Shown here: in pieces, positions 1 through 64,000 of the stretch
Position numbering within the stretch: the first letter of the stretch is position 1
How the letters are laid out: every line of letters starts with the position of its first letter
Assembly: GCA_965203175.1 (NCBI GenBank)
Contig: OZ241867.1
Coordinates: forward strand, 2,208,001 to 2,272,000
Length of the DNA: 64,000 nucleotides
Source: Candidatus Latescibacterota bacterium
Lineage (GTDB): Bacteria > Latescibacterota > UBA2968 > UBA8231
Direction: 5' to 3'
The notes under the pieces: generated by a model
What the model was told of the DNA's origin: nothing
Databases searched by the model: none
Seen by the model: only the letters and a program-made list of their open reading frames with translations
Position numbers and translations under genes: made by a program

Positions 1-4
1 TGTT

Positions 5-409
5 ATGGTCGCCCTCGATCCGGCCACCCGCGCCAATGGCTGCCTGAAAGTGGTCCGCGGCTCCAACCGCCTAGGTCGGCTCGAACACCAGTCCTCCGGC
101 TCCCAGCTCATCGCCGATCCCCAGAGAGTTGCAATGGCGCTGCGAGAAATGGAGGAAGTACACTGCGAACTGGTGCCGGGGTCGGTCCTATACTTTCACG
201 GCAACACCCTGCACGCCTCAGAGCCAAACCTCAGCTCGCAGCCGCGTTGGTCGCTTATCTACGCGTACGTGGCTGCCTCCAATACGTACGTCCTACCCGA
301 CTGGCCCGACGACCAGTGTCCCCTGATAGAAAAGTGGGACGACTCCGCAGTGGACGCCGCTGCCCGGCGGCACTGGGAGTCCGTGGCGGCAACCAACAAA
401 GGAATATGA
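5..409 (+). CDS. Phytanoyl-CoA dioxygenase (PhyH) family protein, 5' truncated by window edge
   Basis: ALDPATRANGCLKVVRGS...GSVLYFHGNTLHASEPNLSSQPRWSL is the typical C-terminal half of PhyH-type Fe/2OG dioxygenases. Confidence 0.85.
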   Translation: MVALDPATRANGCLKVVRGSNRLGRLEHQSSGSQLIADPQRVAMALREMEEVHCELVPGSVLYFHGNTLHASEPNLSSQPRWSLIYAYVAASNTYVLPDWPDDQCPLIEKWDDSAVDAAARRHWESVAATNKGI

Positions 410-1182
410 GTATGGAGCATTCGAGAGCGAGCGATGCAATTGTTTCAATAGTTGTCTTTGCCTGCTGCGTTATCCGCGTCGTTCCTGGGGTGGCGCAGCC
501 GGTTGATAATGAGAGAAAGGTGTACGTCGGCACTATGGTAGGCTTCTCTTTCGCCCAGGATCTGCACCATCAAACTTCTTTTACCGTCTTTAATACTGAA
601 ATGACGGCTTCGGGCGATGTGGAAATGGGGTACGGAATTGGGTTCGCGGCCGTTGCGGGAAAAGAAATTTCCGATTATGTGGCGCTTGAACTTGCCGGTT
701 CTTGGTCAAAACTGCCATGCGATCTGGTAGTTTCCCTGCCCGCCCTCTTGACGCAGACCCTTTCCGAAAGCGATTTTGGGCTGCCTTCCAGTTTCAGCTA
801 TGATGGGAATGTAGTGTCACTTCAGTCGAAGATCGATCTGCTGGTTTACCCTACAAAGATGGCCGCGGGTTCCGACGGCGGCGCGAAGCCTTACTTGGGA
901 GGCGGCGTGGGAATCGTGCGGTCGGATATGGACCTGGATATTGAAAAGGATGAGCCGACGCAGGCATTCATCGAGACGTTGGAGGAGGTGGGTTTTGCGG
1001 CACTGTTGCCGCAAAAGATAGACGAAAAAGGAACGGATATGCAGTTGAGCCTGCGCGCGGGCGTGAACGTGCCTTTCAACGGAATAGATTTGGATTTGGG
1101 ATGGCAGTTCTATAGAACGTACGTCGAAGGAAAAGACAATAATTCCCACGTGGCAGCCGGCATCCTGAAGTACGCGTTTTAA
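406..1182 (+). CDS. Outer-membrane beta-barrel protein (OmpA/OMP_b-brl-like)
   Basis: ATG at 406 overlaps the upstream TGA (ATGA). Signal-peptide-like N-terminus, KPYLGGGVG strand, C-terminal aromatic LKYAF. Confidence 0.7.
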   Translation: MSMEHSRASDAIVSIVVFACCVIRVVPGVAQPVDNERKVYVGTMVGFSFAQDLHHQTSFTVFNTEMTASGDVEMGYGIGFAAVAGKEISDYVALELAGSWSKLPCDLVVSLPALLTQTLSESDFGLPSSFSYDGNVVSLQSKIDLLVYPTKMAAGSDGGAKPYLGGGVGIVRSDMDLDIEKDEPTQAFIETLEEVGFAALLPQKIDEKGTDMQLSLRAGVNVPFNGIDLDLGWQFYRTYVEGKDNNSHVAAGILKYAF

Positions 1183-1229
1183 GTGGCTGCGATCTTGCTG
1201 GCTACATGGACCGGTGCGCTCTCAGTGCT

Positions 1230-1258
1230 TTGACAGATTATTGATATGTGCCTATACG
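1230..1258 (+). promoter_or_regulatory. Putative sigma70 promoter for lacI-family gene
   Basis: TTGACA-N17-TATACG upstream of the CDS at 1336. Confidence 0.4.
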
Positions 1259-1335
1259 TAAAGTAGCTCGTCGAGATTCGTCGGCCCTTCCGACGAAGTT
1301 GTCGCCTCATACGCCTTAATTAGTGATAGGATCAG

Positions 1336-2379
1336 ATGATGAAAAAAAAGCAAGCTACCATCAAAGACATTGCACGGGAGTTAAAGATTTCACATTCAAC
1401 CGTCTCGCGGGCACTATCTGAGGATCAAAAGGTGTCGGCATTGGTGGCTGAGAAGACTCGAAAACAGGTGCAACAAAAAGCCGCTGAGTTGGACTACAGT
1501 CCCAATTTGATGGCGCAGGGGTTTGTAACGGGGAAAACGGGTACTTTGGGTCTGCAGGCCTACGGGATTTCCGGGGAGACATATGGTGCTCAAACCGATC
1601 AAATTCTGCGGGCGGCTGACACGCATAATTATCAGATCCTAATAACCTTGACCTATCCCCAGAGTGGGTTTCATACAGCACAGACCGACCAGGATCAGGG
1701 GCGCGAGATCAAGCAGTTGCTTTCTCGGGGCATAGACGGACTGTTGATTCATACGCGGGGCACCAAAGGAGAGTCCGAGCGTATTTTGGATACCGTGCGG
1801 GGACGAGTGCCCGTGGTGACTTTTCCCTACCCAACTCAAAACCTGAGTGGGGTTGTGGAAGACGCTATGGCGAATTTTTGCGCGGCTACCGAGCATTTGA
1901 TCCGGTTGGGTCACGAGCGGATTGGGTTTATCGGAGCGGACTGGAATAAGAACGCCGTGGGTTCGGGCAAGGCCAAGGGGTATTTGCTGGCGATGCAAAA
2001 GCACGGCCTGACGCCCAAACGCATACCTGGCAGAACCTTTCCTAGAAAACCGACGCATCGCATGGGGAAAAGGCTCGCCGACAGGTTTACGGCTCTTGTG
2101 TGCCGGGATGATTACACGGCTATAGGCGTTTGTCGAGGGCTACGGAAAGCAGGTTTTCGCGTACCCGACGATGTGGCCGTGATAGGAAGCGGCAATATAG
2201 AGGTGGCCGAGTATGTGACACCAGCCCTGACCACCTTGGCGATCCCCTATGAGGCGATTGCCCAGGCGGCGATGGAGCTGATGCTGGAACAGCTTGAGGG
2301 GGAGGAGACGCCTCGGCAGATAATCGTGAGATCGCCTCTGGTCGTGCGAGAATCCTGTGGGGCGAAAAGTAGGAAATAA
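1336..2379 (+). CDS. LacI-family transcriptional regulator
   Basis: N-terminal HTH TIKDIARELKISHSTVSRAL, hinge YSPNLMAQG, C-terminal PALTT...LVVRESC. Confidence 0.95.
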   Translation: MMKKKQATIKDIARELKISHSTVSRALSEDQKVSALVAEKTRKQVQQKAAELDYSPNLMAQGFVTGKTGTLGLQAYGISGETYGAQTDQILRAADTHNYQILITLTYPQSGFHTAQTDQDQGREIKQLLSRGIDGLLIHTRGTKGESERILDTVRGRVPVVTFPYPTQNLSGVVEDAMANFCAATEHLIRLGHERIGFIGADWNKNAVGSGKAKGYLLAMQKHGLTPKRIPGRTFPRKPTHRMGKRLADRFTALVCRDDYTAIGVCRGLRKAGFRVPDDVAVIGSGNIEVAEYVTPALTTLAIPYEAIAQAAMELMLEQLEGEETPRQIIVRSPLVVRESCGAKSRK

Positions 2380-2607
2380 TCGGCATTGTGCGACTCAAGG
2401 CCGGACGCAGCCCTAGGCCCTAACTGCCCCGTCCCGGCTGTTTCCAAATACTAGCCGGACCAAATTATCACCATATTATCATAAAAACAGGCCGTAGAAT
2501 CACTGTATTGTCACAGCATTTTTTTAGTATATAGCTGTGGCAAATCAGAATCAGACTGAGTCACTCCCCTTGACTTGACAGCGTAGCGGGAGAGCAGATA
2601 TATCTGA

Positions 2608-3492
2608 ATGCAAACGTATGAATATATGACGACGCAGAGAATTGTAACGGAGGGGGCGGGTACTTTAGGTCTGCTGACCTACCAAATTTCCCGGGAGACC
2701 TTTGGCCGTCAGACCGATCAGATTCTGCGGGCAGCTTACGAGGAGCAATATCAGGTTGTGATTAGCCTGGCCGCTCACCGGACGCCTCTGGCTCCAATGG
2801 ACGATCAGGCCATGCAGATCAATCAGTTGCTTTCCCGAAGCATAGACGGACTCTTGATTAATACGCGAGGCGACGAAGAAGAGTCCGAGCGCATAGTGAA
2901 CACCGTACAGGAGCGAGTACCGGTGGTGACGTTTCACTATCCGACTGCAAACCTGAGCGGGGTCGTGTTGGACAATGCAGCGGATTTTTTCGCGGCCACC
3001 GAGCATTTGATTCGATTGGGTCACGAGCGGATCGGGTTTATCGGCCCGGACTGGGATGAAGCCAGCCCGGTTTCAGCCAAGGCCAAGGGATACTTACTGG
3101 CGATGCAAAAGCATGGCCTGCCGCACGAATTCGTCCCAGCCTTGGGCATCTATGCGAAGGGGGGACATCTACAGGGAAAAAGGCTCGGCTATCGGTTTAC
3201 GGCTTTTGTGTGCCGGGATGATTATACGGCCATGGGCGTTTGTCGTGGGCTGGAGGAGTTAGGTCTTAGCGTCCCCGAAGAGGTGGCTGTGGTGGGTAGC
3301 GGCGATATCGGTGTGGCGGCGATTGTGACACCGACGCTGACGACATTGGCAACTCCCTACGAGGCGATTGCCGAGGCGGCGATGGAGCTGATGCTGGAAC
3401 AGCTTGAGGGGAGGCAGGATGAGCCTCGGCAAATAACTTTGAAATCGCACCTAGTCGTGCGGGAGTCCTGCGGGGCGAACAAGAAAAAATGA
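2608..3492 (+). CDS. LacI-family ligand-binding domain protein lacking the HTH (paralogue of upstream gene)
   Basis: Aligns with 1336..2379 from GTLGL onward (QTDQILRAA, ATEHLIRLGHERIGFIG, LVVRESCGA). No HTH is encoded upstream. Confidence 0.8.
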   Translation: MQTYEYMTTQRIVTEGAGTLGLLTYQISRETFGRQTDQILRAAYEEQYQVVISLAAHRTPLAPMDDQAMQINQLLSRSIDGLLINTRGDEEESERIVNTVQERVPVVTFHYPTANLSGVVLDNAADFFAATEHLIRLGHERIGFIGPDWDEASPVSAKAKGYLLAMQKHGLPHEFVPALGIYAKGGHLQGKRLGYRFTAFVCRDDYTAMGVCRGLEELGLSVPEEVAVVGSGDIGVAAIVTPTLTTLATPYEAIAEAAMELMLEQLEGRQDEPRQITLKSHLVVRESCGANKKK

Positions 3493-3559
3493 TCGAAAGG
3501 GCGCGCATTGCCCCGAGTGAGGGCGTGCCCTATATTGTAGAGACATTGAGTATATAGCT

Positions 3560-3641
3560 TCCGTTGGGGGTGGCCCGGTAGCGGGCCTGAGATTGAGACC
3601 CTTCGAACCTGAACTGGATCGTGCCAGCGTAGGGAAACGGA
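3560..3641 (+). ncRNA. TPP (THI-box) riboswitch
   Basis: GGGG..CTGAGA..ACCCTTCGAACCTGAACTGGATCGTGCCAGCGTAGGGAA core, P1 TCCGTT/AACGGA, upstream of thiamine-related genes. Confidence 0.93.
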
Positions 3642-3662
3642 TGCCGTACGCACCGCGTACGC

Positions 3663-3695
3663 ACCGCTGGCCCATTCAGGGCGGGCGGTTTTTTT
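3663..3695 (+). terminator. Intrinsic terminator (riboswitch expression platform)
   Basis: ACCGCTGGCCC-attca-GGGCGGGCGGT hairpin followed by a T run, between the aptamer and the TBDR start. Confidence 0.8.
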
Positions 3696-3744
3696 GTGCC
3701 CCTCGACGGATTTTTCCGCAAATGCAAGACGAGGGAGCAAATCT

Positions 3745-6096
3745 ATGCGAATTTCACTATCGTCGGCTAGCTTGCTGGCCGGTTTATTGATGCTGTCGGC
3801 GTTGTCTGGGGCGCAGGCCGAAGAAGTGCCTGGCCAAGTGCTGGACGCGGCCACGGGCCTCCCCTTGGAAGGGGCCAACGTGCGGGCCGGGGATAGGGCT
3901 ACCACTACGGATCCTCAGGGTCGCTTTAAGGTGGAGGCAGCCTTGGGCGACTCTCTAGACATTTCCTTTATCGGCTACCAGAGCGCGCGGGTAGCGGTAG
4001 TCTTGCCGCTAGTCGTGGCTTTGGAGCGCGCGATTTTGCAAGCGCCGGAGGTGGTGGTGGAAGGCGGTTTGGTGCGCCAGCGGCTCGACCGCTTGGCCGC
4101 CAGCGTCACGGTAGTGGATGGGGATCGTTCTCGGGCCAGCGGGGCTGGGCACTTGCAGGACGCGACCCATGCGGTGCCCAATTTGAATTGGGCTGGCGGC
4201 TCGTCCCGGCCGCGCTATTTCCAGATTCGGGGCATTGGCGAGCGCAGCCACTACGCCGGCGAAGGGCCGCCCAGTTTTTCGGTGGGATTCGTCATGGACG
4301 ATGTTGACTTAAGCGGCATGGGCACGGCCGGATTGCTCTTTGACGTCGATCAGGTCGAAGTCTTCAAAGGCCCTCAGTCAACTATTTTTGGCCCCAACGC
4401 TTTAGCCGGTCTGATCAATTTGCGCTCGGCCGATCCCCAGCCAGGGTTTGCCGGAGCGGGCAGCGCCGAGATGGGCAGTGATGGTTTAGGGCGTTTTTCC
4501 GGGGCGGTGAATCTGCCGGTAGGGAGCGATCTGGCGCTGCGCGTGGGGTTCGAGAACGGTCGTTCCAACGGCTTTCGCTCCAATGCCTTTCTCGATGCCG
4601 ATGACACCAACGGCCGACGCGAGCAGTTGCTGCGCGCTAAGGTCGGCTGGACCCCGGCGGCTGGTTCCGAGGTATTGGGTACCTTCTTTTGGGCCGATAT
4701 GGACAACGGGTACGACGCTTGGGTGCCCGACAACAACGAGGATTTGACGACCTATTCCGACAAGCCGGGCAAGGACCGCCAGCAGACGACCGGGGCCTCG
4801 CTCAAGAGCACTTGGGGGCTGGGCGCGAGCGGTGTTGAATTGGTGACCATTACCGCGTTTTCGCGCAGCGAATTGGAGCACAGCTACGACGGCGATTGGG
4901 GCAACGACGAGTACTGGCTAGCGGAGTATGGATTCGACCCGGATGTCGAGGGGTGGAGCTACGACTTTTTCGACCGCAATGTGCGCGACCGCACGGTTGT
5001 GAGCCAAGAGGCCCGGCTCTTGGTCGAGGAACTGGTGGTGGGAGCCTATTGGAAGCGGCTCGAAGAGGAGGACAATGCCGCAGGATATTTGTTCGGCGGC
5101 GACGCCACGGACCTGAACGGGCGCTACGAGATCGACAACCTAGCTTTTTACGGCCAGTACGGGCTGGCCTTGAGCGAAAAAGTGCGGCTGGAAGTCAATG
5201 CGCGGCTCGACCGCAACGATACGGCCTATGAAGGGACGACGGCGAATTATGGGGCCGATAGCACTAGCACCGCGTTTGCCGTCGACCAATGGTTGGGCGG
5301 TGGCAAAGCATCCCTTAGTTACGACTGGCGTCCGGGCCAGACCCTGTACGCTTCGGCCTCGCGCGGCTACCGCTCCGGTGGGGTCAACCAGCACCCGTAC
5401 TTAGCCGCGGAAAACCGCCCCTACGACCCTGAGTACATCGTCAATCTCGAACTCGGCTGGCGGGTCAGCGGACCGCGCTCTTCCATTGGACTGACCCTGT
5501 TCCACGCTCTGCGCTCGGACCAGCAAGTCGAGTTGTCGAGCCAGCAGGATCCGGGCGATCCCAACAGCTTTTTTTACTTCACGGCCAATGCCGTCAAAGG
5601 CCGCAACAGTGGCTTGGAATGGGAGCAGACCGTCCGCCTCCTACCCCAGGTCGAACTCTTCGGCTCGGTGGGTCTGCTCGCTACTCACATTGATACGTAC
5701 ACCTTCCCCATCGCGGAAGACGAGGAAGCGACGCTGGGGGACCGGGCCGCAGCTCATGCCCCCAACTACACCTTTAGCGTAGGCGGCGAATACCGCCATC
5801 CGTCGGGCTTGGGGGCACGGCTGGCCCTAATCGGCATGGACCAATTCTTCTACTCCGATGGCCACGACCAAGTCTCAGAGCCTTATCGATTGGTCAACGC
5901 CCACATCGCCTACCAATGGGAAGCATGGTCCGTGCAACTGTGGGGCCGCAACCTGCTCGACGAACGCTACGGGGTGCGGGGCTTCTACTTTGGCCTAGAG
6001 CCGCCGGATTACGCCGACAAGCTGTACAAAACCTACGGCGATCCGCGCCAAGTGGGCGTGCGGCTGACGACGCAGTTTTCTTCTTTTGGAGACTAA
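3745..6096 (+). CDS. TonB-dependent receptor, probable thiamine/precursor uptake
   Basis: Signal peptide, CarboxypepD_reg-like N-domain (GQVLDAATGLPLEGANV), plug (VEVFKGPQSTIFG), barrel end GRNLLDERY...GDPRQVGV. Lies under the TPP riboswitch. Confidence 0.9.
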   Translation: MRISLSSASLLAGLLMLSALSGAQAEEVPGQVLDAATGLPLEGANVRAGDRATTTDPQGRFKVEAALGDSLDISFIGYQSARVAVVLPLVVALERAILQAPEVVVEGGLVRQRLDRLAASVTVVDGDRSRASGAGHLQDATHAVPNLNWAGGSSRPRYFQIRGIGERSHYAGEGPPSFSVGFVMDDVDLSGMGTAGLLFDVDQVEVFKGPQSTIFGPNALAGLINLRSADPQPGFAGAGSAEMGSDGLGRFSGAVNLPVGSDLALRVGFENGRSNGFRSNAFLDADDTNGRREQLLRAKVGWTPAAGSEVLGTFFWADMDNGYDAWVPDNNEDLTTYSDKPGKDRQQTTGASLKSTWGLGASGVELVTITAFSRSELEHSYDGDWGNDEYWLAEYGFDPDVEGWSYDFFDRNVRDRTVVSQEARLLVEELVVGAYWKRLEEEDNAAGYLFGGDATDLNGRYEIDNLAFYGQYGLALSEKVRLEVNARLDRNDTAYEGTTANYGADSTSTAFAVDQWLGGGKASLSYDWRPGQTLYASASRGYRSGGVNQHPYLAAENRPYDPEYIVNLELGWRVSGPRSSIGLTLFHALRSDQQVELSSQQDPGDPNSFFYFTANAVKGRNSGLEWEQTVRLLPQVELFGSVGLLATHIDTYTFPIAEDEEATLGDRAAAHAPNYTFSVGGEYRHPSGLGARLALIGMDQFFYSDGHDQVSEPYRLVNAHIAYQWEAWSVQLWGRNLLDERYGVRGFYFGLEPPDYADKLYKTYGDPRQVGVRLTTQFSSFGD

Positions 6097-6769
6097 AGCT
6101 GTGGGCAGTCAGTTCGCTTTAATCATCGGCAATGGCGAGCCGCCTTCCCGAGAATTATTTACCGCTTGCGCTCGGGAAGCCGAGCTGATTCTGTGCGCCG
6201 ATGGCGGAGCTAATACCGCCTCGGCGTACGGGTACGCGCCCGATTACGTCGTCGGCGACCTCGACTCGGTTAGCCGCCAGAGTAAGGCTGCCCTTGCCGC
6301 CGACCGCCTCGTCCTCGTTGATCCTGAGGGCAATGTGGGCACGGATGGTCAAAAAGTCCTCAATCACGCCGTTGCACTAGGTGTAACTGAAGCCGTTTTA
6401 CTCGGTTTTACGGGACGGCGCACCGATCATCTGCTGGGCAATTTGAGTCTGCTCAAAACCTTTGCCGACCGCCTCGCTTTGCGAATAGTGGACGACTACT
6501 GCGACATCCGTCTCATCGACCAATGCATTCGCTTCCGCGCTGTTATTGGCCAGAAAGTTTCCCTGTGCCCGCTCGACGGCGCGGCAGAAGGCATTATCAC
6601 AGAGGGGCTGAAATGGGCCTTGCGGTCCGAGAGCCTCATCCCGGGCGTGCGCGACGGTATCTCCAACGAGGTGGTGGATAATCCGGTCGAAATTCGGGTG
6701 GAACGCGGCGATCTGCTGTTGTGCGTGCAGCGGGAGAGTGCGTCCGGGCAGATCGAATTGCTGGATTAG
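6086..6769 (+). CDS. thiN: Thiamine pyrophosphokinase
   Basis: ALIIGNG, CADGGAN, VGDLDS, GRRTDHLLGN, GLKWAL, GISNE motifs. The start may be GTG at 6101. Confidence 0.9.
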   Translation: METKAVGSQFALIIGNGEPPSRELFTACAREAELILCADGGANTASAYGYAPDYVVGDLDSVSRQSKAALAADRLVLVDPEGNVGTDGQKVLNHAVALGVTEAVLLGFTGRRTDHLLGNLSLLKTFADRLALRIVDDYCDIRLIDQCIRFRAVIGQKVSLCPLDGAAEGIITEGLKWALRSESLIPGVRDGISNEVVDNPVEIRVERGDLLLCVQRESASGQIELLD

Positions 6770-7720
6770 TCAGGCCGAGCAGCTAGCGCCCCCGAGGACG
6801 CAGAATTGGGCGCAGTGCGGGTGATTGAGCTGCACTGGGCCCCAGGTTTCGGCTAGGGTCCGGCCCATCTCAAAGGCCGCGTCATACGGCAGTAGGGTAC
6901 AGGAGAGCACAACCGGAGAATCCGCGCCCTTGCGCTTGACGACCATGCGCGAGGAGGCGCACATGATGTCGTTGGGCGATTGGCCGAGAATGTCCCAGCA
7001 GCCAGTGGTGATCTCGGGGACATCGACGGAGGGATTCATTTCCGGGAAGATAACGAGTTGGCTGGGGTCGTCCGCATCAATGCGCACGCCGAGGTCGGCG
7101 AAAAGGCGGGCGAAGCCGGTGCGCAATTCGCTTTCTTCGTCACCCCAGAGCGTGCGGCCAGCGGCTGTTAAGCGAAAGCCGCAATCGGAAAGCCAGCGCA
7201 AGCCCGCGATCATCGGTGCCCAGGAGCGCTTGCCGCGCTCCTCCTCGTGCAGCACCGGATCGCAGTGGTCAATGGAGACGCGAATCGTCAGCCGGTCGCC
7301 GTGCGCTTCGCGCAGCCGCAGCAGGTCGTCGTCGCATTTCATCATCGGTCGCATGGCGTTGGTCAACACTAAACTCTCGAAACCCCGCTCCAGCACGTCT
7401 TCGAGCATGTCGAGCATTTCGGGATTCATAAAAGGCTCGCCGCCGGTGAAGCCGATCTCGCGCGTGCCCAGCCGGTCGCGCTCGATCTCGTCGAGATAGG
7501 CTGCCACTTCTGCTGCCGTGAGGTACACTAGACGGTCATTGCGCGGGCTCGATTCGATGTAGCAGTTGGCGCACTCTAAGTTGCAGAGGGTACCGGTGTT
7601 AAACCACAGGGTTTCCAGCCGCGTCAATGCTACGCTAGCTCGCTCTTCTCCGTCGGCGGTGACGTCGGGGTCTTGGAACTTGCGCGGGTCTAAATGGGGT
7701 GGGGCTTGCACTTGTGTCAT
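6770..7720 (-). CDS. Radical SAM protein
   Basis: CNLECANC (CxxxCxxC), FTGGEPF, additional C-terminal Cys. AGGAGA SD before the ATG at 7720. Confidence 0.9.
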   Translation of the reverse strand: MTQVQAPPHLDPRKFQDPDVTADGEERASVALTRLETLWFNTGTLCNLECANCYIESSPRNDRLVYLTAAEVAAYLDEIERDRLGTREIGFTGGEPFMNPEMLDMLEDVLERGFESLVLTNAMRPMMKCDDDLLRLREAHGDRLTIRVSIDHCDPVLHEEERGKRSWAPMIAGLRWLSDCGFRLTAAGRTLWGDEESELRTGFARLFADLGVRIDADDPSQLVIFPEMNPSVDVPEITTGCWDILGQSPNDIMCASSRMVVKRKGADSPVVLSCTLLPYDAAFEMGRTLAETWGPVQLNHPHCAQFCVLGGASCSA

Positions 7721-7937
7721 GCTGTCTCCTGCGGCGGTCTGGGTCTCGTCGTCCAAGACGATGGAGATGTGGATGTTGACCGCTTGGGCGTCGTGCGGCT
7801 GCAAAGAAGCCGATAACTTAATAGACTGTCAAGGTAAATTGCAGTTCTGGAAGCCCTGTGTGTACAGCAGAAAAGAGGCTCTGGCGGAGTTTTAGTGGGA
7901 TGAGTAGGTTGTCTGCTGCATAGAAAGGAGAACCACC

Positions 7938-9014
7938 ATGCAGAAGCACACAGTAGCTATCATCGGCCTCGGCCGTATGGGCAGCACCATTGACGACGAA
8001 GGGCACGGCGACGTGCCCTATTCGGTCGCAGCCGCGACGAGGGCGAGCGAGCGGCTGGAGCTCGTGGCTGGAGCGGATCTCTTGCCGGATAAGCGCGATG
8101 CGTTTCAAAGCCGCTGGGGAACAGCCGTGTACGAGGATTTCCGCGACATGATCGACCGCGAAAAGCCCGATCTCGTGGCCATCTGCACCGCGGCCTGTTT
8201 GCCCAAGCCCGCCAGAGAGGCCCCGGACGCGAGTTTTCGCGGCGACTCGCACGCCGACCTAGCGGTGGCAGTGGCCGATCTGGGCGTGCCGATGATCTAC
8301 CTCGAAAAGGCCATGGCCAGCTCGATGGAGCGCGCCGACGAGATCCGCGATGCCGTAAAGCGCAACAATACGCTCTTCAACACGGGCGTCCTGCGCCGCT
8401 TTGACAACCGCTACGACGTGGTCAAGGACGCGGTCGCTGCCGGTCAGGTCGGCGAGGTGCGGGCCGTGATTCACTACGCCAGTTCCAGCCTGATGCACGG
8501 GCACATCCATTCGATCGACACGGTGTCCTATCTCATCGGCGATCCGGCGATTGAAGCTGTGCGCGGCGAGCTTTTGCCTCGCGGCTTGCAAGTCGAGGGT
8601 AATCACATTTCGTCCGATCCCTCGGCCACCTATCAACTGCGCTTTGCCAACGGCGTCGAGGCCTGGTCCATTCCAACGGCCCCGTGGGAGTTCGAGGTCA
8701 TCGGTTCGGAGGGGGCGATTCGTTCGTGCAACAATGGGGCCAACGTTTTACTGCGTCAGCCCGGTACCGTGCAAGGACGGAAAACCTTGTGGGAAGAGGT
8801 GCCTGTCGATCCGGTGGCACCGCGCAGTACGACGCAGTGCTGCTTGGAGGATTTGGCTGCGGCGCGCGAATCCGGCCAACCCACGCGCGGCCACATCGAC
8901 GTGACGCACCACATCACAGAAGCTACCATCGCCGTTGCCGAGAGCCACCGCCAGGGCGGCGCTTGGGTGGAATTGCCGCTGCCTGAGCGCGACCTATACA
9001 TTTTTCACGTCTAG
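7938..9014 (+). CDS. Gfo/Idh/MocA oxidoreductase
   Basis: IIGLGRMG, EKPDLVAIC, YLEKAMA motifs. Confidence 0.9.
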   Translation: MQKHTVAIIGLGRMGSTIDDEGHGDVPYSVAAATRASERLELVAGADLLPDKRDAFQSRWGTAVYEDFRDMIDREKPDLVAICTAACLPKPAREAPDASFRGDSHADLAVAVADLGVPMIYLEKAMASSMERADEIRDAVKRNNTLFNTGVLRRFDNRYDVVKDAVAAGQVGEVRAVIHYASSSLMHGHIHSIDTVSYLIGDPAIEAVRGELLPRGLQVEGNHISSDPSATYQLRFANGVEAWSIPTAPWEFEVIGSEGAIRSCNNGANVLLRQPGTVQGRKTLWEEVPVDPVAPRSTTQCCLEDLAAARESGQPTRGHIDVTHHITEATIAVAESHRQGGAWVELPLPERDLYIFHV

Positions 9015-9165
9015 GGGACATCTACCTCCATCTACTTACTACCTGACGTTACGCAGTCGCTCTATATCTTGCGGATTATCGAAGCCTGTTGACCCAAGAT
9101 ATTGGGGCGAAATTGAGTATTTTCTGGAAAACTGCGTAACATCAGTTACTACTAAAAGGATACAT

Positions 9166-9951
9166 GTGCTAAAAGCAGGCATATTCCTCGACATGGAGAA
9201 TCTCAACCGCTGCGGCGGCTACGCCATTCGCTTTCGCCAGATCAAGGCCCTAGTGGAGGCGCAGCAGGCGGTTGTGGTGCGGGCCAATGCCTATATGGCC
9301 GTGGACCGTGAGCGCGAAAACATGGATGTAGAGTACCGCCAAAAAAGGGAAACGTATCGCAATCGAGCACGGCGAGAGGGCTACCACCTGATACTCAAAG
9401 AAGTGCGGCGCTATCGCAATCCGGACGGCGAGACCATCGTCAAGGCCGACGCCGATCTAGAGCTGGCGATAGACGCCCTATTGCAGTCGGACAACTTGGA
9501 CTACGTGCTGTTGGGCAGCGGCGATGGCGATTTCGTGCGCTTGGTGCGCGCCCTGCAAAACCGGGGCAAACGGGTCGATTTGCTGTCTTTTATGCACACC
9601 AGTACCGAGTTACGCCAAGAGGTAGATCACCACTTTTCCGGGTACTTGGTGCCCGGCATTCTGTTTTCTGAGCGAGGTCTAACCCAGCGCCTGCGCGGCA
9701 TCCTACACGCGGTCAACGAGGAGAAGGGCTACGGCTTCTTGACTGTGCAGACCGACTTGGGCATGGACAGTATACGCGAAGATATTTTTCTGCACATCAC
9801 CGACTTGCGTACGGTGCGGGGTGGGGTGGTGTCCAACGCGGACTTTGCCTATCTCAAGGTGCGCGAGGCGATCATCGAGTTTGAGGTGGAGGACGATGGA
9901 GATCGGAAAAAGGCCGTCAACGCCATAGAATTTCGACCGGAGCTGCTGTGA
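9166..9951 (+). CDS. NYN (LabA/DUF88) domain protein with C-terminal cold-shock-like OB domain
   Basis: IFLDMEN, KADADLELAID, LGSGDGDFVRLV, then KGYGFL...DIFLHI. GTG start after AAAGGA. Confidence 0.85.
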   Translation: MLKAGIFLDMENLNRCGGYAIRFRQIKALVEAQQAVVVRANAYMAVDRERENMDVEYRQKRETYRNRARREGYHLILKEVRRYRNPDGETIVKADADLELAIDALLQSDNLDYVLLGSGDGDFVRLVRALQNRGKRVDLLSFMHTSTELRQEVDHHFSGYLVPGILFSERGLTQRLRGILHAVNEEKGYGFLTVQTDLGMDSIREDIFLHITDLRTVRGGVVSNADFAYLKVREAIIEFEVEDDGDRKKAVNAIEFRPELL

Positions 9952-9952
9952 G

Positions 9953-10693
9953 GTGATGACGATGAAGAAAGATTGGTGCGCCGAGGAGTTTCGCTGCATG
10001 GTCGCCTTTGGCGAGAGCACCACCGCTGGCGGCTGGAGCACCGCTCCTGATCGCTGTTGGGTGCCTCTGCTGGGCGCGCTCATCAACGACTTTCAGACCA
10101 CGCCTATGCAGGTTGTCAACTCTGGAATCGGTGCCAACCTCATCGCCAGGCGCAGCCCGGCGTACGAGGAGAGCGGAAAGCCGGCGGCCGACGAGCGCCT
10201 CGACAAACACGTCCTCTCCCACAATCCCGACCTGCTCGCGATCTCCTACGGCCTCAACGACGCCCGGGGCGGTACGCCATTGGCCCAGTTTTGCGAGGAT
10301 CTCGTCCTGCTCGTGGGGCGCGTGCGCCAACGCGGGAATCCGCTCATCCTGTTGCTTGGCCCCTACTTCATGACCGACTTCACCGTCGGGGGGAAGACCT
10401 GGAGCCACGCCGATCTGCCCCTGTTCAGGCGCTTCAACGCGGCCACGGCCGAGGTGGCGGCACAACTCGACTGTCTGTACGTCGATCTGCTGGCTGCGAG
10501 CGGTGAAGCGCCTTGGATGGTCCACTACGACGGCGTGCACCAGAACGACCTCGGCCACCAGATCGTCGCCAACCGCATCTTCGAGGTGCTTGCCCAGAAT
10601 TGTTCCTGCTTGGCGAAGCGAACCCGGCAGTCCGAGCAGACCAGTCCGAGGTGGAGGGACGAGTCGGTGCTGAAGTCCGACTATGGCTTCTGA
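9953..10693 (+). CDS. SGNH/GDSL hydrolase
   Basis: AFGESTTAG, NSGIG, YGLND, DGVH blocks. Confidence 0.85.
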   Translation: MMTMKKDWCAEEFRCMVAFGESTTAGGWSTAPDRCWVPLLGALINDFQTTPMQVVNSGIGANLIARRSPAYEESGKPAADERLDKHVLSHNPDLLAISYGLNDARGGTPLAQFCEDLVLLVGRVRQRGNPLILLLGPYFMTDFTVGGKTWSHADLPLFRRFNAATAEVAAQLDCLYVDLLAASGEAPWMVHYDGVHQNDLGHQIVANRIFEVLAQNCSCLAKRTRQSEQTSPRWRDESVLKSDYGF

Positions 10694-10708
10694 CTCGGGA
10701 AAGGAGAT

Positions 10709-11743
10709 ATGAGCGCCATGATTCGCGTCGCTATCGCCGGCTGCCACCGCCAGGTCCTGCGCAAACCGACGAGCCACAACTTCGCCGCCGCCTTCTGCTC
10801 CCATCCCGACGCGGAAGTAGTCGGTGTTTTCGACTACGGCGAACGAGAACGCGCAGAATTTGTCGAGTGCTGGCGGGATGTGTGGGGAGAGGTGCCGACC
10901 TTTGACGACTACGAGGAGCTTCTCAAGGAGGTTACTCCCGACATCGTCTGCATTGCCACTCGACAGACGATGCACGCCGACCAGATCGAAAGGGCAGTGG
11001 CCGCCGGCGTCCGCGGGATTCTAAGCGACAAACCGCTGGCCACGACCCTCGCCGAAATGGATCGCATTGTCGCGGCCTGTGCGGAGATCCCCCTTGCCTT
11101 CGCCCTCGACCGGCGCTGGGACTCCGCCTATCGAGCGCTAAGCTCGGCCCTCGCTGGCGGCCTGATCGGCGAGGCGACCAGTTTGGTGGCATACGGCATC
11201 CCGAATACAATCAATCACGGCTGTCACTGGTACGACGCCGTGCTCGCGCTGTTGGGAGATCCAGAGCCCGCATGGGTCAGCGGTTTTGTCGACTCCAGCG
11301 ACTCCGCGGATGAGCGCCGCCGGATGGATCCGCCCTGCCGTGCGCAGATTGGGATGGACAACGGCGCTGTCGCCTATGTAACCTGCGACGGACCCAAAGG
11401 CCCCGCCTTTGAGATTGCGGGCGATGGTGGACGGATTTCCGTATTCGCCGACGCGAGCGCTGCCCGCATCTGGAGGGGCGATTCTGAAGAGTTATTTCCC
11501 CTGCCGCCGAAGGCGGAGGGCTGGCCGGCTGGCATGAACATGGTAAGCGACCTAGTCCGCGCCGTCAAAGAGGGTGGCCGCACTGCGTGCGACATCTCCG
11601 AGGCCCGACGCTCCACTGAAATCGGATTCGCCATCTGCTCTTCCTCGGAGCGGGAAGGCGTCCGGGCTGCGCTGCCCGCAGCAGATCGCTCCCTCCGCGT
11701 CGAGTCGTATCCGTGGGGGAACGAAGCTCCGAATGCGGTCTAA
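10709..11743 (+). CDS. Gfo/Idh/MocA oxidoreductase
   Basis: PDIVCIAT, ILSDKPLATT, NHGCHWYD. Confidence 0.88.
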   Translation: MSAMIRVAIAGCHRQVLRKPTSHNFAAAFCSHPDAEVVGVFDYGERERAEFVECWRDVWGEVPTFDDYEELLKEVTPDIVCIATRQTMHADQIERAVAAGVRGILSDKPLATTLAEMDRIVAACAEIPLAFALDRRWDSAYRALSSALAGGLIGEATSLVAYGIPNTINHGCHWYDAVLALLGDPEPAWVSGFVDSSDSADERRRMDPPCRAQIGMDNGAVAYVTCDGPKGPAFEIAGDGGRISVFADASAARIWRGDSEELFPLPPKAEGWPAGMNMVSDLVRAVKEGGRTACDISEARRSTEIGFAICSSSEREGVRAALPAADRSLRVESYPWGNEAPNAV

Positions 11744-11770
11744 CCCAATCCATGCGACAAGCTGGGTGAA

Positions 11771-12613
11771 TCACCCCCGCGATGGCTCGGCGTTTTCCCG
11801 CCGATGGCGCTGATGCACCTCCACCATCTTGAAGTCGTTGTCTATGACCTGCTGCAAATGCACCATGCGCTCTGGTCCGGCAGTGCGCAACATGGCTTCG
11901 CCGTGGATGCGGTCAATCCAGAACCGCCCCTCATTGGCCAGCGCGTTCTGGAAGTCCTCTAGGCGCTCGTCGGGCACGTGTTCGTAGAAATTCATGGTGT
12001 ACATGCGCCGCCGCTGCGAGCCGCCGAAAGCGGCGTGTTTGGTATTGTGCCAAAATACGACAATGTCGCCCGGCTGGGTCTCCACCACTTGGCACGGCAC
12101 TTGGTCGGGTGCCACCCCCCACGCTGCTTCGCTGTCGGGCAGAGCCTCTTGTAGGCCGTCGGCATAGGCATCGCCGCAGTGATGACTGCCCGGAATGATG
12201 CGCACTGCGCCCGTGTCTTGGGTCAGCGGATCTAGGTAAAAAGCGATCTTAATGCTGGGGATGCGGTCGCCGTTGTACCCATCCGAATGCCAACGCGTAT
12301 CGCCGACGTAGAAATTGCCGTCGCCGCTGGTGTAGTTGAAATCATCGCCCAAAATGCTGGCGGCAATATCGTGGATGCGCGGGTCGTCAAGCAAGCTGCT
12401 CAGGTATTCGCTCTGGTCGGGAAAGGGCACAATGCACGAGCGCGCCCGGCCTTCGTGCCCCTTGCCGTGATGCCCCCCGCCGTGCGCGGCCCACACGGCC
12501 TCGAATTCTTCGATAATGCGGTCGATGCAATCGGCCATCAGACCGGGAAAATACAGATAGCCGAAGGTGTTGAAGAAGTTGAGTTGCTGCTGTGTCAAGC
12601 GCGTCTCGGACAT
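11771..12613 (-). CDS. PhyH-family dioxygenase
   Basis: FFNTFGYL, WHSD, IIPGSH, PGDIVVFWHNTKHA. Confidence 0.88.
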   Translation of the reverse strand: MSETRLTQQQLNFFNTFGYLYFPGLMADCIDRIIEEFEAVWAAHGGGHHGKGHEGRARSCIVPFPDQSEYLSSLLDDPRIHDIAASILGDDFNYTSGDGNFYVGDTRWHSDGYNGDRIPSIKIAFYLDPLTQDTGAVRIIPGSHHCGDAYADGLQEALPDSEAAWGVAPDQVPCQVVETQPGDIVVFWHNTKHAAFGGSQRRRMYTMNFYEHVPDERLEDFQNALANEGRFWIDRIHGEAMLRTAGPERMVHLQQVIDNDFKMVEVHQRHRRENAEPSRG

Positions 12614-12748
12614 GTTCTCTCCTTCAGATTATTCCCACGGGTCCGCATGAGGTTGCCGTGATTCAGAATCGCGGCCTGGCGACCGCTGACAATCCTCCCT
12701 TGATATCCGGTACCAGACCGACGGAGAAGTGGCGGGCTTCAGGGGGAC

Positions 12749-13711
12749 TTATCCGGTCGCCTGATACACCTCGTCGAGCCAGACTACCATCTCAGCCGTC
12801 GCGTCGTTGCTCGGAGTACCTTCCGATCCGGTCATCGCCCACCAGCCGCTGGCGCGCTGCTGATCGACGATGTTGCCGGCCACCTTGATCGCCATGTCGC
12901 GGTACAAGCTCTCCCGGGTCAGAGTCCACAGCAGCGACGCCGCCCACATCACTTTTCCGGCGCGCAGCAACCGGCAGAGGTGGTCCGTGGCGGTCTCGGC
13001 GAAGCGCATGTACTCCCTAGCCAGCGCAAGCCACTGCTCGTCGCCGGTGGCCTGGTAGAGGCGAGCGAGAAAGCCACCCGCGATGCCCGGGTGGAAGAAG
13101 TACTGATCCCCCTTGGCGGCATTGACCAGTACGTAGCGAATCGGGTCCGTGGGGTCGATGTCGGTTACGAGCCCGCCAGCCGGCGTGGCGACGGTGTACA
13201 TCTCCTCCGGGTAGTTCGGCTGCTCATCCATCATCCGCTGCATCCAGCGTCCCACACCGCAGGCGATGTCGAGGCGGTTGGTGTACAGAGCGGCATGACC
13301 GCAGCCACTCGTGACCCACAAGTCCTGCGGAGTGTCCGGCTGACGCTCGCTCGGGTGGGACCAGAACCCGCCGCTGCCGTCGTAGAAGCCCATCAAGAAG
13401 TCCATGCCCTTCTGCGCGATGTCGAACTGTGCGAGCCGGGCTGCGCCGATGACGACCCAGGTGTTGAAGTAAGCGTAGTAGTAGCCGTTGGTGAATTCGG
13501 TTCTGGGGCCAAAGTCGCCATCTGAGGTCATACCGTTGCGGCGCACCCAATCGAGCAGGCGGTTGGCCGCATGGGTCTCGCCGCAAACCTGGAACGCCGT
13601 CGGCACCTTGTAATACTCTGCGACAGTGCCATTGCCGAAGCTGCCGTCTGCACAAAGGTGTTGCAGCAGGTACTCGCAGCCTCTGTCGCGGGCTTGGCGA
13701 AAGGTGTTCAT
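12749..13711 (-). CDS. Hypothetical protein, probable (alpha/alpha)-toroid fold
   Basis: ARDRGCEYLL..DGSFG, QQRASGWW, LARLYQATGDEQWLALA helical-repeat motifs. Confidence 0.55.
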   Translation of the reverse strand: MNTFRQARDRGCEYLLQHLCADGSFGNGTVAEYYKVPTAFQVCGETHAANRLLDWVRRNGMTSDGDFGPRTEFTNGYYYAYFNTWVVIGAARLAQFDIAQKGMDFLMGFYDGSGGFWSHPSERQPDTPQDLWVTSGCGHAALYTNRLDIACGVGRWMQRMMDEQPNYPEEMYTVATPAGGLVTDIDPTDPIRYVLVNAAKGDQYFFHPGIAGGFLARLYQATGDEQWLALAREYMRFAETATDHLCRLLRAGKVMWAASLLWTLTRESLYRDMAIKVAGNIVDQQRASGWWAMTGSEGTPSNDATAEMVVWLDEVYQATG

Positions 13712-13922
13712 TTGGTTCTATAGCGCTGCGGCCATGAGTTCATTGCCCGCATGTCCTTCTGTAAAAAGGCCGGTTCCATCGCGGTTAAGATGTGGACATT
13801 ATAGAGAGCTTTGGGGGGCCTGGTCAAGGAGTAGCACATGCGGTCCCCTTTTCAGAATTGCAGCGCGGAGACCACTTCCCGGGCGAAGGCGCAACCTCAA
13901 GTCAGCGGACCAGGTGCCCGAG

Positions 13923-14408
13923 TTAGTTGGAACTCGCAGGGGGATTTGGATCGGGGTGGATCGGATCAATCCAATACACTTCTTCGGGTTCTTCAACAGC
14001 CAGAATGTCCAGATTCACGACCACGGGCTCCTGATCGCTGCGCACCAGCACGCATTCCAAAGGTTCATCCCGACTGGCATTGATCTCCTGATGCGGCACG
14101 TAGGGCGGCACGTAGATAAAATCACCTGGCCCTGCTTCTGCCACGTACTCCAATTGATTGCCCCACCGCATTCGCACCTTGCCGCGCACCACGTAAATCA
14201 CGCTTTCCAAGGCCCCGTGATGGTGCGCTCCAGTCTTTGCATTGGGATGAATCTCAACCGTACCTGCCCAGAGCTTTTCGGCGCCCGCACTTGCGCGATT
14301 GATCGCCGCTGCACGCGTCATCCCCGGCGTCTGTGGCGTATTGAAATCCAACCGCTCACTCGTCACCACCCGCACCCCGTGATTCCGCCAGTCCTTTTTG
14401 TCGTCCAC
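13923..14408 (-). CDS. Cupin domain protein
   Basis: TGAHHHGALESVIYV...PGDFIYVPPYVPHQEIN. Confidence 0.88.
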   Translation of the reverse strand: MDDKKDWRNHGVRVVTSERLDFNTPQTPGMTRAAAINRASAGAEKLWAGTVEIHPNAKTGAHHHGALESVIYVVRGKVRMRWGNQLEYVAEAGPGDFIYVPPYVPHQEINASRDEPLECVLVRSDQEPVVVNLDILAVEEPEEVYWIDPIHPDPNPPASSN

Positions 14409-14457
14409 GATACGGCACTCCTAAAATGAGAGAATGGAAGTCGCGTTTGAGAAGTTC

Positions 14458-15216
14458 CTATAATGAAAGGATCTCCCGCACCAGCACCAGGATACTCGCG
14501 ACGGCGATGACGCTGACGACCGCTTGGCGAAAGACCTTTTCGTTCATCCGTCCGGTCAGGCGGACCGATAGCCAGTACCCGAGAATCATCCCCGGGACTA
14601 CGGCAACTATCAGGATGAGGCGTTCTGCCGTAAGCAGTCCTTGCGCGACGTAGCCGATGGCGGCCGTGCAGTACATGGTAGTGAAGAAGAACGCCATGGA
14701 AGACCGGACGCCCTGACGTTCCATGCCGCGTCCGATGAAAAACAGGACGAGCAGTGGGCCGCCGATGGCAAGCCCGGTGACCATGGCGGCCACCCCAAAG
14801 CCCAGCATCGGACCGGTGATCTGTGGTTTGGGAATGCGCCACTCGGTCTTGACCACAACGAGCACCGTGAGCATCAGAACGAGCGCGCTTATGGCGATTC
14901 GTAGCGCCGACGGGTCCAGGGAGGCGAGGGCGTACGCCCCGATTGGCGCGCCGAGAGCACCGGCGACGGCTGTTGGGGCGAGTTCGCGATAGGGGACGTG
15001 GTCGCGGGTTTCGATGAGAACGAGCCCGAACGCGACGACGGCCACGGCATTGATCGTAACTACGACCGTCTGCGGATCGAGGAACAGAAGCAGGACCGGT
15101 GTAGTGGTGAGACCGAAGCCAAAGCCAACGGCACCGATGGCGAACCCAGCGACGATCAGCACCAACGCCGCTATGGCGATCTCAATCGGGATCGGTATCA
15201 GGGACTGTCCCACCAT
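14458..15216 (-). CDS. TSUP/TauE-SafE family membrane transporter
   Basis: Hydrophobic multi-TM protein with GAVGFGFGL and GLAIGGP motifs. Confidence 0.85.
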   Translation of the reverse strand: MVGQSLIPIPIEIAIAALVLIVAGFAIGAVGFGFGLTTTPVLLLFLDPQTVVVTINAVAVVAFGLVLIETRDHVPYRELAPTAVAGALGAPIGAYALASLDPSALRIAISALVLMLTVLVVVKTEWRIPKPQITGPMLGFGVAAMVTGLAIGGPLLVLFFIGRGMERQGVRSSMAFFFTTMYCTAAIGYVAQGLLTAERLILIVAVVPGMILGYWLSVRLTGRMNEKVFRQAVVSVIAVASILVLVREILSL

Positions 15217-15252
15217 ACCATGTCGTAGTCGCCGAGAGCATCCCGGTTTTCC

Positions 15253-18021
15253 CTACAGGCTCCGCTCTAGCCCAGCCTCCAGCGCCGCTTCGATCCGCGC
15301 CCTCGTTTCATCGAGGTGGGCCCGGCTGTACGCGTCCAGGCCGCCGCCGTCCAGCCGCGCCTCGATCCCTGCAGCGATGGTCTGCAAATCCGCCCGGGCC
15401 AAGGTGCGGGCGTCTTCGGGCGTGCCGTAGGCGGGCCTGAGCACCAGACCGATTAGTTTTTGTAGCTGTGCCCGCTGCAAGTTGCGGCGAAAGCTGTCGA
15501 TGGAGTCGCCCGTCTCCAACTCCGCCCAGATGGCCTGCCGCAGTCCGGTGAACAGATCAACCATCCCGAAGGTCTCGTCGCCTTCGTAGCGCAGTTCCAG
15601 ATCCTGTAGCCGGCTCAACAGAGTTGGATCGTAGAACCGGTCGAGTGGCTGCCGTTGGATGCTCAGCACCCTATCGTGGATAGGATAGTCGATCCGCCGC
15701 ACGTCGAACACCGACCAAGTGAAATCGACCCAGCGCTCTGGTGCCAGCTTGTTGAGCAGTTCCGGCGACCAGCGGAAGGCGTCCGGCCCGAACACGTGTT
15801 CCACCAGAAAGTCGAGCGCCTCCCGCTGCCGGGCAGGCGGCACTGGCTGTAGGGGGAGTCGTCCATCGCCCACGTGGTCGCGGTAGTGATAGATACCACC
15901 GATGTAGCGGCTGACATTGCCCGCCCCCGAAAAGTAGGGCCTAAAGCCCCAGCCGAATACCCGCCGCAGGGTTTGGTAGCGCTCGCCCTTCTGCTCGAAT
16001 TTGTCTTCCACTTTGGCCCACAGTTCTTTTGACAGGGCGATCTGGTCGCGGTAGTGGGCAATTGGGTCGTCGCGCAAATCCCAGCGCGCTGCGCTCGGGT
16101 CGATTCCCCGAGTCCAGTATAGGGCGTCTTCGTCCGTGCCGTAGGCTAGATCTTTCTCTGCGACTTGGCTGGCGATCTTGTCCAGTTGGGCCCGCTCGCT
16201 TGCAGGACTGTCTGTCTCTACTGGCCGGTAGGCGTATTCAATAGCCCAGTAGTCGTACGGCCCCAGCGTCGTCTGATAGTACTCGCCCTGCTCGTGGCCC
16301 TCTGGGGCGATGTTGACCGGGTTGTAGTCCATTACCGAACTGGAGATGCCCTCTTTGTCGGTGACGCGGCGGTCGTGTAGCTCGTCGAGCGCGTGGATAG
16401 TGCTGCCTTTGAAATTGTGCCGCAGGCCGAGGGTGTGGCCCACTTCGTGTGCTATCAACTCGACGATTAGCTGACGGATGAATTCCTTTTCGTCCACCTC
16501 GCCTCCACCGGCTGCGGCCCGCGCTTCCAGCAAGTGCCACCCGAAAGCGGCCTCCTGCCTCAGCCCGTCGGCCATATCGCAGAATCCTCTGTTGTGCCCC
16601 ATAGCTGCGGCGGGCGAAGGCGCAGTGAAGTCCCCGCTGGCCCAAGGTCCCCGGTCTACAGGATCGACGAGTTCGGTGAACTCTAAGTAGGCGTAGCGCA
16701 CAAAATCCGCGCTGATGCGGATATCGGCGTCGAAAATCTCGCCGGTAAAGGGATTGGTGCGCGATGGGCCTACTGCGTACCCTTGGCCGGGCTGCACCAT
16801 CCAGCGCACCACGTTGTAGCGCGCATCGGCCGCGTCCCACTCGGCGTCGTCCGGCTGCTGCTTGGCCTCAATCGCTCCCTCAAAGCCGAGTGGCTCGAAC
16901 GCCTTGTTCCACACTAGGATCCCCTCCCGCACGGCGTCTCGGTACTCTGGTGGAATCGTGTTTTCCAGCCAGAACACAATCGGCTTTTTGGGCGGCGACT
17001 GGTCGAATTTGGGCTCGGCTTTCTCTAGGTGCCAGCGATTGACGTAGCGCACGTACGGGTCGTCATTGAGCACTGAGGTGTAGTCTTGGTGCAAGGTGGT
17101 GAAGTGCCCCACTCGGTCGTCGGCCAAGCGCGGGCGGAAATCCGATTCGGGTAGGCTGGACAGGCTGTAGTGGTAGATGTGCTGGAAACTGCGCGTATCT
17201 GCTAGGGTGGGGATGTCCATTCTGGGCGAATTGGATTTAAAGTGTAGCACCACGTCGATCTCAGTATTGTGCGGAAAATTCTTTAGCGCGCCGAAATAGC
17301 TGTTGTCGTTGTCGAAGCTATACGAACCCTCTTTGAGGTATCTGCTGAAGAAGGAACTTACCGAGGCGATGTCCTGAACGAAGAAATCGTTTGGGTCCAC
17401 CAGCACCGCGCCGGTCTCGGGATGGGGCTGCCCTTCAATGCTGCCGACGCCGAGGATCGAGTCGGACAGGCCTCGGTCCACGGCTCGGTGGATGGCAGCG
17501 TCTGGCTCGGCCCGGTAGTACACATTCTTGTGGGCGAAGAATACTTTTTTGCCGACTCGCTGAAAGACAAAGGGAAACGTGCCCCAGCCTCGACCGATGG
17601 AGACTAGCGAAGCCGAATCAAAGAAGTAGCCGTCGCCCTGCGTGCGCGTGATGCTGCACAGGTAGATCTGGTCGAACTGATCGGGCCGAATGGCCAAGAA
17701 CACTTTGTTCTCCTCTGGATCCCGGTACAGCTCGAACAGGCCTTCGATCTTGTCGAAGTCCTTGATTACTTTTGAAAATTTGGGGCCTTTGTCTTCTTCG
17801 TCTTCTTCGTCTTCTTCGTCCTCCTTGTCCTCTTTGTCCTTTTCGTCTTCTTCGTCCTTTTCCTTGTCGGCGGCCTCTTCCTCGACGGTTTCCTCTTTTG
17901 CTTCCTCCGCCCAGACGGTCCCCGTCCCCCATAAGCCGAGGATGGCGACCAGCAATATCCATTTGAATGCGCGCACAGTATTACTCAGTTCCATCTCAAT
18001 GCACCTCGCGGTTTGGATCAT
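15253..18021 (-). CDS. Secreted zinc-dependent metalloprotease (EcxA/DUF4953-DUF5117-like)
   Basis: HEVGHTLGLRHNF, SSVMDY Met-turn, signal peptide followed by an acidic E/D/K tract. Confidence 0.88.
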   Translation of the reverse strand: MIQTARCIEMELSNTVRAFKWILLVAILGLWGTGTVWAEEAKEETVEEEAADKEKDEEDEKDKEDKEDEEDEEDEEDKGPKFSKVIKDFDKIEGLFELYRDPEENKVFLAIRPDQFDQIYLCSITRTQGDGYFFDSASLVSIGRGWGTFPFVFQRVGKKVFFAHKNVYYRAEPDAAIHRAVDRGLSDSILGVGSIEGQPHPETGAVLVDPNDFFVQDIASVSSFFSRYLKEGSYSFDNDNSYFGALKNFPHNTEIDVVLHFKSNSPRMDIPTLADTRSFQHIYHYSLSSLPESDFRPRLADDRVGHFTTLHQDYTSVLNDDPYVRYVNRWHLEKAEPKFDQSPPKKPIVFWLENTIPPEYRDAVREGILVWNKAFEPLGFEGAIEAKQQPDDAEWDAADARYNVVRWMVQPGQGYAVGPSRTNPFTGEIFDADIRISADFVRYAYLEFTELVDPVDRGPWASGDFTAPSPAAAMGHNRGFCDMADGLRQEAAFGWHLLEARAAAGGGEVDEKEFIRQLIVELIAHEVGHTLGLRHNFKGSTIHALDELHDRRVTDKEGISSSVMDYNPVNIAPEGHEQGEYYQTTLGPYDYWAIEYAYRPVETDSPASERAQLDKIASQVAEKDLAYGTDEDALYWTRGIDPSAARWDLRDDPIAHYRDQIALSKELWAKVEDKFEQKGERYQTLRRVFGWGFRPYFSGAGNVSRYIGGIYHYRDHVGDGRLPLQPVPPARQREALDFLVEHVFGPDAFRWSPELLNKLAPERWVDFTWSVFDVRRIDYPIHDRVLSIQRQPLDRFYDPTLLSRLQDLELRYEGDETFGMVDLFTGLRQAIWAELETGDSIDSFRRNLQRAQLQKLIGLVLRPAYGTPEDARTLARADLQTIAAGIEARLDGGGLDAYSRAHLDETRARIEAALEAGLERSL
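17791..17910 (-). repeat. Low-complexity acidic tract (9-bp EDE/EDK repeats)
   Basis: GTCTTCTTC repeats encoding EEAADKEKDEEDEKDKEDKEDEEDEEDEEDK. Confidence 0.7.
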
Positions 18022-18440
18022 TCACAGTAAACTCGGACCTTGTCGTCCCCGTCGTGGATATTGACCTCGATCTCGCTTAGAGCGTCGATTAGCTGCTCTA
18101 GATCCTCAGCTCGCAGGTTGTCAATGTCAACGTTGATGCCGCTTTTCTTCATCTTCTTCTTGATTCCTTTCTCCGCCTTTTCCGGGAGCAAGGTGTGTAG
18201 CTTGACTCCGGCCTTGATCAACGCCAGCGGCACTCGGACGTCGATGTGCTCATCATCGTCCGAGTCGATGGTGACTCTCAGATACCGCCGGGCTGATCCC
18301 ACGCTTGGGGATGCTAGCGGCTGCATCGCTGTGGTCTCCTTTGGCTCCTCGTCAACGAGGGAGAGCAGGCGCTCGGCCTCATCGACGGACACCTTGCCCT
18401 CTGATAGCATCTCAAGTACGCGTCTGCTGTTTTCGTTCAT
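18018..18440 (-). CDS. SHOCT-like bihelical domain protein (YvlB-like)
   Basis: RRVLEMLSEGKVSVDEAERLL followed by IDVRVPLAL. Confidence 0.75.
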   Translation of the reverse strand: MNENSRRVLEMLSEGKVSVDEAERLLSLVDEEPKETTAMQPLASPSVGSARRYLRVTIDSDDDEHIDVRVPLALIKAGVKLHTLLPEKAEKGIKKKMKKSGINVDIDNLRAEDLEQLIDALSEIEVNIHDGDDKVRVYCE

Positions 18441-18464
18441 GGTTGTTCTCCTTTTTGTGTCTGG

Positions 18465-19553
18465 CTATTGAATTGTAACGGAGCCGTTCACGGTTTTGGC
18501 GCTCAGTCCGGCCTCGCCTTCGCCCACTGCCCCCTTGAGTATTTGGCGCTTTTCGACCGACGCGACGAAGCCTGGCACCTCGCAGCGGACTCGCCCGTTG
18601 ACCGTTGCAGCCGTCAGCTTGAGGCTCGGGTCGTCGTCCAGAGCTACTTTGATATTGCCGTTTGTGGTGTATAGTGTGCTGCCGTCTCCGGGCTCGATGC
18701 TCCCCTGAAGCTTTATCGATCCATTGGTCGTCCGCGCATCGAAGCGGCCATGTGCGTCCTCAATGGACACGCGGCTGTTCGAGGTATAAAGCTCTGCCGA
18801 GCCGGAGAGCGTCTTGACCGTGATCGGGGCGTTCTTGGTCGTCGCTTTTAGGTCGCCCTTGAATTGTTCGACCCTTATAGGCCCGTTCTTGGTATGCACC
18901 GTCCCACTGCTTGCCGTTCCTTGGAGTTCCACCGGACCGTTGCCCGTTGCCAAGTCAACGCTAGTCGCGACGGGTACAGTAACCTCAATGTTTGCTCCGG
19001 CGTGCTGGCGAGAGAATCCGCGTAGGAATTCCTCGGATTGCTTATGCGGCTGATACGGCTTGGCCTCGACCGTGACGAGGTCGCCTTCCTGCACGGCGCT
19101 GTACTTGATTTCGTGGGGTTTTTTCAGCCTCGTCCGCACGCGAATCGAGCCGGGTTCGCCGGCGCGGACCCGAATGCGGCCGTTGAAGCCGCGCACTACG
19201 AGGCGCGGGTTGTCACCCACGGCGAACGTGTCGTCGCGCATGGAGGTCTTGCCGTCTTCGTCGCGGTCGCTGTCTTCGCTCTCTGACCACCCGGACAGAG
19301 ACTCTTCAAGTCCTGCGAGTCCTTCTTCGAGTCCTTTTTCGATTTCTTCACCGAGTCCTTCGAGGGAGTCTTGCAGCGCCTCAACGCCAGGTATCGGAGA
19401 TATCGGATCATTAATTCTACGCCTTCTGCGCTTCTTGCGAGTTTCGGCGCGGTGGGAGTCTTGCAGCGCCTCTAGGAGACGCTCAGCCTCTTCTACGGTG
19501 ACCTTCCCCGCCGAAAGCATGTCGAGGACTTTGCGTCGTTCTTCAGTCATCAC
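18465..19553 (-). CDS. DUF4097 (toastrack) protein with N-terminal SHOCT-like domain (LiaX/YvlB-like)
   Basis: ERRKVLDMLSAGKVTVEEAERLL, repeated TxNGxI beta-strand motifs. Confidence 0.85.
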   Translation of the reverse strand: MMTEERRKVLDMLSAGKVTVEEAERLLEALQDSHRAETRKKRRRRRINDPISPIPGVEALQDSLEGLGEEIEKGLEEGLAGLEESLSGWSESEDSDRDEDGKTSMRDDTFAVGDNPRLVVRGFNGRIRVRAGEPGSIRVRTRLKKPHEIKYSAVQEGDLVTVEAKPYQPHKQSEEFLRGFSRQHAGANIEVTVPVATSVDLATGNGPVELQGTASSGTVHTKNGPIRVEQFKGDLKATTKNAPITVKTLSGSAELYTSNSRVSIEDAHGRFDARTTNGSIKLQGSIEPGDGSTLYTTNGNIKVALDDDPSLKLTAATVNGRVRCEVPGFVASVEKRQILKGAVGEGEAGLSAKTVNGSVTIQ

Positions 19554-19559
19554 ATCCTC

Positions 19560-19835
19560 CTAGTCGATTGAAATGAACACGCGATCCTCGCCAGAGGCTA
19601 CGTCGCAGCGCAGGCCGCGCAGCGAGGCAAGCACGTATAGGAGCAAAGGGCCAGCCAGCAGGACGGAACGGCTCCGAGCGCGATGCCCCGAGCGCGCCGC
19701 TACTAGTAATGCAACAGGTGTCCCTAGCAGCACCACGACGACAACGAGCGGCCATAGCACTATGAGCGGGATCCACAGCCGAATGCGGCGCTTGTCGCCT
19801 TGGACTCGCAATCTCAGGAACATGGGTGGCAGCAT
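19560..19835 (-). CDS. Small membrane protein
   Basis: IRLWIPLIVLWPL hydrophobic segment; sits in the DUF2089 operon. Confidence 0.65.
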   Translation of the reverse strand: MLPPMFLRLRVQGDKRRIRLWIPLIVLWPLVVVVVLLGTPVALLVAARSGHRARSRSVLLAGPLLLYVLASLRGLRCDVASGEDRVFISID

Positions 19836-20224
19836 TAGGAGAGCCTCCGCAGCGCCTCTTCGACGTCAATTTCGCCGCGTTCCAAGCTGTCGAGTACTAC
19901 CGCTGATTGGGGATTCGAGCGCGGAGTGCTAGCCGATTCCGCGGTTTGAGTCACCGTCTCGACCAACGGTAGCTGCTCGGCAATGGCATCCAGTCGGTTT
20001 TTGACCGTCGGATAGCTGATGCCAAATATGCGCTCCATTTCCTTGATTGAGCCGTGGATTTGGACGAAGGCCATTACGAATACTTGGTCCTCGGCGGAAA
20101 GACGCGCCAGAACGGGCGGCTCGAATTGCCCTTCGATCGCGATGGCGCTGTCCGGCAGGGAAACCCGCTCTACCACGATACGCGCCCCCTTCGTCAGATC
20201 GGTTAGCTCTTTCCAGTCTTTGAT
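19835..20224 (-). CDS. DUF2089 family HTH protein, probable ATC start
   Basis: GSIKEMERIFGISYPTVKNRLD motif and C-terminal LERGEIDVEEAL. The frame is open to ATC at 20224, which has GGAGG 7 nt upstream. Confidence 0.8.
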   Translation of the reverse strand: MKDWKELTDLTKGARIVVERVSLPDSAIAIEGQFEPPVLARLSAEDQVFVMAFVQIHGSIKEMERIFGISYPTVKNRLDAIAEQLPLVETVTQTAESASTPRSNPQSAVVLDSLERGEIDVEEALRRLS

Positions 20225-20257
20225 GGCAAAACCTCCAAATGGTTAAATTTAGACGTA

Positions 20258-20285
20258 ATTATAGCTATATTTTTAAAAAAATCAA
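20258..20285 (-). promoter_or_regulatory. Sigma70 promoter of DUF2089 operon
   Basis: TTGATT-N16-TATAAT on the minus strand within a very AT-rich patch. Confidence 0.6.
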
Positions 20286-20347
20286 TAATAAAATTGAAAA
20301 AATTAACTTTCTTAAAAGAATAGACAGGAATCGGAGAGGTTTTGGAG

Positions 20348-21460
20348 CTATTCTTCCACGGCTGCGGACACCGCATTGGAAACCCGCCGCAGCAAGCTTC
20401 CGTTGGCGACCATTTGGTTGGTCAGTACCACGCAGCTTAGTTGGTGCTCTGCGTCCGCCCACGCCACCGTGCCAGTCGCCCCGGTGTGGCCGAAGGTGTG
20501 CTGCGACACCAGATCGCCCCAAAAGGCCCACACCCGCGCCCCGCACACGCCCCACCCAAGGCCCCACGGTGCATTGAGCGTGCCATTTTGATCCCTCGTC
20601 ATCGCTGCGACTGCGGCCGGGCTAAAGATGCGGTGGTCGCCGTATGCGCCGCGGTTGAGCATGGTTTGCAAGAGGATCGCCAGATCGCGTCCGGTGCTGT
20701 GCATGCCGCCCCACGGTGCTCCGAAATCGCGCCAGTACGGGGAATTCCACCCCCAGCTCCGCAATTCGTCGTCCTCTTCGGTGTCCGTCCCGCACCACAC
20801 GGTATCTTCAATAGCCCAATCGCCTATGCCCAATGCGCTGCGCTCCATGCTCAGCGGCGCGAAAATTTCCTCGCGTTCAAAATCGCGCAACCGCTGGCCG
20901 CTAACGCGCTCGACGATTGCGGCTGCCAGCAGGATGCCCTTGCTCTGGTAGCGGAAATCGGTCGCTGGTTTGTAGAGCAGGGGCGTCTGCATGGCCCGCT
21001 CGACAAAGACCTCTACCGGCTCGTGTGCCCGCCGCAGGCTGGTGTTCTCCGGTAGCATGTCGGGCATACCCGATATGTGCGATAGCAGGTGGCGGACCTT
21101 GATGTCGGGCCGGTCGCCGCCTGTGAACTCGGGCAGGTAGTCGATGGCTGGGTCTTCGAGTGAGATCAGGCCGCGGTCGACGAGGATCATCAGCGCGCAA
21201 GCGGTGACCGGTTTGGTGATCGACGCGAGGAGAAAGATCGAATCCGCATCGACCGGCTGGTCTGCGTTAGGTTTGCGCTGGCCAGCCCCGCGTGCGAAGA
21301 CCTCTTTGCCGTGCCGCGCTACTGTCAGGGAGGCCGCGCTGATCTGGCCCGCTTCGATAGCAGCCGTGAGCAGGCCGAAGGCGCGTTCGAGTTGCTCAGC
21401 CGACATGCCGACAGCCGCTGGGTCGCCCGTTTGCAAAACCGTTCCGTCTGTTGCCATCAT
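20348..21460 (-). CDS. Serine hydrolase, beta-lactamase class C-like family
   Basis: ASITK (SxxK), LLSHISG, FRYQS, FGHTGATG. Confidence 0.9.
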   Translation of the reverse strand: MMATDGTVLQTGDPAAVGMSAEQLERAFGLLTAAIEAGQISAASLTVARHGKEVFARGAGQRKPNADQPVDADSIFLLASITKPVTACALMILVDRGLISLEDPAIDYLPEFTGGDRPDIKVRHLLSHISGMPDMLPENTSLRRAHEPVEVFVERAMQTPLLYKPATDFRYQSKGILLAAAIVERVSGQRLRDFEREEIFAPLSMERSALGIGDWAIEDTVWCGTDTEEDDELRSWGWNSPYWRDFGAPWGGMHSTGRDLAILLQTMLNRGAYGDHRIFSPAAVAAMTRDQNGTLNAPWGLGWGVCGARVWAFWGDLVSQHTFGHTGATGTVAWADAEHQLSCVVLTNQMVANGSLLRRVSNAVSAAVEE

Positions 21461-21492
21461 GTTCCCTTTCTTTAGGTATATAAGGCGCAACA

Positions 21493-22212
21493 TTAATCAA
21501 CTAATCCGACCACTTCCCTCAACCCCGTCACCACTTGCACCCCGTCCTCTATCCATGCTGGCGGAGAGCTATCCGCGCCGAGCGACCGACGAATCAACAC
21601 CGGCCTGAGCCCCGCTGCCCTAGCCCCTGCTACGTCGTCTTCCGGTGAATCGCCGACAAAGAGCGCCTCGTCCGTCGCCAACCCCGTCTGCTCCAGTGCC
21701 GGGGCAAAGATCGCCGGGTCGGGCTTTTTGACGCCGACATCGCCGGAGACGACCACTGCGTCGAAAAAGGGGCGCAACGCCAGTTCGTCTAGCAAGCGAT
21801 GGACGTGCGGCGGATGGTCGAAGTTGGAGATCAGTGCCAGCTTGTAGCGGCCTTGCAACTCGCCGAGCACGCTTTTGGCCTCTGGGTCGAGCGGCGTATG
21901 TGCGTGCCACGCCGCTATGCTCGCCTCGCTGATCCGTCGCAATTCCTCCACTTCCAACTCCACTTCCAACTCCCCGACCAACAAGCGCATGCGACGCTCG
22001 TACACTGTCAGTCCGTCGTCCTGCACCGGCGGCTCGGGTTGGAGCAAGAATTCCTCGCATACTCGGATCAATGTTTCTTCGTCAAACGCACGGCCACTAG
22101 CGACCAACTCGCGGCGTATGGCATGGAACCAACTCTCTCCCGCAGCTTCCATATTGCCGTAGCACAACAGGGTGCCGTATAGATCGAAGAATACTCCTCG
22201 TATTTCAGTCAT
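21493..22212 (-). CDS. HAD-family hydrolase
   Basis: FFDLYGTL, ISN, KKPDPAIF, VGDSPEDDVAGA. Confidence 0.9.
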   Translation of the reverse strand: MTEIRGVFFDLYGTLLCYGNMEAAGESWFHAIRRELVASGRAFDEETLIRVCEEFLLQPEPPVQDDGLTVYERRMRLLVGELEVELEVEELRRISEASIAAWHAHTPLDPEAKSVLGELQGRYKLALISNFDHPPHVHRLLDELALRPFFDAVVVSGDVGVKKPDPAIFAPALEQTGLATDEALFVGDSPEDDVAGARAAGLRPVLIRRSLGADSSPPAWIEDGVQVVTGLREVVGLVD

Positions 22213-22284
22213 TGATGTCTTTCTAATTCGGCTTAGGGCGGATTTGCCCGCGTCCCGCAATTAGATAGCGTCTGCGCGGCGCAA

Positions 22285-22920
22285 TCACAACTGTTTCCCC
22301 ACCCACAGGGCACCTCGGCGCACCACTTCTTGGAAGGAAGGGTTTTCCAGCACTGCGTTGTCGTGGCCCAAGGCAAAGAAGAACACTCGGCCCCGACCAT
22401 AGGTGTGATGATAGGCCATGACGTGGGTCTCGTCGCGGCCGGGGTCATAGGCGTGTATGAGGTGATGCGAGCGGCTTGGATCGTGCTTGAGGTAGTGCAA
22501 TTCGTCGGTCACGGCAAAGTCTTTGAGGCCGGCGGCAATGGGATGGTCGGAGTCGGAGATGGCGACGGTGAAATCCATGTACGGGCTGTGGCCGTTGAAA
22601 AAGCCGTTGAGCATTTGGTGATAGCCGGCATTGTCGCGGAAGGAAGCGTCTGCGGTGTGCAGGCCGAAGAACCCGCCGCCGCGTTCGATAAAGTGCAAAA
22701 GCCCCTGTTCCTGGGCTTGGGTGAAGAGGCCGACATCGGTGAAGAAGAGGGTGGTGTCGTACGCGGCGAGGCCGTTGGCCATGACCTCGTAGTCGCGCGA
22801 GAAATCGGCCTCGATCTGGGCGTCTTGGTTCAGCAGGTCGGTTAGAAATCGGCCCTGGCCTTCGTGGTCGTGGTAGATGCCTTCGGTGCCGACGAATACT
22901 AATAGTTTAACGGGAGCCAT
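22285..22920 (-). CDS. ThuA-like (class I glutamine amidotransferase fold) domain protein
   Basis: GGGFFGLHTA, TDELHY, GRGRVFFFALGH. Confidence 0.85.
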   Translation of the reverse strand: MAPVKLLVFVGTEGIYHDHEGQGRFLTDLLNQDAQIEADFSRDYEVMANGLAAYDTTLFFTDVGLFTQAQEQGLLHFIERGGGFFGLHTADASFRDNAGYHQMLNGFFNGHSPYMDFTVAISDSDHPIAAGLKDFAVTDELHYLKHDPSRSHHLIHAYDPGRDETHVMAYHHTYGRGRVFFFALGHDNAVLENPSFQEVVRRGALWVGKQL

Positions 22921-22947
22921 GACGGGTTCCTCCTTTTAGTCTTAGGG

Positions 22948-23550
22948 CTAATCGGGAGCGGCCGCGGATTTTTCCCAGGGCCGGATAAAGGATTCAGGCT
23001 CGACGCCCAAGGCGTCTGCCACGCGGTTGATATAGTTGAAAAAGCCGATGATCTGGACGGCGTCGTGGATGCCGCGATCGTCAAAGCCGTGCTGACGCAA
23101 TTGGTCGATGTCCTCAGCGGTTGAGTCATGGGGGCGCTGGGTCAGTTTTTCGGCAAAGACGCATAGGGCATGGTCGGCTGGCGATAGATCGGCACGGCGC
23201 CAGTCCGCAGATAATTGGTGTACCAGCCGATCGGCCGGGGTTCCTTCTTCAATGGCAAAATCGCGAGCGACCTCAGCCCGGAGGTCGTGGGCGTGGGAGC
23301 GTAGTCAGTACACGCAATGGTTCGCGGCCGAAACGACCACGGCCAGCATTTCGCGCTGGCCTCGGCTCAGGGGTGAAGGGCCGTACATGAGGGTCTTGTA
23401 AAAATCCATTGATACCCTCATGGCCCGGGGGTTGGGGCTCATAATGGAGACAATGCCCCAAATGCGCCCGGCCCGAGCGAGGGCGGCTTCGTACTGCTTT
23501 TTGAGTAGGCCGGTGGCCCGTTTTAGGGGAATGATGTCTATATAGGGCAT
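22948..23550 (-). CDS. AhpD/CMD peroxidase-related selenoprotein (CxxU), 200 aa with in-frame UGA at 23305-23307
   Basis: REMLAVVVSAANHCVY-UGA-LRSHAHDL...FAEKLT...IIGFFNYINRVADALGVEPE continues in frame to TAG at 22948. SECIS-like hairpin follows the UGA. Confidence 0.85.
23268..23287 (-). promoter_or_regulatory. Bacterial SECIS-like hairpin
   Basis: CGACCTC-CGGGCT-GAGGTCG begins 17 nt 3' of the in-frame UGA; G-containing apical loop. Confidence 0.65.
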
Positions 23551-23715
23551 TTGCTGATCACCTCTGCGAGGACGTAACTACGCATTTGGCTGCCATGGCA
23601 AAATTTGTGACATTGTTGCGAGTTTTCAGCTTGCAACTGGAGATCACTACCGCGTCGAAAAAGGGACGCAACGCCACCTAGCGCAACAACGCGCCATATA
23701 GAAGGAGCCGTTTCC

Positions 23716-24609
23716 ATGTCCGTTCGCTTTGCCTTCCTCACCGATACTCACCACTACCCCGACGCCCCCGCAGACTACGGCGCTCCCAAGATGCTCACCC
23801 GCAGCCAGGAGGTGCACGACGCGATTCCCCCCGCCCTCAACGCGCAGGCTTTCGACTTTGTCGTCCACGGCGGCGACTTTCTCTGCGGAGGGTCGGCCTT
23901 TGACCTGCCCACCGAGACCTATTTGCGCTCGATTGACGAGGTGGTCACGGCCTTCGCGCGGCTTGAGGCCCCTTTCTACTCGGTCCCCGGCAACCACGAC
24001 TGCGACGCTCAGAGCGGTTCCTTCGATGGTTTTGCCGCCCGTTTTCCCTATCCCGATCCGCTGACCGTCGTCGATGCTGCGCCGCGTCTGCGACTGGCAC
24101 TGGCCCATGTCTTCTACGACTGCGATGTCTTTGAGAAAGGGTCTGGCGTCTGGACCGACGCGCTAGACGAGGCTCTGCGCGCTGCTGCTGCTCAAGCCCT
24201 AGCCGATGGCTGCGCGTTGCTGCTCGTTATGCACACTTGGATTTTGCCCGATTTCGCTTGGGACCGCGGCGTGGTCGCAGGCGCGCCTCGTCTGGTCAAA
24301 ACGCTCGACGAAAGCCCTGCTATCGTCGCTGCTTTCACCGGCCATCGCCACATCAACCGCATCACTGCCTACCGCGACTACCTAGTTGTCGATACGGCCT
24401 GTCTGATCGGCTTTCCCTTGGGGTATCGCAGCGTTGAACTCTCGGACGATGGCTTTTTCAAGACGCGCTTCCACACCCTCGACCTGCCCGATCTGATGCA
24501 AGCTTCCTACGACCGCTCGACGCCCGAGGAGAACTGGGTCTGGGAAGGCCACATCTTCGACCGGGACGTGGATATCCTGTCGCCTCGGCTCAGGGCGCTG
24601 TGGGGTTGA
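23716..24609 (+). CDS. Calcineurin-like metallophosphoesterase (Icc/CpdA-like)
   Basis: TDTH, GGD, GNHD, MH, GHRH motifs. Confidence 0.88.
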   Translation: MSVRFAFLTDTHHYPDAPADYGAPKMLTRSQEVHDAIPPALNAQAFDFVVHGGDFLCGGSAFDLPTETYLRSIDEVVTAFARLEAPFYSVPGNHDCDAQSGSFDGFAARFPYPDPLTVVDAAPRLRLALAHVFYDCDVFEKGSGVWTDALDEALRAAAAQALADGCALLLVMHTWILPDFAWDRGVVAGAPRLVKTLDESPAIVAAFTGHRHINRITAYRDYLVVDTACLIGFPLGYRSVELSDDGFFKTRFHTLDLPDLMQASYDRSTPEENWVWEGHIFDRDVDILSPRLRALWG

Positions 24610-24662
24610 ACGGGGCGACTTAGCGACTGCTCCATAAAACCTTATCGCCAGAGTCTGCTCAT

Positions 24663-26879
24663 TCACTTTCGGCCACCATAGCGGTTTAAGAGCTCGGCTG
24701 TCTCAGTAGCATTGTGTTCCGTCGCAATGTACAGCGGTGTCCGGCCCTCGTCGCTCTCAGCGTTGACCTCGGCTCCTTGGGTCAGCAAGACTTCGGTCGT
24801 TTCAGCCGCGTTGTGTGCTGCCGCCCAGTGTAGCGGAGTCCGGCCATATTGGTCCTTTTCGTTGCTGTTGGCTCCCTGTGTCAGCAAGACTTTGGCCGTT
24901 TCAGCCGCGTTGTTCCACGCCGCCTGGTGCAGTGGTGTCTGGCCATATTGGTCCTTTTCGTTGCTGTTGGCTCCCTGTGTCAGCAAGACTTTGGCCGTTT
25001 CAGCCGCGTTGTTCCACGCCGCCCAGTGTAGCGGAGTCCGGCCCAATGTGTCCTTGGCACAGATCTCGGCTCCTTGCTTCAGTAAGAGTTGGGCTGTTTC
25101 CGTCGCATTTTTTGCTGCTGCCCAGTGCAGTGGTGTCGCCTCCTCGCTGTTCTTGGTGTTGACTTCGGCACCTTGGGTCAGTAACAGTTGGGCTGTCTCA
25201 GTCGCATTGTGATTCGCCGCATTGTGTAGCGGTGTCCGGCCGTTGTTGCCCTTGGCGTTTATCTCAGCTCCTTGCGCGATCAACAATTGGGCGGTTTCGA
25301 TTGCATTTTCCCACGCTGCACTGTGCAGTGGCGTATTGCCAGATTCGTCCTTTTCGTTGCTGTTGGCTCCCTGTGTCAGCAAGACTTTGGCCGTTTCAGC
25401 CGCGTTGTTCCACGCCGCCTGGTGCAGTGGTGTCTGGCCATATTGGTCCTTTTCGTTGCTGTTGGCTCCCTGTGTCAGCAAGACTTTGGCCGTTTCAGCC
25501 GCGTTGTTCCACGCCGCCCAGTGTAGCGGAGTCCGGCCCAATGTGTCCTTGGCACAGATCTCGGCTCCTTGCTTCAGTAAGAGTTGGGCTGTTTCCGTCG
25601 CATTTTTTGCTGCTGCCCAGTGCAGTGGTGTCGCCTCCTCGCTGTTCTTGGTGTTGACTTCGGCACCTTGGGTCAGTAACAGTTGGGCTGTCTCAGTCGC
25701 ATTGTGATTCGCCGCATTGTGTAGCGGTGTCCGGCCGTTGTTGCCCTTGGCGTTTATCTCAGCTCCTTGCGCGATCAACAATTGGGCGGTTTCGATTGCA
25801 TTTTCCCACGCTGCACTGTGCAGTGGCGTATTGCCAGATTCGTCCTTTTCGTTGACGTTGGCTCCCTGTGTCAGCAAGACTTTGGTCGTTTCAGCCGTAT
25901 TGTTCCACGCTGCCCAGTGTAGTGGCGTCAGGCCCAATGTGTCCTTGGCGCAAATCTCGGCTCCTTGCGTCAGCAACAGGTTGGCCGTTTTGTTTGCATT
26001 TTCTGCTGCTGCCCAGTGCAGTGGTGTCGCCTCCCTGCTGTCCTTGGTGTTGACGTCGGCCCCCCATGTTATTAACAGTTGGACCACCGTTTCAGCCGCG
26101 TTGTTTGCTGCCGCCCAGTGTAGCGGTGTCCGGCCCAATGTGTCCTTGGCGTAGATGTCGGCACCTTGGGTCAGTAAGAGCTGGGCTGTTTCGGTTGCAT
26201 TGTTCCACGCCGCAGAATGCAGCGGTGTTGCGCCCGCAGAATGCAGCGGTGTTGCGCTCTGGTCGGTTTTGGCGTTTATCTCAGCACCTTGGGTCAGTAA
26301 GAGCTGGGCTGTTTCGTTCGCATTTTTCTGCGCCGCTTGGTGCAGTGGTGTCGCGCCATATTCGTCCTTTTCGTTGATGTTGGCTCCCTGTGTCAGCAAG
26401 ACTTCGGTCGTTTCAGCCGCGTTGTTCCACGCCGCCCAGTGTAGCGGAGTCCGGCCCGATGTGTCCTTGGCACAGATCTCAGCTCCTTGCGTTAGTAACA
26501 GGTGGGCTGTTTCCGTCGCATTGTTTACTGCTGCCCAGTGCAGAGGTGTCGCCTCCTTGCTGTCCTTGGTGTTGACGTTGGCCCCCCATGTTATTAACAG
26601 TTGGACCGTTTCAGCCGCGTTTTCTGCTACCGCCCAGTGTAGCGGAGTCCGGCCCAATGTGTCCTTGGCATAGATCTCGGCTCCTTGCGTTAGTAACAGG
26701 TGGGCTGTTTCCGTCGCATTGTTTACTGCTGCCCAGTGCAGTGGTGTCGCCTCCTCGCTGTCCTTGGTGTTGACGTCTTGGATATTGGCGAACACAAGGA
26801 AGCCAATGACCAAGAGCACCACTGCGCCCAAGATCTCCAATCGCCGGGCTTTAGTCTTTTTTGGCGGTCCGTTGCTCAT
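24663..26879 (-). CDS. Membrane-anchored ankyrin repeat protein 1 (~21 repeats)
   Basis: Basic N-terminus plus TM segment, GxTPLHxAAxxN repeats, C-cap LLNRYGGRK. Confidence 0.93.
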   Translation of the reverse strand: MSNGPPKKTKARRLEILGAVVLLVIGFLVFANIQDVNTKDSEEATPLHWAAVNNATETAHLLLTQGAEIYAKDTLGRTPLHWAVAENAAETVQLLITWGANVNTKDSKEATPLHWAAVNNATETAHLLLTQGAEICAKDTSGRTPLHWAAWNNAAETTEVLLTQGANINEKDEYGATPLHQAAQKNANETAQLLLTQGAEINAKTDQSATPLHSAGATPLHSAAWNNATETAQLLLTQGADIYAKDTLGRTPLHWAAANNAAETVVQLLITWGADVNTKDSREATPLHWAAAENANKTANLLLTQGAEICAKDTLGLTPLHWAAWNNTAETTKVLLTQGANVNEKDESGNTPLHSAAWENAIETAQLLIAQGAEINAKGNNGRTPLHNAANHNATETAQLLLTQGAEVNTKNSEEATPLHWAAAKNATETAQLLLKQGAEICAKDTLGRTPLHWAAWNNAAETAKVLLTQGANSNEKDQYGQTPLHQAAWNNAAETAKVLLTQGANSNEKDESGNTPLHSAAWENAIETAQLLIAQGAEINAKGNNGRTPLHNAANHNATETAQLLLTQGAEVNTKNSEEATPLHWAAAKNATETAQLLLKQGAEICAKDTLGRTPLHWAAWNNAAETAKVLLTQGANSNEKDQYGQTPLHQAAWNNAAETAKVLLTQGANSNEKDQYGRTPLHWAAAHNAAETTEVLLTQGAEVNAESDEGRTPLYIATEHNATETAELLNRYGGRK
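24853..25854. repeat. Apparently exact 495-bp tandem duplication (5 ankyrin repeats)
   Basis: Sequence at 24853 recurs at 25348 and the protein block is duplicated verbatim. Confidence 0.8.
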
Positions 26880-26955
26880 TTCGTTTCTCGCAATCGGGTG
26901 GTAGTGTCTGGTGGTGTTGGCGGCTGCGTTGGGTTTTTGCTATTGCTCTCTTGAG

Positions 26956-27260
26956 CGCATCACTGCCTACCGCGACTATCTAGTTGTCGATACGGCCTGT
27001 CTGATCGGCTTTCCCTTGGGGTATCGCAGCGTTGAGCTTACTGACGATGGCTTTTTCAAGACGCGCTTCCACACTCTCGACCTGCCCGATCTGATGCAAG
27101 CTTCCTACGACCGCTCGACGCCCGAGGAGAATTGGGTCTGGGAAGGCCACATCTTCGACCGGGACGTGGATATCCTGTCGCCTCGGCTCAGGGCGCTGTG
27201 GGGCTGAACGGGGCGACTTAGCGACTGCTCCATAAAACCGTATCGCCAGCGTCTGCTCAT
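26956..27260 (+). pseudogene. Duplicated 3' fragment of metallophosphoesterase gene plus downstream spacer
   Basis: Near-identical to 24358..24662 (RITAYRDY...LRALWG*), with no 5' part. Confidence 0.9.
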
Positions 27261-29333
27261 TCACTCTCGGCCACCATAGCGGTTTAATAGCTGGGCTGTC
27301 TCAGTAGCATTGTGTTCCGTCGCAATGTACAGCGGTGTCCGACCCTCGTCGCTCTCAGCATTGACCTCGGCTCCCTGCTTAAGCAGCAGTTCGGCTGTCG
27401 TAGCAGCATCCGTCTCTGCCGCATCGTGCAGCGGCGTCCGGCCCTTGTCGGCTTTGGCGTTTATCTCGGCTCCTTGCGTTATCAACAATTGGGCTGTTTC
27501 GGTTGCGTTGTCCTCTGCCGCCCAGTGTAGCGGTGTCCGGCCCTTGTCGGTTTTGGCGTTTATCTCAGCTCCTTGCGTCAGTAACAGCTGGGCTGTTTCA
27601 GTCGCATTGTACCAGGCCGCCTCGTGTAGTGGCATCCATCTCTTGTTGTCCTTTTCGTTGACGTCGGCCCCTTGCGTCAGTAAGAGTTGGGCTGTTTCGG
27701 TTGCGTTGTTCCTCGCCGCCCAGTGCAGCGGTGTCTGGCCCAATGTGTCCTTGGCACAGATCTCGGCTCCTTGCGTCAGTAAGAGTTGGGCTGTCTCAGT
27801 CGCATTTTTTGCTGCTGCCCAGTGCAGTGGTGTCGCCTCCTCGCTGTTCTTGGTGTTGACTTCGGCTCCTTGGGTTAGTAAGAGTTGGGCTGTCTCAGTC
27901 GCATTGTGATTCGCCGCATTGTGTAGCGGTGTCCGGCCGTTGTCGGCTTTGGCATTTATCTCAGCTCCTTGCGCGATCAACAATTGGGCTATTTCGATTG
28001 CATTTTCGCACGCCGCATTGTGTAGCGGTGTCCGGCCGTTGTCGGCTTTGGCATTTATCTCAGCTCCTTGTGCGATCAACAATTGGGCTATTTCGATTGC
28101 ATTTTCCCACGCTGCACTGTGCAGTGGCGTATTGCCAGATTCGTCCTTTTCGTTGACGTTGGCTCCCCGTGTCAGCAAGACTTCGGTCGTTTCAGCCGCG
28201 TTGTGTACTGCCGCATTGTGTAGCGGTGTCCGGTCCTGGTCGGTTTTGGCGTTAACTTCGGCTCCTTGGGTTAGTAAGAGTTGGACTGTCTCAGTAGCAT
28301 TGTGATTCGCCGCATTGTGTAGCGGTGTCCAGCCCTGGTCGGCTTTGGCGTTTATCTCAGCTCCTTGCGCGATCAACAATTGGGCTATTTCGGTTGCATT
28401 TTTGCACACTGCATTGTGCAGTGGCGTCACGCCAGATTCGCTCTTTTCGTTGACGTTGGCTCCCTGTGTCAGCAACAGGTTGGCCATCTCAGCCGCGTTG
28501 TTCCACGCCGCCCAGTGTAGTGGCGTCAGGCCCAATGTGTCCTTGGCGCAAATCTCGGCTCCTTGCGTTAGTAAGAGTTGGGCTGTTTCAGTCGCATTTT
28601 TCCACGCGGCATAATGCAGCGGTGTTGCGCTCTGGTCATTTTTGGCGTTTATCTCAGCTCCTTGGGTCAGTAAGAGTTGGGCTGTTTCGGTTGCGTTGTT
28701 CCTCGCCGCATAGTGCAGCGGTGTCCCGTCTTTGTCGTTTTTGGCGTTTATCTCAGCTCCTTGCGTTAGCAACAATTGGGCTGTTTCAGCCGCATTGTAC
28801 CAGGCCGCAGTGTGTAGCGGCATATACCCATATTTATTCTTTTCGTTGATTTTGGCTCCCTGTGTCAGCAAGACTTTGGCCGTTTCAGCCGCGTTGTTTG
28901 CTGCCGCCCGGTGCAGTGGTGTCTCGCCATATTCATCCTTTTCGTTGATTTTGGCTCCCTGTGTCAGCAAGAGCTCGGTCGTTTCAGCCGCGTTGTTTGC
29001 TGCCGCCCAGTGTAGCGGAGTCCGGCCCAATGTGTCCTTGGCACAGATCTCGGCTTCTTGAGTTAGTAACAGTTGGGCCGTTTCAGTCGCATTTTTCCAC
29101 GCCGCCCAGTGCAGTGGTGTCGCCTCCTCGCTGGTCTTGGCGTTGACGTTAGCCCCCCATGTTAGTAACAGTTGGGCCGTTTCGGTTGCATTTTTCCTCG
29201 CCGCCCGGTGCAGTGGTGTATTGTCAGCCTTTATATTGACGAACACAAGGAAGCCAATGACCAAGAGCACCACTGCGCCCAAGACCTTGGCCAATCGCCG
29301 GACTTTAGTCTTTTTTGGCGGTCTGTTGCTCAT
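27261..29333 (-). CDS. Membrane-anchored ankyrin repeat protein 2 (~20 repeats)
   Basis: Same leader, repeat consensus and C-cap as gene 1. Confidence 0.93.
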   Translation of the reverse strand: MSNRPPKKTKVRRLAKVLGAVVLLVIGFLVFVNIKADNTPLHRAARKNATETAQLLLTWGANVNAKTSEEATPLHWAAWKNATETAQLLLTQEAEICAKDTLGRTPLHWAAANNAAETTELLLTQGAKINEKDEYGETPLHRAAANNAAETAKVLLTQGAKINEKNKYGYMPLHTAAWYNAAETAQLLLTQGAEINAKNDKDGTPLHYAARNNATETAQLLLTQGAEINAKNDQSATPLHYAAWKNATETAQLLLTQGAEICAKDTLGLTPLHWAAWNNAAEMANLLLTQGANVNEKSESGVTPLHNAVCKNATEIAQLLIAQGAEINAKADQGWTPLHNAANHNATETVQLLLTQGAEVNAKTDQDRTPLHNAAVHNAAETTEVLLTRGANVNEKDESGNTPLHSAAWENAIEIAQLLIAQGAEINAKADNGRTPLHNAACENAIEIAQLLIAQGAEINAKADNGRTPLHNAANHNATETAQLLLTQGAEVNTKNSEEATPLHWAAAKNATETAQLLLTQGAEICAKDTLGQTPLHWAARNNATETAQLLLTQGADVNEKDNKRWMPLHEAAWYNATETAQLLLTQGAEINAKTDKGRTPLHWAAEDNATETAQLLITQGAEINAKADKGRTPLHDAAETDAATTAELLLKQGAEVNAESDEGRTPLYIATEHNATETAQLLNRYGGRE

Positions 29334-29352
29334 TTCGTTTCTCGCAATTGGG

Positions 29353-29468
29353 TGGGTCTGGGAAGGTCACATCTTCGACCGGGACGTGGATATCCTGTCG
29401 CCTCGGCTCAGGGCGCTGTGGGGTTGAACGGGGCGACTTAGCGACCCTTATCGCCAGCGTCTGCTTAT
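29353..29468 (+). pseudogene. Shorter duplicated phosphoesterase 3' fragment plus spacer (12-bp deletion)
   Basis: Matches 24535..24662 (WVWEGHIFDRDVDILSPRLRALWG*). Confidence 0.88.
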
Positions 29469-32156
29469 TCACTCTCGGCCACCATAGCGGTTTAATAGCT
29501 CGGCTGTCTCAGTAGCATTGTGTTCCGTCGCAATGTACAGCGGTGTCCGACTCTCGTCGCTCTCAGCATTGACCTCGGCTCCCTGCTTAAGCAGCAGTTC
29601 GGCTGTCGCAGCAGCATCCATCTCTGCCGCCCAGTGTAGCGGTGTCTGGCCCTCGTCGGTTTTGGCATTTATCTCGGCACCTTGGGTCAGTAAGAGTTGG
29701 GCTGTTTCGGTTGCGTTGTCCTCGGCCGCCCAGTGTAGCGGTGTCTGGCCCTCGTCGGTTTTGGCGTTTATCTCGGCACCTTGGGTCAGTAAGAGTTGGG
29801 CTGTTTCGGTTGCATTTTTCCACGCCGCATAGTGCAGTGGTGTCGCCTCCTCGCTGTTCTTGGTGTTGACGTCGGCCCCTTGGGTCAGTAACAGTTGGGC
29901 TGTCTCAGTAGCATTGTGATTCGCCGCATTGTGTAGCGGTGTCCGGCCGTTGTCGGCTTTGGCGTAGATGTCGGCTCCTTGCGCGATCAACAATTGGGCT
30001 ATTTCGATTGCATTTTCGCACGCTGCATTGTGTAGTGGTGTCCGGCCGTTGTCGGTTTTGGCGTTTATTTCAGCTCCTTGCGCGATCAACAATTGGGCTG
30101 TTTCGATTGCATTTTCCCACGCTGCCCTATGCAGTGGCGTATTGCCAGATTCGTCCTTTCCGTTGACGTTGGCTCCCTGTGCCAGCAAGATCTTGGCCGT
30201 TTCAGCCGCGTTGTGTACTGCCGCACTGTGCAGCGGTGTCCGGCCGTTGTCGGTTTTGGCGTTTATTTCAGCTCCTTGCGCGATCAACAATTGGGCTGTT
30301 TCGATTGCATTTTTGCACACTGCATTGTGCAGTGGCGTATTGCCATCTTGGTCCTTTTCGTTGATGTTGGCTCCCTGTGTCAGTAAGAGTTGGGCTGTTT
30401 CCGTCGCATTGTTTGCCGCCACCCAGTGTAGCGATGTCTGGCCATATTCATTCTTTTCGTTGGTTTTGGCTCCCTGCGTTATCAACAATTGGGCTGTTTC
30501 GGTTGCATTTTTCCACGCCGCAAAATGCAGCGGAGTCGATCCCTTGTCGGCTTTGGCGTTTATCTCGGCTTCTTGGGTCAGTAAGAGTTGGGCTGTTTCG
30601 GTTGCGTTGTTCCACGCGGCAAAATGCAGCGGTGTCTCGCCATCTTGGTCCTTTTCGTTGATGTTGGCTCCCTGTGTCAGCAAGACTTTGGTCGTTTCAG
30701 CCGCGTTGTTCCACGCCGCCCAGTGTAGCGGAGTCCGGCCCAATGTGTCCTTGGCACAGATCTCGGCTCCTTGAGCTAGTAACAGTTGGGCTGTTTCCGT
30801 CGCATTTTCTTCTGCTGCCCAGTGCAGTGGTGTTGCTTCCTCGCTGTTCTTGGTGTTGACGTTGGCCCCCCATGTTAGTAACCGTTGGGCCGTTTTAGTC
30901 GCATTGTGATTCGCCGCATAGTGTAGCGGAGTCGATCCCTTGTTGTCCTTGGCGTAGATGTCGGCTCCTTGCGTTAGTAAGAGTTGGGCTGTTTCGGTTG
31001 CGTTGTTCCTCGCCGCAGAATGCAGCGGTGTCACCTCCTTGCTGTTCCTGGTGTTGACGTTGGCCCCCCATGTTATTAACAGTTGGGCTGTTTCAGCCGC
31101 GTTGTTCCCCGCCGCATAGTGTAGCGGAGTCGATCCCTTCTTGCCCTTGGCGTTTATCTCGGCTTCTTGGGTCAGTAAGAGTTGGGCTGTTTCGGTTGCG
31201 TTGTGCCACGCCGCAGAATGCAGCGGTGTCTCGCCCTCGTCGGTTTTGGCGTTTATCTCAGCGCCTTGGGTCAGTAAGAGTTGGGCTGTTTCGGTTGCGT
31301 TGTTCCCCGCCGCCCGGTGCAGTGGTGTCTCGCCATATTTATTCTTTTCGTTGATGTTGGCTCCCTGTGTCAGCAAGACCTCAGTCGTTTCAGCCGCGTT
31401 GTGTACTGCCGCCCAGTGTAGTGACGTCAGACCCAAGGTGTCTTTGGCGCAAATCTCGGCTCCTTGCGTCAGCAACAGGTTGGCCGTTTTGTTTGCATTT
31501 TCTGCTGCTGCCCAGTGCAGTGGTGTCGCCTCCTCGCTGTTCTTGGTGTTGACGTTGGCCCCCCATGTTATTAACAGTTGGGCCGTTTCAGCCGCGTTGC
31601 CTATCGCCGCCCAGTGTAGCGGTGTCGATCCCTTGTCGGCTTTGGCGTTTATCTCGGCCCCTTGGGTCAGTAAGAGTTGGGCTGTTTCGGTTGCGTTGTT
31701 CCACGCTGCAAAATGCAGCGGCGTCGATCCCTTGTCGGCTTTGGCGTTTATCTCGGCCCCTTGGGTCAGTAAGAGTTGGGCTGTTTCGGTTGCGTTGTTC
31801 CTCGCCGCCCGGTGCAACGGCGTCTCGCCATATTTATTCTTTTCGTTTATCTCAGCGCCTTGGGTCAGTAAGAGTTGGGCTGTTTCGGTTGCGTTGTTCC
31901 ACGCTGCCCAGTGTAGCGGTGTGTGGCCCTTGTCGTTTCTGGCGTTTATCTCGGCCCCTTGGGTCAGTAAGAGTTGGGCTGTTTCCGTCGCATTGTTTGC
32001 TGCTGCCCGGTGCAGTGGTGTCGCCTCCTCGCTGTTCTTGGTGTTGACGTCTTGGATATTGGCGAACACAAGGAAGCCAATGACCAAGAGCACCACTAGG
32101 CCCAAGACCTTGGCCAATCGCCGGACATTAGTCTTTTTTGGCGGTCCGTTGCTCAT
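29469..32156 (-). CDS. Membrane-anchored ankyrin repeat protein 3 (~26 repeats)
   Basis: Same leader, repeat consensus and C-cap. Confidence 0.93.
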   Translation of the reverse strand: MSNGPPKKTNVRRLAKVLGLVVLLVIGFLVFANIQDVNTKNSEEATPLHRAAANNATETAQLLLTQGAEINARNDKGHTPLHWAAWNNATETAQLLLTQGAEINEKNKYGETPLHRAARNNATETAQLLLTQGAEINAKADKGSTPLHFAAWNNATETAQLLLTQGAEINAKADKGSTPLHWAAIGNAAETAQLLITWGANVNTKNSEEATPLHWAAAENANKTANLLLTQGAEICAKDTLGLTSLHWAAVHNAAETTEVLLTQGANINEKNKYGETPLHRAAGNNATETAQLLLTQGAEINAKTDEGETPLHSAAWHNATETAQLLLTQEAEINAKGKKGSTPLHYAAGNNAAETAQLLITWGANVNTRNSKEVTPLHSAARNNATETAQLLLTQGADIYAKDNKGSTPLHYAANHNATKTAQRLLTWGANVNTKNSEEATPLHWAAEENATETAQLLLAQGAEICAKDTLGRTPLHWAAWNNAAETTKVLLTQGANINEKDQDGETPLHFAAWNNATETAQLLLTQEAEINAKADKGSTPLHFAAWKNATETAQLLITQGAKTNEKNEYGQTSLHWVAANNATETAQLLLTQGANINEKDQDGNTPLHNAVCKNAIETAQLLIAQGAEINAKTDNGRTPLHSAAVHNAAETAKILLAQGANVNGKDESGNTPLHRAAWENAIETAQLLIAQGAEINAKTDNGRTPLHNAACENAIEIAQLLIAQGADIYAKADNGRTPLHNAANHNATETAQLLLTQGADVNTKNSEEATPLHYAAWKNATETAQLLLTQGAEINAKTDEGQTPLHWAAEDNATETAQLLLTQGAEINAKTDEGQTPLHWAAEMDAAATAELLLKQGAEVNAESDESRTPLYIATEHNATETAELLNRYGGRE

Positions 32157-32175
32157 TTCGTTTCTCGCAATTGGG

Positions 32176-32303
32176 TGGGTCTAGGAAGGTCACATCTTCG
32201 ACCGCGACGTGGATATTCTGTCGCCTCGGCTCAGGGCGCTGTGGGGCTGAACGGGGCGACTTAGCGACTGCTCCATAAAACCGTATCGCCAGCGTCTGCT
32301 CAT
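32176..32303 (+). pseudogene. Duplicated phosphoesterase 3' fragment plus spacer with TGG>TAG stop
   Basis: Matches 24535..24662; same left junction as the copy at 29353. Confidence 0.88.
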
Positions 32304-34298
32304 TCACTCTCGGCCACCATAGCGGTTTAATAGCTCGGCTGTCTCAATAGCATTGTGATTCGTCGCAATGTGTAGTGGTGTTAGGCCCTCGTCGCTCTCA
32401 GCGTTGACTTCGGCTCCCTGCTTAAGCAGCAGTTCGGCTGTCGCAGCAGCGTCCGTCTCTGCCGCATCGTGCAGCGGCGTCAGCCCCTTGTCGTCTTTGG
32501 CGTTTATCTCGGCACCTTGGGTCAGTAAGAGTTGGGCTGTTTCGGTTGCGTTGCCCATCGCCGCTAAGTGTAGCGATGTCCGGCTACATTTGTCCTTTTC
32601 GTGAACATCGGCTCCTTGGGTCAGTAAGAGTTGGGCTGTTTCCGTCGCATTTTTCCACGCCGCAGAATGCAGCGGTGTCTGGCCTTCGTCGGCTTTGGCG
32701 TTTATCTCAGCTCCTTGCGCGATCAACAATTGGGCTGTTTCGATTGCATTTTCGCACACTGCATTGTGCAGTGGTGTCTGGCCATATTCGTCCTTTTCGC
32801 TGACGTTGGCTCCTTGGGTTAGTAAGAGTTGGGCTGTTTCAGCCGCGTTGTTCCACGCCGCAGAATGCAGTGGTGTCTGGCCATACTTATTCTTTTCGTT
32901 GCTGTTGGCTCCCTGTGTCAGCAAGACTTTGGCCGTTTCAGCCGCGTTGTTTGCTGCCGCCCGGTGCAGTGGCGTCTCGCCATATTCATCCTTTTCGTTG
33001 CTGTTGGCTCCCTGTGTCAGCAAGACTTTGGCCGTTTCAGCCGTATTTTTCCACGCCGCCCAGTGTAGCGGAGTCCGGCCCAATGTGTCCTTGGCGCAAA
33101 TCTCGGCTTCTTGAGTTAGTAACAGTTGGGCTGTTTCAGTCGCATTTTTCCACGCCGCCCAGTGCAGTGGTGTCGCCTCCTCGCTGTTCTTGGTGTTGAC
33201 GTCGGCTCCTTGGGTTAGTAACAGTTGGGCTGTTTCAGCCGCGTTGTTCCACGCCGCATGGTGCAGCGGTGTCTCGCCCTTATCGGCTTTGGCGTTTATC
33301 TCAGCTCCTTGTGCGATCAACAATTGGGCTGTTTCGTCGGCATTGTTCCATGCCGCATAGTGCAGCGGCATGTCGCCATCTTGCTCCTTTTCGTTGACGT
33401 TGGCTCCCCGTGTCAGCAAGACTTTGGTCGTTTCAGCCGCGTTGTTCCACGCCGCCCAGTGTAGCGGTGTCTGGCCCAATGTGTCCTTGGCACAGATCTC
33501 GGCACCTTGCGTCAGCAACAGGTTGGCCGTTTTGTTTGCATTGTTTGCTGCTGCCCAGTGCAGTGGTGTCGCCTCCTCGCTGGTCTTGGTGTTGACGTTG
33601 GCCCCCCATGTTATTAACAGTTGGGCCGTTTCAGCCGCGTTGTGTGCTGCCGCATCGTGTAGCGGAGTCGATCCCTGGTCGTTTTTGGCGTTTATCTCGG
33701 CCCCTTGGGTCAGTAAGAGTTGGGCTATTTCGGTTGCATTTTTCCACGCCGCATAATGCAGCGGTGTTGCGCTGTGGTCGTTTTTGGCGTTTATCTCGGC
33801 CCCTTGGGTCAGTAAGAGTTGGGCTGTTTCGGTTGCGTTGTTCCTCGCCGCCCAGTGTAGCGGTGTCCGGCCATATTCGTCCTTTTCGTTGATGTTGGCT
33901 CCCTGTGTCAGCAAGGCTTTGGCCGTTTCAGCCGCGTTGTTCCACGCTGCCCGGTGCAGTGGTGTCTGGCCTTCTTGGTCCTTTTCGTTGATGTTGGCTC
34001 CCTGTGTCAGCAACAGGTTGGCCATCTCAGCCGCGTTGTTCCACGCCGCCCAGTGTAGCGGTGTCCGGCCCAATGTGTCCTTGGCACAGATCTCGGCTCC
34101 TTGCGTCAGTAAGAGTTGGGCTGTTTCGGTTGCGTTGTTTGCTGCTGCCCAGTGCAGAGGTGTCGCCTCCTCGCTGTTCTTGGTGTTGACGTCTTGGATA
34201 TTGGCGAACACAAGGAAGCCAATGACCAAGAGCACCACTGCGCCCAAGATCTTGGCCAATCGCCGGACTTTGGTCTTTTTAGGCGGTTCGTTGCTCAT
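32304..34298 (-). CDS. Membrane-anchored ankyrin repeat protein 4 (~19 repeats)
   Basis: Same leader, repeat consensus and C-cap. Its upstream ~77 bp matches that of gene 1 (26880..26956). Confidence 0.93.
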   Translation of the reverse strand: MSNEPPKKTKVRRLAKILGAVVLLVIGFLVFANIQDVNTKNSEEATPLHWAAANNATETAQLLLTQGAEICAKDTLGRTPLHWAAWNNAAEMANLLLTQGANINEKDQEGQTPLHRAAWNNAAETAKALLTQGANINEKDEYGRTPLHWAARNNATETAQLLLTQGAEINAKNDHSATPLHYAAWKNATEIAQLLLTQGAEINAKNDQGSTPLHDAAAHNAAETAQLLITWGANVNTKTSEEATPLHWAAANNANKTANLLLTQGAEICAKDTLGQTPLHWAAWNNAAETTKVLLTRGANVNEKEQDGDMPLHYAAWNNADETAQLLIAQGAEINAKADKGETPLHHAAWNNAAETAQLLLTQGADVNTKNSEEATPLHWAAWKNATETAQLLLTQEAEICAKDTLGRTPLHWAAWKNTAETAKVLLTQGANSNEKDEYGETPLHRAAANNAAETAKVLLTQGANSNEKNKYGQTPLHSAAWNNAAETAQLLLTQGANVSEKDEYGQTPLHNAVCENAIETAQLLIAQGAEINAKADEGQTPLHSAAWKNATETAQLLLTQGADVHEKDKCSRTSLHLAAMGNATETAQLLLTQGAEINAKDDKGLTPLHDAAETDAAATAELLLKQGAEVNAESDEGLTPLHIATNHNAIETAELLNRYGGRE

Positions 34299-34520
34299 TT
34301 CGGTTCTCGCAATTGGGTGGTAGTGTCTAGTGGTGTTGGCGGCTGCGTTGGGTTTTTGTTATTGCTCTCTTGAGCCGACATTTGCTTTGCGCGATGGCTC
34401 CCTGATGTCTAAAACATAATGTAGCTTAGTATAGATGTCGGTTGAAGCTCATGGCAAGCGTCGGTGCCGCGTTGCGGAGACTGTAACTTAAAATCACATC
34501 TTTCTCGGAGGAGTAATCCC

Positions 34521-35327
34521 ATGAGCCGCGATCTTCCCCGTACCATTTTAGGCCGCACCAATCTCGAGGTTACCCGATTCGGCATTGGCGGCACGTATTG
34601 CGAGACGGTCGATGGATACAAGGCTGCGCTCGATTGTGGCGTCAACTACGTCGATACGGCACGCAGCTATCAGGGCGGTGAAGACGAGAAGTTGATCGGC
34701 CAAGCGATCCAGGGCCGGCGTCACGATCTCATCGTAGCCAGCAAATCCGCGCGGCGCGGTGCCGAAGAGGCGCGCCAAGAGTTGCAAACCTCGTTGCGCG
34801 CGCTCAAAACGGACTACCTCGATATTTTCCAGCTCCACCATTTGAACACCGAAGAAGAACGCAACCAAGCGCTGGGCCCCGGCGGAGCATTAGAAGCCGC
34901 CCAACAAGCCCGCGAAGAGGGCCTAGTGCGCTTTATCGGCGTCACCGGACACGATTGGGTGCAAGTGGAACAGGCGGTCCGCACCGGTCATTTTGATACG
35001 GTACTTTGCTGGTATAATTGCGCGATGAAAGAGCCGGAAGAAACGGTTTTTCCCGCAGCGCAGGCCGCCAATACGGGCGTGGTGATCATGAACGCCTCGC
35101 GCAACGAGCGGTTGCTAAAAGGTCCCGGCGCGCCCGCTCCTGAACAATTCTATCGCTACGTGCTCAGCCACGACGCCGTGCATACCACGGTCATGGGTTT
35201 GCGGAGTATCGATCTCTTTGCACGAGTTGCCGCTAGTTTGTCGGAGCGCGAGATGATCACGCCAGAAGAGCGGGCTGAGCTCGAAGCCTATGGAGCACAG
35301 CAGCGGGCGTCTGGGGAGCTGGAATAA
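34521..35327 (+). CDS. Aldo/keto reductase
   Basis: LGRTNLEVT, VDTARSY, SLRALKTDYLDIFQLH, VRFIGVTGH. GGAGG SD. Confidence 0.9.
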   Translation: MSRDLPRTILGRTNLEVTRFGIGGTYCETVDGYKAALDCGVNYVDTARSYQGGEDEKLIGQAIQGRRHDLIVASKSARRGAEEARQELQTSLRALKTDYLDIFQLHHLNTEEERNQALGPGGALEAAQQAREEGLVRFIGVTGHDWVQVEQAVRTGHFDTVLCWYNCAMKEPEETVFPAAQAANTGVVIMNASRNERLLKGPGAPAPEQFYRYVLSHDAVHTTVMGLRSIDLFARVAASLSEREMITPEERAELEAYGAQQRASGELE

Positions 35328-35329
35328 GT

Positions 35330-35378
35330 ATGGCTAAACGAGAATTCCCCATCCACATGGCGGTGCGCGAGGGCCATG
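35330..35378 (+). pseudogene. Remnant of the 5' part of the ankyrin gene at 36366
   Basis: ATGGCTAAACG matches 36366; 35348..35378 is identical to 36609..36639 (PIHMAVREGH). Confidence 0.75.
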
Positions 35379-35406
35379 TAAGCAGGGCGTGTGTGGTCGG
35401 TCGTAG

Positions 35407-35790
35407 TTACGTCTGTACTATCTGAATCAGGTTACCGCAGGTGTCGTCAAAGACTGCCACGGTGACGTTGGCCAATTCTGTCGGATCCATCGTAAAAGCT
35501 ACGCCCAGTGACTTCAGTTTCTCACACTCTGCACCGATGTCCGTAACGCCAAAGGACGCCGCTGGGATGCCTTGGTCAAATATCCCTTTCTGAAAGGCCT
35601 GTGATACCGGGTTGTCATTTGGTTCAAGCAGAAGCTCGGTCCCATCTGGGTCATCGGGCGAGACGACGGTAAGCCACTTGAATTCCCCCACAGGCACGTC
35701 ATGCTTCTTCACAAAGCCGAGGGTCTCCGTGTAAAACCTCAGCGCTTCGTCCTGGTCACTTACGAAAACGCTGGTGAGTGTAATGCGCAT
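35407..35790 (-). CDS. VOC/glyoxalase family protein
   Basis: VSDQDEALRFYTETLGF...FDDTCGNLIQI. Confidence 0.9.
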   Translation of the reverse strand: MRITLTSVFVSDQDEALRFYTETLGFVKKHDVPVGEFKWLTVVSPDDPDGTELLLEPNDNPVSQAFQKGIFDQGIPAASFGVTDIGAECEKLKSLGVAFTMDPTELANVTVAVFDDTCGNLIQIVQT

Positions 35791-35817
35791 ATCTGGCCTT
35801 CTTTTCTTTTCATAGTG

Positions 35818-36090
35818 TCACTTGAGCCATCGGTTCATGACAGTCTTGATGGGTTCATCGTTGAAGACAAGCATCCGATACTTGCCACGCTTCTCTGATC
35901 TCACAAGCCCCGCCTTTTCTAAGACATCAATGTGCTTGGCTATTGCCTGTCGGGAGATGGCGACTTTGTGTCGCATGATCAAGCGCACCGAGAGTTCGTA
36001 AAGCGTCTGCTCCTTGCGCTCGGAGAGCTCGTCCAGCATCAACCTCCGTGTTGGGTCTGCGAGCGCCTTGAAGACTAGGTCTTTGTGCAT
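35818..36090 (-). CDS. ArsR/SmtB family regulator
   Basis: FKALADPTRR...ISRQAIAKHIDVLEKAGLV. Start at 36090 or 36096. Confidence 0.9.
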   Translation of the reverse strand: MHKDLVFKALADPTRRLMLDELSERKEQTLYELSVRLIMRHKVAISRQAIAKHIDVLEKAGLVRSEKRGKYRMLVFNDEPIKTVMNRWLK

Positions 36091-36098
36091 TGACATAT

Positions 36099-36128
36099 AC
36101 TATACGCAACCACAGGGTTGCGTGTCAA
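36099..36128 (-). promoter_or_regulatory. Sigma70 promoter with overlapping palindromic operator for arsR-VOC
   Basis: TTGACA-N18-TATAGT, with inverted repeat ACGCAACC-acag-GGTTGCGT (36104..36123) in the spacer. Confidence 0.7.
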
Positions 36129-36365
36129 GAGGCGATTTCCCAGGCTGGCAGGAACCACATCCCCAGCTATCGGCGGGATTGGGCGAAAACTTGGAGCTAG
36201 TGGACGAGTTGGAATATATCGGTTGAGGCCCAAGGCGAAACAAGCTGCGGTACTTGCGGCGCAGATGCGCCTGTGAGTTTTATTGATAGCAGGTATTTTA
36301 CCTAAAAGATTTACCAGACCCGCGATGCAGGTCAACAATCCGCTTCTACAAGAGGGATGCTGAAG

Positions 36366-38078
36366 ATGGCTAAACGGGAATTGCAGGGACAGGCTCCTTC
36401 GCCCGATGAGCGCTTTGAGCAACGGGTCGCGCATCTGCTTCAGCCTGAAGACATGAAGACCGAGCACTACCAATACGGGATCGAAGCCGTGGACGGGAAT
36501 CAGGCTTGGGCGCTCTTTTGCGCCAGCGGCGCTGGTGATCTGGCGCAGGTCAGCGCGTTGCTCGACCGCGATCCCAAGTTGGTCAATGCCCAGTACTGGT
36601 ACCAGTTTCCCATCCACATGGCGGTGCGCGAGGGCCATGCTGAGGTGGTCCAGCTACTGTTGCAGGCTGGGGCCGATCCGGGCCAGTCGCGTTATACTTA
36701 TAATTCGTGGGACAAGTTGCTAGCCATCGCCGAGGAGCGCGGCTACGGAGAAGTGCAGGCGCTGCTGGTGGCAGCGATGCGCGGGCGATTTGGCTACGAT
36801 CCGGGTTTTGTCGCGCTAGCCGAGGCGATCAAAGGCCGCGACCGGGCGCTGGTCGAGGCGGTGTTGGCCGAGCATCCCGACTTTATTCGCGCCGCCGATG
36901 CGTTGGGCAATGGGCCGCTGCACTGGGCGGCGCTGACGCGGCAAAACGACTTGGTGGATTTCTTTGTCGCGCAGGGTGCCGACCTCGAAGCTCGCCGCGC
37001 CGATGGCCAGACACCGCTATTGGTCTCGCTCAACGGCGACTACTGGTTTCGGACGCGCGATCTGCCGGCGGAAGCGCCGCGAGATCCGTGGGTTGTTACC
37101 CGCCACTTGCTCGCTTGCAGCGCGGAGTACGCTCTCAGCATTGCCTGTGCGGCTGGCGATGAAGATCGCGTCAATGAAGTGCTGGTGGCCGATCCGGCTC
37201 AGGCCCGTACTCTCGATGCCGGACGGCGCAGTCCGCTGTCCTATGCCGCTCGCAACGGCCATACCCGGATCGTCGAAAAATTGCTGGATTTGGGTGCCGA
37301 TCCCAATCAGCCCGAAGAAAACGCGTCGCGCGGCAAAGCACTCTTCGAGGCTTGCGCGGGTAACCATTTGGAGACAGTGAAACTGTTGCGCGAACGCGGT
37401 GCCGATCCCAATGCCGGGGTGGACTCTTCGGGCTCTTGCCTGACTATCGTCGAGTTCAATCACAGCAAGAAAGGCCAACAAATGCAGGCTCTGTTACGCG
37501 AATACGGTGCTGTGACGCCGCCTTATGCCATGGACGACGCGGCGCTGGAACGGGCGATGCGCGAGGGAGATGCTGTCATTTCGCACTCACAATTCCTGCA
37601 CGAGTTGATGGGACGGGATAATCCCGCGCTCATTGGCGTCTTCTTGGAAATCACACCGGATGTGGGCGACCTGTTCCAATTGACCGATATCTGGGGCGGC
37701 AACTATCCTTCAGACCCCGATACAATCCGCACCTTGGCCGACCGCGGCCTCGACCTGCACCGCGCCAACTGGATCGGCCGCACCTTTCTGCACGGCTGTG
37801 CGGAAAAGGGCGATGTTGCGGCGGCTCGCGTCTTTTTGGAGTTGGGAGCCGATATAGAGGCGGTCGAATTGGAATACGGAGGCACGCCTTTGGCCGCTGC
37901 GGCGCGCAAGGGGCAGGCGGAGATGGTGCGTTTTTTATTAGAACAAGGTGCCGATCCAGCCGCGCCAGCCGAGTCGCCTTGGGCGCAGCCGCTTTATTGG
38001 GCGGAGAAGGAAGGGCAGGGGGAAGTGGCGGAGTTGCTTAAGGAAAGGCTCAGAGGGAAAGGCGCTAGCGGCGATTAG
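36366..38078 (+). CDS. Cytoplasmic ankyrin repeat protein (divergent repeats)
   Basis: PIHMAVREGH, GPLHWAA, SPLSYAARNGH, TPLAAAARKG; no signal peptide. Confidence 0.88.
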   Translation: MAKRELQGQAPSPDERFEQRVAHLLQPEDMKTEHYQYGIEAVDGNQAWALFCASGAGDLAQVSALLDRDPKLVNAQYWYQFPIHMAVREGHAEVVQLLLQAGADPGQSRYTYNSWDKLLAIAEERGYGEVQALLVAAMRGRFGYDPGFVALAEAIKGRDRALVEAVLAEHPDFIRAADALGNGPLHWAALTRQNDLVDFFVAQGADLEARRADGQTPLLVSLNGDYWFRTRDLPAEAPRDPWVVTRHLLACSAEYALSIACAAGDEDRVNEVLVADPAQARTLDAGRRSPLSYAARNGHTRIVEKLLDLGADPNQPEENASRGKALFEACAGNHLETVKLLRERGADPNAGVDSSGSCLTIVEFNHSKKGQQMQALLREYGAVTPPYAMDDAALERAMREGDAVISHSQFLHELMGRDNPALIGVFLEITPDVGDLFQLTDIWGGNYPSDPDTIRTLADRGLDLHRANWIGRTFLHGCAEKGDVAAARVFLELGADIEAVELEYGGTPLAAAARKGQAEMVRFLLEQGADPAAPAESPWAQPLYWAEKEGQGEVAELLKERLRGKGASGD

Positions 38079-38113
38079 GTACTGAGTAAACGCTACTTGA
38101 TAGAAGGAATAAA

Positions 38114-39496
38114 ATGGAAGAGCAAATTGGTGTAGTTATCGAGCAGGGGCCGGCGGATTGGCAGGTTGTGCAGCAGGACGAGCGCGGGAAGGGGAGGATT
38201 GAGTTGGGGGGGAGGTGGAAGTTCGAGACGCCCGGACAAGTGGAGGTGCGCTTGGTGTGGGAGGATACGGGGGTGGCTGTTGCGGCCGGTTTGGACTGGC
38301 AGGCTGTGCCGACAGAGGAAGATGGGACTTGGAAGGGTGCTTTGGAACACATACCGGCGGGAGGGCTCTATCGGCTGGAGACGCGGTTGCGGACGGCGGA
38401 GAATCCGGCTGGGGAGTGGTCGCCGAGGGGAGATATGCGGCACTTTTTGGGCATAGGCGATTTGTGGGTGATTGCCGGGCAGAGCAATTCGGCTGGATAC
38501 GGGCGCGGGCCGTACGAGGACCCAGCGGAACTGGGAGTGCATCTATTTAGGAATAGCGAGCAATGGGCGCTGGCGGCGCATCCGATGAACGAATCGACGG
38601 ATACCCAGCACGCAGTGAACCGAGAGGCCGCCAATCCAGGGCACTCGCCCTACCTGCAATTTGGGTGCACGCTCAAAAGGACGCTCTCGCACCCGGTGGG
38701 TTTGGTGCAGACGGCGTTGGGAGGCTCTCCGCTTACTCGGTGGAATCCCGGCGAGCCGGGGGCGGCGGATTTGTTTGACAATATGGTGCAGTGCGTGGAG
38801 AAGGTAGGGGGGAAGGTTCGGGGGATTGTGTGGTATCAGGGGGAAAGCGATACGGGGACCGACGCGGACGCGACCAGTTATGCGGAGCGGTTCCAGCAAG
38901 CAGTCGCCGCTTGGCGGGAGGCCCTTGCGGACGTGGAGTTGCCGGTGCTCACCGTGCAGCTAAACCGCGTGTACCAACCCGCAGACCCGGATGCCGATCG
39001 GCGCTGGAGCCAAGTGCGTGAGGCGCAGCGACAGGTGGCGCGGCAAACGCCGGGCATAGGCGTGGTGCCAGCGCTCGACTTGCCGCTTGCGGATCAGATC
39101 CACACCAGTCCCGCTGGCAATATGCTCTTGGGCGAGCGATTGGCGCAGGCGGCTTTGGGGTTGGTTTATGGACAAGCAGTAGCTTGGCAGGCACCGGATT
39201 TGGTAGCGGCTCGGCGGCGGGAGGACCGTGTCGAGCTAGAGTTTGCAGCCGTCGAGAGCCGGATGGACAGCATTGACCTAGAAGCCAACAGCTTCCGGGT
39301 CGAGGATGCGGCCGGCGAGGTTCCGGTCGCGGCAGTGAGCTATCCCAAGGACCATCGCGTCGAGTTGATTTTGGAGCGGCCCTTGCAAGGGGTGGCTAGG
39401 GTCCACGGCGGCTACGGCAAGGATCCGGCCACCGTGCCAGCGGACATGGAGCGCTTTTTGCCGATGTTGGGCTTCTGGGGCGTGGAGATCGTCTGA
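38114..39496 (+). CDS. Sialate O-acetylesterase (SASA/CE6-like) domain protein
   Basis: IAGQSNSAG, WYQGESD, DQIH motifs. Confidence 0.85.
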   Translation: MEEQIGVVIEQGPADWQVVQQDERGKGRIELGGRWKFETPGQVEVRLVWEDTGVAVAAGLDWQAVPTEEDGTWKGALEHIPAGGLYRLETRLRTAENPAGEWSPRGDMRHFLGIGDLWVIAGQSNSAGYGRGPYEDPAELGVHLFRNSEQWALAAHPMNESTDTQHAVNREAANPGHSPYLQFGCTLKRTLSHPVGLVQTALGGSPLTRWNPGEPGAADLFDNMVQCVEKVGGKVRGIVWYQGESDTGTDADATSYAERFQQAVAAWREALADVELPVLTVQLNRVYQPADPDADRRWSQVREAQRQVARQTPGIGVVPALDLPLADQIHTSPAGNMLLGERLAQAALGLVYGQAVAWQAPDLVAARRREDRVELEFAAVESRMDSIDLEANSFRVEDAAGEVPVAAVSYPKDHRVELILERPLQGVARVHGGYGKDPATVPADMERFLPMLGFWGVEIV

Positions 39497-39563
39497 TTAT
39501 ACATCACGCGGTGAAGTGAGCTAAGGTGTTTGGCCGGATCTCCCAATCGCTGGAAGGATTCGT

Positions 39564-42500
39564 ATGAGTGACATATCCTTTGAGCACGTGTTGAGTAGCC
39601 AGTATACGGTCTTTGATGGGCTAGCTGGTATGCACGTGGAAGACATCTACCAAGATCGCCAGGGCTTCCTCTGGATCGCCACAGCCGACGGCGGCGTTAG
39701 CCGGTTCGACAGCGCTCGGTTCGATACGTTTGGCCTCAAGGACGGCCTGCCCAATCTGACAGTCATGGCCATTGCCGAAGACGCCGATGGGCGGCTGCTA
39801 TTCGGCACATTCGGTGGGGGGCTTGCCGCGTACGACGGGCGTGAGTTTCAGGTGTACACCACCGAGCACGGCCTGCCTTCCAACAAAATTTTGGGTCTGC
39901 AAGCCCAGCCAGACGGCTTGATTCTAGTGCTGACTGATGCGGGTGTGGCGTGGTTTGTCGAGGGACACTGCATAAGGTGCATAACCGAAGTTGGCGGCCA
40001 ACCGTTGAAGCGAGTGCGCGATATGGCCACCGACGCGGGTGGCACTACTTGGTTGGCGACGATGAACCGAGGCGTCCTCAGCTTGGATGGGCGGTATATG
40101 GGTATGAGCGAGGGAGCGGGCCAATGGCCTTGGAAATTCGCCCAAGAACCCTCCGGCTATTTGTGGATTTCCTTCCATTACACGAGTAGCGAAGTCTTGA
40201 TCGGCTGCTACGACCCACAGGACCAACAGCTCGCGTTCGTTGATGTGGGCAAAGGCGACGAGGGGGTGGTGCAGCACGGGACGCGGCACGTGCGGGCTGA
40301 CGAGAGGGGCTGGCTCTGGCTGACTCACAGGGGTGTTATGGTATACGACGGGCAGGAGTGGCATCCCTTTTCTGCTTCCTTGCCAGATATTGACTTTTCG
40401 GCTACGCGGCTGACATACGAGGACCGCGAGGGCAATATCTGGATTGGGCTTTGGGGAGGTGGGCTGGTTTTTTGCGATCCGGTCAGCATCCGGCGCTACA
40501 CAGAAGCCGATGGCCTGCCTGATCGAGAGATTCGCTGCTTAGGTGAAGATCCTGGAGGGCGGATATGGATTGGCACGATGGGAGGCATGGCCTGTATGGA
40601 AGAAGGCCAAATCCGCCCGGTCAAGACGGGGGAAATCGTCTCGGCGATAGTGGTAGATGGCCAGGGCCAAGTCTGGAGTGGTGGAGATGCAGGCAAGGTG
40701 TACAAGTGGGAAGGCCAAACGCCCCAAGCGATCCCTGTAACCGAAGAGACCCATCCCGAAGAAATCGCTGGGCTATGTGAAGATGGGCAAGGGCGTATCT
40801 GGGTCGGCACGTCTGAGAGCCGCTTTGGCTGGATAGAGGGAAATTGCTTTATCTCTCTTGAATGCGGCACTGCGCTACAAGACCAAGACGAGTCATTCTG
40901 GATTGGATCATTGCTGCGAGACCAAGACGGAGTATTTTGGCTTGGTTCAGTTGGAGAAGTACCCGCACTATACTGTTACGAGGATGGCCACTTGCGCCCG
41001 GCGGATATAGCCGAAGTAGAGTCCATCGCTTATGTCAACGTCTTGTGGGAGCATCAAAACACGCTGTGGGTGGGTACGGGCAAGGGGCTTTTTGCCCTTA
41101 ATCTCCAGTCTCGGCAGGTGTACCACTTTACCGCCGAGCAGTTTGGGCTGTCGGCCAATGGCATCTTGGCGCTGACCGCCGACTCGCAGGACAACATCTG
41201 GATGGGCACCAGCGGAGGCGGTGTCCTCCGCTACGACGGCCAGACCTTCCAGAGTATCCGTTTGGGACCATCCGCTCTCGAAAACATGGTCGAAGCCGTC
41301 CTGTGCGATCGTCGCGGTCGGCTGTGGTTTGGCACGCGGGCAGGACTAGTCGCCTATCAGCCGGGACACGCGCCGCCGCGCCTGGTCATCCGCGAGGTGA
41401 TGGCTGGCACCCGCTTGGCCGCGCCCGAAGCCGTATCCTGCCCAGAGAGCACCCCTGAGATACGCATTCATTTTCAAGGCATTAGCTTCCGCACGGGCGC
41501 AGGTCAGATGCGCTACAGCCACCGCTTGTTAGGCCACGGCCCGACGGAACAGTGGAGTGCGTTTACAGCCGCCGATGCGGTCGCGTACGATGCCCTGCCG
41601 GTAGGCGAGTATTGCTTTGAGGTGCGGACGATGGACCGCGATGGCCTGCTGTCCGAGGTCGCCAGTCTGGAGATGCAAATCCTCCCCGACGCCAAAACCG
41701 AACGCATCCACGCCCTTGAAAACGTGCTGCGAGCTACCGACCACGTCGTGCATAGCCAGAGTTGGTCCATGCGCCAGGTGCTGGAGCAGACCATGCGAGT
41801 CGCCGAGACGGCGATGACCGTGCTGGTGCTGGGCGAGACCGGTACCGGCAAGGGCTTACTGGCGCAGGTTATCCACGAAACAAGCACCCGCCGCATGCGG
41901 CCCTTTATCCATGTCAACTGTGGGGCCCTACCCGCCGGGTTGGTCGAAAGCGAGTTGTTCGGTCACGAGAAGGGGGCTTTTACTGGCGCAGATAGCCGCC
42001 AGCTTGGCCGCTTTGAACTGGCCGATGGCGGCACCCTCTTTCTCGACGAAATCGGCGATTTGCCGTTGGAGTCTCAGCGGGTGCTGCTGCACATCTTGGA
42101 GGAGAATACGCTGACTCGCGTCGGCGGTCAGCAGCCTGTACCCGTGGACGTGCGGGTCATCGCGGCGACCAACCGCGACCTGCGTCAGGCCATCCAGGAA
42201 GGCACGTTCCGCGAAGACCTGTTCTACCGCCTGAGCGTTTTTACGCTAGAGCTTCCGCCGCTGCGGCAGCGGCAAGAGGATATTCCGGCTTTGGCAGTGC
42301 ATTTTGCCGAGCGGTATGCCCAGCACCTACAGCAGCCGGTGCCGACGCTAGACGAGGGGGTGGTTGCGCACTTGCAGGCGTATGCTTGGCCGGGGAATGT
42401 GCGGGAGTTGGAGCACCTGATCAATAGGGCGGTCTTGCTGTGTGAGGACGGGGTGATACGCGTTGGTGATTTGTTGCTGCCGTCGGTCGGTCATCGGGTT

Positions 42501-42689
42501 GGCGATGCGGTGCCTCCAGCGCCAGCGGCTGGCGAGGGCTTGGACGAAAAGCAGCAGATTGTGGAGGCACTGCAAGCGACCCACTGGAGAATCTATGGAG
42601 TACATGGTGCAGCCGCGTTGTTGAGTATGCACCCGGAGAAGCTGCGTTACCGCATGCAGAAATACGGGTTACAACGCCCGAAGAAGTAG
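39564..42689 (+). CDS. Sigma54-dependent activator with N-terminal two-component-regulator beta-propellers and Y_Y_Y domain
   Basis: DxxGxLWIGT propeller repeats, LPVGEYCFEV, GETGTGK, GAFTGA, WPGNVREL, C-terminal Fis-type HTH. Confidence 0.92.
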   Translation: MSDISFEHVLSSQYTVFDGLAGMHVEDIYQDRQGFLWIATADGGVSRFDSARFDTFGLKDGLPNLTVMAIAEDADGRLLFGTFGGGLAAYDGREFQVYTTEHGLPSNKILGLQAQPDGLILVLTDAGVAWFVEGHCIRCITEVGGQPLKRVRDMATDAGGTTWLATMNRGVLSLDGRYMGMSEGAGQWPWKFAQEPSGYLWISFHYTSSEVLIGCYDPQDQQLAFVDVGKGDEGVVQHGTRHVRADERGWLWLTHRGVMVYDGQEWHPFSASLPDIDFSATRLTYEDREGNIWIGLWGGGLVFCDPVSIRRYTEADGLPDREIRCLGEDPGGRIWIGTMGGMACMEEGQIRPVKTGEIVSAIVVDGQGQVWSGGDAGKVYKWEGQTPQAIPVTEETHPEEIAGLCEDGQGRIWVGTSESRFGWIEGNCFISLECGTALQDQDESFWIGSLLRDQDGVFWLGSVGEVPALYCYEDGHLRPADIAEVESIAYVNVLWEHQNTLWVGTGKGLFALNLQSRQVYHFTAEQFGLSANGILALTADSQDNIWMGTSGGGVLRYDGQTFQSIRLGPSALENMVEAVLCDRRGRLWFGTRAGLVAYQPGHAPPRLVIREVMAGTRLAAPEAVSCPESTPEIRIHFQGISFRTGAGQMRYSHRLLGHGPTEQWSAFTAADAVAYDALPVGEYCFEVRTMDRDGLLSEVASLEMQILPDAKTERIHALENVLRATDHVVHSQSWSMRQVLEQTMRVAETAMTVLVLGETGTGKGLLAQVIHETSTRRMRPFIHVNCGALPAGLVESELFGHEKGAFTGADSRQLGRFELADGGTLFLDEIGDLPLESQRVLLHILEENTLTRVGGQQPVPVDVRVIAATNRDLRQAIQEGTFREDLFYRLSVFTLELPPLRQRQEDIPALAVHFAERYAQHLQQPVPTLDEGVVAHLQAYAWPGNVRELEHLINRAVLLCEDGVIRVGDLLLPSVGHRVGDAVPPAPAAGEGLDEKQQIVEALQATHWRIYGVHGAAALLSMHPEKLRYRMQKYGLQRPKK

Positions 42690-42730
42690 CGCAGGACACA
42701 AGAGATTATACAGGAGGCCAACGGCCAACA

Positions 42731-42784
42731 AAAGTCGTGGAAGTCCACGAAAAAATCGTGGAAGTCCACGGAAAAATCGTGGAA
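42731..42784. repeat. 2.5 copies of a 21-bp unit containing palindrome CGTGGA-ag-TCCACG (probable enhancer/UAS)
   Basis: Palindromes at 42736 and 42757 and a half-site at 42778, about 120-170 bp upstream of the sigma54 promoter. Confidence 0.75.
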
Positions 42785-42902
42785 ACCCTTGCGCCGATGG
42801 CGAGGAAGTGCCCTATAGAAAGACCGCTCCTATAATTCTAAATATCATGTTTTTCAATCCTTTAGGATATCCTAAAGGATTTTTTGTCGGCGGCCGAATG
42901 TT

Positions 42903-42918
42903 TGGCACGGAATGTGCT
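42903..42918 (+). promoter_or_regulatory. Sigma54 (-24/-12) promoter
   Basis: TGGCACG-gaat-GTGCT fits TGGCACG-N4-TTGCW; lies next to the sigma54 activator gene. Confidence 0.8.
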
Positions 42919-42971
42919 TATATATCCTCAGTAGTGCACCCTATTCACAACCTTATGCAAGGAGCCACATT

Positions 42972-43880
42972 ATGAGGTATCGGTTCATGCTAATCATCTG
43001 CTTGGCAACGCTGGGACTGGCCGACGCTGGCTGGGGGGAAGCCGACGGTAAAATCGCATTTATCTCCGGTCGCGACTCTGGTCGCGAAGAGCACCACCAT
43101 GACGTGTGGATTATGAATGCGGATGGGAGTGACCCTGTAAACCTGACCAAAGGACGGCATTGCACTAGCCCGGCTTGGTCCCCGGATGGCACGAAGATCG
43201 CCTATATCGGTGACATTTTTGACGACGAGCAGTACGGTGGGGAGATTTGGTTGATGGATGCCGACGGCGGCAACCCACAGCAACTAACAGACGATTCAGT
43301 CGATGGACTATTGCTTTCGTGGTCTGAAGATGGGCATAGCATTTACTATACCGTGCAGACTACGGACGGTCCGAGAAACTCTCCTAGTACATTTGTTTTG
43401 GCGCTGGACGGAAGTGGCTCCTCGCCCGTGGACAACTGGAGAGAGGTGCCCCACAATCGTCGCGCCAGTCGTTCCCCGGATGGAACCAAAGAAGCAATCG
43501 TCGTGCTGCAAGAACAAGGGGACGAAGAGGGCCATGTCCGCCTCTATGTCCGAGATGCGAGTGAAGACGAATTTATCCCCCGACCTACTGATGAGCACCC
43601 GGGTGTTCTCCTGTCTGGCATGCCCTCCCAGAGAGATGAGACCGAGCGCGACTGGACAGTGTCAACTCGTCCTACTTGGTCGCCCGATAGTATGAGGATA
43701 GCCTTCTCTTCTCGCGACGGCATTTGGGCCGTTGATATAGACGGGGGCAACTTGGTCGAACTGACCAACGGCTTAGGTGGAAACTCTCCTGCTTGGCAAC
43801 CGACTATCCCCGCTGCTACAAGCGTCGAGGCCCAGTCGTGGGGACGGATCAAAGCGCTACTTTCAACAGCTATCCGTTAA
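42972..43880 (+). CDS. Secreted TolB-like/PD40 beta-propeller protein
   Basis: Signal peptide, KIAFIS, SPAWSPDGTKIAY, PTWSPD, C-terminal TSVEAQSWGRIKALL. Confidence 0.85.
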   Translation: MRYRFMLIICLATLGLADAGWGEADGKIAFISGRDSGREEHHHDVWIMNADGSDPVNLTKGRHCTSPAWSPDGTKIAYIGDIFDDEQYGGEIWLMDADGGNPQQLTDDSVDGLLLSWSEDGHSIYYTVQTTDGPRNSPSTFVLALDGSGSSPVDNWREVPHNRRASRSPDGTKEAIVVLQEQGDEEGHVRLYVRDASEDEFIPRPTDEHPGVLLSGMPSQRDETERDWTVSTRPTWSPDSMRIAFSSRDGIWAVDIDGGNLVELTNGLGGNSPAWQPTIPAATSVEAQSWGRIKALLSTAIR

Positions 43881-43891
43881 TCACGCCTCGT

Positions 43892-43923
43892 GCGTAGGGC
43901 GGTTAGCAAGCCCACCCCTACGC
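43892..43923. repeat. REP-like GTAG palindrome
   Basis: GCGTAGGG...CCCTACGC between convergent genes. Confidence 0.5.
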
Positions 43924-44004
43924 GCCCTTCCGCTCCAACCCCGCCTTCTCTTGGACCCGCTGATCAAGAGAAGGCGGGAGCACAACACCCGTATCTATCG
44001 CCTA

Positions 44005-44958
44005 CTATTGATGCGCTCGGTTAATCAACACGGCACTCAAGATCAACGCCCCCCGCACCACGAGTTGCCAGTATTCGCTGATGTTCATCAGCGTCATGCC
44101 GTTGACCAAGATGCCCAAGAACACCACGCCGATCAGGGTGCCGCGTATCTGACCCTCGCCGCCCATCAAGCTAGTGCCGCCGATGATGACCGCGGCGATC
44201 ACGTCCAATTCCCACCCCCTAGCCGTCGTTGCCGCACCGGACATGATCTCGGCCGACTGCATGATGCCGGCCAGTGCCGCCAAGAAGGCGACAATCGCCA
44301 TGACGGTGATCTTGATTTTGCCGACCTCAATGCCGCTCAATCGCGCGGCCTCGGCATTGCCACCCACTGCGTAGATCGAACGCCCCAGCGTGGTGTAGCC
44401 CATCAGGAAATGCGTCGTCAGAAAGACCAGTGCGAAGACCAGCGCCGGAAAGGGCACTCCGAGGAGATAACCGCCGCCTAGGAAATTGTACCACTCGGGA
44501 AAGGGCGTCAGCGGAAAGCCCCCGGTGATGAGTTGCGCCGATCCGGTCAAGACCGTCATCCACGCCAAGGTGATGATAAAGGTTGGTACCCCGAAGCGCA
44601 CGCGGATGAACCCGCTCAGGGCACCGACGCTCAAGCCCACCAATAAGGCCGCTAGCATGGCTACGGGTACTGCCAATTCTACCGCCAGCCCAGCCCCGGC
44701 CAAGTGCTGCGTCAAATAGGCGGTCAGGCAGCCGGCAAAAGCCACCGCCGACCCCACGCTCAGGTCGATCTCCCCGGAGATGATGACCATCGTCATGCCA
44801 AAGGCGATAATGCCCTGCATGGACACGTTGCGGAGCACGTTGAGCAGATTGTCCACGGAGAAAAACCCTTCGGCCTCAAACGCCAAGATCGCGCAGAGGA
44901 CGAAGAGAATGATCTCCATAATCGAGCGCTTCACCCACGCCAAAAGCCGTTCACGCAT
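44005..44958 (-). CDS. Monosaccharide ABC transporter permease (RbsC-like)
   Basis: GEIDLSVGS, VGGNAEAARLSGI, ELDVIAAVIIGGTSL. Confidence 0.93.
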   Translation of the reverse strand: MRERLLAWVKRSIMEIILFVLCAILAFEAEGFFSVDNLLNVLRNVSMQGIIAFGMTMVIISGEIDLSVGSAVAFAGCLTAYLTQHLAGAGLAVELAVPVAMLAALLVGLSVGALSGFIRVRFGVPTFIITLAWMTVLTGSAQLITGGFPLTPFPEWYNFLGGGYLLGVPFPALVFALVFLTTHFLMGYTTLGRSIYAVGGNAEAARLSGIEVGKIKITVMAIVAFLAALAGIMQSAEIMSGAATTARGWELDVIAAVIIGGTSLMGGEGQIRGTLIGVVFLGILVNGMTLMNISEYWQLVVRGALILSAVLINRAHQ

Positions 44959-46453
44959 TGCGGGTCTCCCCCATGCAGCGCAGCGCTAGCTCGTCGGTGC
45001 TGATTTCTCCGGGCCGCACTTGGCCTTCGATTCGTCCCTCGCGCATGATTAAGATCCGGTGGCAGACTTCAACTAGCTCTTCCAGTTCGGTCGATACAAA
45101 AAGCGAGGCGATGCCCTGACGGCTCAAATCCCACATGGCTTCGAAAATCTGCTGCTTGGCCTGCACGTCTACGCCGCGCGTCGGCTCGTCGAAGAGGATG
45201 ACCCGCGGACGATTGCCCAGCCAATTGCCCAGTACCACCTTTTGCTGGTTCCCTCCGCTCAGCGCCGAGACTGGGGCCTCGGTGTCGGCGACTTTGATTT
45301 CGAGTTGGGTTACTAGTGCGTCCACTACGGATTGCTCTTCCACGCGGGTGATGTACCCTCGGCGGGCGATCCGGTCCATGCTCGCCAAGCACATATTGGC
45401 GCGAATGCTATGGGCCTGGATCAGGGCTTCTTCCTTGCGGTTCTCAGGCGTAAAGGCCAAGCCCTGCGCCTTCATTTTCGGGGGGGTTGGCGCTTGTACG
45501 CGCTGGCCTTGGATCAATATCTGCCCGCGGTCGCAGGCGTCTGCGCCGAAGAGGGCGCGCAGCAGTTCGGTGCGGCCCGCGCCCAACATCCCGGCAATGC
45601 CGAGGATTTCGCCTTCGTAGAGCGCGAAGCTCACATCGGTGAAGGAGTCTCCGCGCGACAAGCCCTGCACTTCCAGCACTGGAGTCGCGCCCGGCTGCAA
45701 ATCATCCGGCCGCTCTTGTTGTGCGACTTCGCCGAACATCATTTGCACTATCTCCGCGATGCTCGTGTCCTGCATCGCCACCGTACCGATGTGATGCCCG
45801 TCGCGCAGCACCGTAATTCGGTCGGCGATAGAGTGCAATTCCTGTAGGCGGTGAGAGATGTAGATGATTGCCACGCCCGCTGCCGCCAGCCCTTTGACCA
45901 CGCGGAAGAGTTGTTCGGTCTCGTGCGTCGCCAGCGCCGAGGTCGGCTCGTCGAGGATGAGCACGGCCGGGTCAAAGGACATGGCCTTGGCGATCTCGAC
46001 GATCTGCTGCTGCGCCACCCCGAGATCGCCGGTGCGCACTCGGACGTCGATGGCGACTCCCAGCCTTGCGAGAACCGCCTCGGCCCGTGCGTAGGTTGCC
46101 GTCCAGTCGATGAGTCCGCGCCGCTTCGGCGTCCGGCCGAGCAAGATGTTCTCGGCTACGGTCAGCCCTGGAACCAAGCTTAGTTCCTGATAGACCATGG
46201 CGATGCCATAGTCAAAGGCGTCCTGCGGCGAGCGCAGCGCGACTGGTACCCCATCGCAGAGGATCCGCCCTCTGCTTGGAGCGACCGATCCGGCTAGGAT
46301 CTTGACCAGCGTGCTCTTGCCAGCGCCGTTTTTGCCGATTAGCGCGTGGACCTCGCCGGGGGCAAACCCCACCGAAACCTCGTCGAGTGCCACCGTCCCT
46401 GGGTAATCCTTGCCGAGGTTTTCGACTGCTAGTTTGAAGGAAGACTGACTCAC
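44951..46453 (-). CDS. Monosaccharide ABC transporter ATPase (RbsA-like, two domains)
   Basis: GKNGAGKST, DEPTSAL, LSGGNQQK, DEPTRGVDV. Confidence 0.95.
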   Translation of the reverse strand: MSQSSFKLAVENLGKDYPGTVALDEVSVGFAPGEVHALIGKNGAGKSTLVKILAGSVAPSRGRILCDGVPVALRSPQDAFDYGIAMVYQELSLVPGLTVAENILLGRTPKRRGLIDWTATYARAEAVLARLGVAIDVRVRTGDLGVAQQQIVEIAKAMSFDPAVLILDEPTSALATHETEQLFRVVKGLAAAGVAIIYISHRLQELHSIADRITVLRDGHHIGTVAMQDTSIAEIVQMMFGEVAQQERPDDLQPGATPVLEVQGLSRGDSFTDVSFALYEGEILGIAGMLGAGRTELLRALFGADACDRGQILIQGQRVQAPTPPKMKAQGLAFTPENRKEEALIQAHSIRANMCLASMDRIARRGYITRVEEQSVVDALVTQLEIKVADTEAPVSALSGGNQQKVVLGNWLGNRPRVILFDEPTRGVDVQAKQQIFEAMWDLSRQGIASLFVSTELEELVEVCHRILIMREGRIEGQVRPGEISTDELALRCMGETRNA

Positions 46454-47436
46454 TGATTGCCGAGGGCGATCAGGTCCGCGAGCCGCGAGCCGAAGGCCCG
46501 CACGCCATCCGGGTCGCGGCGCGCTACAAGCACCCCGTCCATCACTACCTTGGGCGCGACATCTTGCCCTTTGAGCGCCGCGATGGCTAGCCCCATGGCC
46601 TTTGTGCCCAATTCGAAAGGGGTCTGGGTGGTGAGGGCCTGCAAGATGTTGTCCTCGGCGAGCATGAACTCGACGAGCTGCTGGCTGGCATCGGTGCCAA
46701 AGACGACTACCTTCCCCTCGCGGCCGGCGTTTTTGACCGCCATTACCGACCCGACGGTGCCGCCTTCGTTGGCAGACCAGATGATGTCGATTTCTGGGTG
46801 GGCTGTGAGAATGTCCCCGGCTTTCTTGAGCGCCATTTCTGGCAGCCAGGCGTCCTGCTCGGCGACGAATTCCACGCCCGGCAACTGCCCGACCACCTCG
46901 ACGAACCCGTTGCGGCGCGCGTCGCTTTGCTCGGCGAGTTGCGACTTGAAGGCGAGGGTTGCAATTTTGGCTTGCCCTCCTAGCTGCTCTTCGATGTAGC
47001 GCCGTGCCACAAGCCCGGTCTGTCGGCCCAAGTCCCCTTGGTCGCTCTCGATATAGGCGGTGGGGATATCCCCTTCTACCGTTGTATTGTACGTCACCAC
47101 CACGATCCCGGCGTCCTTGGCTCGTTGCAAGGCAGTGGCCGAGGCTTTGGCGCTCAGCGGCGAGATCACAATGGCATCGACGCCGCGCGCGATATAGGTG
47201 TTGACTAGCTGAATTTCCTTGTCTGGCTTATTCGCGCTATTGGCCAGCAGCAGCTCGACGCCCGCTTTGTCGGCCGCGTCCTGCATCCCAAACTGGATCA
47301 GGCGGAAGAATTGGTCCTCCTGAAAGACGATCCCGGCGATTTTGAGTTTTTTCTCTGCTGGTGCTTCCTGCTGATCGCCGCAGCTTAGGGCGACTAGTCC
47401 CAAAACGGCTGCGATAGTCCATTGGCGCAATGTCAT
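46450..47436 (-). CDS. Sugar ABC substrate-binding lipoprotein (RbsB-like)
   Basis: Lipobox LSC, GVDAIVISP, periplasmic binding type I pattern. Confidence 0.9.
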   Translation of the reverse strand: MTLRQWTIAAVLGLVALSCGDQQEAPAEKKLKIAGIVFQEDQFFRLIQFGMQDAADKAGVELLLANSANKPDKEIQLVNTYIARGVDAIVISPLSAKASATALQRAKDAGIVVVTYNTTVEGDIPTAYIESDQGDLGRQTGLVARRYIEEQLGGQAKIATLAFKSQLAEQSDARRNGFVEVVGQLPGVEFVAEQDAWLPEMALKKAGDILTAHPEIDIIWSANEGGTVGSVMAVKNAGREGKVVVFGTDASQQLVEFMLAEDNILQALTTQTPFELGTKAMGLAIAALKGQDVAPKVVMDGVLVARRDPDGVRAFGSRLADLIALGNQ

Positions 47437-47476
47437 GTGTACCTCTCTGAGCGTGTTGTTGCGTTTAACGGCTCCG

Positions 47477-48370
47477 TTAGGGACGTAGGTGTTTTTCTAG
47501 CCACGGAAAAATGATGCGCTGTTGAGCGGGCATTCGAATGAGATGGCCACTTTGGTGCCAAATCAACTCTTTGGACTGGGGCAAAGCGTCATATAACTCT
47601 TCTACCGCCGCCTTGGTCGCGTACTCGTCCTCGGTGGCATTGACCATCAGGACTGGTGCCGAGACGCGCGGAGCAAAGTTGAGTGAATTGGCAAATCGAC
47701 CGAATGGCCCCGTGGTCGGGAATTCTCCGGCTGCCGTAACGACAAGTACCAGCCCGGCTAGGCGAGGGTCAAGCCCGGCGGCGCGGATGCCGATAAGGCC
47801 GCCCATGCTTTCGCCCATCACTGCAATGCGCGTCGTATCGACCTGCGTGCGCGTATAGAGATAGTCAATAGCTCGGCGCGTATCGGTGGCCTGCTGGATC
47901 GTGCGTTCGCGCCATTCGTATAGCCCCATGTCTTTATTTTGTTCGGAGTCGAAGCGTTCGCCGTAGCCATAGGCGTCAATGGCCAAGGCACAATACCCAG
48001 CCTGTCCTAGGATATCTAGCCAAGAACGGACCCAGTGGTGGTCGATGCCTTGTGAGCCGTTGTTGCCGTGTAGCAAGACGACGGCGGCGCAAGCGGAGTC
48101 GTCGCGCGGATAGGCGAACAGGCCGGGGACGACTTCGTTGTGGCTCGAACGGAAATGGACCTTATCGACAGCGTGGGGGTGCTGTGGATCGTAGATCTGC
48201 GTATCGAGTACTTTGGCGTGCAGCGGCAAGTCTGGATCGTAGGCGTAATAATCTGCGACTCGGGCAAAGGTGGGGTCGTCAATAGGCGTCCTATCGTCTG
48301 CTGCATCTTGGGCGGCAAGCGGGCAATAGGCTGCACAAAGCGCGATGAGTATGCGTGCAAAAAGGGCCAT
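47477..48370 (-). CDS. Secreted alpha/beta hydrolase
   Basis: LLHG, GESMGG nucleophile elbow, D...SGH. Signal peptide begins at MALFARILIAL. Confidence 0.8.
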   Translation of the reverse strand: MALFARILIALCAAYCPLAAQDAADDRTPIDDPTFARVADYYAYDPDLPLHAKVLDTQIYDPQHPHAVDKVHFRSSHNEVVPGLFAYPRDDSACAAVVLLHGNNGSQGIDHHWVRSWLDILGQAGYCALAIDAYGYGERFDSEQNKDMGLYEWRERTIQQATDTRRAIDYLYTRTQVDTTRIAVMGESMGGLIGIRAAGLDPRLAGLVLVVTAAGEFPTTGPFGRFANSLNFAPRVSAPVLMVNATEDEYATKAAVEELYDALPQSKELIWHQSGHLIRMPAQQRIIFPWLEKHLRP

Positions 48371-48497
48371 CTCGTATGTATATCTTATTCCTGCGTCAGT
48401 TGTAGGTTGAACAATGCCAACATCAGACTCCGACATTCGCACGGTCCCATCCACGACCGCGATGCGGAGATGCTGCCGCGATTTGGAGCGATCAGGC

Positions 48498-50285
48498 CTA
48501 TCCCTGTACCGGCTGCAAATTGAGCAACACCAACAGCCACACCCGGTGCCAGTAGGCGCTATTGATGTACGGGCTGTATTCCGAAGGCCAGTTGCGCCAG
48601 TAGGTTTGGTTGTGCGGAATGCGGTGATACCACTGCAAGAGCGGAATCGACGGGAGCTCGGCGAGCCAGATTTCCATGGCTTGGCGATACAATTGCACCA
48701 GTTGCGGATCGCGCGGCGAGACTTCCGCCATTTGATCGACGATCCGGTCGAATTTCTCGTTCTGCCAGCGCCAGACGGACTCGGCGGGCTGGCCGGTTGG
48801 CTGCACGAAGCGGCTGTGGTAGAGCCGCAGCGTAAAATACGGATCGCGCACGCCGCCGGCGTGCCCGGTGATAAAGGAGCGGGCCGTGCCGTGCGATATA
48901 CGGGTGTACGTGTCTGGGGTATTGCGGAAGTCGGCGTCAAAACCTGCTCGCTCTAGCTGGGCGACCAAGACCGGCGTTATGTCTTGGAAGATCGGGAAGA
49001 TGTCGATGAGCATTTCAAATGGCTCGCCGTCTTTGGTCCAATAGCCCTTGGCGGACCGCTGCCAGCCCATGCTCCGCATCAGGGCCGCGCTCTTGTCTAG
49101 GTCAAAGACGCCTATTTCGTATTCCTCCAACAGATCCTCGACCTCGCTGAAGTACGGCCTAAGGGCCGGGTAGTCGGGCAAGGGTAGGAGCGTAAAAATT
49201 CCGGCTCCCTGCCAGCCCACTTCCACTAATTGCTGCCGGTTGATGGCATAGTTGATCGCCCGCCGCACGCCCACGTCTGAGAAGGGGGCTTCAAGGTTGT
49301 TGAAGCCGAGGGAAATGGGCCAGAAATCGACGTAGCCGTACGGCGGCTCGCGCCCGGTCCAAGTCGTCACCTTGGGATTTTTGTCGAGTACGGTCAGGAT
49401 GTTGGGCGGACGCAGGTCGAGGCTGGTGTCAATGTGGTTGGTAATCAGGTTTTGGACGCGCTTGGCCTCCTCCATGTAAGGCAGGTAGATGATGCGCTCG
49501 ACTTTGGGCAGGGATTGGAAGCCGGTGGCCGCGGCCCACCAGTCTGGCCGCAGGTCCCAGATGCGCTGTTGCGGCGTGGAGAGCACCAGCTTGTACGGCC
49601 CGGAAAACACGGGCCAGCCTTTTTGCGGATCGAAGTTTTCAAAGGTGTCTGGCGACTGCCCTTCCCACACGTGCTTGGGCACAATCGGCACCCCACTGCC
49701 GAAGTTGTGGGTGAAATACGAGAAGACAAAGCGCGGATTGGGCGCGGTCAGGGCTATGCGCGCCGTCAGGCTATCGACGGCCACGGCCTCTTGGACCCAA
49801 TTTTTTATGTCGGTTGAATAGGACAACAAAGGTGCGTTGTCCTTGAGCATGTTGATCGTAAAGACCAAGTCGTGCGCCGTCCACGGCATGCCGTCGCTCC
49901 ACTGGACCCCCGGGCGAATGGTGATTTCCACTTCGGTATAGGCGTCGTTGAAGCGGTGGTCTGTGGCGATCCAGGGAATTAGCTTGCCCTTAAAGGCATT
50001 GTAAAAGTACAGCGGCTCGAAAACGAAATTGTACCCAGTGCGCGAGGTGGATTCCGGCCGATAGGGGTTGAAGGTATTGTAGTCTTTGATCTGCCCGGCG
50101 CACGTGCCGCTTTCGGCGCAATCCATGATCAAGGTGCGGTTGCGCGGGACCTGTATTAGTGCCGATTCTTCGACCTCGGCGTCCTCGGGCTGGTCGGCCG
50201 CGTCCGATGGCTCTTGGTCTGAGGGGGTATCGCCGCAGCCGCTAAGCAGCCACGCGCTGAGCAATGTGCAGATACTGCGTTTCAT
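48498..50285 (-). CDS. ABC substrate-binding lipoprotein, family 5
   Basis: Lipobox LSGC, WSDGMPWTAHDLVFT, VRRAINYAINR. Confidence 0.9.
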   Translation of the reverse strand: MKRSICTLLSAWLLSGCGDTPSDQEPSDAADQPEDAEVEESALIQVPRNRTLIMDCAESGTCAGQIKDYNTFNPYRPESTSRTGYNFVFEPLYFYNAFKGKLIPWIATDHRFNDAYTEVEITIRPGVQWSDGMPWTAHDLVFTINMLKDNAPLLSYSTDIKNWVQEAVAVDSLTARIALTAPNPRFVFSYFTHNFGSGVPIVPKHVWEGQSPDTFENFDPQKGWPVFSGPYKLVLSTPQQRIWDLRPDWWAAATGFQSLPKVERIIYLPYMEEAKRVQNLITNHIDTSLDLRPPNILTVLDKNPKVTTWTGREPPYGYVDFWPISLGFNNLEAPFSDVGVRRAINYAINRQQLVEVGWQGAGIFTLLPLPDYPALRPYFSEVEDLLEEYEIGVFDLDKSAALMRSMGWQRSAKGYWTKDGEPFEMLIDIFPIFQDITPVLVAQLERAGFDADFRNTPDTYTRISHGTARSFITGHAGGVRDPYFTLRLYHSRFVQPTGQPAESVWRWQNEKFDRIVDQMAEVSPRDPQLVQLYRQAMEIWLAELPSIPLLQWYHRIPHNQTYWRNWPSEYSPYINSAYWHRVWLLVLLNLQPVQG

Positions 50286-50344
50286 GTTAGACCTCGCCTC
50301 GATTTAGAGTGAAAGGGCCGCGCCGATTGAGCGCGAGCAAACCT

Positions 50345-52072
50345 TTAACCTCGCGTTGGTTGTAGGTTCAACAATACTAAAAGCCACGTTCGGTGCCAGT
50401 AGGCTGTATTGATATACGGATTGTCCGCTGACGGCCAGTTGCGCCAGTAGGTTTGGTTGTGTGGCAAGCGGTGGTAAAATTGCAACAAGGGTACGGCTGG
50501 CAACTCGCGCAGCCAAATCGCCAGCGCCTTTCTGAACAGGACCACCAAGCGCGGATCGTCGGGTGCGGTCTGTCCCATCTGATCAACGAGTGCGTCATAT
50601 TCGGAGTTTTTCCACCGCCAGAAGGTCGGCGTCGCCGTGCCCGTGGGCTGGGCGAAGCGGCTGTGGTAGAGCCGCAGGGTAAAGTACGGGTCGCGCACCG
50701 AGCCTCCATTGCCAAATATATAGGTTTTAGCCGCGCCCGTAGTCATCCGCGTGTAGTTGTCCGAGGTCATCCGCATGTTGGCTGCAAAGCCAGCCCGCTG
50801 CAACTGCTCGACTAGAATCGGCGCGATGTCTTGGAAAGTTTGGCTGATGTCGAGCAGCACCTTGGCCTGTGTCCCGTCCCGAGTCCAGATGCCTTCGGCG
50901 TCCTGCTGCCACCCGGACTCCTGCATCAGGGCCGCGCTGCGGGCTGGATCGAATAGGCCCACCGGATGTTGTTCTAGCAAGTCTTGAACTTGGTCCGTGT
51001 AGTGCCTGAGCCGCGGGAAGTCGGGGAACGGCAATAGGGTTGGTTTTCCTGCTCCTTGCCAGCCGACTTCCACTAGCTGCTCGCGGTTGATGGCGTGGTT
51101 TACGGCCCAGCGGAAGGCCAGCTCGTCGTAGGGCGACTCTTGGGTATTGAAGCCCAGCGAGAGGGGCCACCAGTCCAGATAGCCATAGGGCGGCTCTTGG
51201 CCACTCCAGGTCGTCGCATTGGGGTTTTGCTCTAGTACTGTGCGGATGTTGGGCGGCAGCATGTCGGCGCACAGGTCCATGGCATTGGTAGCGAGGTTTT
51301 GGACCTGTTTGGCTTCCTCCATGTAGGGCAGGTAGATCAGCCGCTCGACTTGCGGCGGCTGGTGGAAGCCGATTTTGGCGGCCCACCAGCCCTCGCGCCG
51401 ATCCCAGATCCGTTGCTCTGGCACGGAATGCGCTAGGCGGTACGGACCACTGACTACGGGCCAGCCCTGCGCTATATCGAAGTTGGCGAAGGTCTTGGGA
51501 TCTTGGCCTTCCCAGATGTGCCGGGGCACAATCGGTACGCCATTGTCGAAGTTGTGGGTGAAATACGTGAAGACGAAGCGCGGGTTGGGGGCCGTCAATG
51601 CAATGCGCGCCGTCAGGCTGTCGCTGGCCACGGCTGTTTTTACCCAGGTCTGCATATCGACTGCAAAGGTCAGTTCCGGCGCGTGGTCGCGGAGCATGTT
51701 GATCGTAAAGACCACGTCGTGCGCCGTCCACGGCTGCCCATCGCTCCACTCGGCTCCGGGCCGAATTTTTATGGTGACCTCGGTGTAGTCTGCGTTGTAC
51801 TCGTGCCCGGTGGCGATCCAGGGGATGATCTCGTCGCGGTAGGCGTTGTAAAAGTAGAGCGGCTCGTAGAGGAAGTTATATCCCGTGCGCGAGACCTTGC
51901 CGGGCAGGTAGGGATTAAAGGCGTCGTAGTCTTGGAACTGGCCGCTGCACGTGCCCTGATCGACGCAGTCGGTGACCAGGGTGCGCTCGCGCGGCACGTG
52001 TTGCAGGCTACCTTCGCCGCTACAAGCGGCGCAGACCAGAGCGAGGATTAGTGAGAAAGCGGGGCGCGTCAA
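50345..52072 (-). CDS. ABC substrate-binding lipoprotein, family 5 (paralogue)
   Basis: TTG start after AGGAG, lipobox AAC, WSDGQPWTAHDVVFT; closely similar to its neighbour. Confidence 0.88.
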   Translation of the reverse strand: MTRPAFSLILALVCAACSGEGSLQHVPRERTLVTDCVDQGTCSGQFQDYDAFNPYLPGKVSRTGYNFLYEPLYFYNAYRDEIIPWIATGHEYNADYTEVTIKIRPGAEWSDGQPWTAHDVVFTINMLRDHAPELTFAVDMQTWVKTAVASDSLTARIALTAPNPRFVFTYFTHNFDNGVPIVPRHIWEGQDPKTFANFDIAQGWPVVSGPYRLAHSVPEQRIWDRREGWWAAKIGFHQPPQVERLIYLPYMEEAKQVQNLATNAMDLCADMLPPNIRTVLEQNPNATTWSGQEPPYGYLDWWPLSLGFNTQESPYDELAFRWAVNHAINREQLVEVGWQGAGKPTLLPFPDFPRLRHYTDQVQDLLEQHPVGLFDPARSAALMQESGWQQDAEGIWTRDGTQAKVLLDISQTFQDIAPILVEQLQRAGFAANMRMTSDNYTRMTTGAAKTYIFGNGGSVRDPYFTLRLYHSRFAQPTGTATPTFWRWKNSEYDALVDQMGQTAPDDPRLVVLFRKALAIWLRELPAVPLLQFYHRLPHNQTYWRNWPSADNPYINTAYWHRTWLLVLLNLQPTRG

Positions 52073-52207
52073 AACTTCTCCTTTTGGCGGTGGCCGCCAA
52101 AACGTATCAACGCGCGTTGGGAGGGTCAACCAGCTTGAGCGAAGCCGCCAACCCGCCTATACTACCTCCATCCGATTCCGAACTCCATCAACCACTCCGG
52201 AAAGACT

Positions 52208-53812
52208 ATGTACGATCTGTTAATCCGCAACGCCCAGCTCCTCGACGGCAGCGGCCAGCCGGCTTTCCGCGGCGACATCGCCGTTGAGCAGGGCCGCATC
52301 GTGGCCATCGGAGATCTTGCCGCAGCCGAGGCGAGTCGCACTATCGATGCCGAGGGCTGCATCGCCTGCCCCGGCTTTATCGACATCCACACGCATTCGG
52401 ACTTGACTATCGCCCTCGACGGCCGTGCGCTCAGTTCCCTGACGCAGGGCATTACGACCCAAGTCATGGGCAACTGCGGCGTGTCGGCCGCGCCCACCCG
52501 CGACTACGAGCCGTACTACGGCCCGCTCGACCCGGCGATGACCCGTGGTTTGGCGTGCGATTGGACGCATTTCGGCGACTATTTCCAGCGGCTCGAAGCC
52601 AATGGATTGGGCACGAATACCGCGACCTTGGTCGGCCACGGCAACGTGCGCGTCGCCGCCATGGGCTACGACGACCGCCCGCCGACTGCGGCTGAAATGG
52701 AGCAGATGAAGGCACTCGTCGCCCGCGCAATGGAAGACGGCGCGATGGGGCTGTCGTCGGGCTTGGCGTACGCGCCCGGTCCGTATGCGGCGCTGGAAGA
52801 ACTCGTCGAGTTGGGGAAGGTCGTCGCTGAGTACGGCGGCATCTACACCTCGCACATCCGCAACCAGACCGAGTCGATTGCCCAAGCTGTCGGCGAGGTC
52901 ATTGCCGTCGGTGAGCAAGCCTCGGTTGCAGCCCACGTCTCGCACATGCAGCCCGGTGCGCCAATGATCGGCGCGACCCGCGACCTGCTCGCTACCATCG
53001 ACCAGAAACGCCGCGAGGGCTGCGACATTAGCTGCGACGCCATTCCCTATACGATTGGCAGCACTACCCTCAAGTCGCTGTTGCCTCCTTGGGCCTTGGC
53101 TGGCGGCGACGAGGAGTTGCTGAGGAGGTTACAAGACCCGGAGACTCGCGCCAAGATCGAACAGGACACCGTGCAGTACGGGGCCGAGAGCGGCGGCAGC
53201 CGCAAGCGCAACTTGGCGCGGGATGGAGAATGGGACAAGATCTGGCTGGGCAGCGCCGAACAAAACGCCGCCCTAGTCGGCCTGAGCTTTGCCGAGATTG
53301 GTCGGCGGCGCGGCCAAACCCCTCACGACGCGGTTTGCGACATTCTCGTCGAAGAGCGCGCGCGGCCGTGGATGCTGGCTGAGGACGTGTCTGAGGAGGA
53401 CTTCCTCAACATCGCCCGCCACTCTACCGGCGGCGTCATCTCCGACGGCTTCTCGCTGGTGCCCGAAGGCACCTTGGCCGAGGGCAAGCACCATCCCCGC
53501 TCCTATGGGGCCTTCCCCTACTTCTTGCGCCACTTCGTCCGCGAGCAAGGCGCGCTGCGCTGGGAAGAGGCCATCCACAAGCTCACTGGCCACCCCGCCG
53601 CCCGCTTCCGCTTGCGCGCGCGCGGCCTGTTGCGCGAAGGCTACTGGGCCGACCTCGTGGTCTTCGACCCCGCAGCCATCGGCGAGTGCGCCGACTTTGC
53701 CGACCCCTATCGCTATCCGCAGGGCATTGACTGCGTAATTGTCAATGGACGGATTGCCGTTGAACGAGGAGAAATAGCAGACAGCCGCGCCGGACAGATC
53801 GTCCGGGCATGA
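52208..53812 (+). CDS. N-acyl-D-amino-acid deacylase (D-aminoacylase)
   Basis: PGFIDIHTHSD, GNCG, SHIR, HPRSYGAFP, ADLVVFDP. Confidence 0.92.
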   Translation: MYDLLIRNAQLLDGSGQPAFRGDIAVEQGRIVAIGDLAAAEASRTIDAEGCIACPGFIDIHTHSDLTIALDGRALSSLTQGITTQVMGNCGVSAAPTRDYEPYYGPLDPAMTRGLACDWTHFGDYFQRLEANGLGTNTATLVGHGNVRVAAMGYDDRPPTAAEMEQMKALVARAMEDGAMGLSSGLAYAPGPYAALEELVELGKVVAEYGGIYTSHIRNQTESIAQAVGEVIAVGEQASVAAHVSHMQPGAPMIGATRDLLATIDQKRREGCDISCDAIPYTIGSTTLKSLLPPWALAGGDEELLRRLQDPETRAKIEQDTVQYGAESGGSRKRNLARDGEWDKIWLGSAEQNAALVGLSFAEIGRRRGQTPHDAVCDILVEERARPWMLAEDVSEEDFLNIARHSTGGVISDGFSLVPEGTLAEGKHHPRSYGAFPYFLRHFVREQGALRWEEAIHKLTGHPAARFRLRARGLLREGYWADLVVFDPAAIGECADFADPYRYPQGIDCVIVNGRIAVERGEIADSRAGQIVRA

Positions 53813-55086
53813 GCTATGCCCAGCTAACGCGCTTCATGTTGCCCTTGGTGGTGACGGCGCTGGTGCAAGAGCTCAGCGGCCAGTTCCTCAACGGCGGCAT
53901 GGCGCGGATGCCGCGGGCGGTCGAAACGCTGGCCGCCTTTGGCTTGGCCTTTGGCTTGGCTCTATTCCTCGCTGGCACCTTATCTCAGGTACGGCAGCTC
54001 GGCTTGGTCCTCGTCGAGCACACCCAAGGCTACCGAGTCTGCTTCCGCTTTGTGCTCGCCGCTGGGCTGCTATTGGCCGGGATCTTAGCCAGCTTGGCGC
54101 TGACGCCTCTGGGAACTTGGATCATCAACGATCTGCACGGGGTCGATCCCGCACTCGGCGATGCAGTGCGCTTGGCCCTGCTGTTGCTTGTTCCCTTCCC
54201 CGTGCTGTACGGGATGACGCGCTTTTATAGCGGCGAACTCATCCGTGTCCGCCGCACCGACATTCCCGCTTACGCCATTACCACGGGGATCGCCCTCAGC
54301 ATCCTTGCGGTTTTTGTGCTGCTGCCGCTCGGCTTCGTCCGCCAGACTCCCATCTTACTGCCGGTCCTCGCCACGTACACGGGTGCCCTCGCCGAGCTTG
54401 GCGTGGTCGCGTGGGGCCGCTGGCGCTTGGTGCGCTGGCCCGAGCCAGCTAATGAGCCGCTCCTGACCTACTTCTACGTCCTGCGCTTTTTTTGGCCCTT
54501 GGCGCTGATTATGGCGGTGCAGGCTGGCACCCGGCCGCTGATCAACGTATTCGTCGCCCGCAGTGCCGATGGCACCGAAGCGCTGGCCGTGCTGACCGTC
54601 GTCTATGCGCTCGGCCACATTCCCTATGGCTGGCTCAACGAACTGCGCAATCTGCCGACGGCCTTCCGCCAAGAAGGGGATTTGAGCAAGATCCGCCGCT
54701 TCTGCTGGGGCTGTTGTCTGTTTTCCTGTGCGTGGATGGCGGTGTTGTTTTGGACGCCGGCGGTCGATTACATACTCGGCACTTGGATCGGCATTGGCCC
54801 CGATTTGATCGCCCACTGCAAGACGCCGCTGCTTCTCTTCATGGGCTTTCCCTTTGTCGTCAGCCTGCGCAGCTACTTCCACGGCATTGGCCTGCTTCAG
54901 CACCGCACCCAAGCCATGGCACCGAGCGCTCCGTCGCGCGTAGCGACCGTCTTGCTGGTGCTAGCCCTGCTGGCCAATTTAGATCTGCACGGCGCGACCC
55001 AAGCCGTGGGAGCCTTAGTTAGCGGCCACACTGTGGAGGCCTTGGTCGTCTGGTGGAGCATCGGGCGCGGTAGGCGCGCCTCTTGA
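53809..55086 (+). CDS. ANKH-like (MOP/MATE superfamily) membrane protein
   Basis: Multi-TM protein. IINDLHGVD, FWPLALI, GHIPYGWLNELR, FWTP and HGAT match motifs of animal ANKH as recalled. Confidence 0.75.
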   Translation: MSYAQLTRFMLPLVVTALVQELSGQFLNGGMARMPRAVETLAAFGLAFGLALFLAGTLSQVRQLGLVLVEHTQGYRVCFRFVLAAGLLLAGILASLALTPLGTWIINDLHGVDPALGDAVRLALLLLVPFPVLYGMTRFYSGELIRVRRTDIPAYAITTGIALSILAVFVLLPLGFVRQTPILLPVLATYTGALAELGVVAWGRWRLVRWPEPANEPLLTYFYVLRFFWPLALIMAVQAGTRPLINVFVARSADGTEALAVLTVVYALGHIPYGWLNELRNLPTAFRQEGDLSKIRRFCWGCCLFSCAWMAVLFWTPAVDYILGTWIGIGPDLIAHCKTPLLLFMGFPFVVSLRSYFHGIGLLQHRTQAMAPSAPSRVATVLLVLALLANLDLHGATQAVGALVSGHTVEALVVWWSIGRGRRAS

Positions 55087-55220
55087 CGCAGCTAGGTCTG
55101 TGTCCAACGTTCTACGCAAATTTTGTGGAGGGGCAACCGCTCCTGCAGAATTCCCATAGGAACCGTCCTTTGTGGCGGTCTTGATCCAACGACAAAAACT
55201 CGGGAAAGGACGACATAACC

Positions 55221-56855
55221 ATGAATGGCAACCAAGCCATTGCCCACATCCTCAAGGCCGAAGGCGTCGAGTGGCTGTCGGCTTTTCCCAACCAGCCGCT
55301 GATTGACGAGGGCGCGCGCGCTGGTATCCGCCCCATTATCTGTCGCCAGGAGCGGACGGGTGTCAACATGGCCGACGGCTTCAGCCGCACGACTAATGGC
55401 CGCCCTTTTGGCGTCTTCACCATGCAGACCGGGCCGGGAGCTGAAAACGCGCTCGGCGGCGCGGCCCAAGCCTACGCCGATGCCATCCCCTTGCTGCTCC
55501 TGCCCGGCGGCGTGTCCACGGCCCGAACGCAAGTGCCGCCCAACTTCGAGGCGGTGGACAATTATCGCGGCATCACCAAATGGGCCGCGAACATCAACCA
55601 AGTCGAGCGCATCCCCGAGCTGATGCGCCGCGCCTTTAGCCAGCTCGTCCACGGCCGGCCCGGCCCGGTGCTCGTGGAAATCCCCAGCGACTTAGGTGCC
55701 GCTGAATTTCCCAGTGACCTCGACTACCAACCGGTCAAAGCCTGCAAATCCGCAGCGGATTCGGACGCGGTCCGCGACTTGGTTGCCGCGCTGGTCAAGG
55801 CCGAATGCCCGATCATCAACGCTGGGCACGGCGTGATGTGGGCCGAAGCTACGGACCAGCTCGTGGCCCTCGCCGAACTGCTCAACGTACCCGTTATGAC
55901 CACCTTGGCCGGCAAGAGCGCGTTTCCCGAAAACCATCCGCTCGCGCTGGGCACTGGCGGCCACACTGGCACGCTGATGGTCGATCGCTTCTTGCAAAAG
56001 ACCGACTTCGTCTTGGGTGTGGGCACTAGTTTTACCATCTCGGTTTTCAATGCGCCTATGCCCGATCGCGCCGTCTTGGCGCAGGTGACAAACTGCGCGG
56101 AAGATCTCAACAAGGACTATCGGATCGACTTGGGGGCTATCGGCGATGCGCGGATCGTGCTGGAGCAGATCAGCGAGGAAGTCCGCCGGCAGCTTGGGGC
56201 CGACGGGCGAGGAGATGGCGGAGTTGCGGCTGAGATCGCGGCGATCCGCGCTGAGTTCAACGCCGAGTGGGCACCGCGATTTCGCTCGGACGAGGTGCCG
56301 ATAAACCCCTACCGGGTCTTCGCCGAGCTCGCCCGCGCCGTGGATGTGCCCAATACCATCATTACCCACGACTCGGGCTATCCCCGCGATCAGCTCGTGC
56401 CTTTCTGGCGGCCCCAAGTTCCCAGAGGGTACATGGGCTGGGGCAAATCGACCCAGCTTGGCTACGGCTTGGGGTTGGCCTTGGGAGCCAAGTTAGCCGC
56501 GCCGGACAAGCAGGTCATCAACATCATGGGCGACGCGGCTTTTGGCATGGCGGGTCTCGATATTGAGACCGCAGTGCGCGCAGAGATTCCCATTCTCACG
56601 GTGGTGCTCAACAACGGTGTGATGACGCACTACAACCACCACATGCCTTACGCGACCGAGCACTGGCAGAGCGACCAACTCGGCGGCCACTACGCGCAGG
56701 TGGCCGAGGCGCTTGGTGCCCACGCCGAGCGCGTTGAAACGATCCCGGACTTGGCACCGGCCATCCAACGCGCCCTCGCGGCCAACCGCGAAGGCCGAGC
56801 CGCTCTGTTGGAGGTGATGACCAAGGCGGAAGAAAACGTAGCCAAATTTTGGTAA
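55221..56855 (+). CDS. ThDP-dependent enzyme (acetolactate synthase-like family)
   Basis: RQERTGVNMADG, GPGAEN, GRPGPV, GDAAFGM...VLNN. Confidence 0.9.
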   Translation: MNGNQAIAHILKAEGVEWLSAFPNQPLIDEGARAGIRPIICRQERTGVNMADGFSRTTNGRPFGVFTMQTGPGAENALGGAAQAYADAIPLLLLPGGVSTARTQVPPNFEAVDNYRGITKWAANINQVERIPELMRRAFSQLVHGRPGPVLVEIPSDLGAAEFPSDLDYQPVKACKSAADSDAVRDLVAALVKAECPIINAGHGVMWAEATDQLVALAELLNVPVMTTLAGKSAFPENHPLALGTGGHTGTLMVDRFLQKTDFVLGVGTSFTISVFNAPMPDRAVLAQVTNCAEDLNKDYRIDLGAIGDARIVLEQISEEVRRQLGADGRGDGGVAAEIAAIRAEFNAEWAPRFRSDEVPINPYRVFAELARAVDVPNTIITHDSGYPRDQLVPFWRPQVPRGYMGWGKSTQLGYGLGLALGAKLAAPDKQVINIMGDAAFGMAGLDIETAVRAEIPILTVVLNNGVMTHYNHHMPYATEHWQSDQLGGHYAQVAEALGAHAERVETIPDLAPAIQRALAANREGRAALLEVMTKAEENVAKFW

Positions 56856-56866
56856 AGGAGGAGCAG

Positions 56867-57949
56867 ATGGACCAATACAAAGCCGTTCTCATCGGCTGCA
56901 GCCGCATGGGGGCTTTCATCGATAACGAAGTCCCGGCCAATATGCGCCCGTACTCTCACGCCGCTGGATACGAGGCTTGTGAGCGCACGGATCTCATCGC
57001 CTGTTCGGATCTGCGACCCGAGGTGATGGAAAGGGTCGGCGCGCGCTACGGCATCCCTGCGGATAAGCAGTACACTGACTATCGCGAAATGCTCGCCCGC
57101 GAAAAGCCGGACATCGTCAGCGTGGCCACCCAGCCCGAGCACCGCGCCGAGATCGTCATCGCAGCGACCGAAGCAGGTGCTCGCGCGATCTACGCGGAAA
57201 AGGCGTTCTCGGCCTCGCTGGAGGAGGCCGACCGCATGGTCGAAGCCTGCCAGCGCCACAACGTCGCGCTCAACATGGGTACCAATCGCCGCTTCCACCC
57301 CGGCTACGACCAGATGAAGGCCATCATCGACTCCGGGGAAATCGGCGCGTTGCAAACCCTCATTATCCACCAGACCAGTGCGCTTTTTAACGGCGCCAGC
57401 CACAGCTTTGACCTGCTCCAGCGCCTCAACTCCGACGCTCCTGCCGATTGGGTGCAGGCGCATTTGCCCAATGGCGACGAGATCATCGACGGCGATATCC
57501 TGCGCGAAGACCCCACTGGGCACGGCATGATCCAGTTCGCCAACGGGGTTACTGCGTACGCGCTCAATTCGGGTCGGGGACTGGAAGTGGAAGCCGTCTG
57601 CGAAAAAGGCGTGGTGACGGCGCTGGGCAATGATAGGGAGTGGCAGTTGCGGGCACCGGTAGCACGCGATCACCGGGGCCGCAATAAATTGGGCTTGGTG
57701 GAATTCCCTGCTTTCGAGGACCGGGCTTCGACGCTTTGCTTGGTCGAGGATTTGGTACGCTCTCTCGATACGGGCGAGCCTCCGCGCGGTGGCGCAGAAC
57801 TGGCGCGGGCTAATACCGAACTGATTTTCGCGTTTGTGGAATCGCACCAGCGCGGCGGTGCTCGCGTGGAGTTGCCGCTTGAGGGGAGCGTTTATCGGCT
57901 AGAGCGGGATCGCGGGCCGAGGCAGCCGAAGTACGAGGCAGACGCCTAA
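56867..57949 (+). CDS. Gfo/Idh/MocA oxidoreductase
   Basis: IGCSRMG, EKPDIVSVAT, YAEKAF. Confidence 0.9.
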   Translation: MDQYKAVLIGCSRMGAFIDNEVPANMRPYSHAAGYEACERTDLIACSDLRPEVMERVGARYGIPADKQYTDYREMLAREKPDIVSVATQPEHRAEIVIAATEAGARAIYAEKAFSASLEEADRMVEACQRHNVALNMGTNRRFHPGYDQMKAIIDSGEIGALQTLIIHQTSALFNGASHSFDLLQRLNSDAPADWVQAHLPNGDEIIDGDILREDPTGHGMIQFANGVTAYALNSGRGLEVEAVCEKGVVTALGNDREWQLRAPVARDHRGRNKLGLVEFPAFEDRASTLCLVEDLVRSLDTGEPPRGGAELARANTELIFAFVESHQRGGARVELPLEGSVYRLERDRGPRQPKYEADA

Positions 57950-58947
57950 GTCCTTAGAGCACGACCGTCGGTTATGCCGCAGCCCTTGAACAAGGTCCGC
58001 TGCACGGCGCGGTCGTGCGCGAGGGCAAAGTCCGGCGTCTTTTCGCCGCGAATGCACGCGGCTAGCTCCCGCAGTAAGCTCGGCGGGGCCGGTCCTGGAT
58101 CAAGCTCCACGTCCTGCCACTCGCCGGCTTGATACTCTTCGGTCTCCTGAGCCAAGAAGACGCGCAGCTTGTTTGAGCCGAGTGGGTCGTGCAGCAGGGT
58201 TCCTTGGGTGCCGTGGACCTCGATTCGCCGGTCCATGCCGATCTGCATGGCGGTCGTATCCACGATGCCGATTCCATCTCGACACTCGTGGACGACCACT
58301 GCGTTATCGACTTCGGCTCGCTCCCCATAGTGCTTGCCCAACACGCCCTGGACGGCCACTGGCTCGCCCATCATCGCCACCATTAAATCCACCAAGTGCC
58401 CGGCCATCTCAAAGTACACGCCGCCGTGATAGGCGGTAAATTCCCCGTATAGCTGCTTGTGCCAGTTGATCGGTTTGGGTATGTGGCCGCGATACATGAA
58501 GACCTGCCCTAGACAGCCTGACCCCACCAAGCGCAGCATCTCGGCTACTGCCGGATTGTAGCGCCACATATAGGCCATTTGTAGCATCAACCCCTCGTCC
58601 TCGGCGAACTTGTGGAGCCGTTCCAATTGGGCCAGATCGACGCCGGCCGGCTTTTCCAACAACACGTGCTTGCCAGCGGCGAGCGCTCGTTCGGCATAGT
58701 CGAGGTTTTGATATACGTGTCCTTCTACGACCACGGCCTCTGCTTGGCTATTTAACACGTTTTCGATGGAGTCAAAAACTGGAATGTGCAGCCCGTATTC
58801 CGCCCACCGCTCCAGATTTTGCTGAATCACTGCGGGGTCGGCATCGTACATACCCACTAGCTCCACTTCGCCCGGCCTTGCCGCGGCCTCCCGCACGTGC
58901 ATGGACGCGTGACTGTGCCAAGCGCCTAGGAATGCAAATCTCAACAT
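57946..58947 (-). CDS. Gfo/Idh/MocA oxidoreductase
   Basis: AGKHVLLEKP, YMWRYNP, GGVYFEMAGHLVD. Confidence 0.9.
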   Translation of the reverse strand: MLRFAFLGAWHSHASMHVREAAARPGEVELVGMYDADPAVIQQNLERWAEYGLHIPVFDSIENVLNSQAEAVVVEGHVYQNLDYAERALAAGKHVLLEKPAGVDLAQLERLHKFAEDEGLMLQMAYMWRYNPAVAEMLRLVGSGCLGQVFMYRGHIPKPINWHKQLYGEFTAYHGGVYFEMAGHLVDLMVAMMGEPVAVQGVLGKHYGERAEVDNAVVVHECRDGIGIVDTTAMQIGMDRRIEVHGTQGTLLHDPLGSNKLRVFLAQETEEYQAGEWQDVELDPGPAPPSLLRELAACIRGEKTPDFALAHDRAVQRTLFKGCGITDGRALRT

Positions 58948-58961
58948 GTGTTTATTCCCTC

Positions 58962-60230
58962 CTACCAAGTAGTTACAAATTCGTCCACGCCAAAGCCCTC
59001 GGGCATCTCGCTGTTAAAGGTGCGCAGGGGCCGGGATTCAAAGTTCGGCGGATCGGCTGCGGGCCGGAGATCGGCGTACATGTCGCTGTAGTGCTGGTGG
59101 ACGCGAGCCTCATCTTGCAGCAACCGCTCGTTGAGTGCAGCCAAGCGGCTTTGTAGGGCCTCGGCCTCGGCGGCGGTGAAGCGCTGCGCCATGTCTTCGG
59201 CGTAGTTCGCGGGCGGTGATCCGTCGACCAGCGGCTTGCGCTCCTGCTCGGACATCTGGGCGATCTCCGGTCGGTGCAGGAAGACGACTTTGTTGGCGAT
59301 TCGGCACAATAGTACCACGCTCACCATGCGGCCGAACTCGCCCGGGTGCAGTTCGGCCAAGCAGGTGCGGAATTTTTGCTCGTCGCGGGCAATCAGCGCG
59401 CGGAAGAGCGTCTCAATCTGATCCCGCTCTCGATCGTAGCACTCGGTCCAGTGGGCAAACTGGGCCTCGGCCGCGGGTGAGAGGTGTTGCCGGAAGCCGT
59501 CGGCGTGATACCAGTCGAGATGGTGGTGGTACGAGAAAATCTGGCCGCCAAAGGAGCGGTAACCGAGGTGGATGGTGCGGCGCATCCGGCTGGTGTACTT
59601 GCTGCCCCAGTGCATCATCAGGTTGGGATAGACGATGCCGTCGCCGGGCTGTAGCTCGACGGGGATGCCGTCTTTTAGTGGCACTTTGGGGTCTAGCATG
59701 AGCTGCCGTCGCTGGGCTTCGTTGGTCGGCTGTTTGTGGCTTTCGGGGAGGATCCAGAATACGTCGTCTTCGTAGAGGGCGATGTTCCACTGCACGTATC
59801 CGGGAGCGTTGGCCATTAGATCCGCTTGCATGCCGCTGAGCGGTGCCTGCTCAGCCGAGCTGGCGTCGCGGTGCCAGTCCGTGTACCCGTAATCGACCAG
59901 CCCGCTGCACAGCGCGCCAAAGGCGGTGAGGGCCGTCACCGGAGCCTGCATGAGTTAGGAACTGACGCCGAAGGTGGTCTCGTCGAGGCAGAAGTCGATG
60001 ACATCGGCGGTCTCGGCGTCAATCGAATTTATGTTCAGTCGCGGATGGATTTTTTCATACCAAGCACCGCCGAGCGGATCGCCGGGTTGGCGCGCGGCCG
60101 CGGAGCGCGCCTTTTCCCGGTCCACCATCCACTCGATAGCGAGCCGCATCGCGTCCAACCGCTCGGGCGGTACGACGTTGCGCAAGATCAGAAAGCCTTG
60201 GCGGCGGAATTGTTGCAGATCGACGTGCAT
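58962..60230 (-). pseudogene. PhyH-like dioxygenase interrupted by in-frame TAA (59955-59957)
   Basis: QFRRQGFLILRNVVP...GVSS-TAA-LMQAP...WHRD...LQPGDGIVY..HWG, all in one frame. Confidence 0.75.
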
Positions 60231-60239
60231 GATTCTCTC

Positions 60240-61682
60240 CTATTGGTTGGGAGATCGCTGCATGGCTTGTTCGATCAAGAGCCGATCCTGCTGTGTGGCT
60301 TGTTCGATTAAGAGCCGATCTTGCTGGCTTTGCCGCACCTGCGCCTCTATAGCTACCGGGTCCCACTCGGACAATAGCCGCTCTTGGAGGTCGGCTAGGG
60401 TGGCCGCGTGGGCTGGCTGGTCTGCTAGGTCGTCGAACTCGTTGGGGTCGGCCTCTACGTCGTATAGCTGGGGTGAATCGCCCAAACTGTAGTGGAGCTT
60501 GTAGCGACCGCGTCGCAACATGGCTGTTGGTCGCTGCACGCCGTGGGCGAGGTATTCGGAGAATGCTTCGTCCTTCCAGTTTGCGTCTTGCCCTTGCAGC
60601 AATTTCAGCAGACTATCGCCGTCCAGCAGACCTGCGCTGGGTGCGTCGGCGACTTCGACGATGGTCGCTACTAGATCCACCAGCGACACTACTTCGCTGA
60701 TGCGCCGACCGGCTGGGATCTGACCGGGGTAGACCATTTGCAGTGGCACTTTGGCGGATGCTTCGTACATGCTCGACTTCCGCCACATGCCGTGCTCGCC
60801 GTTCATTTCTCCGTGATCGCTGAAATGCACGATGAGCGTGTTGTCGCGCTGTCCGGTTTCTTCTAGGACGGCGAGCAAACGGCCGATCTTCTCGTCGAGA
60901 TAGGTAATGAGTCCATAGTAACCGGCGCGCGCGCGGCGCACCTGTTCTTCGGGAAAATCGACTCCCCCGAACATGGCCCGCATCCGCTGGTGTACAGGGT
61001 GCTGGCTTTCGAGGTGGCCGGGGGGAATCTCCGGCATGTCGATTTGGTCGAGGGGATAAAGGTTGAAAAATCGCTCGGGCACTACGAGTGGAAAATGCGG
61101 CGCAATAAACGAGACATTCAGCGCCCAAGGCCGCTCCTTGCGGGCCGGATCGCGCAGATAGGCCAGCGCTTGTTCCTCGACCAGATCATCGACTTCGATC
61201 TCCAAGGTCGTCCCCGGTCCGGCTTCGGCAACCCCACCCCAGGGCTTGTCGGCCGGCGGTGTGCCCTTGCTCCAGTCGGGCGTGCCGCGCAGGACGCCGT
61301 CTTTGGTCCACAGTTCGGCGTGCAAATCGCGCGCTAGCTGGGCGCGAAAACCGTGCAGTTGGTCGGGGCCGCAAAAGTGCTGTTTGCCCGAGAGTACCAC
61401 ATCGTAGCCAACAGCGCGCAGCCGATGGGCCCAAGTGACCGCATCAGACGGCAGGGGAGTGGCATTGTCAAAGGCACCAATCTGGTTGATGTAGCGGCCG
61501 GTCATAAATGACATCCGCGACGGCAGGCAGAGTGGAGAGTTGCAATAGGCGTTGGCAAAGGTTGCGCCCTCGGCGGCCAATTGATCCATAAAGGGCGTCT
61601 GCACGAGCGGATGTCCGTAGGGGCCGCTGTACATGGGTGCGTGCTCGTCTGTCATAATGAGCAGGATATTGGGGTGACTCAC
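60240..61682 (-). CDS. Sulfatase (choline-sulfatase-like)
   Basis: PNILLIMTDEH, CLPSR (CxPxR), GKQH, SDHGEM, KSSMYE. Confidence 0.92.
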   Translation of the reverse strand: MSHPNILLIMTDEHAPMYSGPYGHPLVQTPFMDQLAAEGATFANAYCNSPLCLPSRMSFMTGRYINQIGAFDNATPLPSDAVTWAHRLRAVGYDVVLSGKQHFCGPDQLHGFRAQLARDLHAELWTKDGVLRGTPDWSKGTPPADKPWGGVAEAGPGTTLEIEVDDLVEEQALAYLRDPARKERPWALNVSFIAPHFPLVVPERFFNLYPLDQIDMPEIPPGHLESQHPVHQRMRAMFGGVDFPEEQVRRARAGYYGLITYLDEKIGRLLAVLEETGQRDNTLIVHFSDHGEMNGEHGMWRKSSMYEASAKVPLQMVYPGQIPAGRRISEVVSLVDLVATIVEVADAPSAGLLDGDSLLKLLQGQDANWKDEAFSEYLAHGVQRPTAMLRRGRYKLHYSLGDSPQLYDVEADPNEFDDLADQPAHAATLADLQERLLSEWDPVAIEAQVRQSQQDRLLIEQATQQDRLLIEQAMQRSPNQ

Positions 61683-61757
61683 GGGTTGCTCCTAGTTTGC
61701 AGGTTTGAAAAGTTGCGGCGAAGATAAGCCAAACAGATTCCGACAACCAGCCGTTGC

Positions 61758-62186
61758 TCAGCCATCGGCTTGTACACCCAAACCGTGTATATAGACCAAT
61801 TCGCTGCCGCAGTAGCCCGTCCACAAAACCAAGCCGCCGATCAGGACGCCGATCCCGATCCACGCATAGAGTGGCCATCCTTCGAGCCGCCCCTTGAGAT
61901 GCAATGGCAAGCGCCCGAGGACGGCTCCTAATCCCAACAGCAAGGTCCAAGTGGCGAGGGATTCGTGGGTGGCTAACGGCTCAGCGGCCGGCCCATCCCA
62001 AGCCTTGTCCGCGGCTGCGTTGCCGCTGAGGACGGCGGCGGTCGCCGCTAGTACGCCCAACACCAGCAAGCCGTACGCTAGGTGGTGTCCAGCGCGGCGA
62101 CCCAGCCACAGCGCGCCTAGATCGCATAGCGGGCTCAGCGACAAGAGGGCGATGGGGTAGTGGACGATGAAGGGATGCCAATCCAT
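61758..62186 (-). CDS. DUF2231 membrane protein
   Basis: HPFIVHYPIAL...TGYCGSELVYIHGLG. Confidence 0.8.
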   Translation of the reverse strand: MDWHPFIVHYPIALLSLSPLCDLGALWLGRRAGHHLAYGLLVLGVLAATAAVLSGNAAADKAWDGPAAEPLATHESLATWTLLLGLGAVLGRLPLHLKGRLEGWPLYAWIGIGVLIGGLVLWTGYCGSELVYIHGLGVQADG

Positions 62187-62267
62187 ATTGTATTGTTATT
62201 GTTAATGAAACTTGGGATTGTTAATGAAGCGTTGGGAACGCGACACCTCAAACCGGAGCAATGCCCC

Positions 62268-63563
62268 ATGGCCACGGATCTGTCTCAACACATCGAAGAC
62301 ACGCTGCTAATTGACACGCACGAACACCTGCGCAAGGAGCGCGACTGGGTCGAGAACGGCCCGGACATTTTGCAAGACCTTTTTGGCAACTACGTGCCCG
62401 CCGATCTGATCGCCGCTGGCGCTATCCCCGAGGATCTACACAAGCTCAACGACGCCTCTGACCCAGATTTGGGAGCGCGCTTTGACGGCATCCGCTCGGC
62501 CTTTGCAGCCATCCGCTTCACTGGTTACGGCGAGGCCGTGCGCATCCTCGCGCACGAGATCTATGGCATGGCCGATTTTGGCGAAGACGAGCTGTACAAG
62601 GCGCAAGAGAAGCTCAGCGCTTGGCGTCAACCCGGCGGGCGGCACGAGCTGCTCAGCCAAATAGGCCGGCTGGACCACGTGCAGACCGACGACTTTTCTT
62701 GGCCCTGCCTGCCCGACGAGTCCGGCGTGGATTTTTTCCTCTACGACTTGTCTTGGGCCGCCTTTTGCAACGGTCAAATCGACGCCGAGGCCATTGAGCG
62801 CGAAACCGGCGTGGCCGTCACCGACTTGGCTAGCCTCAAGCAGGGCATGGAAGCCATCTTTGCCGAGCACGGCCCCCATGCCATAGCGGTCAAAGCCCAG
62901 CACGCGTACAACCGCACGCTACGCTGGGAAGAGCGCGCCGACGCCGACGCCGAGCGCGTGCTCCAACGCCTGCTCCAAGGCGCGGAACTCGATGAGCCGA
63001 GTCGGTTGCTGTTGGGCGACTGGTGCTGGGCGCGGGGGACCGAACTGGCGATTGAATACGAGTTGCCGTTCAAGATCCACACGGGCTACTACGCTGGCAA
63101 CGACCGCATGCCCGTTGACCGCATCAAAAGCGGCAACCTCTGCCCCTTGCTGGCCCGCTACCTCGATTGCCGCTTTGTGCTGATGCACATTGCCTATCCC
63201 TATTCCAACGAATTGGTCGCGCTGACCAAGCACTATCGCAACGTGTACGCCGACCTCTGCTGGGCGTGGTCCATTGATCCGTACAGCTCGTGCGACTTTG
63301 TGCGCCGCTTTATCCACGCGGCTCCCGCGTCCAAGCTCTTCGCCTTTGGCGGTGATACTGGCTGGCCGACCAGTTCGGTGGCCTATGCGATTCAGGCGCG
63401 GCGCTGGCTCACCCGCGCTCTCCAAGGCGAGATAGACGACGGCCTGCTGACCGAGGCCGAGGCCATAGAGTTGGCGACCCGCTTTATGCGCGGCAACCAA
63501 GAGGCCTGTTTCGACTTGGCTGGGACGCGGCAGGCGCTGCGCCGGTCGCTTTCAGCCGCTTAG
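62268..63563 (+). CDS. Amidohydrolase family protein
   Basis: IDTHEH, KIHTG, VLMH, FGGD metal ligands. Confidence 0.88.
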   Translation: MATDLSQHIEDTLLIDTHEHLRKERDWVENGPDILQDLFGNYVPADLIAAGAIPEDLHKLNDASDPDLGARFDGIRSAFAAIRFTGYGEAVRILAHEIYGMADFGEDELYKAQEKLSAWRQPGGRHELLSQIGRLDHVQTDDFSWPCLPDESGVDFFLYDLSWAAFCNGQIDAEAIERETGVAVTDLASLKQGMEAIFAEHGPHAIAVKAQHAYNRTLRWEERADADAERVLQRLLQGAELDEPSRLLLGDWCWARGTELAIEYELPFKIHTGYYAGNDRMPVDRIKSGNLCPLLARYLDCRFVLMHIAYPYSNELVALTKHYRNVYADLCWAWSIDPYSSCDFVRRFIHAAPASKLFAFGGDTGWPTSSVAYAIQARRWLTRALQGEIDDGLLTEAEAIELATRFMRGNQEACFDLAGTRQALRRSLSAA

Positions 63564-63647
63564 GTTGCGCCAGGGTAGATCGGTTGGCGAGAAGAACGGA
63601 GCCGACAGAACAGGTCGCGTCGCCAGTGATCGGAGACAGCAAGTACC

Positions 63648-63701
63648 GTCATTCCCGTGGAAGAACGTCACCCCGTGCCCCGACACGGGGCGGAAATCCA
63701 G
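63648..63701. repeat. REP-like element (GTCATTCCCG...AATCCAG) with internal CCCCGTG/CACGGGG hairpin
   Basis: Ends resemble the GTCATTCCCGCG..GCGGGAATCCAG repeat family; internal palindrome present. Confidence 0.55.
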
Positions 63702-64000
63702 AGTGGTCAAGAGCAAACGCGATCTAAAAATGTGTCGCTTTGTATGACCGCTTACTTGTCTCGTTTTTCCTATTTATAAGTAATTGTTTTCAAATAACTA
63801 ATATAAATTAGTGTGATAAAAAAGCATAAAAAGTGTCAGCAATTTTGACAAGAAAAATGACATCGGTGTTTCCGCCAATTTGCGAGTCGGTGGGCCCTTG
63901 CTTTGCTGACGAAAGGCGCGTACGTCCCGCACGCGCTCACGCAAAGCCGGTGCCTGCCGCAGCGGGTCGGGCGGTGCCTCGCCGAGCCACAGAATCCAAC

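Follow-up and report, generated by a model that had tools for sequence, protein, structure and literature searches.

An in-frame UGA in a Latescibacterota gene of the AhpD-like family TIGR01926 is predicted to encode selenocysteine

Introduction

On the minus strand of a Latescibacterota contig, an open reading frame (ORF) of 81 codons ends at a UGA, and the same frame remains open for another 118 codons. Does this UGA stop translation, or is it read as selenocysteine (Sec) in the middle of a single gene? The locus lies in a stretch of 64,000 nucleotides (contig OZ241867.1 of assembly GCA_965203175.1), and this whole stretch is called the window below. A first-pass annotation of the window had described the locus as a hidden selenoprotein, namely an AhpD-like peroxidase with a CxxU motif and a SECIS-like hairpin.

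The same annotation took AhpD-like selenoproteins to be established in bacteria, and the literature agrees. The AhpD-like protein (COG2128, CxxU) entered the literature as a new family of selenoproteins, with 27 members in the Sargasso Sea data and a predicted SECIS (PMC1088965). In the GOS data, 'AhpD-like 1' is represented by 299 Sec sequences and 902 Cys homologues (PMC2398784). A table in a 2026 review has the entry 'AhpD-like protein, TIGR01926, CxxU' (PMC13188914), and BSepDB offers a browse page for the AhpD-like family (PMC13326102). A literature search for Latescibacterota selenoproteins, by titles and abstract openings, found no paper on them.

Results

One reading frame with an internal UGA

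The complete coding sequence occupies positions 22948..23550 on the minus strand and comprises 200 codons plus TAG when TGA is translated as U. It begins with ATG (23550..23548, minus strand), and a Shine-Dalgarno-like GAGGTGA, read off the sequence, is located 7 nt upstream of it (23558..23564, minus strand). With translation table 11, the ORF at 23550..23305 encodes 81 aa with SAANHCVY as the last residues and stops at TGA, which is codon 82 (23305..23307, minus strand). Past the TGA, the same frame reads LRSHAHDL...FNYINRVADALGVEPESFIRPWEKSAAAPD over 118 further codons up to the TAG at 22948..22950 (minus strand). In the orthologues, the frame closes at this same position; the stop codon is TAG in 15 of them and TGA in one. 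The read-through translation contains the motif C79-V-Y-U82-L-R-S-H86. Cys79 opens the CxxU motif, and its codon (23314..23316, minus strand) is TGC or TGT in all parsed orthologues. The first-pass annotation had reported an 81-aa ORF ending with NHCVY and a UGA at the second Cys of CxxC, and a frame running on with LRSHAHDL to a TAG. Both descriptions were accurate, the TGA being at 23307..23305 and the TAG at 22950..22948 in the direction of transcription.

The table-11 listing, with its 81-aa ORF ending at the TGA, is in line with a genuine stop, i.e., with a pseudogene or with two small genes of 81 aa and about 118 aa. However, the first table-11 ORF after the TGA begins only at a TTG at 23100, 68 codons further on, and is 50 aa long, which argues against two genes.

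The read-through protein is AhpD-like

The gene product matched the NCBIfam profile TIGR01926 ('peroxidase-related enzyme') with 145 bits at a cut-off of 81.8, and the match joined residues 3-186 to positions 2-176 of the 178 in the profile. The AhpD core domain TIGR00778 was also present in the read-through protein according to the profile search. Residues 41-92 matched the Pfam CMD domain PF02627 with 43 bits (gathering score, 23); this match assigns the protein to the superfamily and no further, and it is no evidence of decarboxylase activity. Two narrower assignments were rejected. Membership in canonical AhpD (TIGR00777) failed with 23.3 bits at a cut-off of 191.95, with residues 66-101 alone being matched, and membership in AhpD_rel_CFYUT (NF041238) failed with 61.6 bits at an equivalog cut-off of 175, the match covering positions 216-337 of 357.

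An AlphaFold2 model of the read-through protein, computed with alignment A1 as input, had a mean pLDDT of 96.1 and nine helices in the all-helical AhpD/CMD fold. The top Foldseek matches were the AhpD-like structures 6k40, 2prr, 3c1l, 2oyo, and 2pfx (TMq, 0.81-0.84), with 6k40 as the best fold match (TM, 0.82/0.88; 33% identity). In the model, residue 82 is located in the first turn of helix 80-98. The first-pass annotation had expected homologues to carry Cys at the UGA. Indeed, in sequence alignments U82 pairs with the second Cys of CVYC, CLYC, and CYYC in 6k40, 2oyo, and 3c1l, respectively, and Cys is opposite U82 in the CxxC-type database homologues P0015, P0040, P0052, P0091, and P0107. 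His86, four residues after U82, is nearly invariant among database homologues. The fold also bears on the question of a genuine stop: neither half alone makes the AhpD fold, and the read-through product forms one domain (pLDDT, 96).

The UGA is conserved, and the codons on both sides of it are constrained

A full-length match with exactly one TGA was found in 16 of 41 genomes, these being the window's own genome and 40 relatives, and a codon-level check placed the TGA at the CxxU codon in 16/16 loci. Among 168 genomes of the phylum, 49 had a match at E <= 1e-20, and 44 had a full-length match with exactly one TGA, at identities down to 55%. The prediction of the first-pass annotation that close relatives would keep the UGA was thus borne out. 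The phylum set provided 50 loci, 45 of which were parsed; TGA was at the CxxU codon in 44 of the 45, and the remaining one (L073) is a Cys form with TGC. The five unparsed loci were read later and showed TGA in L063, L041, and L072 and TGC in L040; L071 (G149, 41% identity, one TGA) was left out because the motif search could not parse it.

The cross-phylum scan comprised 588 relatives, with one genome per species, and the best 80 loci by similarity were examined. TGA was at the codon in all 80 (78 loci, and then L089 and L102), in a set that consists of the most similar matches, is skewed to the Sec form for that reason, and shares some genomes with the 168-genome phylum set. According to their record titles, these 80 belong to Latescibacterota, Chloroflexota, Gemmatimonadota, Planctomycetaceae, Gammaproteobacteria, Acidimicrobiia, and Acidobacteriota.

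In 13 sequences of equal length, dN/dS was 0.219 upstream of the UGA (codons 1-81) and 0.191 downstream of it (codons 83-200). We conclude that both parts of the gene are under purifying selection.

These data weigh on the possibility of a genuine stop. Public protein catalogues contain dozens of C-terminal fragments of the family (among P0002-P0121) that are 110-120 aa long and begin just after the UGA, as would be expected of two genes, and one relative, G005, does carry a fragmented copy: at G005:C1:4191745-4192253 (L039), the gene is in four out-of-frame pieces. Against a genuine stop, a single TGA at the same codon recurs in 44 phylum genomes and in 80/80 of the best loci, and dN/dS downstream of it is as low as upstream. 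A pseudogene or a pair of small genes is, in our assessment, extremely unlikely. The catalogue fragments also agree with the statement of the first-pass annotation that standard gene callers would split this gene.

Additional copies and a related subfamily were observed in the phylum set. G095 has a second gene copy with two TGA codons (G095:C1:3041786-3042280; L074), and G126 has a partial second copy containing TAG (G126:C2:3747569-3747838). The loci L041 (G026), L072 (G102), and L040 (G028) represent a paralogous AhpD-like subfamily with about 40% identity and the motif C-x-Y-U...HAEFLR. In L041 and L072, TGA is at the CxxU codon and is accompanied by a different hairpin, ACGCAGA-GUU-UCUGCGU. 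In L040, the TGC Cys form from the same genus as L041, this hairpin is almost intact, and its retention suggests a recent Sec-to-Cys switch in that lineage.

The codon recurs in independent assemblies

A TGA in place of TGC or TGT could in principle be due to a sequencing or assembly error, and we found nothing in favor of this explanation. It is opposed by the presence of the same codon in 16/16, 44/45, and 80/80 independent assemblies, the last being the best 80 of 588, and by contigs from public runs, which were compared over positions 22700-23800. The best-matching run, X1, covers all bins but may itself be the source and was not counted as independent; among the differences listed for it, none is at 23305-23307. 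Run X3, from a different study, contributes a contig (record 15) that extends over all of 22700-23800 with 97% identity and 31 differences. Among the 30 of these that are listed, none falls within 23254-23555, which takes in the N-terminal half of the protein, and hence none at the TGA or in the hairpin. The first-pass annotation had named TGC or TGT in reads as a refuting observation, and the X3 contig has no listed difference at 23305-23307. The probability of an error at this codon is negligible.

Fifteen of the 30 listed differences of the X3 contig cluster in 23134-23253, a variable stretch (ARDFAIEEGTPADRLVHQL) right after the SECIS. Contigs from the RNA library X18 cover 22967-23149 and 23363-23615, i.e., regions on either side of the UGA, with 90-95% likeness, and X19 lies outside the gene only; contigs of this kind can show neither transcription nor strand. 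Several runs labelled as sponge metagenomes contain sequence close to the window.

The genome encodes the Sec machinery, and TGA serves as a stop codon

The genes that the first-pass annotation had suggested looking for are all present in the genome: selA (566.5 bits), selB (328.8 bits, in a 637-aa frame), selD (376.1 bits), and the gene for tRNA-Sec (70 bits; anticodon tca; ARAGORN call, tRNA-SeC), each above its cut-off. The selD gene, located at G000:C1:391045-391968 on the plus strand (locus L012, about 1441-2480), contains one in-frame TGA, in the motif ACGGUASKL. Read in this way, selenophosphate synthetase would itself be Sec-encoded, which would make selD a second Sec gene and a second sign of active Sec decoding.

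TGA terminates 16 of the 39 long non-overlapping ORFs in the window, and therefore it is not reassigned in this organism. This observation is relevant to the alternative that the UGA is read through without Sec, either by reassignment of TGA (code 4 or 25) or by a near-cognate tRNA inserting Trp or Cys. The presence of W at this position in many database homologues speaks for such read-through: the public catalogues contain full-length versions of the protein with W at the Sec position, mostly on contigs of about 0.7-2 kb. However, the W-bearing proteins listed come, with the exception of P0011, from contigs of this short length, and we infer that the W most simply reflects the use of code 4 by gene callers as a fallback on such contigs. 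Furthermore, TGA stops not only the 16 window ORFs but also the L038 orthologue; the full Sec machinery is encoded; residue 82 falls on the redox Cys of CxxC, and the chemistry would be lost with Trp; and the hairpin described below is conserved with a SelB-type loop (G-G/U). Read-through without Sec is thus very unlikely. Both catalogue forms, the W version and the C-terminal fragment, look like gene-calling artefacts.

A hairpin downstream of the UGA is conserved with compensatory changes

The first-pass annotation had noted a perfect 7-bp stem (CGACCTC/GAGGTCG) with the loop CGGGCT, beginning 17 nt after the UGA. It was found at 23268..23287 on the minus strand, 17-36 nt downstream of the UGA, and its fold and conservation mark it as a putative bacterial SECIS hairpin. 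The 5' arm CGACCUC (23287..23281) and the 3' arm GAGGUCG (23274..23268) form the stem, and the 6-nt apical loop CGGGCU (23280..23275) starts 24 nt after the UGA; all three elements are on the minus strand. The single-sequence fold also showed a lower CGC/GCG stem, which was excluded from the element because its 3' side is not conserved among relatives.

The bacterial SECIS (bSECIS) rules given in the 2026 review are a loop of 3-9 nt that has a G within its first two positions and then G or U, a stem of 4-16 bp, an MFE <= -7.5, and a spacing of 16-37 nt (PMC13188914). The window hairpin lies within all of these limits, with a loop of 6 nt (C-G-G), a stem of 7 bp, a spacing of 24 nt, and -10.2 kcal/mol for the 20-nt hairpin alone. 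The generic rule is permissive: the Cys form L073, with its TGC codon, folds an 8-bp stem with an 8-nt loop and G at loop position 2, located 27 nt after the TGC (fold read by hand). The 71-nt stretch around the hairpin folded with -16.6 kcal/mol, a z-score of -0.18, and at least as good a fold was obtained in 82 of 200 shuffles. Thus, folding energy by itself gives no sign of a hairpin beyond chance in this G+C-rich sequence. It is on comparison with relatives that the hairpin, together with the TGA, exceeds chance, by its conservation in every parsed orthologue, its compensatory changes, and the codon bias in its loop.

In 77 distinct sequences, 98.7% of the stem cells were paired, compared to 18.6-43.8% in registers slid by 1-3 columns. 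Pair 24:37 was C:G in 68 sequences, U:A in 7, and U:G in 2, and pair 21:40 was C:G in 33, U:G in 29, U:A in 9, and unpaired in 6. Double changes were present in 16 stem cells, and the covariation score was reached by none of 500 shuffles. Mismatches at pair 23:38 occurred in 1/77 sequences in alignment A3 and in 3/40 in A2, and the outermost pair was unpaired in 6/77. This pairing with compensatory changes and the agreement with the bSECIS consensus bear out the SECIS-like character that the hairpin had been given.

The covariation is carried by two pairs. Within the phylum (40 distinct sequences), five of the seven pairs were invariant, and the one compensatory pair came from a single genus; in the wide set, three of the seven stem positions were invariant. 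The conserved peptide DLRAEV could in part be the source of the nucleotide conservation in the hairpin. The change from C:G to U:A corresponds to a synonymous GAC-to-GAT change coupled with Val to Ile (GTC to ATC), and it occurred in loci with record titles of Caldilinea, Planctomycetaceae, Ardenticatenaceae, Anaerolineales, Gammaproteobacteria, and Gemmatimonadetes.

In the loop, C28 and G29 were invariant, and position 30 was G or U only. Position 30 is the wobble position of an Arg codon. Of 78 loci, 47 use CGT for this Arg, 31 use CGG, and none uses CGC or CGA, counts that are inflated by kinship among the loci. In the rest of these genes, CGC is the most frequent Arg codon (501/1,089). 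The bias in the loop runs exactly in the direction of the G[G|U] rule for bacterial SECIS and would fit a constraint at the RNA level.

An Rfam scan of 22900-23600 with E values up to 10 found no bacterial SECIS family and gave two chance matches, v-snoRNA-1 and a lncRNA. The covariance model R1 detected in the window's own genome this site alone, with 60.1 bits, the site being included in the model; the next score was 14.9 bits (E, 0.12). By this search, the genome would contain no further genes with an R1-type SECIS.

The neighborhood of the gene is not conserved

A ThuA-family gene (22285-22920, minus strand) begins 27 nt past the TAG of the selenoprotein gene on the same strand. This neighbor recurs in 1 of 109 related loci, and the pairing is probably a local arrangement, not a functional operon. 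A HAD hydrolase neighbor recurs in 2/109 loci and a metallophosphoesterase neighbor in 13/109, comprising 12 loci of the same phylum (at least 86% identity) and L076 (87%; from a named collection). A conserved operon partner was sought across the 109 loci and none was found, and no ahpC-type partner gene adjoins the gene.

At 24663-26879 (minus strand), a 738-aa protein consisting almost entirely of ankyrin repeats is encoded (15 Ank stretches, 514 bits). Ankyrin-repeat proteins of this kind are unusual in free-living bacteria and typical of host-associated ones.

Discussion

From the sequence comparisons, we consider it highly probable that the locus is one gene and not two, and that it encodes a 200-residue AhpD-like (TIGR01926) thiol/selenol oxidoreductase with a Cys79-x-x-Sec82 center. 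Four agreeing lines point to Sec insertion at UGA82: the conservation of the TGA, the coding constraint, the Sec machinery in the genome, and the lack of reassignment of TGA.

The full-length TIGR01926 match, the AhpD-like fold, and the conserved TGA and hairpin agree with an AhpD-like selenoprotein of the CxxU type, as read in the first-pass annotation; its phrase "hidden selenoprotein" overstated the novelty, as this CxxU family has long been known. The feature is a real but ordinary member of a family that was first described in 2005. With the known AhpD-like CxxU proteins, the window protein has in common the TIGR01926 profile, a CxxU motif in which UGA replaces the codon of the second Cys, and a downstream SECIS with a loop G, and there is no difference in kind. 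Its nearest relatives are titled Latescibacterota and, in some cases, Gemmatimonadota.

Compared to AhpD of Mycobacterium tuberculosis (TIGR00777), the CMD/AhpD core and the CxxCxxxH-type center are common to both proteins, the center having the form C79-x-x-U82-x-x-x-H86 here; in contrast, the window protein scores below the TIGR00777 cut-off and lacks an adjoining ahpC-type gene. In M. tuberculosis AhpD, the second Cys is the nucleophile. The best sequence match of the window protein is DR1765 of Deinococcus radiodurans (PDB 6k40; E, 1.2e-26), which likewise consists of one all-helical domain and has the motif at the corresponding position. DR1765, however, has Cys in its CVYC motif where the window protein has Sec, and therefore it needs no SECIS. 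A DR1765 mutant is sensitive to H2O2, and its complementation needs the CxxC cysteines (Zhao et al. 2020, as cited in PMC8945050).

Based on these conserved parts, decoding may proceed as follows. When the ribosome reaches UGA82, the downstream mRNA hairpin would be bound by the elongation factor SelB, a role suggested by the invariant C-G followed by G or U in the loop. SelB would deliver Sec-tRNA(Sec), Sec would be inserted, and translation would continue to the TAG; the charged tRNA would be supplied through the SelA, SelD, and tRNA-Sec encoded in the genome. By homology, the selenol of U82 would then act as the nucleophile toward peroxide or an oxidised partner peroxidase and would form a selenenylsulfide with Cys79, after which a reductant would restore the selenol/thiol state. 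Because of this proposed U82/Cys79 chemistry, we infer by analogy that the protein may serve in oxidative-stress defence, like its CxxC homologue DR1765.

Like the fdhF-type SECIS of Escherichia coli and the bSECISearch consensus, the element is a hairpin within the coding sequence just 3' of the UGA, with a small loop containing G and then G or U (PMC13188914). In contrast to the fdhF-type SECIS, its sequence is unrelated, family specific, and without an Rfam match. The hairpin is nearly letter-identical across genomes whose labels come from at least six or seven phyla. A bolder reading, which we offer tentatively and regard as rather doubtful, is that GACCUC-CG[G/U]GCN-GAGGUC represents an unusually invariant, family-specific SECIS, that the RNA dictates the peptide DLRAEV, and that gene and SECIS together are a horizontally transferable module accepted by different SelB proteins. 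If this were true, the hairpin could become the basis of a curated bSECIS family, by which many catalogue entries that are split or translated with W could be put right. In either case, the cross-phylum alignment of the hairpin provides a clean case of RNA-level constraint inside a coding sequence, with a loop Arg codon that is never CGC.

The existing knowledge of selenoproteins is not changed by this gene, and the main value of the analysis is the correct annotation, since table-11 callers cut the gene at codon 82. For the organism, the putatively Sec-encoded selD suggests a working Sec system. The correct reading of the gene would add a selenoenzyme to the oxidative-stress repertoire of this uncultured lineage.

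Follow-up and report, generated by a model that had tools for sequence, protein, structure and literature searches.

A tandem array of four long ankyrin-repeat genes with conserved ends and rearranged repeat units in a Latescibacterota genome

Within a 64,000-nucleotide stretch of a Latescibacterota genome (hereafter the window), four intact ankyrin-repeat (ANK) genes lie in tandem on the minus strand, all of them sharing a leader, basic and hydrophobic in character, and a cap repeat at the end. The array is probably a lineage-specific, tandemly amplified family of long ankyrin-repeat solenoid proteins that, to judge from their leaders, would be exported. Its evolution is a slow birth-and-death process with shuffling of repeat units, as in the ANK genes of Wolbachia, and not the output of a programmed diversity generator. 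A metallophosphoesterase (MPE) gene (23716..24609, plus strand), convergent to the array, adjoins the first ANK gene (A) and serves as a synteny anchor; an aldo-keto reductase (AKR) gene (34464..35327, plus strand) adjoins the last (D).

All four genes are built from 99-nt units. Gene A (24663..26879, 738 aa) has 21 units and an 8-aa partial duplicate, gene B (27261..29333, 690 aa) has 20 units, gene C (29469..32156, 895 aa) has 26 and gene D (32304..34298, 664 aa) has 19. An initial annotation of this DNA had recognized four co-oriented genes of about 21, 20, 26 and 19 repeats, and counts of TPLH-like anchors (22, 20, 26 and 19) bear this out, gene A having 21 units despite its 22 anchors because one anchor stems from the 8-aa internal duplication. 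The leader, the cap and the three module motifs quoted by that annotation are likewise all present. Of 83 anchor-to-anchor intervals, 81 measure exactly 33 aa, and Tandem Repeats Finder returns a period of 99 with 19.8, 18.3, 24.0 and 17.1 copies in genes A to D at 66–70% matches. Membership in the ankyrin family, judged with the Pfam models PF00023 (Ank) and PF12796 (Ank_2), is clear for all four proteins, which score above the curated thresholds (Ank, 467–634 bits with a cut-off of 21.1; Ank_2, 475–785 bits with a cut-off of 27.3), with Ank E-values of 2.7e-161, 5.1e-154, 1.7e-199 and 3.8e-146 for A to D. Unit positions L12, H13, L27 and A32 are invariant across 80 units, and a Lys is conserved at DARPin position 33 in 76 of these 80. 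The best relative of solved structure is a 24-repeat ankyrin-1/2 domain (4rlv, E 3.1e-111); next come NOMPC and DARPin constructs, the latter appearing among the solved-structure sequence matches from E 1.1e-91. An AF2 model, of low to moderate confidence (mean pLDDT only 64), shows an N-terminal helix (residues 11–37) and then 19 helix pairs. Whole-protein and leader searches of a 5.8-billion-cluster protein set retrieved no close relative of the array proteins.

Each gene has its own peculiarities. Gene A is without the conserved penultimate 'C' unit, and its cap ends in GGRK, as in the gene at related locus L011. It also contains an internal duplication (24852..25897, minus strand) whose overlapping 551-nt copies, 25347-25897 and 24852-25402, are 99.5% identical (3 mismatches) and yield a 5-unit (495-nt) tandem repeat; within the array, this segment is the only one at risk of mis-assembly. 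Gene B has a variant leader junction, such that its first repeat begins within the leader, and it matches the L006b gene collinearly over its 3' half. Gene C combines D-like 5' blocks with B-like 3' blocks, and 11 of its 26 units are without a match of at least 90% anywhere in the unit set. Gene D has a cap variant in common with L006a and a unit order partly collinear with that of L014a.

The spacers between the genes hold copied pieces of the MPE gene, which shows that the array arose by tandem duplication. The source is a 305-nt segment downstream of the array (24358..24662) that comprises the last 252 nt of the MPE gene and a 53-nt spacer. A long copy of this segment lies in the A–B spacer (26956..27260, 305 nt, 96.7% identity), where it forms a first type of junction; directly upstream of gene A it is met by a 77-nt copy (26880..26956, 94.8%) of the region upstream of D (34299..34375). 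The B–C spacer holds a short copy of 24535-24627 (29353..29445, 93 nt, 98.9%), fused approximately 19 nt ahead of the gene B ATG in a second type of junction, and the C–D spacer holds a short copy of 24535-24662 (32176..32303, 128 nt, 94.5%) joined in the same way. Two different junctions are thus visible, and the one that occurs twice is consistent with a later homologous unequal crossover; its start (24535) is present in locus L003 as well. The outer limits originally assigned to the array, 24358 and 34376, match the boundaries of the duplicated flanks 24358-24662 and 34299-34375. A sigma-70-like match (10/12) is found upstream of D at 34428-34457 on the minus strand, beyond the part that was copied to A. 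We envisage that illegitimate recombination duplicated a segment consisting of one gene, the 3' end of its convergent neighbor and a little upstream sequence, and that in-register recombination at the 99-nt units, within and between paralogues, would have added, removed and relocated blocks of two to seven units.

Comparison with the same site in related genomes shows that both gene number and unit order vary between species. The nearest relatives are MAGs labelled Candidatus Latescibacterota or Gemmatimonadetes, whose titles mention no habitat. Of the 23 closest loci, 11 contain ANK genes of this leader-and-cap design, as against none of the remaining 56. Related MAGs carry zero, one or two such genes of 12–20 units where the window has four, which gives a between-species range of 0–4 genes and 12–26 units. 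At the empty sites (L005, L010, L015 and L017), the AKR gene directly follows the MPE gene at a distance of 4–107 nt. Leader, first units and last two units are conserved, and the interior is rearranged: the 271 units compared fall into 71 types, 37 of them recurrent (types A and B are each present in 13 of 19 gene pieces), and the genes of related species draw on the same module vocabulary in other orders. Individual paralogues have recognizable counterparts elsewhere, B in L006b and L003b and D in L006a and L014a; several paralogue lineages predate the species splits.

The variation among units is concentrated on one face of the fold. Entropy reaches 2.25–3.09 bits at unit positions 5, 6, 7, 9, 14, 17 and 18, which are canonical ankyrin binding-surface positions. 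We take these to be DARPin repeat positions 1, 2, 3, 5, 10, 13 and 14, a set that presumably covers five of the six positions randomized in DARPin libraries. Amino-acid identity is 0.20 at the surface positions as compared to 0.75 in the framework, and 82 units display 69 distinct surface signatures, so that variability is concentrated on the groove over a near-constant framework, as in a DARPin-like binder. Counting by parsimony along a FastTree of 246 unique units gives a dN/dS of 1.35 at surface positions versus 0.27 in the framework; columns 7, 9 and 18 give nominal values of 2.43, 2.15 and 3.20 (p 0.019, 0.0037 and 0.0046). A separate within-cluster ratio, from pairs that are non-independent, is 2.32. 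Positive selection passes Bonferroni correction (33 tests) at 0 of 33 columns. By comparison, significantly negative values survive correction at 23 of the 33 columns, all of them among the 26 framework columns, and the framework is thus under clear purifying selection. The initial annotation had envisaged a variable family of binders; the variation does sit where a binding surface would be expected, but diversifying selection on these positions is only nominal.

Such a pattern raises the possibility of neutral repeat instability, in which recombination-prone DNA encodes a tolerant solenoid, the surface varies because it is unconstrained, and gene number drifts. A surface dN/dS near 1 without a column passing correction accords with this idea, as do the related species with no gene or one gene at the site, the L011 gene broken into two ORFs and the rarity of sub-unit chimeras (all four combinations in only 12 of 4356 quartets of half-unit types). 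We nonetheless consider this explanation rather unlikely. The framework is under purifying selection, the four long ORFs are intact, the leader and cap are conserved across species and module types persist across them, indicating that the proteins are therefore maintained; the three surface columns with nominal dN/dS of 2.2–3.2 also run against it. For the maintained family that we favor, the fixed scaffold would present highly variable β-hairpin and first-helix residues as a concave groove for protein binding. Its likeliest targets are proteins of a eukaryotic host or other extracellular proteins, in line with the role proposed for the ankyrin 'eukaryotic-like proteins' (ELPs) of sponge symbionts.

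A more ambitious interpretation of the same surface is that the locus constitutes a natural combinatorial binder library, in which about 40 trans-specific modules are continually re-dealt in register within and between the exported paralogues, and selection on the groove favors new specificities towards variable surface or immune proteins of a host such as a sponge. We hold this to be doubtful. If true, the array would be a bacterial counterpart of the fungal repeat-shuffling recognition receptors, acting on the symbiont's side.

How the units came to be distributed among the genes bears on whether shuffling is programmed. Clustering at an identity of at least 93% yields 14 multi-member clusters, of which ten span two or more genes, and most of the 35 shared segments are non-collinear; for example, B units 2–5 correspond to D units 11–14 (93.4% identity), and B units 11–15 to C units 19–23 (93.2%). 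The initial annotation had described near-identical modules recurring in different orders, as opposed to units that group by gene or keep an invariant order. Since clusters cross genes and order differs between related species at one site, its account of mosaicism therefore holds. 'Near-identical' applies to the 14 clusters but not to the units at large, whose mean pairwise identity is 0.689 (3655 pairs; 0.637 at the amino-acid level) and which reach 100% only within gene A, in its internal duplication. That duplication is the only event that looks recent. The remaining exchanges are old, a judgment based on the fact that shared blocks differ by 5–11%, equal to the divergence of 5–12% (88–95% identity) between the flanks of different species. 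Nor is there within-genome homogenization or concerted evolution of units: of the 87 window units, 38 have their nearest relative in another genome and 37 have it inside the window, with ties for the other 12. Crossover or conversion between modules, the proposed source of diversity, thus finds backing in the non-collinear blocks, but ongoing gene conversion is unsupported, as the units are not homogenized.

These observations make it improbable that the four genes form a cassette repertoire whose frequent recombination in a population alters a displayed binder or antigen. Such a scheme, which may be likened to contingency loci or cassette-based antigenic variation, could draw on four co-oriented paralogues with long in-register 99-nt homology, the very recent 5-unit duplication in A and a copy number that moves from 0 to 4 between species. 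However, apart from the gene A duplication, the blocks have diverged as much as species flanks, several paralogue lineages and the L003 junction are older than the species splits, and units are not homogenized within the genome. Programmed variation systems, moreover, have an associated recombinase or reverse transcriptase, or silent donor cassettes. Every array gene is full length with its own start and leader, leaving no silent cassette among the four, and a Pfam scan of 50 window ORFs, the larger ones, matched no recombinase, integrase, transposase, invertase or reverse transcriptase, in agreement with the initial annotation, which had seen no recombinase in the window. Prophage genes were also absent from the 50 scanned ORFs.

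The leaders offer an indication of where the proteins may act. That of D (34191..34298, minus strand) consists of an n-region and a hydrophobic core and overlaps the helix at residues 11–37 of the AF2 model; its equivalents on the same strand are 26775-26879 in A, 29247-29333 in B and 32049-32156 in C. Across the array the n-region is 15–16 aa long with a net charge of +4 to +7, the core is 16 aa (mean Kyte-Doolittle approximately 3.1), and the first repeat starts 4–5 residues past the core. This type of leader is kept in all 15 genes for which a leader was found (16–18-residue core, mean hydropathy 2.3–3.3). An h-region of 16–18 residues is intermediate between typical cleaved signals and membrane anchors, and a small residue at position -1 is absent from the gene B leader; by a hydrophobicity heuristic, charge and hydropathy are compatible with either a signal or a signal-anchor. 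We infer export from this leader alone, and the 'displayed' of the initial annotation is accordingly weakened to what the heuristic supports. Export of fast-folding designed ankyrin proteins has been reported to require SRP-type or more hydrophobic leaders (PMC9594773). The basic stretch and very hydrophobic core would direct the protein co-translationally to the Sec translocon, its N terminus staying inside. This would leave the 19–26-repeat solenoid beyond the cytoplasmic membrane, where it would either remain tethered via the uncleaved leader or be freed by cleavage between VFA and N.

A protein so placed might serve the bacterium's own periplasm or membrane, for instance by scaffolding or protecting envelope enzymes, without being directed at a host. 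Pseudomonas offers a precedent in a small periplasmic ankyrin protein that is anchored in the membrane and linked to catalase. An N-in leader would put the domain at the periplasmic face, the array neighbors are ordinary metabolic genes in the Pfam scan of window ORFs, and no secretion system for crossing the outer membrane was seen among the 50 ORFs scanned. One would not, however, expect a housekeeping scaffold to vary between 0 and 4 genes and between 12 and 26 repeats among sister species or to have a hypervariable groove, and ankyrin enrichment in bacteria has been reported to track host association (PMC3932732, PMC7081726), so that an envelope function seems to us quite unlikely. Mis-assembly inflating one or two genes to four can be set aside: ankyrin repeats are hard to assemble, and short-read relatives (L001, L004, L006 and L007) yield only 6-unit genes or contig ends inside genes, with an N gap in L002, but the four genes differ substantially (for most units, identity to the nearest relative is at most 95%, and 25 of 87 are without a match of at least 90%), the spacers have two distinct junction types with substitutions of their own, and orthologues of the paralogues and the short junction recur in independent assemblies, including records titled chromosomes.

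The amplified family that we favor is a lineage-specific expansion of a host-interaction protein class already known from animal symbionts. Ankyrin proteins are reported to be enriched in sponge-associated MAGs and in PAUC34f/Latescibacterota, and to be able to block phagocytosis (PMC8163846, PMC7081726, PMC12993501, PMC13747020), an effect assayed via a surrogate bacterium with amoeba or sponge cells (PMC13747020); sponge-associated Latescibacterota with ANK proteins have been described (PMC12993501, PMC8163846). The ELPs or ARPs of sponge and animal symbionts are likewise bacterial ankyrin proteins from host-associated lineages, PAUC34f/Latescibacterota and Poribacteria among them; according to published accounts, which count domains per genome, some carry signal peptides or transmembrane helices, and individual ELPs expressed heterologously allow bacteria to escape phagocytosis (PMC8163846, PMC7081726, PMC3909097, PMC13747020, PMC12993501). 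Host binding by the array proteins is suggested by this literature. Compared to symbiont ELPs, the array proteins are unusually long (19–26 repeats) and consensus-like, and no description of a tandem ankyrin array with shared leader, cap and shuffled modules was found in the literature searched.

A close evolutionary parallel is the rapidly evolving ANK family of Wolbachia. Its repeat number is reported to differ between close strains, and its genes keep their 5' and 3' ends while recombination, both homologous and illegitimate, duplicates, deletes and shuffles the repeats in between (Siozios et al., 2013, PMC3563639). The array has the same pattern of conserved ends and rearranged interior. 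Wolbachia ANK genes, however, are dispersed or prophage-borne, mostly shorter and thought to be delivered into the host cytoplasm, whereas the array consists of four chromosomal paralogues side by side, each with a Sec-type leader, and its genome is of a free-standing, Gram-negative type. The ANK, TPR and WD repeats of high internal conservation in fungal NLRs are described as showing repeat-number polymorphism, exchange of repeats both inside and among paralogues, and sites on the concave ankyrin surface that are hypervariable or under positive selection, and are proposed to diversify recognition (Dyrka et al., 2014, PMC4986451; Podospora hnwd, PMC2873952). The array shares repeat-number polymorphism and exchange between paralogues, in its case between species only, but its internal identity of 0.637 lies below the threshold of at least 85% given for the fungal repeats (PMC4986451), concerted evolution within the genome is absent and positive selection is only nominal; it is also bacterial, without a NOD or effector domain, and its product is predicted to be exported. 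As for the 'DARPin-like' of the initial annotation, a specialized C-terminal capping repeat in all four proteins and the variable groove fit the term, but it is an analogy: the array proteins are natural and putatively exported, have no N-terminal capping repeat, keep a conserved Lys at DARPin position 33 and contain 19–26 repeats in place of 4–6. Any consensus-like ankyrin family would resemble DARPins to this degree.

The evolutionary mode seen here is thus nothing new in principle, since the ANK genes of Wolbachia and the repeats of fungal NLRs are known to evolve in this way. Ankyrin ELPs are leading candidates for the means by which extracellular symbionts escape ingestion by their filter-feeding hosts, and they are usually only counted per genome. 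The locus offers a tractable case: a single syntenic site, vacant in some sister species, at which others have one, two or four genes, with datable junctions and a module vocabulary common across species. It is also a source of very long natural ankyrin scaffolds that are consensus-like and have a leader apparently competent for export, and it can be used to ask whether repeat shuffling makes new host specificities.

The four tandem ankyrin (ANK) genes, A (24663-26879, 738 aa, 21 units), B (27261-29333, 690 aa, 20 units), C (29469-32156, 895 aa, 26 units) and D (32304-34298, 664 aa, 19 units), are intact open reading frames on the minus strand, and their products are overwhelmingly ankyrin (Pfam Ank E-values 3.8e-146 to 1.7e-199). 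Each protein opens with a leader, an N-terminal basic and hydrophobic stretch, which passes directly into repeats, and closes with a characteristic cap repeat; a conserved penultimate unit is common to B, C and D but lacking in A. Tandem Repeats Finder recovers a 99-nt period through each gene (66-70% matches), with higher-order periods of 198-495 nt, and TPLH-like anchors are spaced by exactly 33 residues in 81 of 83 intervals; both exceptions lie in A, and correspond to an 8-residue (24-nt) duplication and one extra codon. On the lower-coordinate side, the convergent upstream neighbor of the array encodes a calcineurin-like metallophosphoesterase (MPE; 23716-24609), and on the other side lies an aldo-keto reductase gene (AKR; 34464-35327). 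Two near-identical 94-aa minus-strand ORFs (24382-24666 and 26980-27264) start at the stop codons of A and B and run antisense to the MPE 3′ end and to the copy of it; neither matches a Pfam family, and they are probably spurious. It is possible that D, C, B and A form one transcript; a sigma-70-like match upstream of D only (34428-34457) is well placed but a mere lead, the promoter scan not being above chance (2 sites versus 3.2 expected from shuffled sequence), and 26 terminator-like sites were found versus 24.3 expected from shuffled sequence.

The 86 units of A-D have a mean pairwise DNA identity of 0.689 (3655 pairs). Clustering at 93% identity or more yields 14 multi-member clusters, 10 of which hold units from two or more genes, and at 88% or more the same is true of 11 of 12. 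The initial annotation had arrived at the same unit counts, which the anchor spacing bears out, and had described the gene interiors as different orders of recurring, near-identical modules, which the cross-gene clusters at the stricter threshold bear out in part. Written as strings of module types, A reads ALAB..LABCDABECDABE.F, B reads.HBE.MNBCDOCPDA..QIF, C reads AMGJKA.GJK..ABG..COCPDHQIF and D reads ABEGNKAB..HBE.CJ.IF. Because gapped extension dilutes identity over the repeats, BLASTN between the four genes is nearly uninformative; an ungapped diagonal segment scan, used in its place, yielded 35 shared segments (123-733 nt long, 89-99.5% identical), most of which are shifted in position from one gene to another. 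Units 2-5 of B correspond to units 11-14 of D (93.4%), units 11-15 of B to units 19-23 of C (93.2%) and units 17-20 of A to units 1-4 of D (93.9%); in C, the 5′ part contains D-like blocks and the 3′ part B-like ones. The sole recent event is a duplication of 551 nt within A whose copies differ at 3 positions. Separate clustering of 5′ and 3′ half-units revealed all four combinations in only 12 of 4356 quartets, indicating that exchange has been mainly of whole units or blocks.

The spacers of the array hold copies of the MPE 3′ end. A 305-nt segment (24358-24662) is repeated at 26956-27260 with 96.7% identity, and this copy adjoins a 77-nt stretch (26880-26956) that duplicates, at 94.8% identity, the region upstream of D (34299-34375). 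A shorter piece, starting at 24535, is repeated at 32176-32303 (94.5%) and 29353-29445 (98.9%), both copies being fused about 19 nt ahead of the next ATG. The presence of long and short copies indicates two different illegitimate junctions, and the occurrence of the short junction twice fits a later homologous unequal crossover. The limits that the initial annotation had set for the array, 24358 and 34376, are the outer ends of the duplicated segments.

Searching species-representative genomes with the MPE protein turned up 79 loci (L numbers below, with a or b for an individual ANK gene). The 23 closest, from MAGs titled Candidatus Latescibacterota or, in a few cases, Gemmatimonadetes or Gemmatimonadota, show 86-98% MPE protein identity and flanks at 88-95% DNA identity, the latter indicating that they are different species. 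ANK genes with the array leader and cap occur at 11 of these 23 loci and at none of the remaining 56; MPE-AKR synteny is kept in 15 of the 23. The site is empty, with MPE and AKR 4-107 nt apart, in L005, L010, L015 and L017; it holds one ANK gene in L012 (14 units), L013 (17), L014 (20) and L019 (17), and two in L003 (12-13 and 18 units) and L006 (17 units and at least 9, the latter truncated by the contig end). The short junction of the window, with its start at 24535, is also found in L003, so this duplication is older than their split. The single ANK gene of L011 (11118-13208, minus strand) is broken into a leader-bearing ORF of 328 aa and a cap-bearing ORF of 339 aa, and upstream of it lies an independent copy of the MPE 3′ end (13411-13727, equivalent to window 24292-24607) whose size and junction differ from those in the window. 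Four relatives carry between MPE and AKR a gene pair, named from reading translations and absent from the window, for a 2Fe-2S protein and a ~710-aa molybdopterin-oxidoreductase-like protein (L006 8515-11093, L008 10975-13631, L011 13827-16408, L061 11000-13578). This pair replaces or accompanies the ANK genes, and the site thus varies in more than ankyrin genes.

Short-read assemblies contain 6-unit genes, and contig ends or an N gap within ANK genes; these short-read ANK genes are probably collapsed repeats. That the window's array as a whole is an assembly artefact is unlikely, given that its copies and junctions are distinct and have independent counterparts in other assemblies; the one part that may be artefactual is the 99.5%-identical duplication in A. 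A search of a 5.8-billion-cluster protein set with the whole D protein gave 7898 hits, generic ankyrin with no family member among them (the best about 50% identical over part of the length), and a leader-only search of the same set (residues 1-42) gave 11 word-sharing candidates, none at E <= 0.001. The array ANK family is known here from genome contigs alone.

At the threshold used for the window, the 271 units from the ANK genes of all species fall into 71 types, 37 of them recurrent. Each of the two most frequent internal types is present in 13 of 19 gene pieces; for the cap and penultimate types the figure is 16 of 19. Unit order varies between species except at the ends, where the leader and first two units, and the final two units, keep their places; a collinear run, about seven units long, is seen only between L003a and L012a. 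Paralog lineages can be traced between species: B matches L006b in its 3′ half and L003b at its head, D has its counterpart in L006a (cap variant) and partly in L014a, and A shares its GGRK ending with L011a. For 38 of the 87 window units the nearest relative is in another genome, for 37 it is in the window and for 12 the two are tied, and the best matches of the two kinds have mean identities of 0.915 and 0.914, respectively. In-window matches are thus no closer than those to other genomes, indicating that there is no concerted homogenization within the genome. The set of module types predates these species.

Across 80 regular units, L12, H13, L27 and A32 are invariant, and entropy is highest at unit positions 7, 9, 14, 6, 17, 18 and 5, falling from 3.09 to 2.25 bits in that order. 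Units have an amino-acid identity of 0.20 at these seven positions versus 0.75 elsewhere, and 82 core units display 69 different seven-residue signatures. The seven positions make up the β-hairpin and first-helix face with which ankyrin domains bind; they include five of the six positions randomized in DARPins. Within clusters, Nei-Gojobori pN/pS is 2.32 at variable positions versus 0.25 in the framework, from pairs that are non-independent, and parsimony counting on a tree built from the 246 unique units of all species puts dN/dS at 1.35 for the surface versus 0.27 for the framework. In the counting test on these 246 units, 23 of 33 columns are significantly negative, all of them framework, and columns 7, 9 and 18 nominally exceed 1 (p 0.019, 0.0037 and 0.0046, respectively), with no column above 1 surviving correction for 33 tests. 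The low framework ratio and the 23 negative columns indicate that the ankyrin scaffold is clearly maintained. The groove is unconstrained at the least, and diversifying selection may act on it.

All 15 genes with a recognizable leader, in the window and its relatives, share one layout: an n-region of 15-16 residues with a net charge of +4 to +7, a core of 16-18 uncharged residues (12 in L001a) with a mean hydropathy of 2.3-3.3, mostly about 3.1, and a first repeat that starts 4-5 residues after the core. Under the positive-inside rule, the basic n-region predicts that the repeat domain should lie outside the cytoplasmic membrane. Lipoprotein export is ruled out by the lack of Cys in the leader, and Tat export, considered as the leaders contain RR, appears unlikely, the remainder of the motif being absent. 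A, C and D carry VFA↓N, a possible signal-peptidase site, but in B position -1 is Val. The proteins would be either membrane-anchored or released. A single-sequence AF2 model of D (mean pLDDT only 64, pTM 0.46), which served for secondary structure alone, contains a helix at residues 11-37 and 19 helix pairs. In one study, fast-folding designed ankyrin proteins are exported efficiently only via SRP-type or more hydrophobic leaders, an export need that the unusually hydrophobic core of the array leader would fit (PMC9594773).

A fifth ankyrin-repeat gene in the window (36357-38078, plus strand, 573 aa, Ank_2 E 2e-42) has no hydrophobic leader and has irregular, diverged repeats; kept at about 93% protein identity in L002, L005, L008 and L014, it apparently encodes a cytoplasmic member of a different, stable family outside the array. 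A TPP riboswitch (3556-3652, plus strand; 69.8 bits versus a gathering score of 54.3) lies directly upstream of a TonB-dependent receptor gene (3694-6096), itself followed by a thiamin pyrophosphokinase gene (6086-6769, plus strand), which suggests riboswitch-controlled thiamin uptake and salvage. A 425-aa protein (53809-55086, plus strand) matches the ANKH family (progressive ankylosis, pyrophosphate or citrate exporter; E 2.8e-50), best known from animals. The window also encodes a sialate O-acetylesterase (SASA; 38114-39496), a sulfatase (60240-61682), a PhyH dioxygenase (11771-12613) and a DUF4953 Met-zincin (15253-18021), classes discussed for sponge symbionts as aids to life on host glycans. 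Adjacent paralog pairs comprise two family-5 solute-binding proteins (48498-50285 and 50345-52129, minus strand) and two LacI-type regulators (1336-2379 and 2608-3492, plus strand), the second of which has no LacI DNA-binding domain match.

The array ANK genes belong to an already known class of ankyrin proteins; the nearest solved structures by sequence are the 24-repeat ankyrin-1/2 domain, NOMPC and DARPin constructs. As described in earlier reports, ankyrin 'eukaryotic-like proteins' (ELPs) are enriched in sponge-associated MAGs and PAUC34f/Latescibacterota, some of them have signal peptides or transmembrane helices, and single ELPs can let a surrogate bacterium escape phagocytosis (PMC8163846, PMC7081726, PMC12993501, PMC3909097, PMC13747020). 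The ANK genes of Wolbachia have conserved ends and internal repeats that are duplicated, deleted and shuffled by homologous and illegitimate recombination, the same evolutionary mode as that of the array (PMC3563639). The ANK repeats of fungal NLRs are polymorphic in number and positively selected on the concave face; they also have at least 85% internal identity and evolve in concert, neither of which is found in the array (PMC4986451). Open-access papers and bioRxiv yielded no description of a tandem module-shuffled ankyrin array in sponge-type symbionts.

We conclude that the array represents birth-and-death evolution of a tandem family of putatively exported ankyrin solenoids, in which in-register recombination adds, removes and relocates unit blocks over the time in which the species diverged. 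A programmed or high-frequency generator of diversity is rejected, since block divergence of 5-11% matches species divergence, all ANK copies in the array are full genes, and none of the 50 Pfam-scanned window ORFs is a recombinase, transposase or reverse transcriptase, in agreement with the initial annotation, which had seen no recombinase in the window. The same annotation had proposed that unequal crossover or gene conversion between modules may diversify the locus into a displayed, variable family of binders. The proposal is upheld in part: mosaicism, copy-number change and surface variability are evident at the locus, whereas active conversion, display and a repertoire of binders go beyond what the data show. 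The locus is well suited to clean comparative work on whether shuffled repeats give symbiont ankyrin proteins new host specificities.

What the first reader, a model, noticed from the sequence alone, without database searches (positions are those of the whole stretch)
24663..34298. Ankyrin variation is concentrated at target-binding positions on a near-invariant scaffold
Seen: the framework TPLHxAAxxNAxETAxLLxxQGAxxNxK is almost fixed. The residue after TPLH takes at least 12 identities (W,R,S,N,Y,Q,D,H,F,T,E,L), and the beta-turn residues and the two residues after AA also vary widely. Established: these are roughly the positions randomised in designed DARPins. Many variant codons are NNT (AAT,TAT,GAT,CAT,TTT,ACT,AGT,TCT). 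Inference: diversifying selection on a binding surface. A trans-acting adenine-biased mutator is possible but has no support here.
Basis: partly seen in the sequence, partly recalled or inferred. Interest (0 to 1): 0.7.

Follow-up and report, generated by a model that had tools for sequence, protein, structure and literature searches.

The report
Tandem exported ankyrin-repeat genes, variable groove
Four neighbouring genes of an uncultured Latescibacterota bacterium encode long, exported ankyrin-repeat proteins whose repeats differ mainly at the usual ligand-contact positions of this fold, which is the ordinary pattern for ankyrin repeats rather than proof of an arms race or a special mutator.

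Summary
Window 24663-34298 (minus strand) carries four tandem paralogous genes. Each encodes a basic N-terminus, one hydrophobic helix, and 19-26 ankyrin units of 33 residues; there are 87 units in all. Seven of the 33 positions (5, 8, 9, 29, 30, 31, 33, with T of TPLH as 1) hold about half of the amino-acid entropy. The same seven positions lead in 166 units from ten related genomes.

The scaffold is under strong purifying selection (dN/dS 0.10-0.23). The variable sites evolve at about the synonymous rate: 0.6-1.2 in pairs chosen without looking at the unit itself, and 1.1-1.6 in a parsimony tree count. Positive selection is therefore not shown.

These are the positions that are most variable in natural ankyrin repeats generally and that designed libraries randomise (PMC4308713).

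A diversity-generating retroelement is excluded:
- the only reverse transcriptase is a group II intron enzyme;
- there is no template copy;
- there is no adenine-specific pattern.

The most notable result is that the locus is a syntenic hot-spot. Related species carry 1-2 genes with 6-20 units between the same flanking genes.

The parts
32304..34298 (-). Gene D, 664 aa: N-terminal anchor, 18 full ankyrin units and a C-cap. It lies next to the aldo/keto reductase gene, and its unit order is the most collinear with the single genes of related species.
   Evidence: AlphaFold2 single-sequence model (mean pLDDT 64) shows helix 11-37 followed by 19 helix pairs
29469..32156 (-). Gene C, 895 aa: anchor, 25 full units and a C-cap
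27261..29333 (-). Gene B, 690 aa: anchor, 19 full units and a C-cap
24663..26879 (-). Gene A, 738 aa: anchor, 19 full units, one 34-aa unit, one 8-aa partial unit and a C-cap. Its penultimate unit differs from those of B, C and D.
34194..34298 (-). N-terminal module of gene D (MSNEPPKKTKVRRLAK + ILGAVVLLVIGFLVFANI), taken as a Sec signal-anchor or signal peptide. The same module opens genes A, B and C and the homologues in related genomes.
   Evidence: translations. Highest 15-residue Kyte-Doolittle window is 3.17, following 5-6 K/R. Modelled as one long helix, 11-37. No signal-peptide predictor was available.
24843..25934 (-). Recent in-frame 495-nt (5-unit) tandem duplication inside gene A. 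Units A10-A13 are identical to A15-A18; A14 and A19 are 95% alike.
   Evidence: TRF: period 495, 2.2 copies, 97% matches; unit identities
26880..27260 (-). B-A spacer. Window 26956-27260 is a 305-nt copy (96.7% identical) of 24358-24662, the 3' end of the convergent phosphoesterase gene plus the intergenic stretch. This shows that the tandem gene duplication carried a piece of the neighbouring gene. The 94-aa ORFs at 24382-24666 and 26980-27264 are antisense readings of this sequence.
   Evidence: no Pfam match for the 94-aa ORFs
29334..29468 (-). C-B spacer. It shares the first ~125 nt after the stop codon and the last ~20 nt before the start codon with the other spacers.
32157..32303 (-). 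D-C spacer, with the same conserved ends
23716..24609 (+). Flanking calcineurin-like phosphoesterase gene, a conserved synteny anchor
   Evidence: Pfam Metallophos E 6.5e-11. Found full-length at 92-97% aa identity beside the ankyrin gene in 9 of 11 related loci, and cut off by the end of the fetched stretch in a tenth.
34464..35327 (+). Flanking aldo/keto reductase gene, a conserved synteny anchor
   Evidence: Pfam Aldo_ket_red E 2.9e-29; found at 91-95% aa identity in 8 of 11 related loci

Best explanation
The region is a four-gene tandem family of exported or membrane-anchored ankyrin-repeat solenoids in a Candidatus Latescibacterota genome.

Each 33-residue unit keeps a fold-determining scaffold under strong purifying selection. 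Its differences sit on the concave face: helix-1 positions 5, 8, 9 and beta-turn positions 29-31 and 33. These sites change by ordinary point substitution at roughly the neutral rate.

The unit types are old. Unit-to-unit synonymous divergence is about 0.9, whereas flanking genes differ between species by only 0.15-0.34. The types are shared among related species.

Arrays are rebuilt by unit duplication, deletion and unequal recombination, and by tandem gene duplication, at one fixed chromosomal site. The result is a long groove lined by many different, Trp/Asn/Arg/Asp-rich unit surfaces.

Inferred function: extracytoplasmic binding of several ligands, or of one extended ligand, most likely of a host. 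No dedicated mutator is involved.

Shown: the anatomy, the selection regime, the synteny and the absence of a DGR. Inferred: export topology, ligand binding and host association.
For: Anatomy and fold:
- PDB sequence matches: E 1e-140 to an extended DARPin, 1e-110 to ankyrin-1.

Concentration of variation:
- It is replicated in 166 units of ten other genomes, where the same seven positions have 2.48-3.03 bits.

Scaffold dN/dS:
- 0.10, all pairs of 77 distinct units.
- 0.13-0.15, tree count.
- 0.12-0.23, neighbour-anchored pairs.

Variable-site dN/dS near 1:
- 0.63-0.90, or 0.78-1.19 after kappa correction, in 23-47 neighbour-anchored pairs.
- Own-codon ratio 1.1-1.5.
- Tree count 1.08-1.60.

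Age of the units:
- Scaffold pS 0.53 between units, against flank dS 0.15-0.34 between species.
- About 15 main unit types are shared across genomes, with partly conserved order.

Rearrangement:
- A 495-nt duplication lies inside gene A.
- A copy of the neighbour gene's 3' end lies in the B-A spacer.
- Between the same flanks, related species carry 1-2 genes with 6-20 TPLH-type motifs each.

Export:
- The N-terminal module is conserved across species at 86-98% nt identity, leaving out gene A, which has a one-codon indel.
- It combines K/R-rich residues with a hydrophobic window of KD 3.17.
- Seven other ankyrin-bearing ORFs of the genome (of 15 other ANK places examined) start with a hydrophobic, signal-peptide-like N-terminus.

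Non-random composition:
- W makes up 41% of residues at positions 5 and 8.
Against: - Two sites exceed the global synonymous rate in the parsimony count. Position 5 is at 1.4-1.9 fold and position 33 at 1.6-2.0 fold (Poisson p between about 1e-5 and 1e-4). Some positive selection at a few sites is therefore not excluded.
- A dN/dS near 1 for the class can hide a mixture of constrained residues (the many Trp) and positively selected ones.
- All estimates use counting methods on 99-nt units that recombine. No likelihood site model could be run.
- Export rests on sequence features only.
- No ligand, expression level or host is shown. RNA-library contigs cover pieces of the locus but do not prove transcription.
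Confidence: 0.7

Rival explanations
1. Diversifying (positive) selection, as in a host-symbiont or phage-bacterium arms race, drives amino-acid replacement at the groove positions.
For: - Tree-based counts give a class omega of 1.25-1.60 (window units) and 1.08-1.38 (pooled units).
- Position 5 is at 1.43-1.87 and position 33 at 1.55-1.96 times the global synonymous rate.
- In the seven codons, entropy at codon positions 1 and 2 exceeds that at position 3.
- Residues at these sites are those typical of binding hot-spots: W, N, R, Y, S, D.
- Ankyrin proteins of symbionts are linked to host interaction in the literature (PMC4986451 discussion passages; PMC12993501 passages).
Against: - The only design free of ascertainment on the unit itself gives 0.63-0.90, and 0.78-1.19 with kappa 2.6-3.6. 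The bootstrap probability of omega <= 1 is 0.80-1.00.
- Positions 29-31 are at or below 1 in every design.
- In 47 neighbour-anchored pairs the residue is unchanged in 31-39 pairs at each variable site.
- The same entropy profile is generic to natural ankyrin repeats (PMC4308713).
Confidence: 0.2
2. A diversity-generating retroelement or another targeted, adenine-biased mutator writes the variation, turning AAY codons into NNY.
For: - At position 5, all 35 codons that end in a pyrimidine end in T (AAT, TAT, GAT, CAT, TTT, ACT, AGT, TCT), and all are reachable from AAT by changes at A.
- Position 9 is mostly NNC: 52 of 81 codons.
Against: - The genome (one 6.58-Mb contig) has a single RVT_1 match. 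It is a 586-aa enzyme with the QGGVLSP motif and a C-terminal HNH-like end, followed directly by an Rfam group II intron domain.
- blastn of the whole locus against the genome finds no copy outside it except 45 nt in another ankyrin gene: 2 of 607 HSPs.
- Of the 33 high-entropy nucleotide columns, only 8 have A as the majority base, against 29 of 99 columns overall.
- The commonest codons at positions 5, 8 and 33 (TGG, TGG, CGG) cannot come from adenine changes of AAY.
- The variation is spread over 87 units in four genes and is shared with other species. A DGR gives one variable repeat near a 3' end.
Confidence: 0.02
3. The four genes form a recombination-driven repertoire. Frequent exchange of units within and between paralogues (concerted evolution plus shuffling, as in the highly conserved repeats of fungal NLRs) is the main generator of new binding surfaces, and the scaffold is uniform because of homogenisation.
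For: - Unit order differs strongly between paralogues and between species at one syntenic site, while the unit types are shared.
- A 5-unit block inside gene A is duplicated at 97-100% identity.
- Unit numbers run from 6 to 26 per gene.
- TRF sees super-periods of 198, 297, 396 and 495 nt.
Against: - Synonymous sites of the scaffold are close to saturation between units (pS 0.53). The uniform scaffold is therefore kept by selection on the protein, not by recent homogenisation.
- Mean unit identity is 65% aa and 70% nt, below the 85% used to define highly conserved repeats (PMC4986451).
- The N-terminal ends of the paralogues are no more alike within the genome (0.93-0.95) than between species (up to 0.98).
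- Short-read contigs could not show alternative junctions reliably.
Confidence: 0.1

Closest known systems
Generic ankyrin-repeat arrays and the designed libraries derived from them (DARPins; ANK-N5C, PMC4308713)
   Same: - 33-residue TPLH..AA..LL..GA..N unit.
- Variation sits on helix 1 and the beta-turn of the concave face. Our positions 30, 31, 33, 5 and 8 equal the ANK-N5C randomised positions 2, 3, 5, 10 and 13.
- PDB sequence match E 1e-140 to an extended DARPin.
   Different: - This is a natural protein.
- K28 (library position 33) is conserved here in 75 of 81 units.
- Positions 9 and 29 are also variable here.
- The scaffold is N-N-A-x-E-T-A in place of G-H-L-E-I-V.
- Trp dominates two groove positions.
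- Arrays have 19-26 units, against the five internal repeats of ANK-N5C (PMC4308713) and, as I recall and from no call, two or three in standard DARPins.
Eukaryotic-like ankyrin proteins of sponge-associated and other symbiotic bacteria. ANK was reported among the eukaryotic-like proteins of sponge Latescibacterota MAGs (PMC12993501, passages read).
   Same: - Same phylum, with many ankyrin genes per genome: 107 Ank_2 matches in about ten loci here.
- N-terminal export signals are present.
- Of the 20 public runs holding part of the locus, four are labelled sponge (X15, X17, X18) or coral (X19) metagenome, three 'marine metagenome' (X8, X12 and the next-to-none-share X22) and three plain 'metagenome'; X18 and X19 hold only a 0.06 share, and the remaining runs have coded or blank names.
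   Different: - No function or host target is known for this family.
- The conserved N-terminal module plus C-cap was found only within the genus.
- Phage-borne ankyrin genes are at most 35% identical.
- The habitat of this genome itself was not established.
Highly internally conserved ANK/TPR/WD repeats of fungal NLRs (PMC4986451, abstract and passages read)
   Same: - Conserved repeat scaffold with hypervariable sites on the concave binding surface.
- Repeat-number variation.
- Unit reshuffling at a locus.
   Different: - No NOD/NACHT domain.
- Unit identity is 65% rather than above 85%.
- Synonymous sites are diverged, so there is no strong concerted evolution.
- Positive selection is not demonstrated.
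- The protein is exported rather than cytosolic.
Membrane-binding domain of animal ankyrins (24 repeats; PDB 7tw3, 4rlv)
   Same: A long uninterrupted solenoid of about 20-26 repeats. Sequence matches at E 1e-110 and 8e-102. That such solenoids have a long inner groove offering several adjacent binding sites is recalled knowledge, not from a call.
   Different: - Bacterial, and carries an N-terminal export or anchor helix.
- Has no spectrin-binding or death domains.
- Its repeats are far more alike than those of animal ankyrins.
Diversity-generating retroelement targets
   Same: Only the superficial NNT/NNC codon pattern at positions 5, 9 and 29.
   Different: There is no DGR-type reverse transcriptase, no template repeat and no adenine specificity, and the variation is shared across species.

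Membership tests
Ankyrin repeat (Pfam PF00023 / PF12796) | Tandem 33-residue units with the TPLH...AA...LL..GA..N signature, scoring above the curated cut-off | tested here: met
   Ank bits 467-634 and Ank_2 bits 475-785, against cut-offs of 21.1 and 27.3, for all four proteins
Ankyrin repeat (Pfam PF00023 / PF12796) | Helix-turn-helix plus beta-turn/loop secondary structure, stacked into a solenoid | tested here: met
   The model of gene D has 19 helix pairs (8 + 10-11 residues) separated by 13-14-residue loops. Confidence is only moderate (mean pLDDT 64, single sequence). Sequence alignment to solved DARPin and ankyrin-1 chains runs in register. No fold search was run.
Diversity-generating retroelement target | A DGR-type reverse transcriptase in the genome | tested here: not met
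   One RVT_1 match in 6.58 Mb. It is a group II intron enzyme with an Rfam Intron_gpII hit next to it.
Diversity-generating retroelement target | A template repeat nearly identical to the variable repeat, differing at adenines | tested here: not met
   No nucleotide match to the locus outside it beyond 45 nt. Variable columns are not enriched for A: 8 of 33 against 29 of 99.
Highly conserved (HiC) repeats of NLR-type receptors | More than 85% identity between repeats over at least 100 aa (definition in PMC4986451) | tested here: not met
   Mean pairwise unit identity is 65% aa and 70% nt. Only the 5-unit duplicate in gene A reaches the threshold.
Highly conserved (HiC) repeats of NLR-type receptors | A NOD (NACHT / NB-ARC) domain N-terminal to the repeats | tested here: not met
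   Pfam finds only ankyrin families above cut-off. The N-terminus is 35-45 residues of anchor.
Highly conserved (HiC) repeats of NLR-type receptors | Repeat-number variation at the locus | tested here: met
   6 to 26 units per gene and 1 to 4 genes at the syntenic site. This is between species, not within a species.
Highly conserved (HiC) repeats of NLR-type receptors | Positive selection at binding-surface codons | tested here: inconclusive
   omega is 0.6-1.2, 1.1-1.6, and 0.6-2.1 depending on how pairs were ascertained
Sec-exported eukaryotic-like protein of a host-associated bacterium | N-terminal signal peptide or signal anchor | tested here: inconclusive
   A K/R-rich n-region and a 15-19-residue hydrophobic stretch (KD 3.17), conserved across species. 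No signal-peptide or topology predictor was available, so cleavage versus anchoring is undecided.
Sec-exported eukaryotic-like protein of a host-associated bacterium | Host association of the organism and a host target | not testable with these tools
   Relatives are titled only as Candidatus Latescibacterota MAGs. Some runs holding parts of the locus are labelled sponge, coral or marine metagenome. No target is known.

The most novel reading that the evidence does not exclude
The four tandem genes act as a germline repertoire of interchangeable ankyrin binding modules. Unit exchange between the paralogues, together with replacement at groove positions 5, 8, 9 and 33, would give each strain its own set of exported recognition surfaces for host (for example sponge) or phage molecules. 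This would be a bacterial, secreted counterpart of the recombining hypervariable repeats of fungal NLRs.
Probability: 0.12. Interest if true: 0.6.

Novelty: new member of a known kind. Interest (0 to 1): 0.3.

Why it matters
Ankyrin-repeat proteins are a hallmark of symbiotic and host-associated bacteria, yet few have known targets. This locus offers a clean natural series. One chromosomal site is bounded by the same two housekeeping genes. Closely related species (flank dS about 0.2) carry between 6 and 87 units there, built from a shared set of unit types. That makes it a good system for asking how repeat arrays grow and what their groove residues bind.

For the scan, the lesson is methodological. 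Variation at 'DARPin positions' is the default for ankyrin repeats. dN/dS between repeat units also swings from 0.6 to 2.1 depending on how unit pairs are chosen, so such patterns should not be read as an arms race or a mutator without an ascertainment-free test.

Tried and rejected
- **DGR or mutator.** Rejected.
- **The 94-aa ORFs** overlapping the stops of genes A and B (24382-24666, 26980-27264). They have no Pfam match and are antisense readings of the phosphoesterase 3' end and its copy. They are not genes.
- **Close-pair dN/dS with pairs picked by similarity.** Results depended on the columns used for picking: 0.60-0.72 against 1.48-2.12. I replaced this with neighbour-anchored pairs. 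A first run of that script gave nonsense because a variable overwrote the codon table; it was repeated correctly.
- **Public runs.**
  - All four laid runs are short-read contigs that break into 100-300-nt pieces in the repeats.
  - The listed joints have sides under 31-33 nt, apart from two in the RNA run X18 with sides of 58 and 63 nt.
  - Nothing reliable can be said about within-population variants, alternative junctions or uncovered parts.
  - The RNA-library run X18 held only 0.06 of the words. Its contigs carry 5-14 differences, so they come from a relative and do not prove transcription.
- **Promoter and terminator scan.** 2 promoter-like sites against 3.0 expected, and 24 terminator-like sites against 22.4 expected, so no signal. 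One 10-of-12 site lies upstream of gene D at 34457-34428.
- **Phase variation through the A6 tract** at codons 6-8 of genes A-C. The tract is too short to argue for this, and gene D has A5.
- **NCBIfam.** Only sub-threshold hits through the ankyrin part, for example to Dot/Icm Ank effector models at 331 bits against a cut-off of 600. This is not membership.
- **Search for the N-terminal module in the 5.8-billion protein collection.** 2 hits among 86 candidates, covering only 47-53% of residues 1-60, and only proteins of 365-1162 aa were searched.
- **Earlier scan notes.** Nothing relevant was found. One look-up failed on a word format.
- **Not run.** No fold search was made on the model, because its confidence was moderate and the sequence matches to solved ankyrin structures were already decisive.

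Full report
**What is there.** The interval 24663-34298 holds four intact, head-to-tail ORFs on the minus strand:

| Gene | Coordinates | Length |
|---|---|---|
| D | 32304-34298 | 664 aa |
| C | 29469-32156 | 895 aa |
| B | 27261-29333 | 690 aa |
| A | 24663-26879 | 738 aa |

. All four score far above the Pfam cut-offs for Ank and Ank_2, and nothing else passes a cut-off.

Each protein has three parts. It starts with MSNxPPKKTKxRRL. A hydrophobic stretch follows (for example ILGAVVLLVIGFLVFANI). Then comes an uninterrupted run of 33-residue units, ending in a conserved cap (...TPLYIATEHNATETAELLNRYGGRE).

Anchoring on TPLH gives 87 units (22, 20, 26 and 19). Of these, 81 are exactly 33 residues, 4 are 25-residue caps, one is an 8-residue partial unit and one is a 34-residue unit. 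TRF reports the 99-nt period and super-periods of 198-495 nt.

**Checking the observation.**
- The residue after TPLH takes exactly the 12 listed identities.
- Entropy exceeds 2.2 bits only at positions 5, 8, 9, 29, 30, 31 and 33, numbering T of TPLH as 1. By my sum of the values, these seven positions carry about 53% of the total entropy.
- At position 5, 35 of 81 codons are NNT, and all eight listed codons occur.
- The concentration is not a local mutation-rate effect. Third-codon-position entropy is the same in the seven codons and in the other 26 (1.13 against 1.05 bits). First and second positions are 3.5-5 times more variable (1.46/1.28 against 0.42/0.24).
- The pattern replicates in independent data. 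In 166 units taken from homologues in ten other genomes, the same seven positions have the highest entropies, 2.48-3.03 bits.
- 'Near-invariant' is a little strong. Mean pairwise identity is 77% at the 26 other positions, 20% at the seven, and 65% overall.

**Where the variable positions sit.** A single-sequence AlphaFold2 model of gene D (mean pLDDT 64, so only its secondary structure is used) gives one long helix at residues 11-37, then 19 helix pairs.
- Helix 1 of each unit covers our positions 2-9.
- Positions 5, 8 and 9 (i, i+3, i+4) therefore share one helical face.
- Positions 29-33 lie in the loop before the next TPLH.

Sequence searches align the units in register with solved DARPins and ankyrin-1, at E 1e-140 and 1e-110.

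The ANK-N5C library paper states its scaffold as DxxGxTPLHxAAxNGHLELVKLLLEKGADINAx. It says positions 2, 3, 5, 10 and 13 were randomised because they have the highest entropy among natural repeats (PMC4308713, passages). In our numbering these are 30, 31, 33, 5 and 8. The DARPin set as I recall it (not from a call) adds our position 9.

It also means that this profile is what any natural ankyrin array is expected to show.

**Selection.** Comparing all pairs of the 77 distinct units, synonymous sites of the scaffold are close to saturation: pS 0.53, against pN 0.09, giving dN/dS 0.10. Variable-site pN is 0.54. The uniform scaffold is therefore maintained by purifying selection on the protein, not by recent homogenisation. 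All-pairs data cannot separate neutrality from positive selection at the variable sites, so I used four further designs.

| Design | Variable-site omega | Scaffold omega |
|---|---|---|
| (i) Disjoint closest pairs within the window | 0.81-1.11 (relative to overall pS) | 0.17-0.18 |
| (ii) Parsimony counts on a FastTree tree | class 1.25-1.60 (77 units), 1.08-1.38 (241 pooled units) | 0.13-0.15 |
| (iii) Pooled closest pairs chosen on all columns | 0.60-0.72 | - |
| (iii) Pooled closest pairs chosen on scaffold columns only | 1.48-2.12 | - |
| (iv) Neighbour-anchored pairs | 0.63 [0.41-0.86] in 23 pairs; 0.90 [0.68-1.14] in 39; 0.87 [0.71-1.05] in 47 | 0.14-0.17 |

Notes on these designs:
- In design (ii), only positions 5 and 33 are clearly above the global synonymous rate.
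- Design (iii) shows that ascertainment alone moves the answer. The ratio computed within the variable codons themselves was 1.1-1.5.
- Design (iv) accepts a unit pair only when both flanking units are at least 85-90% identical, so the unit itself plays no part in its selection.
- Weighting sites by the transition bias seen at four-fold sites (kappa 2.6-3.6) raises design (iv) to 0.78-1.19.
- In the 47 pairs of design (iv), the residue is unchanged in 31-39 pairs at each variable site.

Taken together, the variable sites evolve at about the synonymous rate, some five times faster than the scaffold. A rate above neutral is not demonstrated. Because W makes up 41% of residues at positions 5 and 8, these sites are not simply unconstrained. 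A mixture of conserved and changing residues is likely.

**No mutator.**
- The genome is one contig of 6.58 Mb and holds a single RVT_1 match.
- That ORF is 586 aa, carries the QGGVLSP motif and a C-terminal HNH-like end, and is followed at once by an Rfam group II intron match.
- blastn of the locus against the genome gives 607 HSPs. Only 2 lie outside the locus, both a 45-nt stretch in another ankyrin gene.
- Variable nucleotide columns are not enriched for adenine: 8 of 33 against 29 of 99.
- The NNT pattern at position 5 is best read as descent of those codons from a common NNT codon by first- and second-base changes.

**Context and history.** Neighbouring genes are ordinary chromosomal genes (LacI regulators, a TonB-dependent receptor, ThuA, a HAD hydrolase, a beta-lactamase-fold protein and others). 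I scanned 38 of the 51 ORFs selected in the window.

Close relatives of the protein lie in records titled Candidatus Latescibacterota: 5 of 7 loci, plus one labelled Gemmatimonadota and one distant planctomycete hit.

In 11 loci fetched from same-genus genomes, the family is recognisable by the same N-terminal module and C-cap. Both flanking genes (aldo/keto reductase and phosphoesterase) are found beside it in 8 of the 11 loci. One flank is found in 2 more loci, which are limited by contig or fetch ends. Neither is found in 1 locus, L019.

Those species carry one or two genes with 6-20 TPLH-type motifs each. This genome has four genes and 87 units.

Flank dS between species is 0.15-0.34, far below the unit-to-unit divergence. 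The same unit types recur across species in partly conserved order, for example ...DPRDSE or ...CFBA.... The unit types therefore predate these species, and the arrays have been rebuilt since.

Traces of the process:
- A 5-unit (495-nt) duplicate at 97-100% identity inside gene A.
- A perfect 24-nt duplication that creates the 8-residue partial unit.
- A 305-nt, 96.7% identical copy of the phosphoesterase gene's 3' end inside the B-A spacer. This also explains the two spurious 94-aa ORFs.

The N-terminal ends of the paralogues are not more alike within the genome than between species, so strong concerted evolution is not seen.

**Likely function.**
- Shown: the proteins are long ankyrin solenoids with an N-terminal K/R-rich segment and a very hydrophobic 15-19-residue stretch.
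- Inferred: by the positive-inside rule and the possible VFA/IKA cleavage motifs, they are exported by Sec and either anchored in the inner membrane or released. Seven other ankyrin-bearing ORFs of this genome (of the 15 other ANK places examined) also start with a hydrophobic, signal-peptide-like N-terminus, and the genome has 107 Ank_2 matches in about ten loci.
- Inferred: the concave groove, lined by unit-specific W/N/R/Y/S/D residues, binds extracytoplasmic partners.

Sponge-associated Latescibacterota are reported to carry ankyrin and other eukaryotic-like proteins (PMC12993501, passages). Some public runs holding parts of this locus are labelled sponge, coral or marine metagenome. The host or habitat of this genome was not established here, and no target is known.

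**Comparison and verdict.** This is a new, genus-restricted family of a well-known kind: exported ankyrin-repeat proteins of probably host-associated bacteria.
- It is not a DGR target.
- It is not a member of the NLR-type highly conserved repeats. It has no NOD domain, unit identity is 65% rather than above 85%, and synonymous sites are diverged (PMC4986451, abstract and passages). It does resemble them in having hypervariable concave-face sites and variable repeat number.
- Phage ankyrin genes are at most 35% identical.
- NCBIfam gives only sub-threshold hits.
- The N-terminal module was not found in the large protein collection, within the length range searched.

Interest is modest. The syntenic expansion from 6 to 87 units is the part worth following up.

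Noticed in passing
window 26210-26257 (gene A): A perfect 24-nt tandem duplication inserts an 8-residue partial unit (TPLHSAGA) into helix 1 of an otherwise regular array. It is probably a recent slippage event that locally disturbs the solenoid.
   Followed up: partly
window 26028-26129 (gene A, unit 7): One unit is 34 residues long because of a one-codon insertion (AETVVQLL).
   Followed up: no
window 24700-34300, plus strand: There are many long antisense ORFs (up to 347 aa, e.g. 31141-32184). AT skew on the plus strand is -0.38 to -0.48. The coding strand is A-rich and T-poor, so the antisense strand lacks stop codons. This is a composition artefact, not genes.
   Followed up: partly
window 36357-38078 (+): A fifth, unrelated ankyrin-repeat gene (573 aa) without a hydrophobic N-terminus lies 2 kb from the array, after a glyoxalase and an HTH gene.
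   Followed up: partly
genome C1:2087970-2101305 (about 110-120 kb upstream of the window start): A second cluster of very large ankyrin genes (ORFs of 810-1069 aa), 34-41% identical to the focal family. They share a signal-peptide-like N-terminus (...CLIGLVLS.. VGAEPLVEG) followed by a common non-ankyrin segment.
   Followed up: no
L001 = genome C1:4454996-4458649: A complete-looking group II intron: a 586-aa reverse transcriptase/maturase with an HNH-like end, and an Rfam domain V-VI match directly downstream. It is the only reverse transcriptase in the genome.
   Followed up: yes
units B1, C8, C14, D10 (e.g. window 33082-33180 for D10): The otherwise conserved Gly at position 22 is Glu (GGA to GAA, 'TQEAE') in 4 of 81 units, and in 6 of 166 units from other genomes. 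It is a conserved variant of a scaffold residue.
   Followed up: no
codons 6-8 of genes A, B, C (e.g. window 26857-26862): An A6 tract (CCAAAAAAG) sits at the 5' end of the coding region. It is A5 in gene D and A7 in one relative. It is probably too short for slippage-based switching.
   Followed up: partly
L016 (G013) and L015 (G003): In two related genomes the syntenic ankyrin gene is interrupted: by a TAA stop in G013, which also has a partial phosphoesterase copy like the one in this window, and by a TGA or undetermined bases in G003.
   Followed up: no
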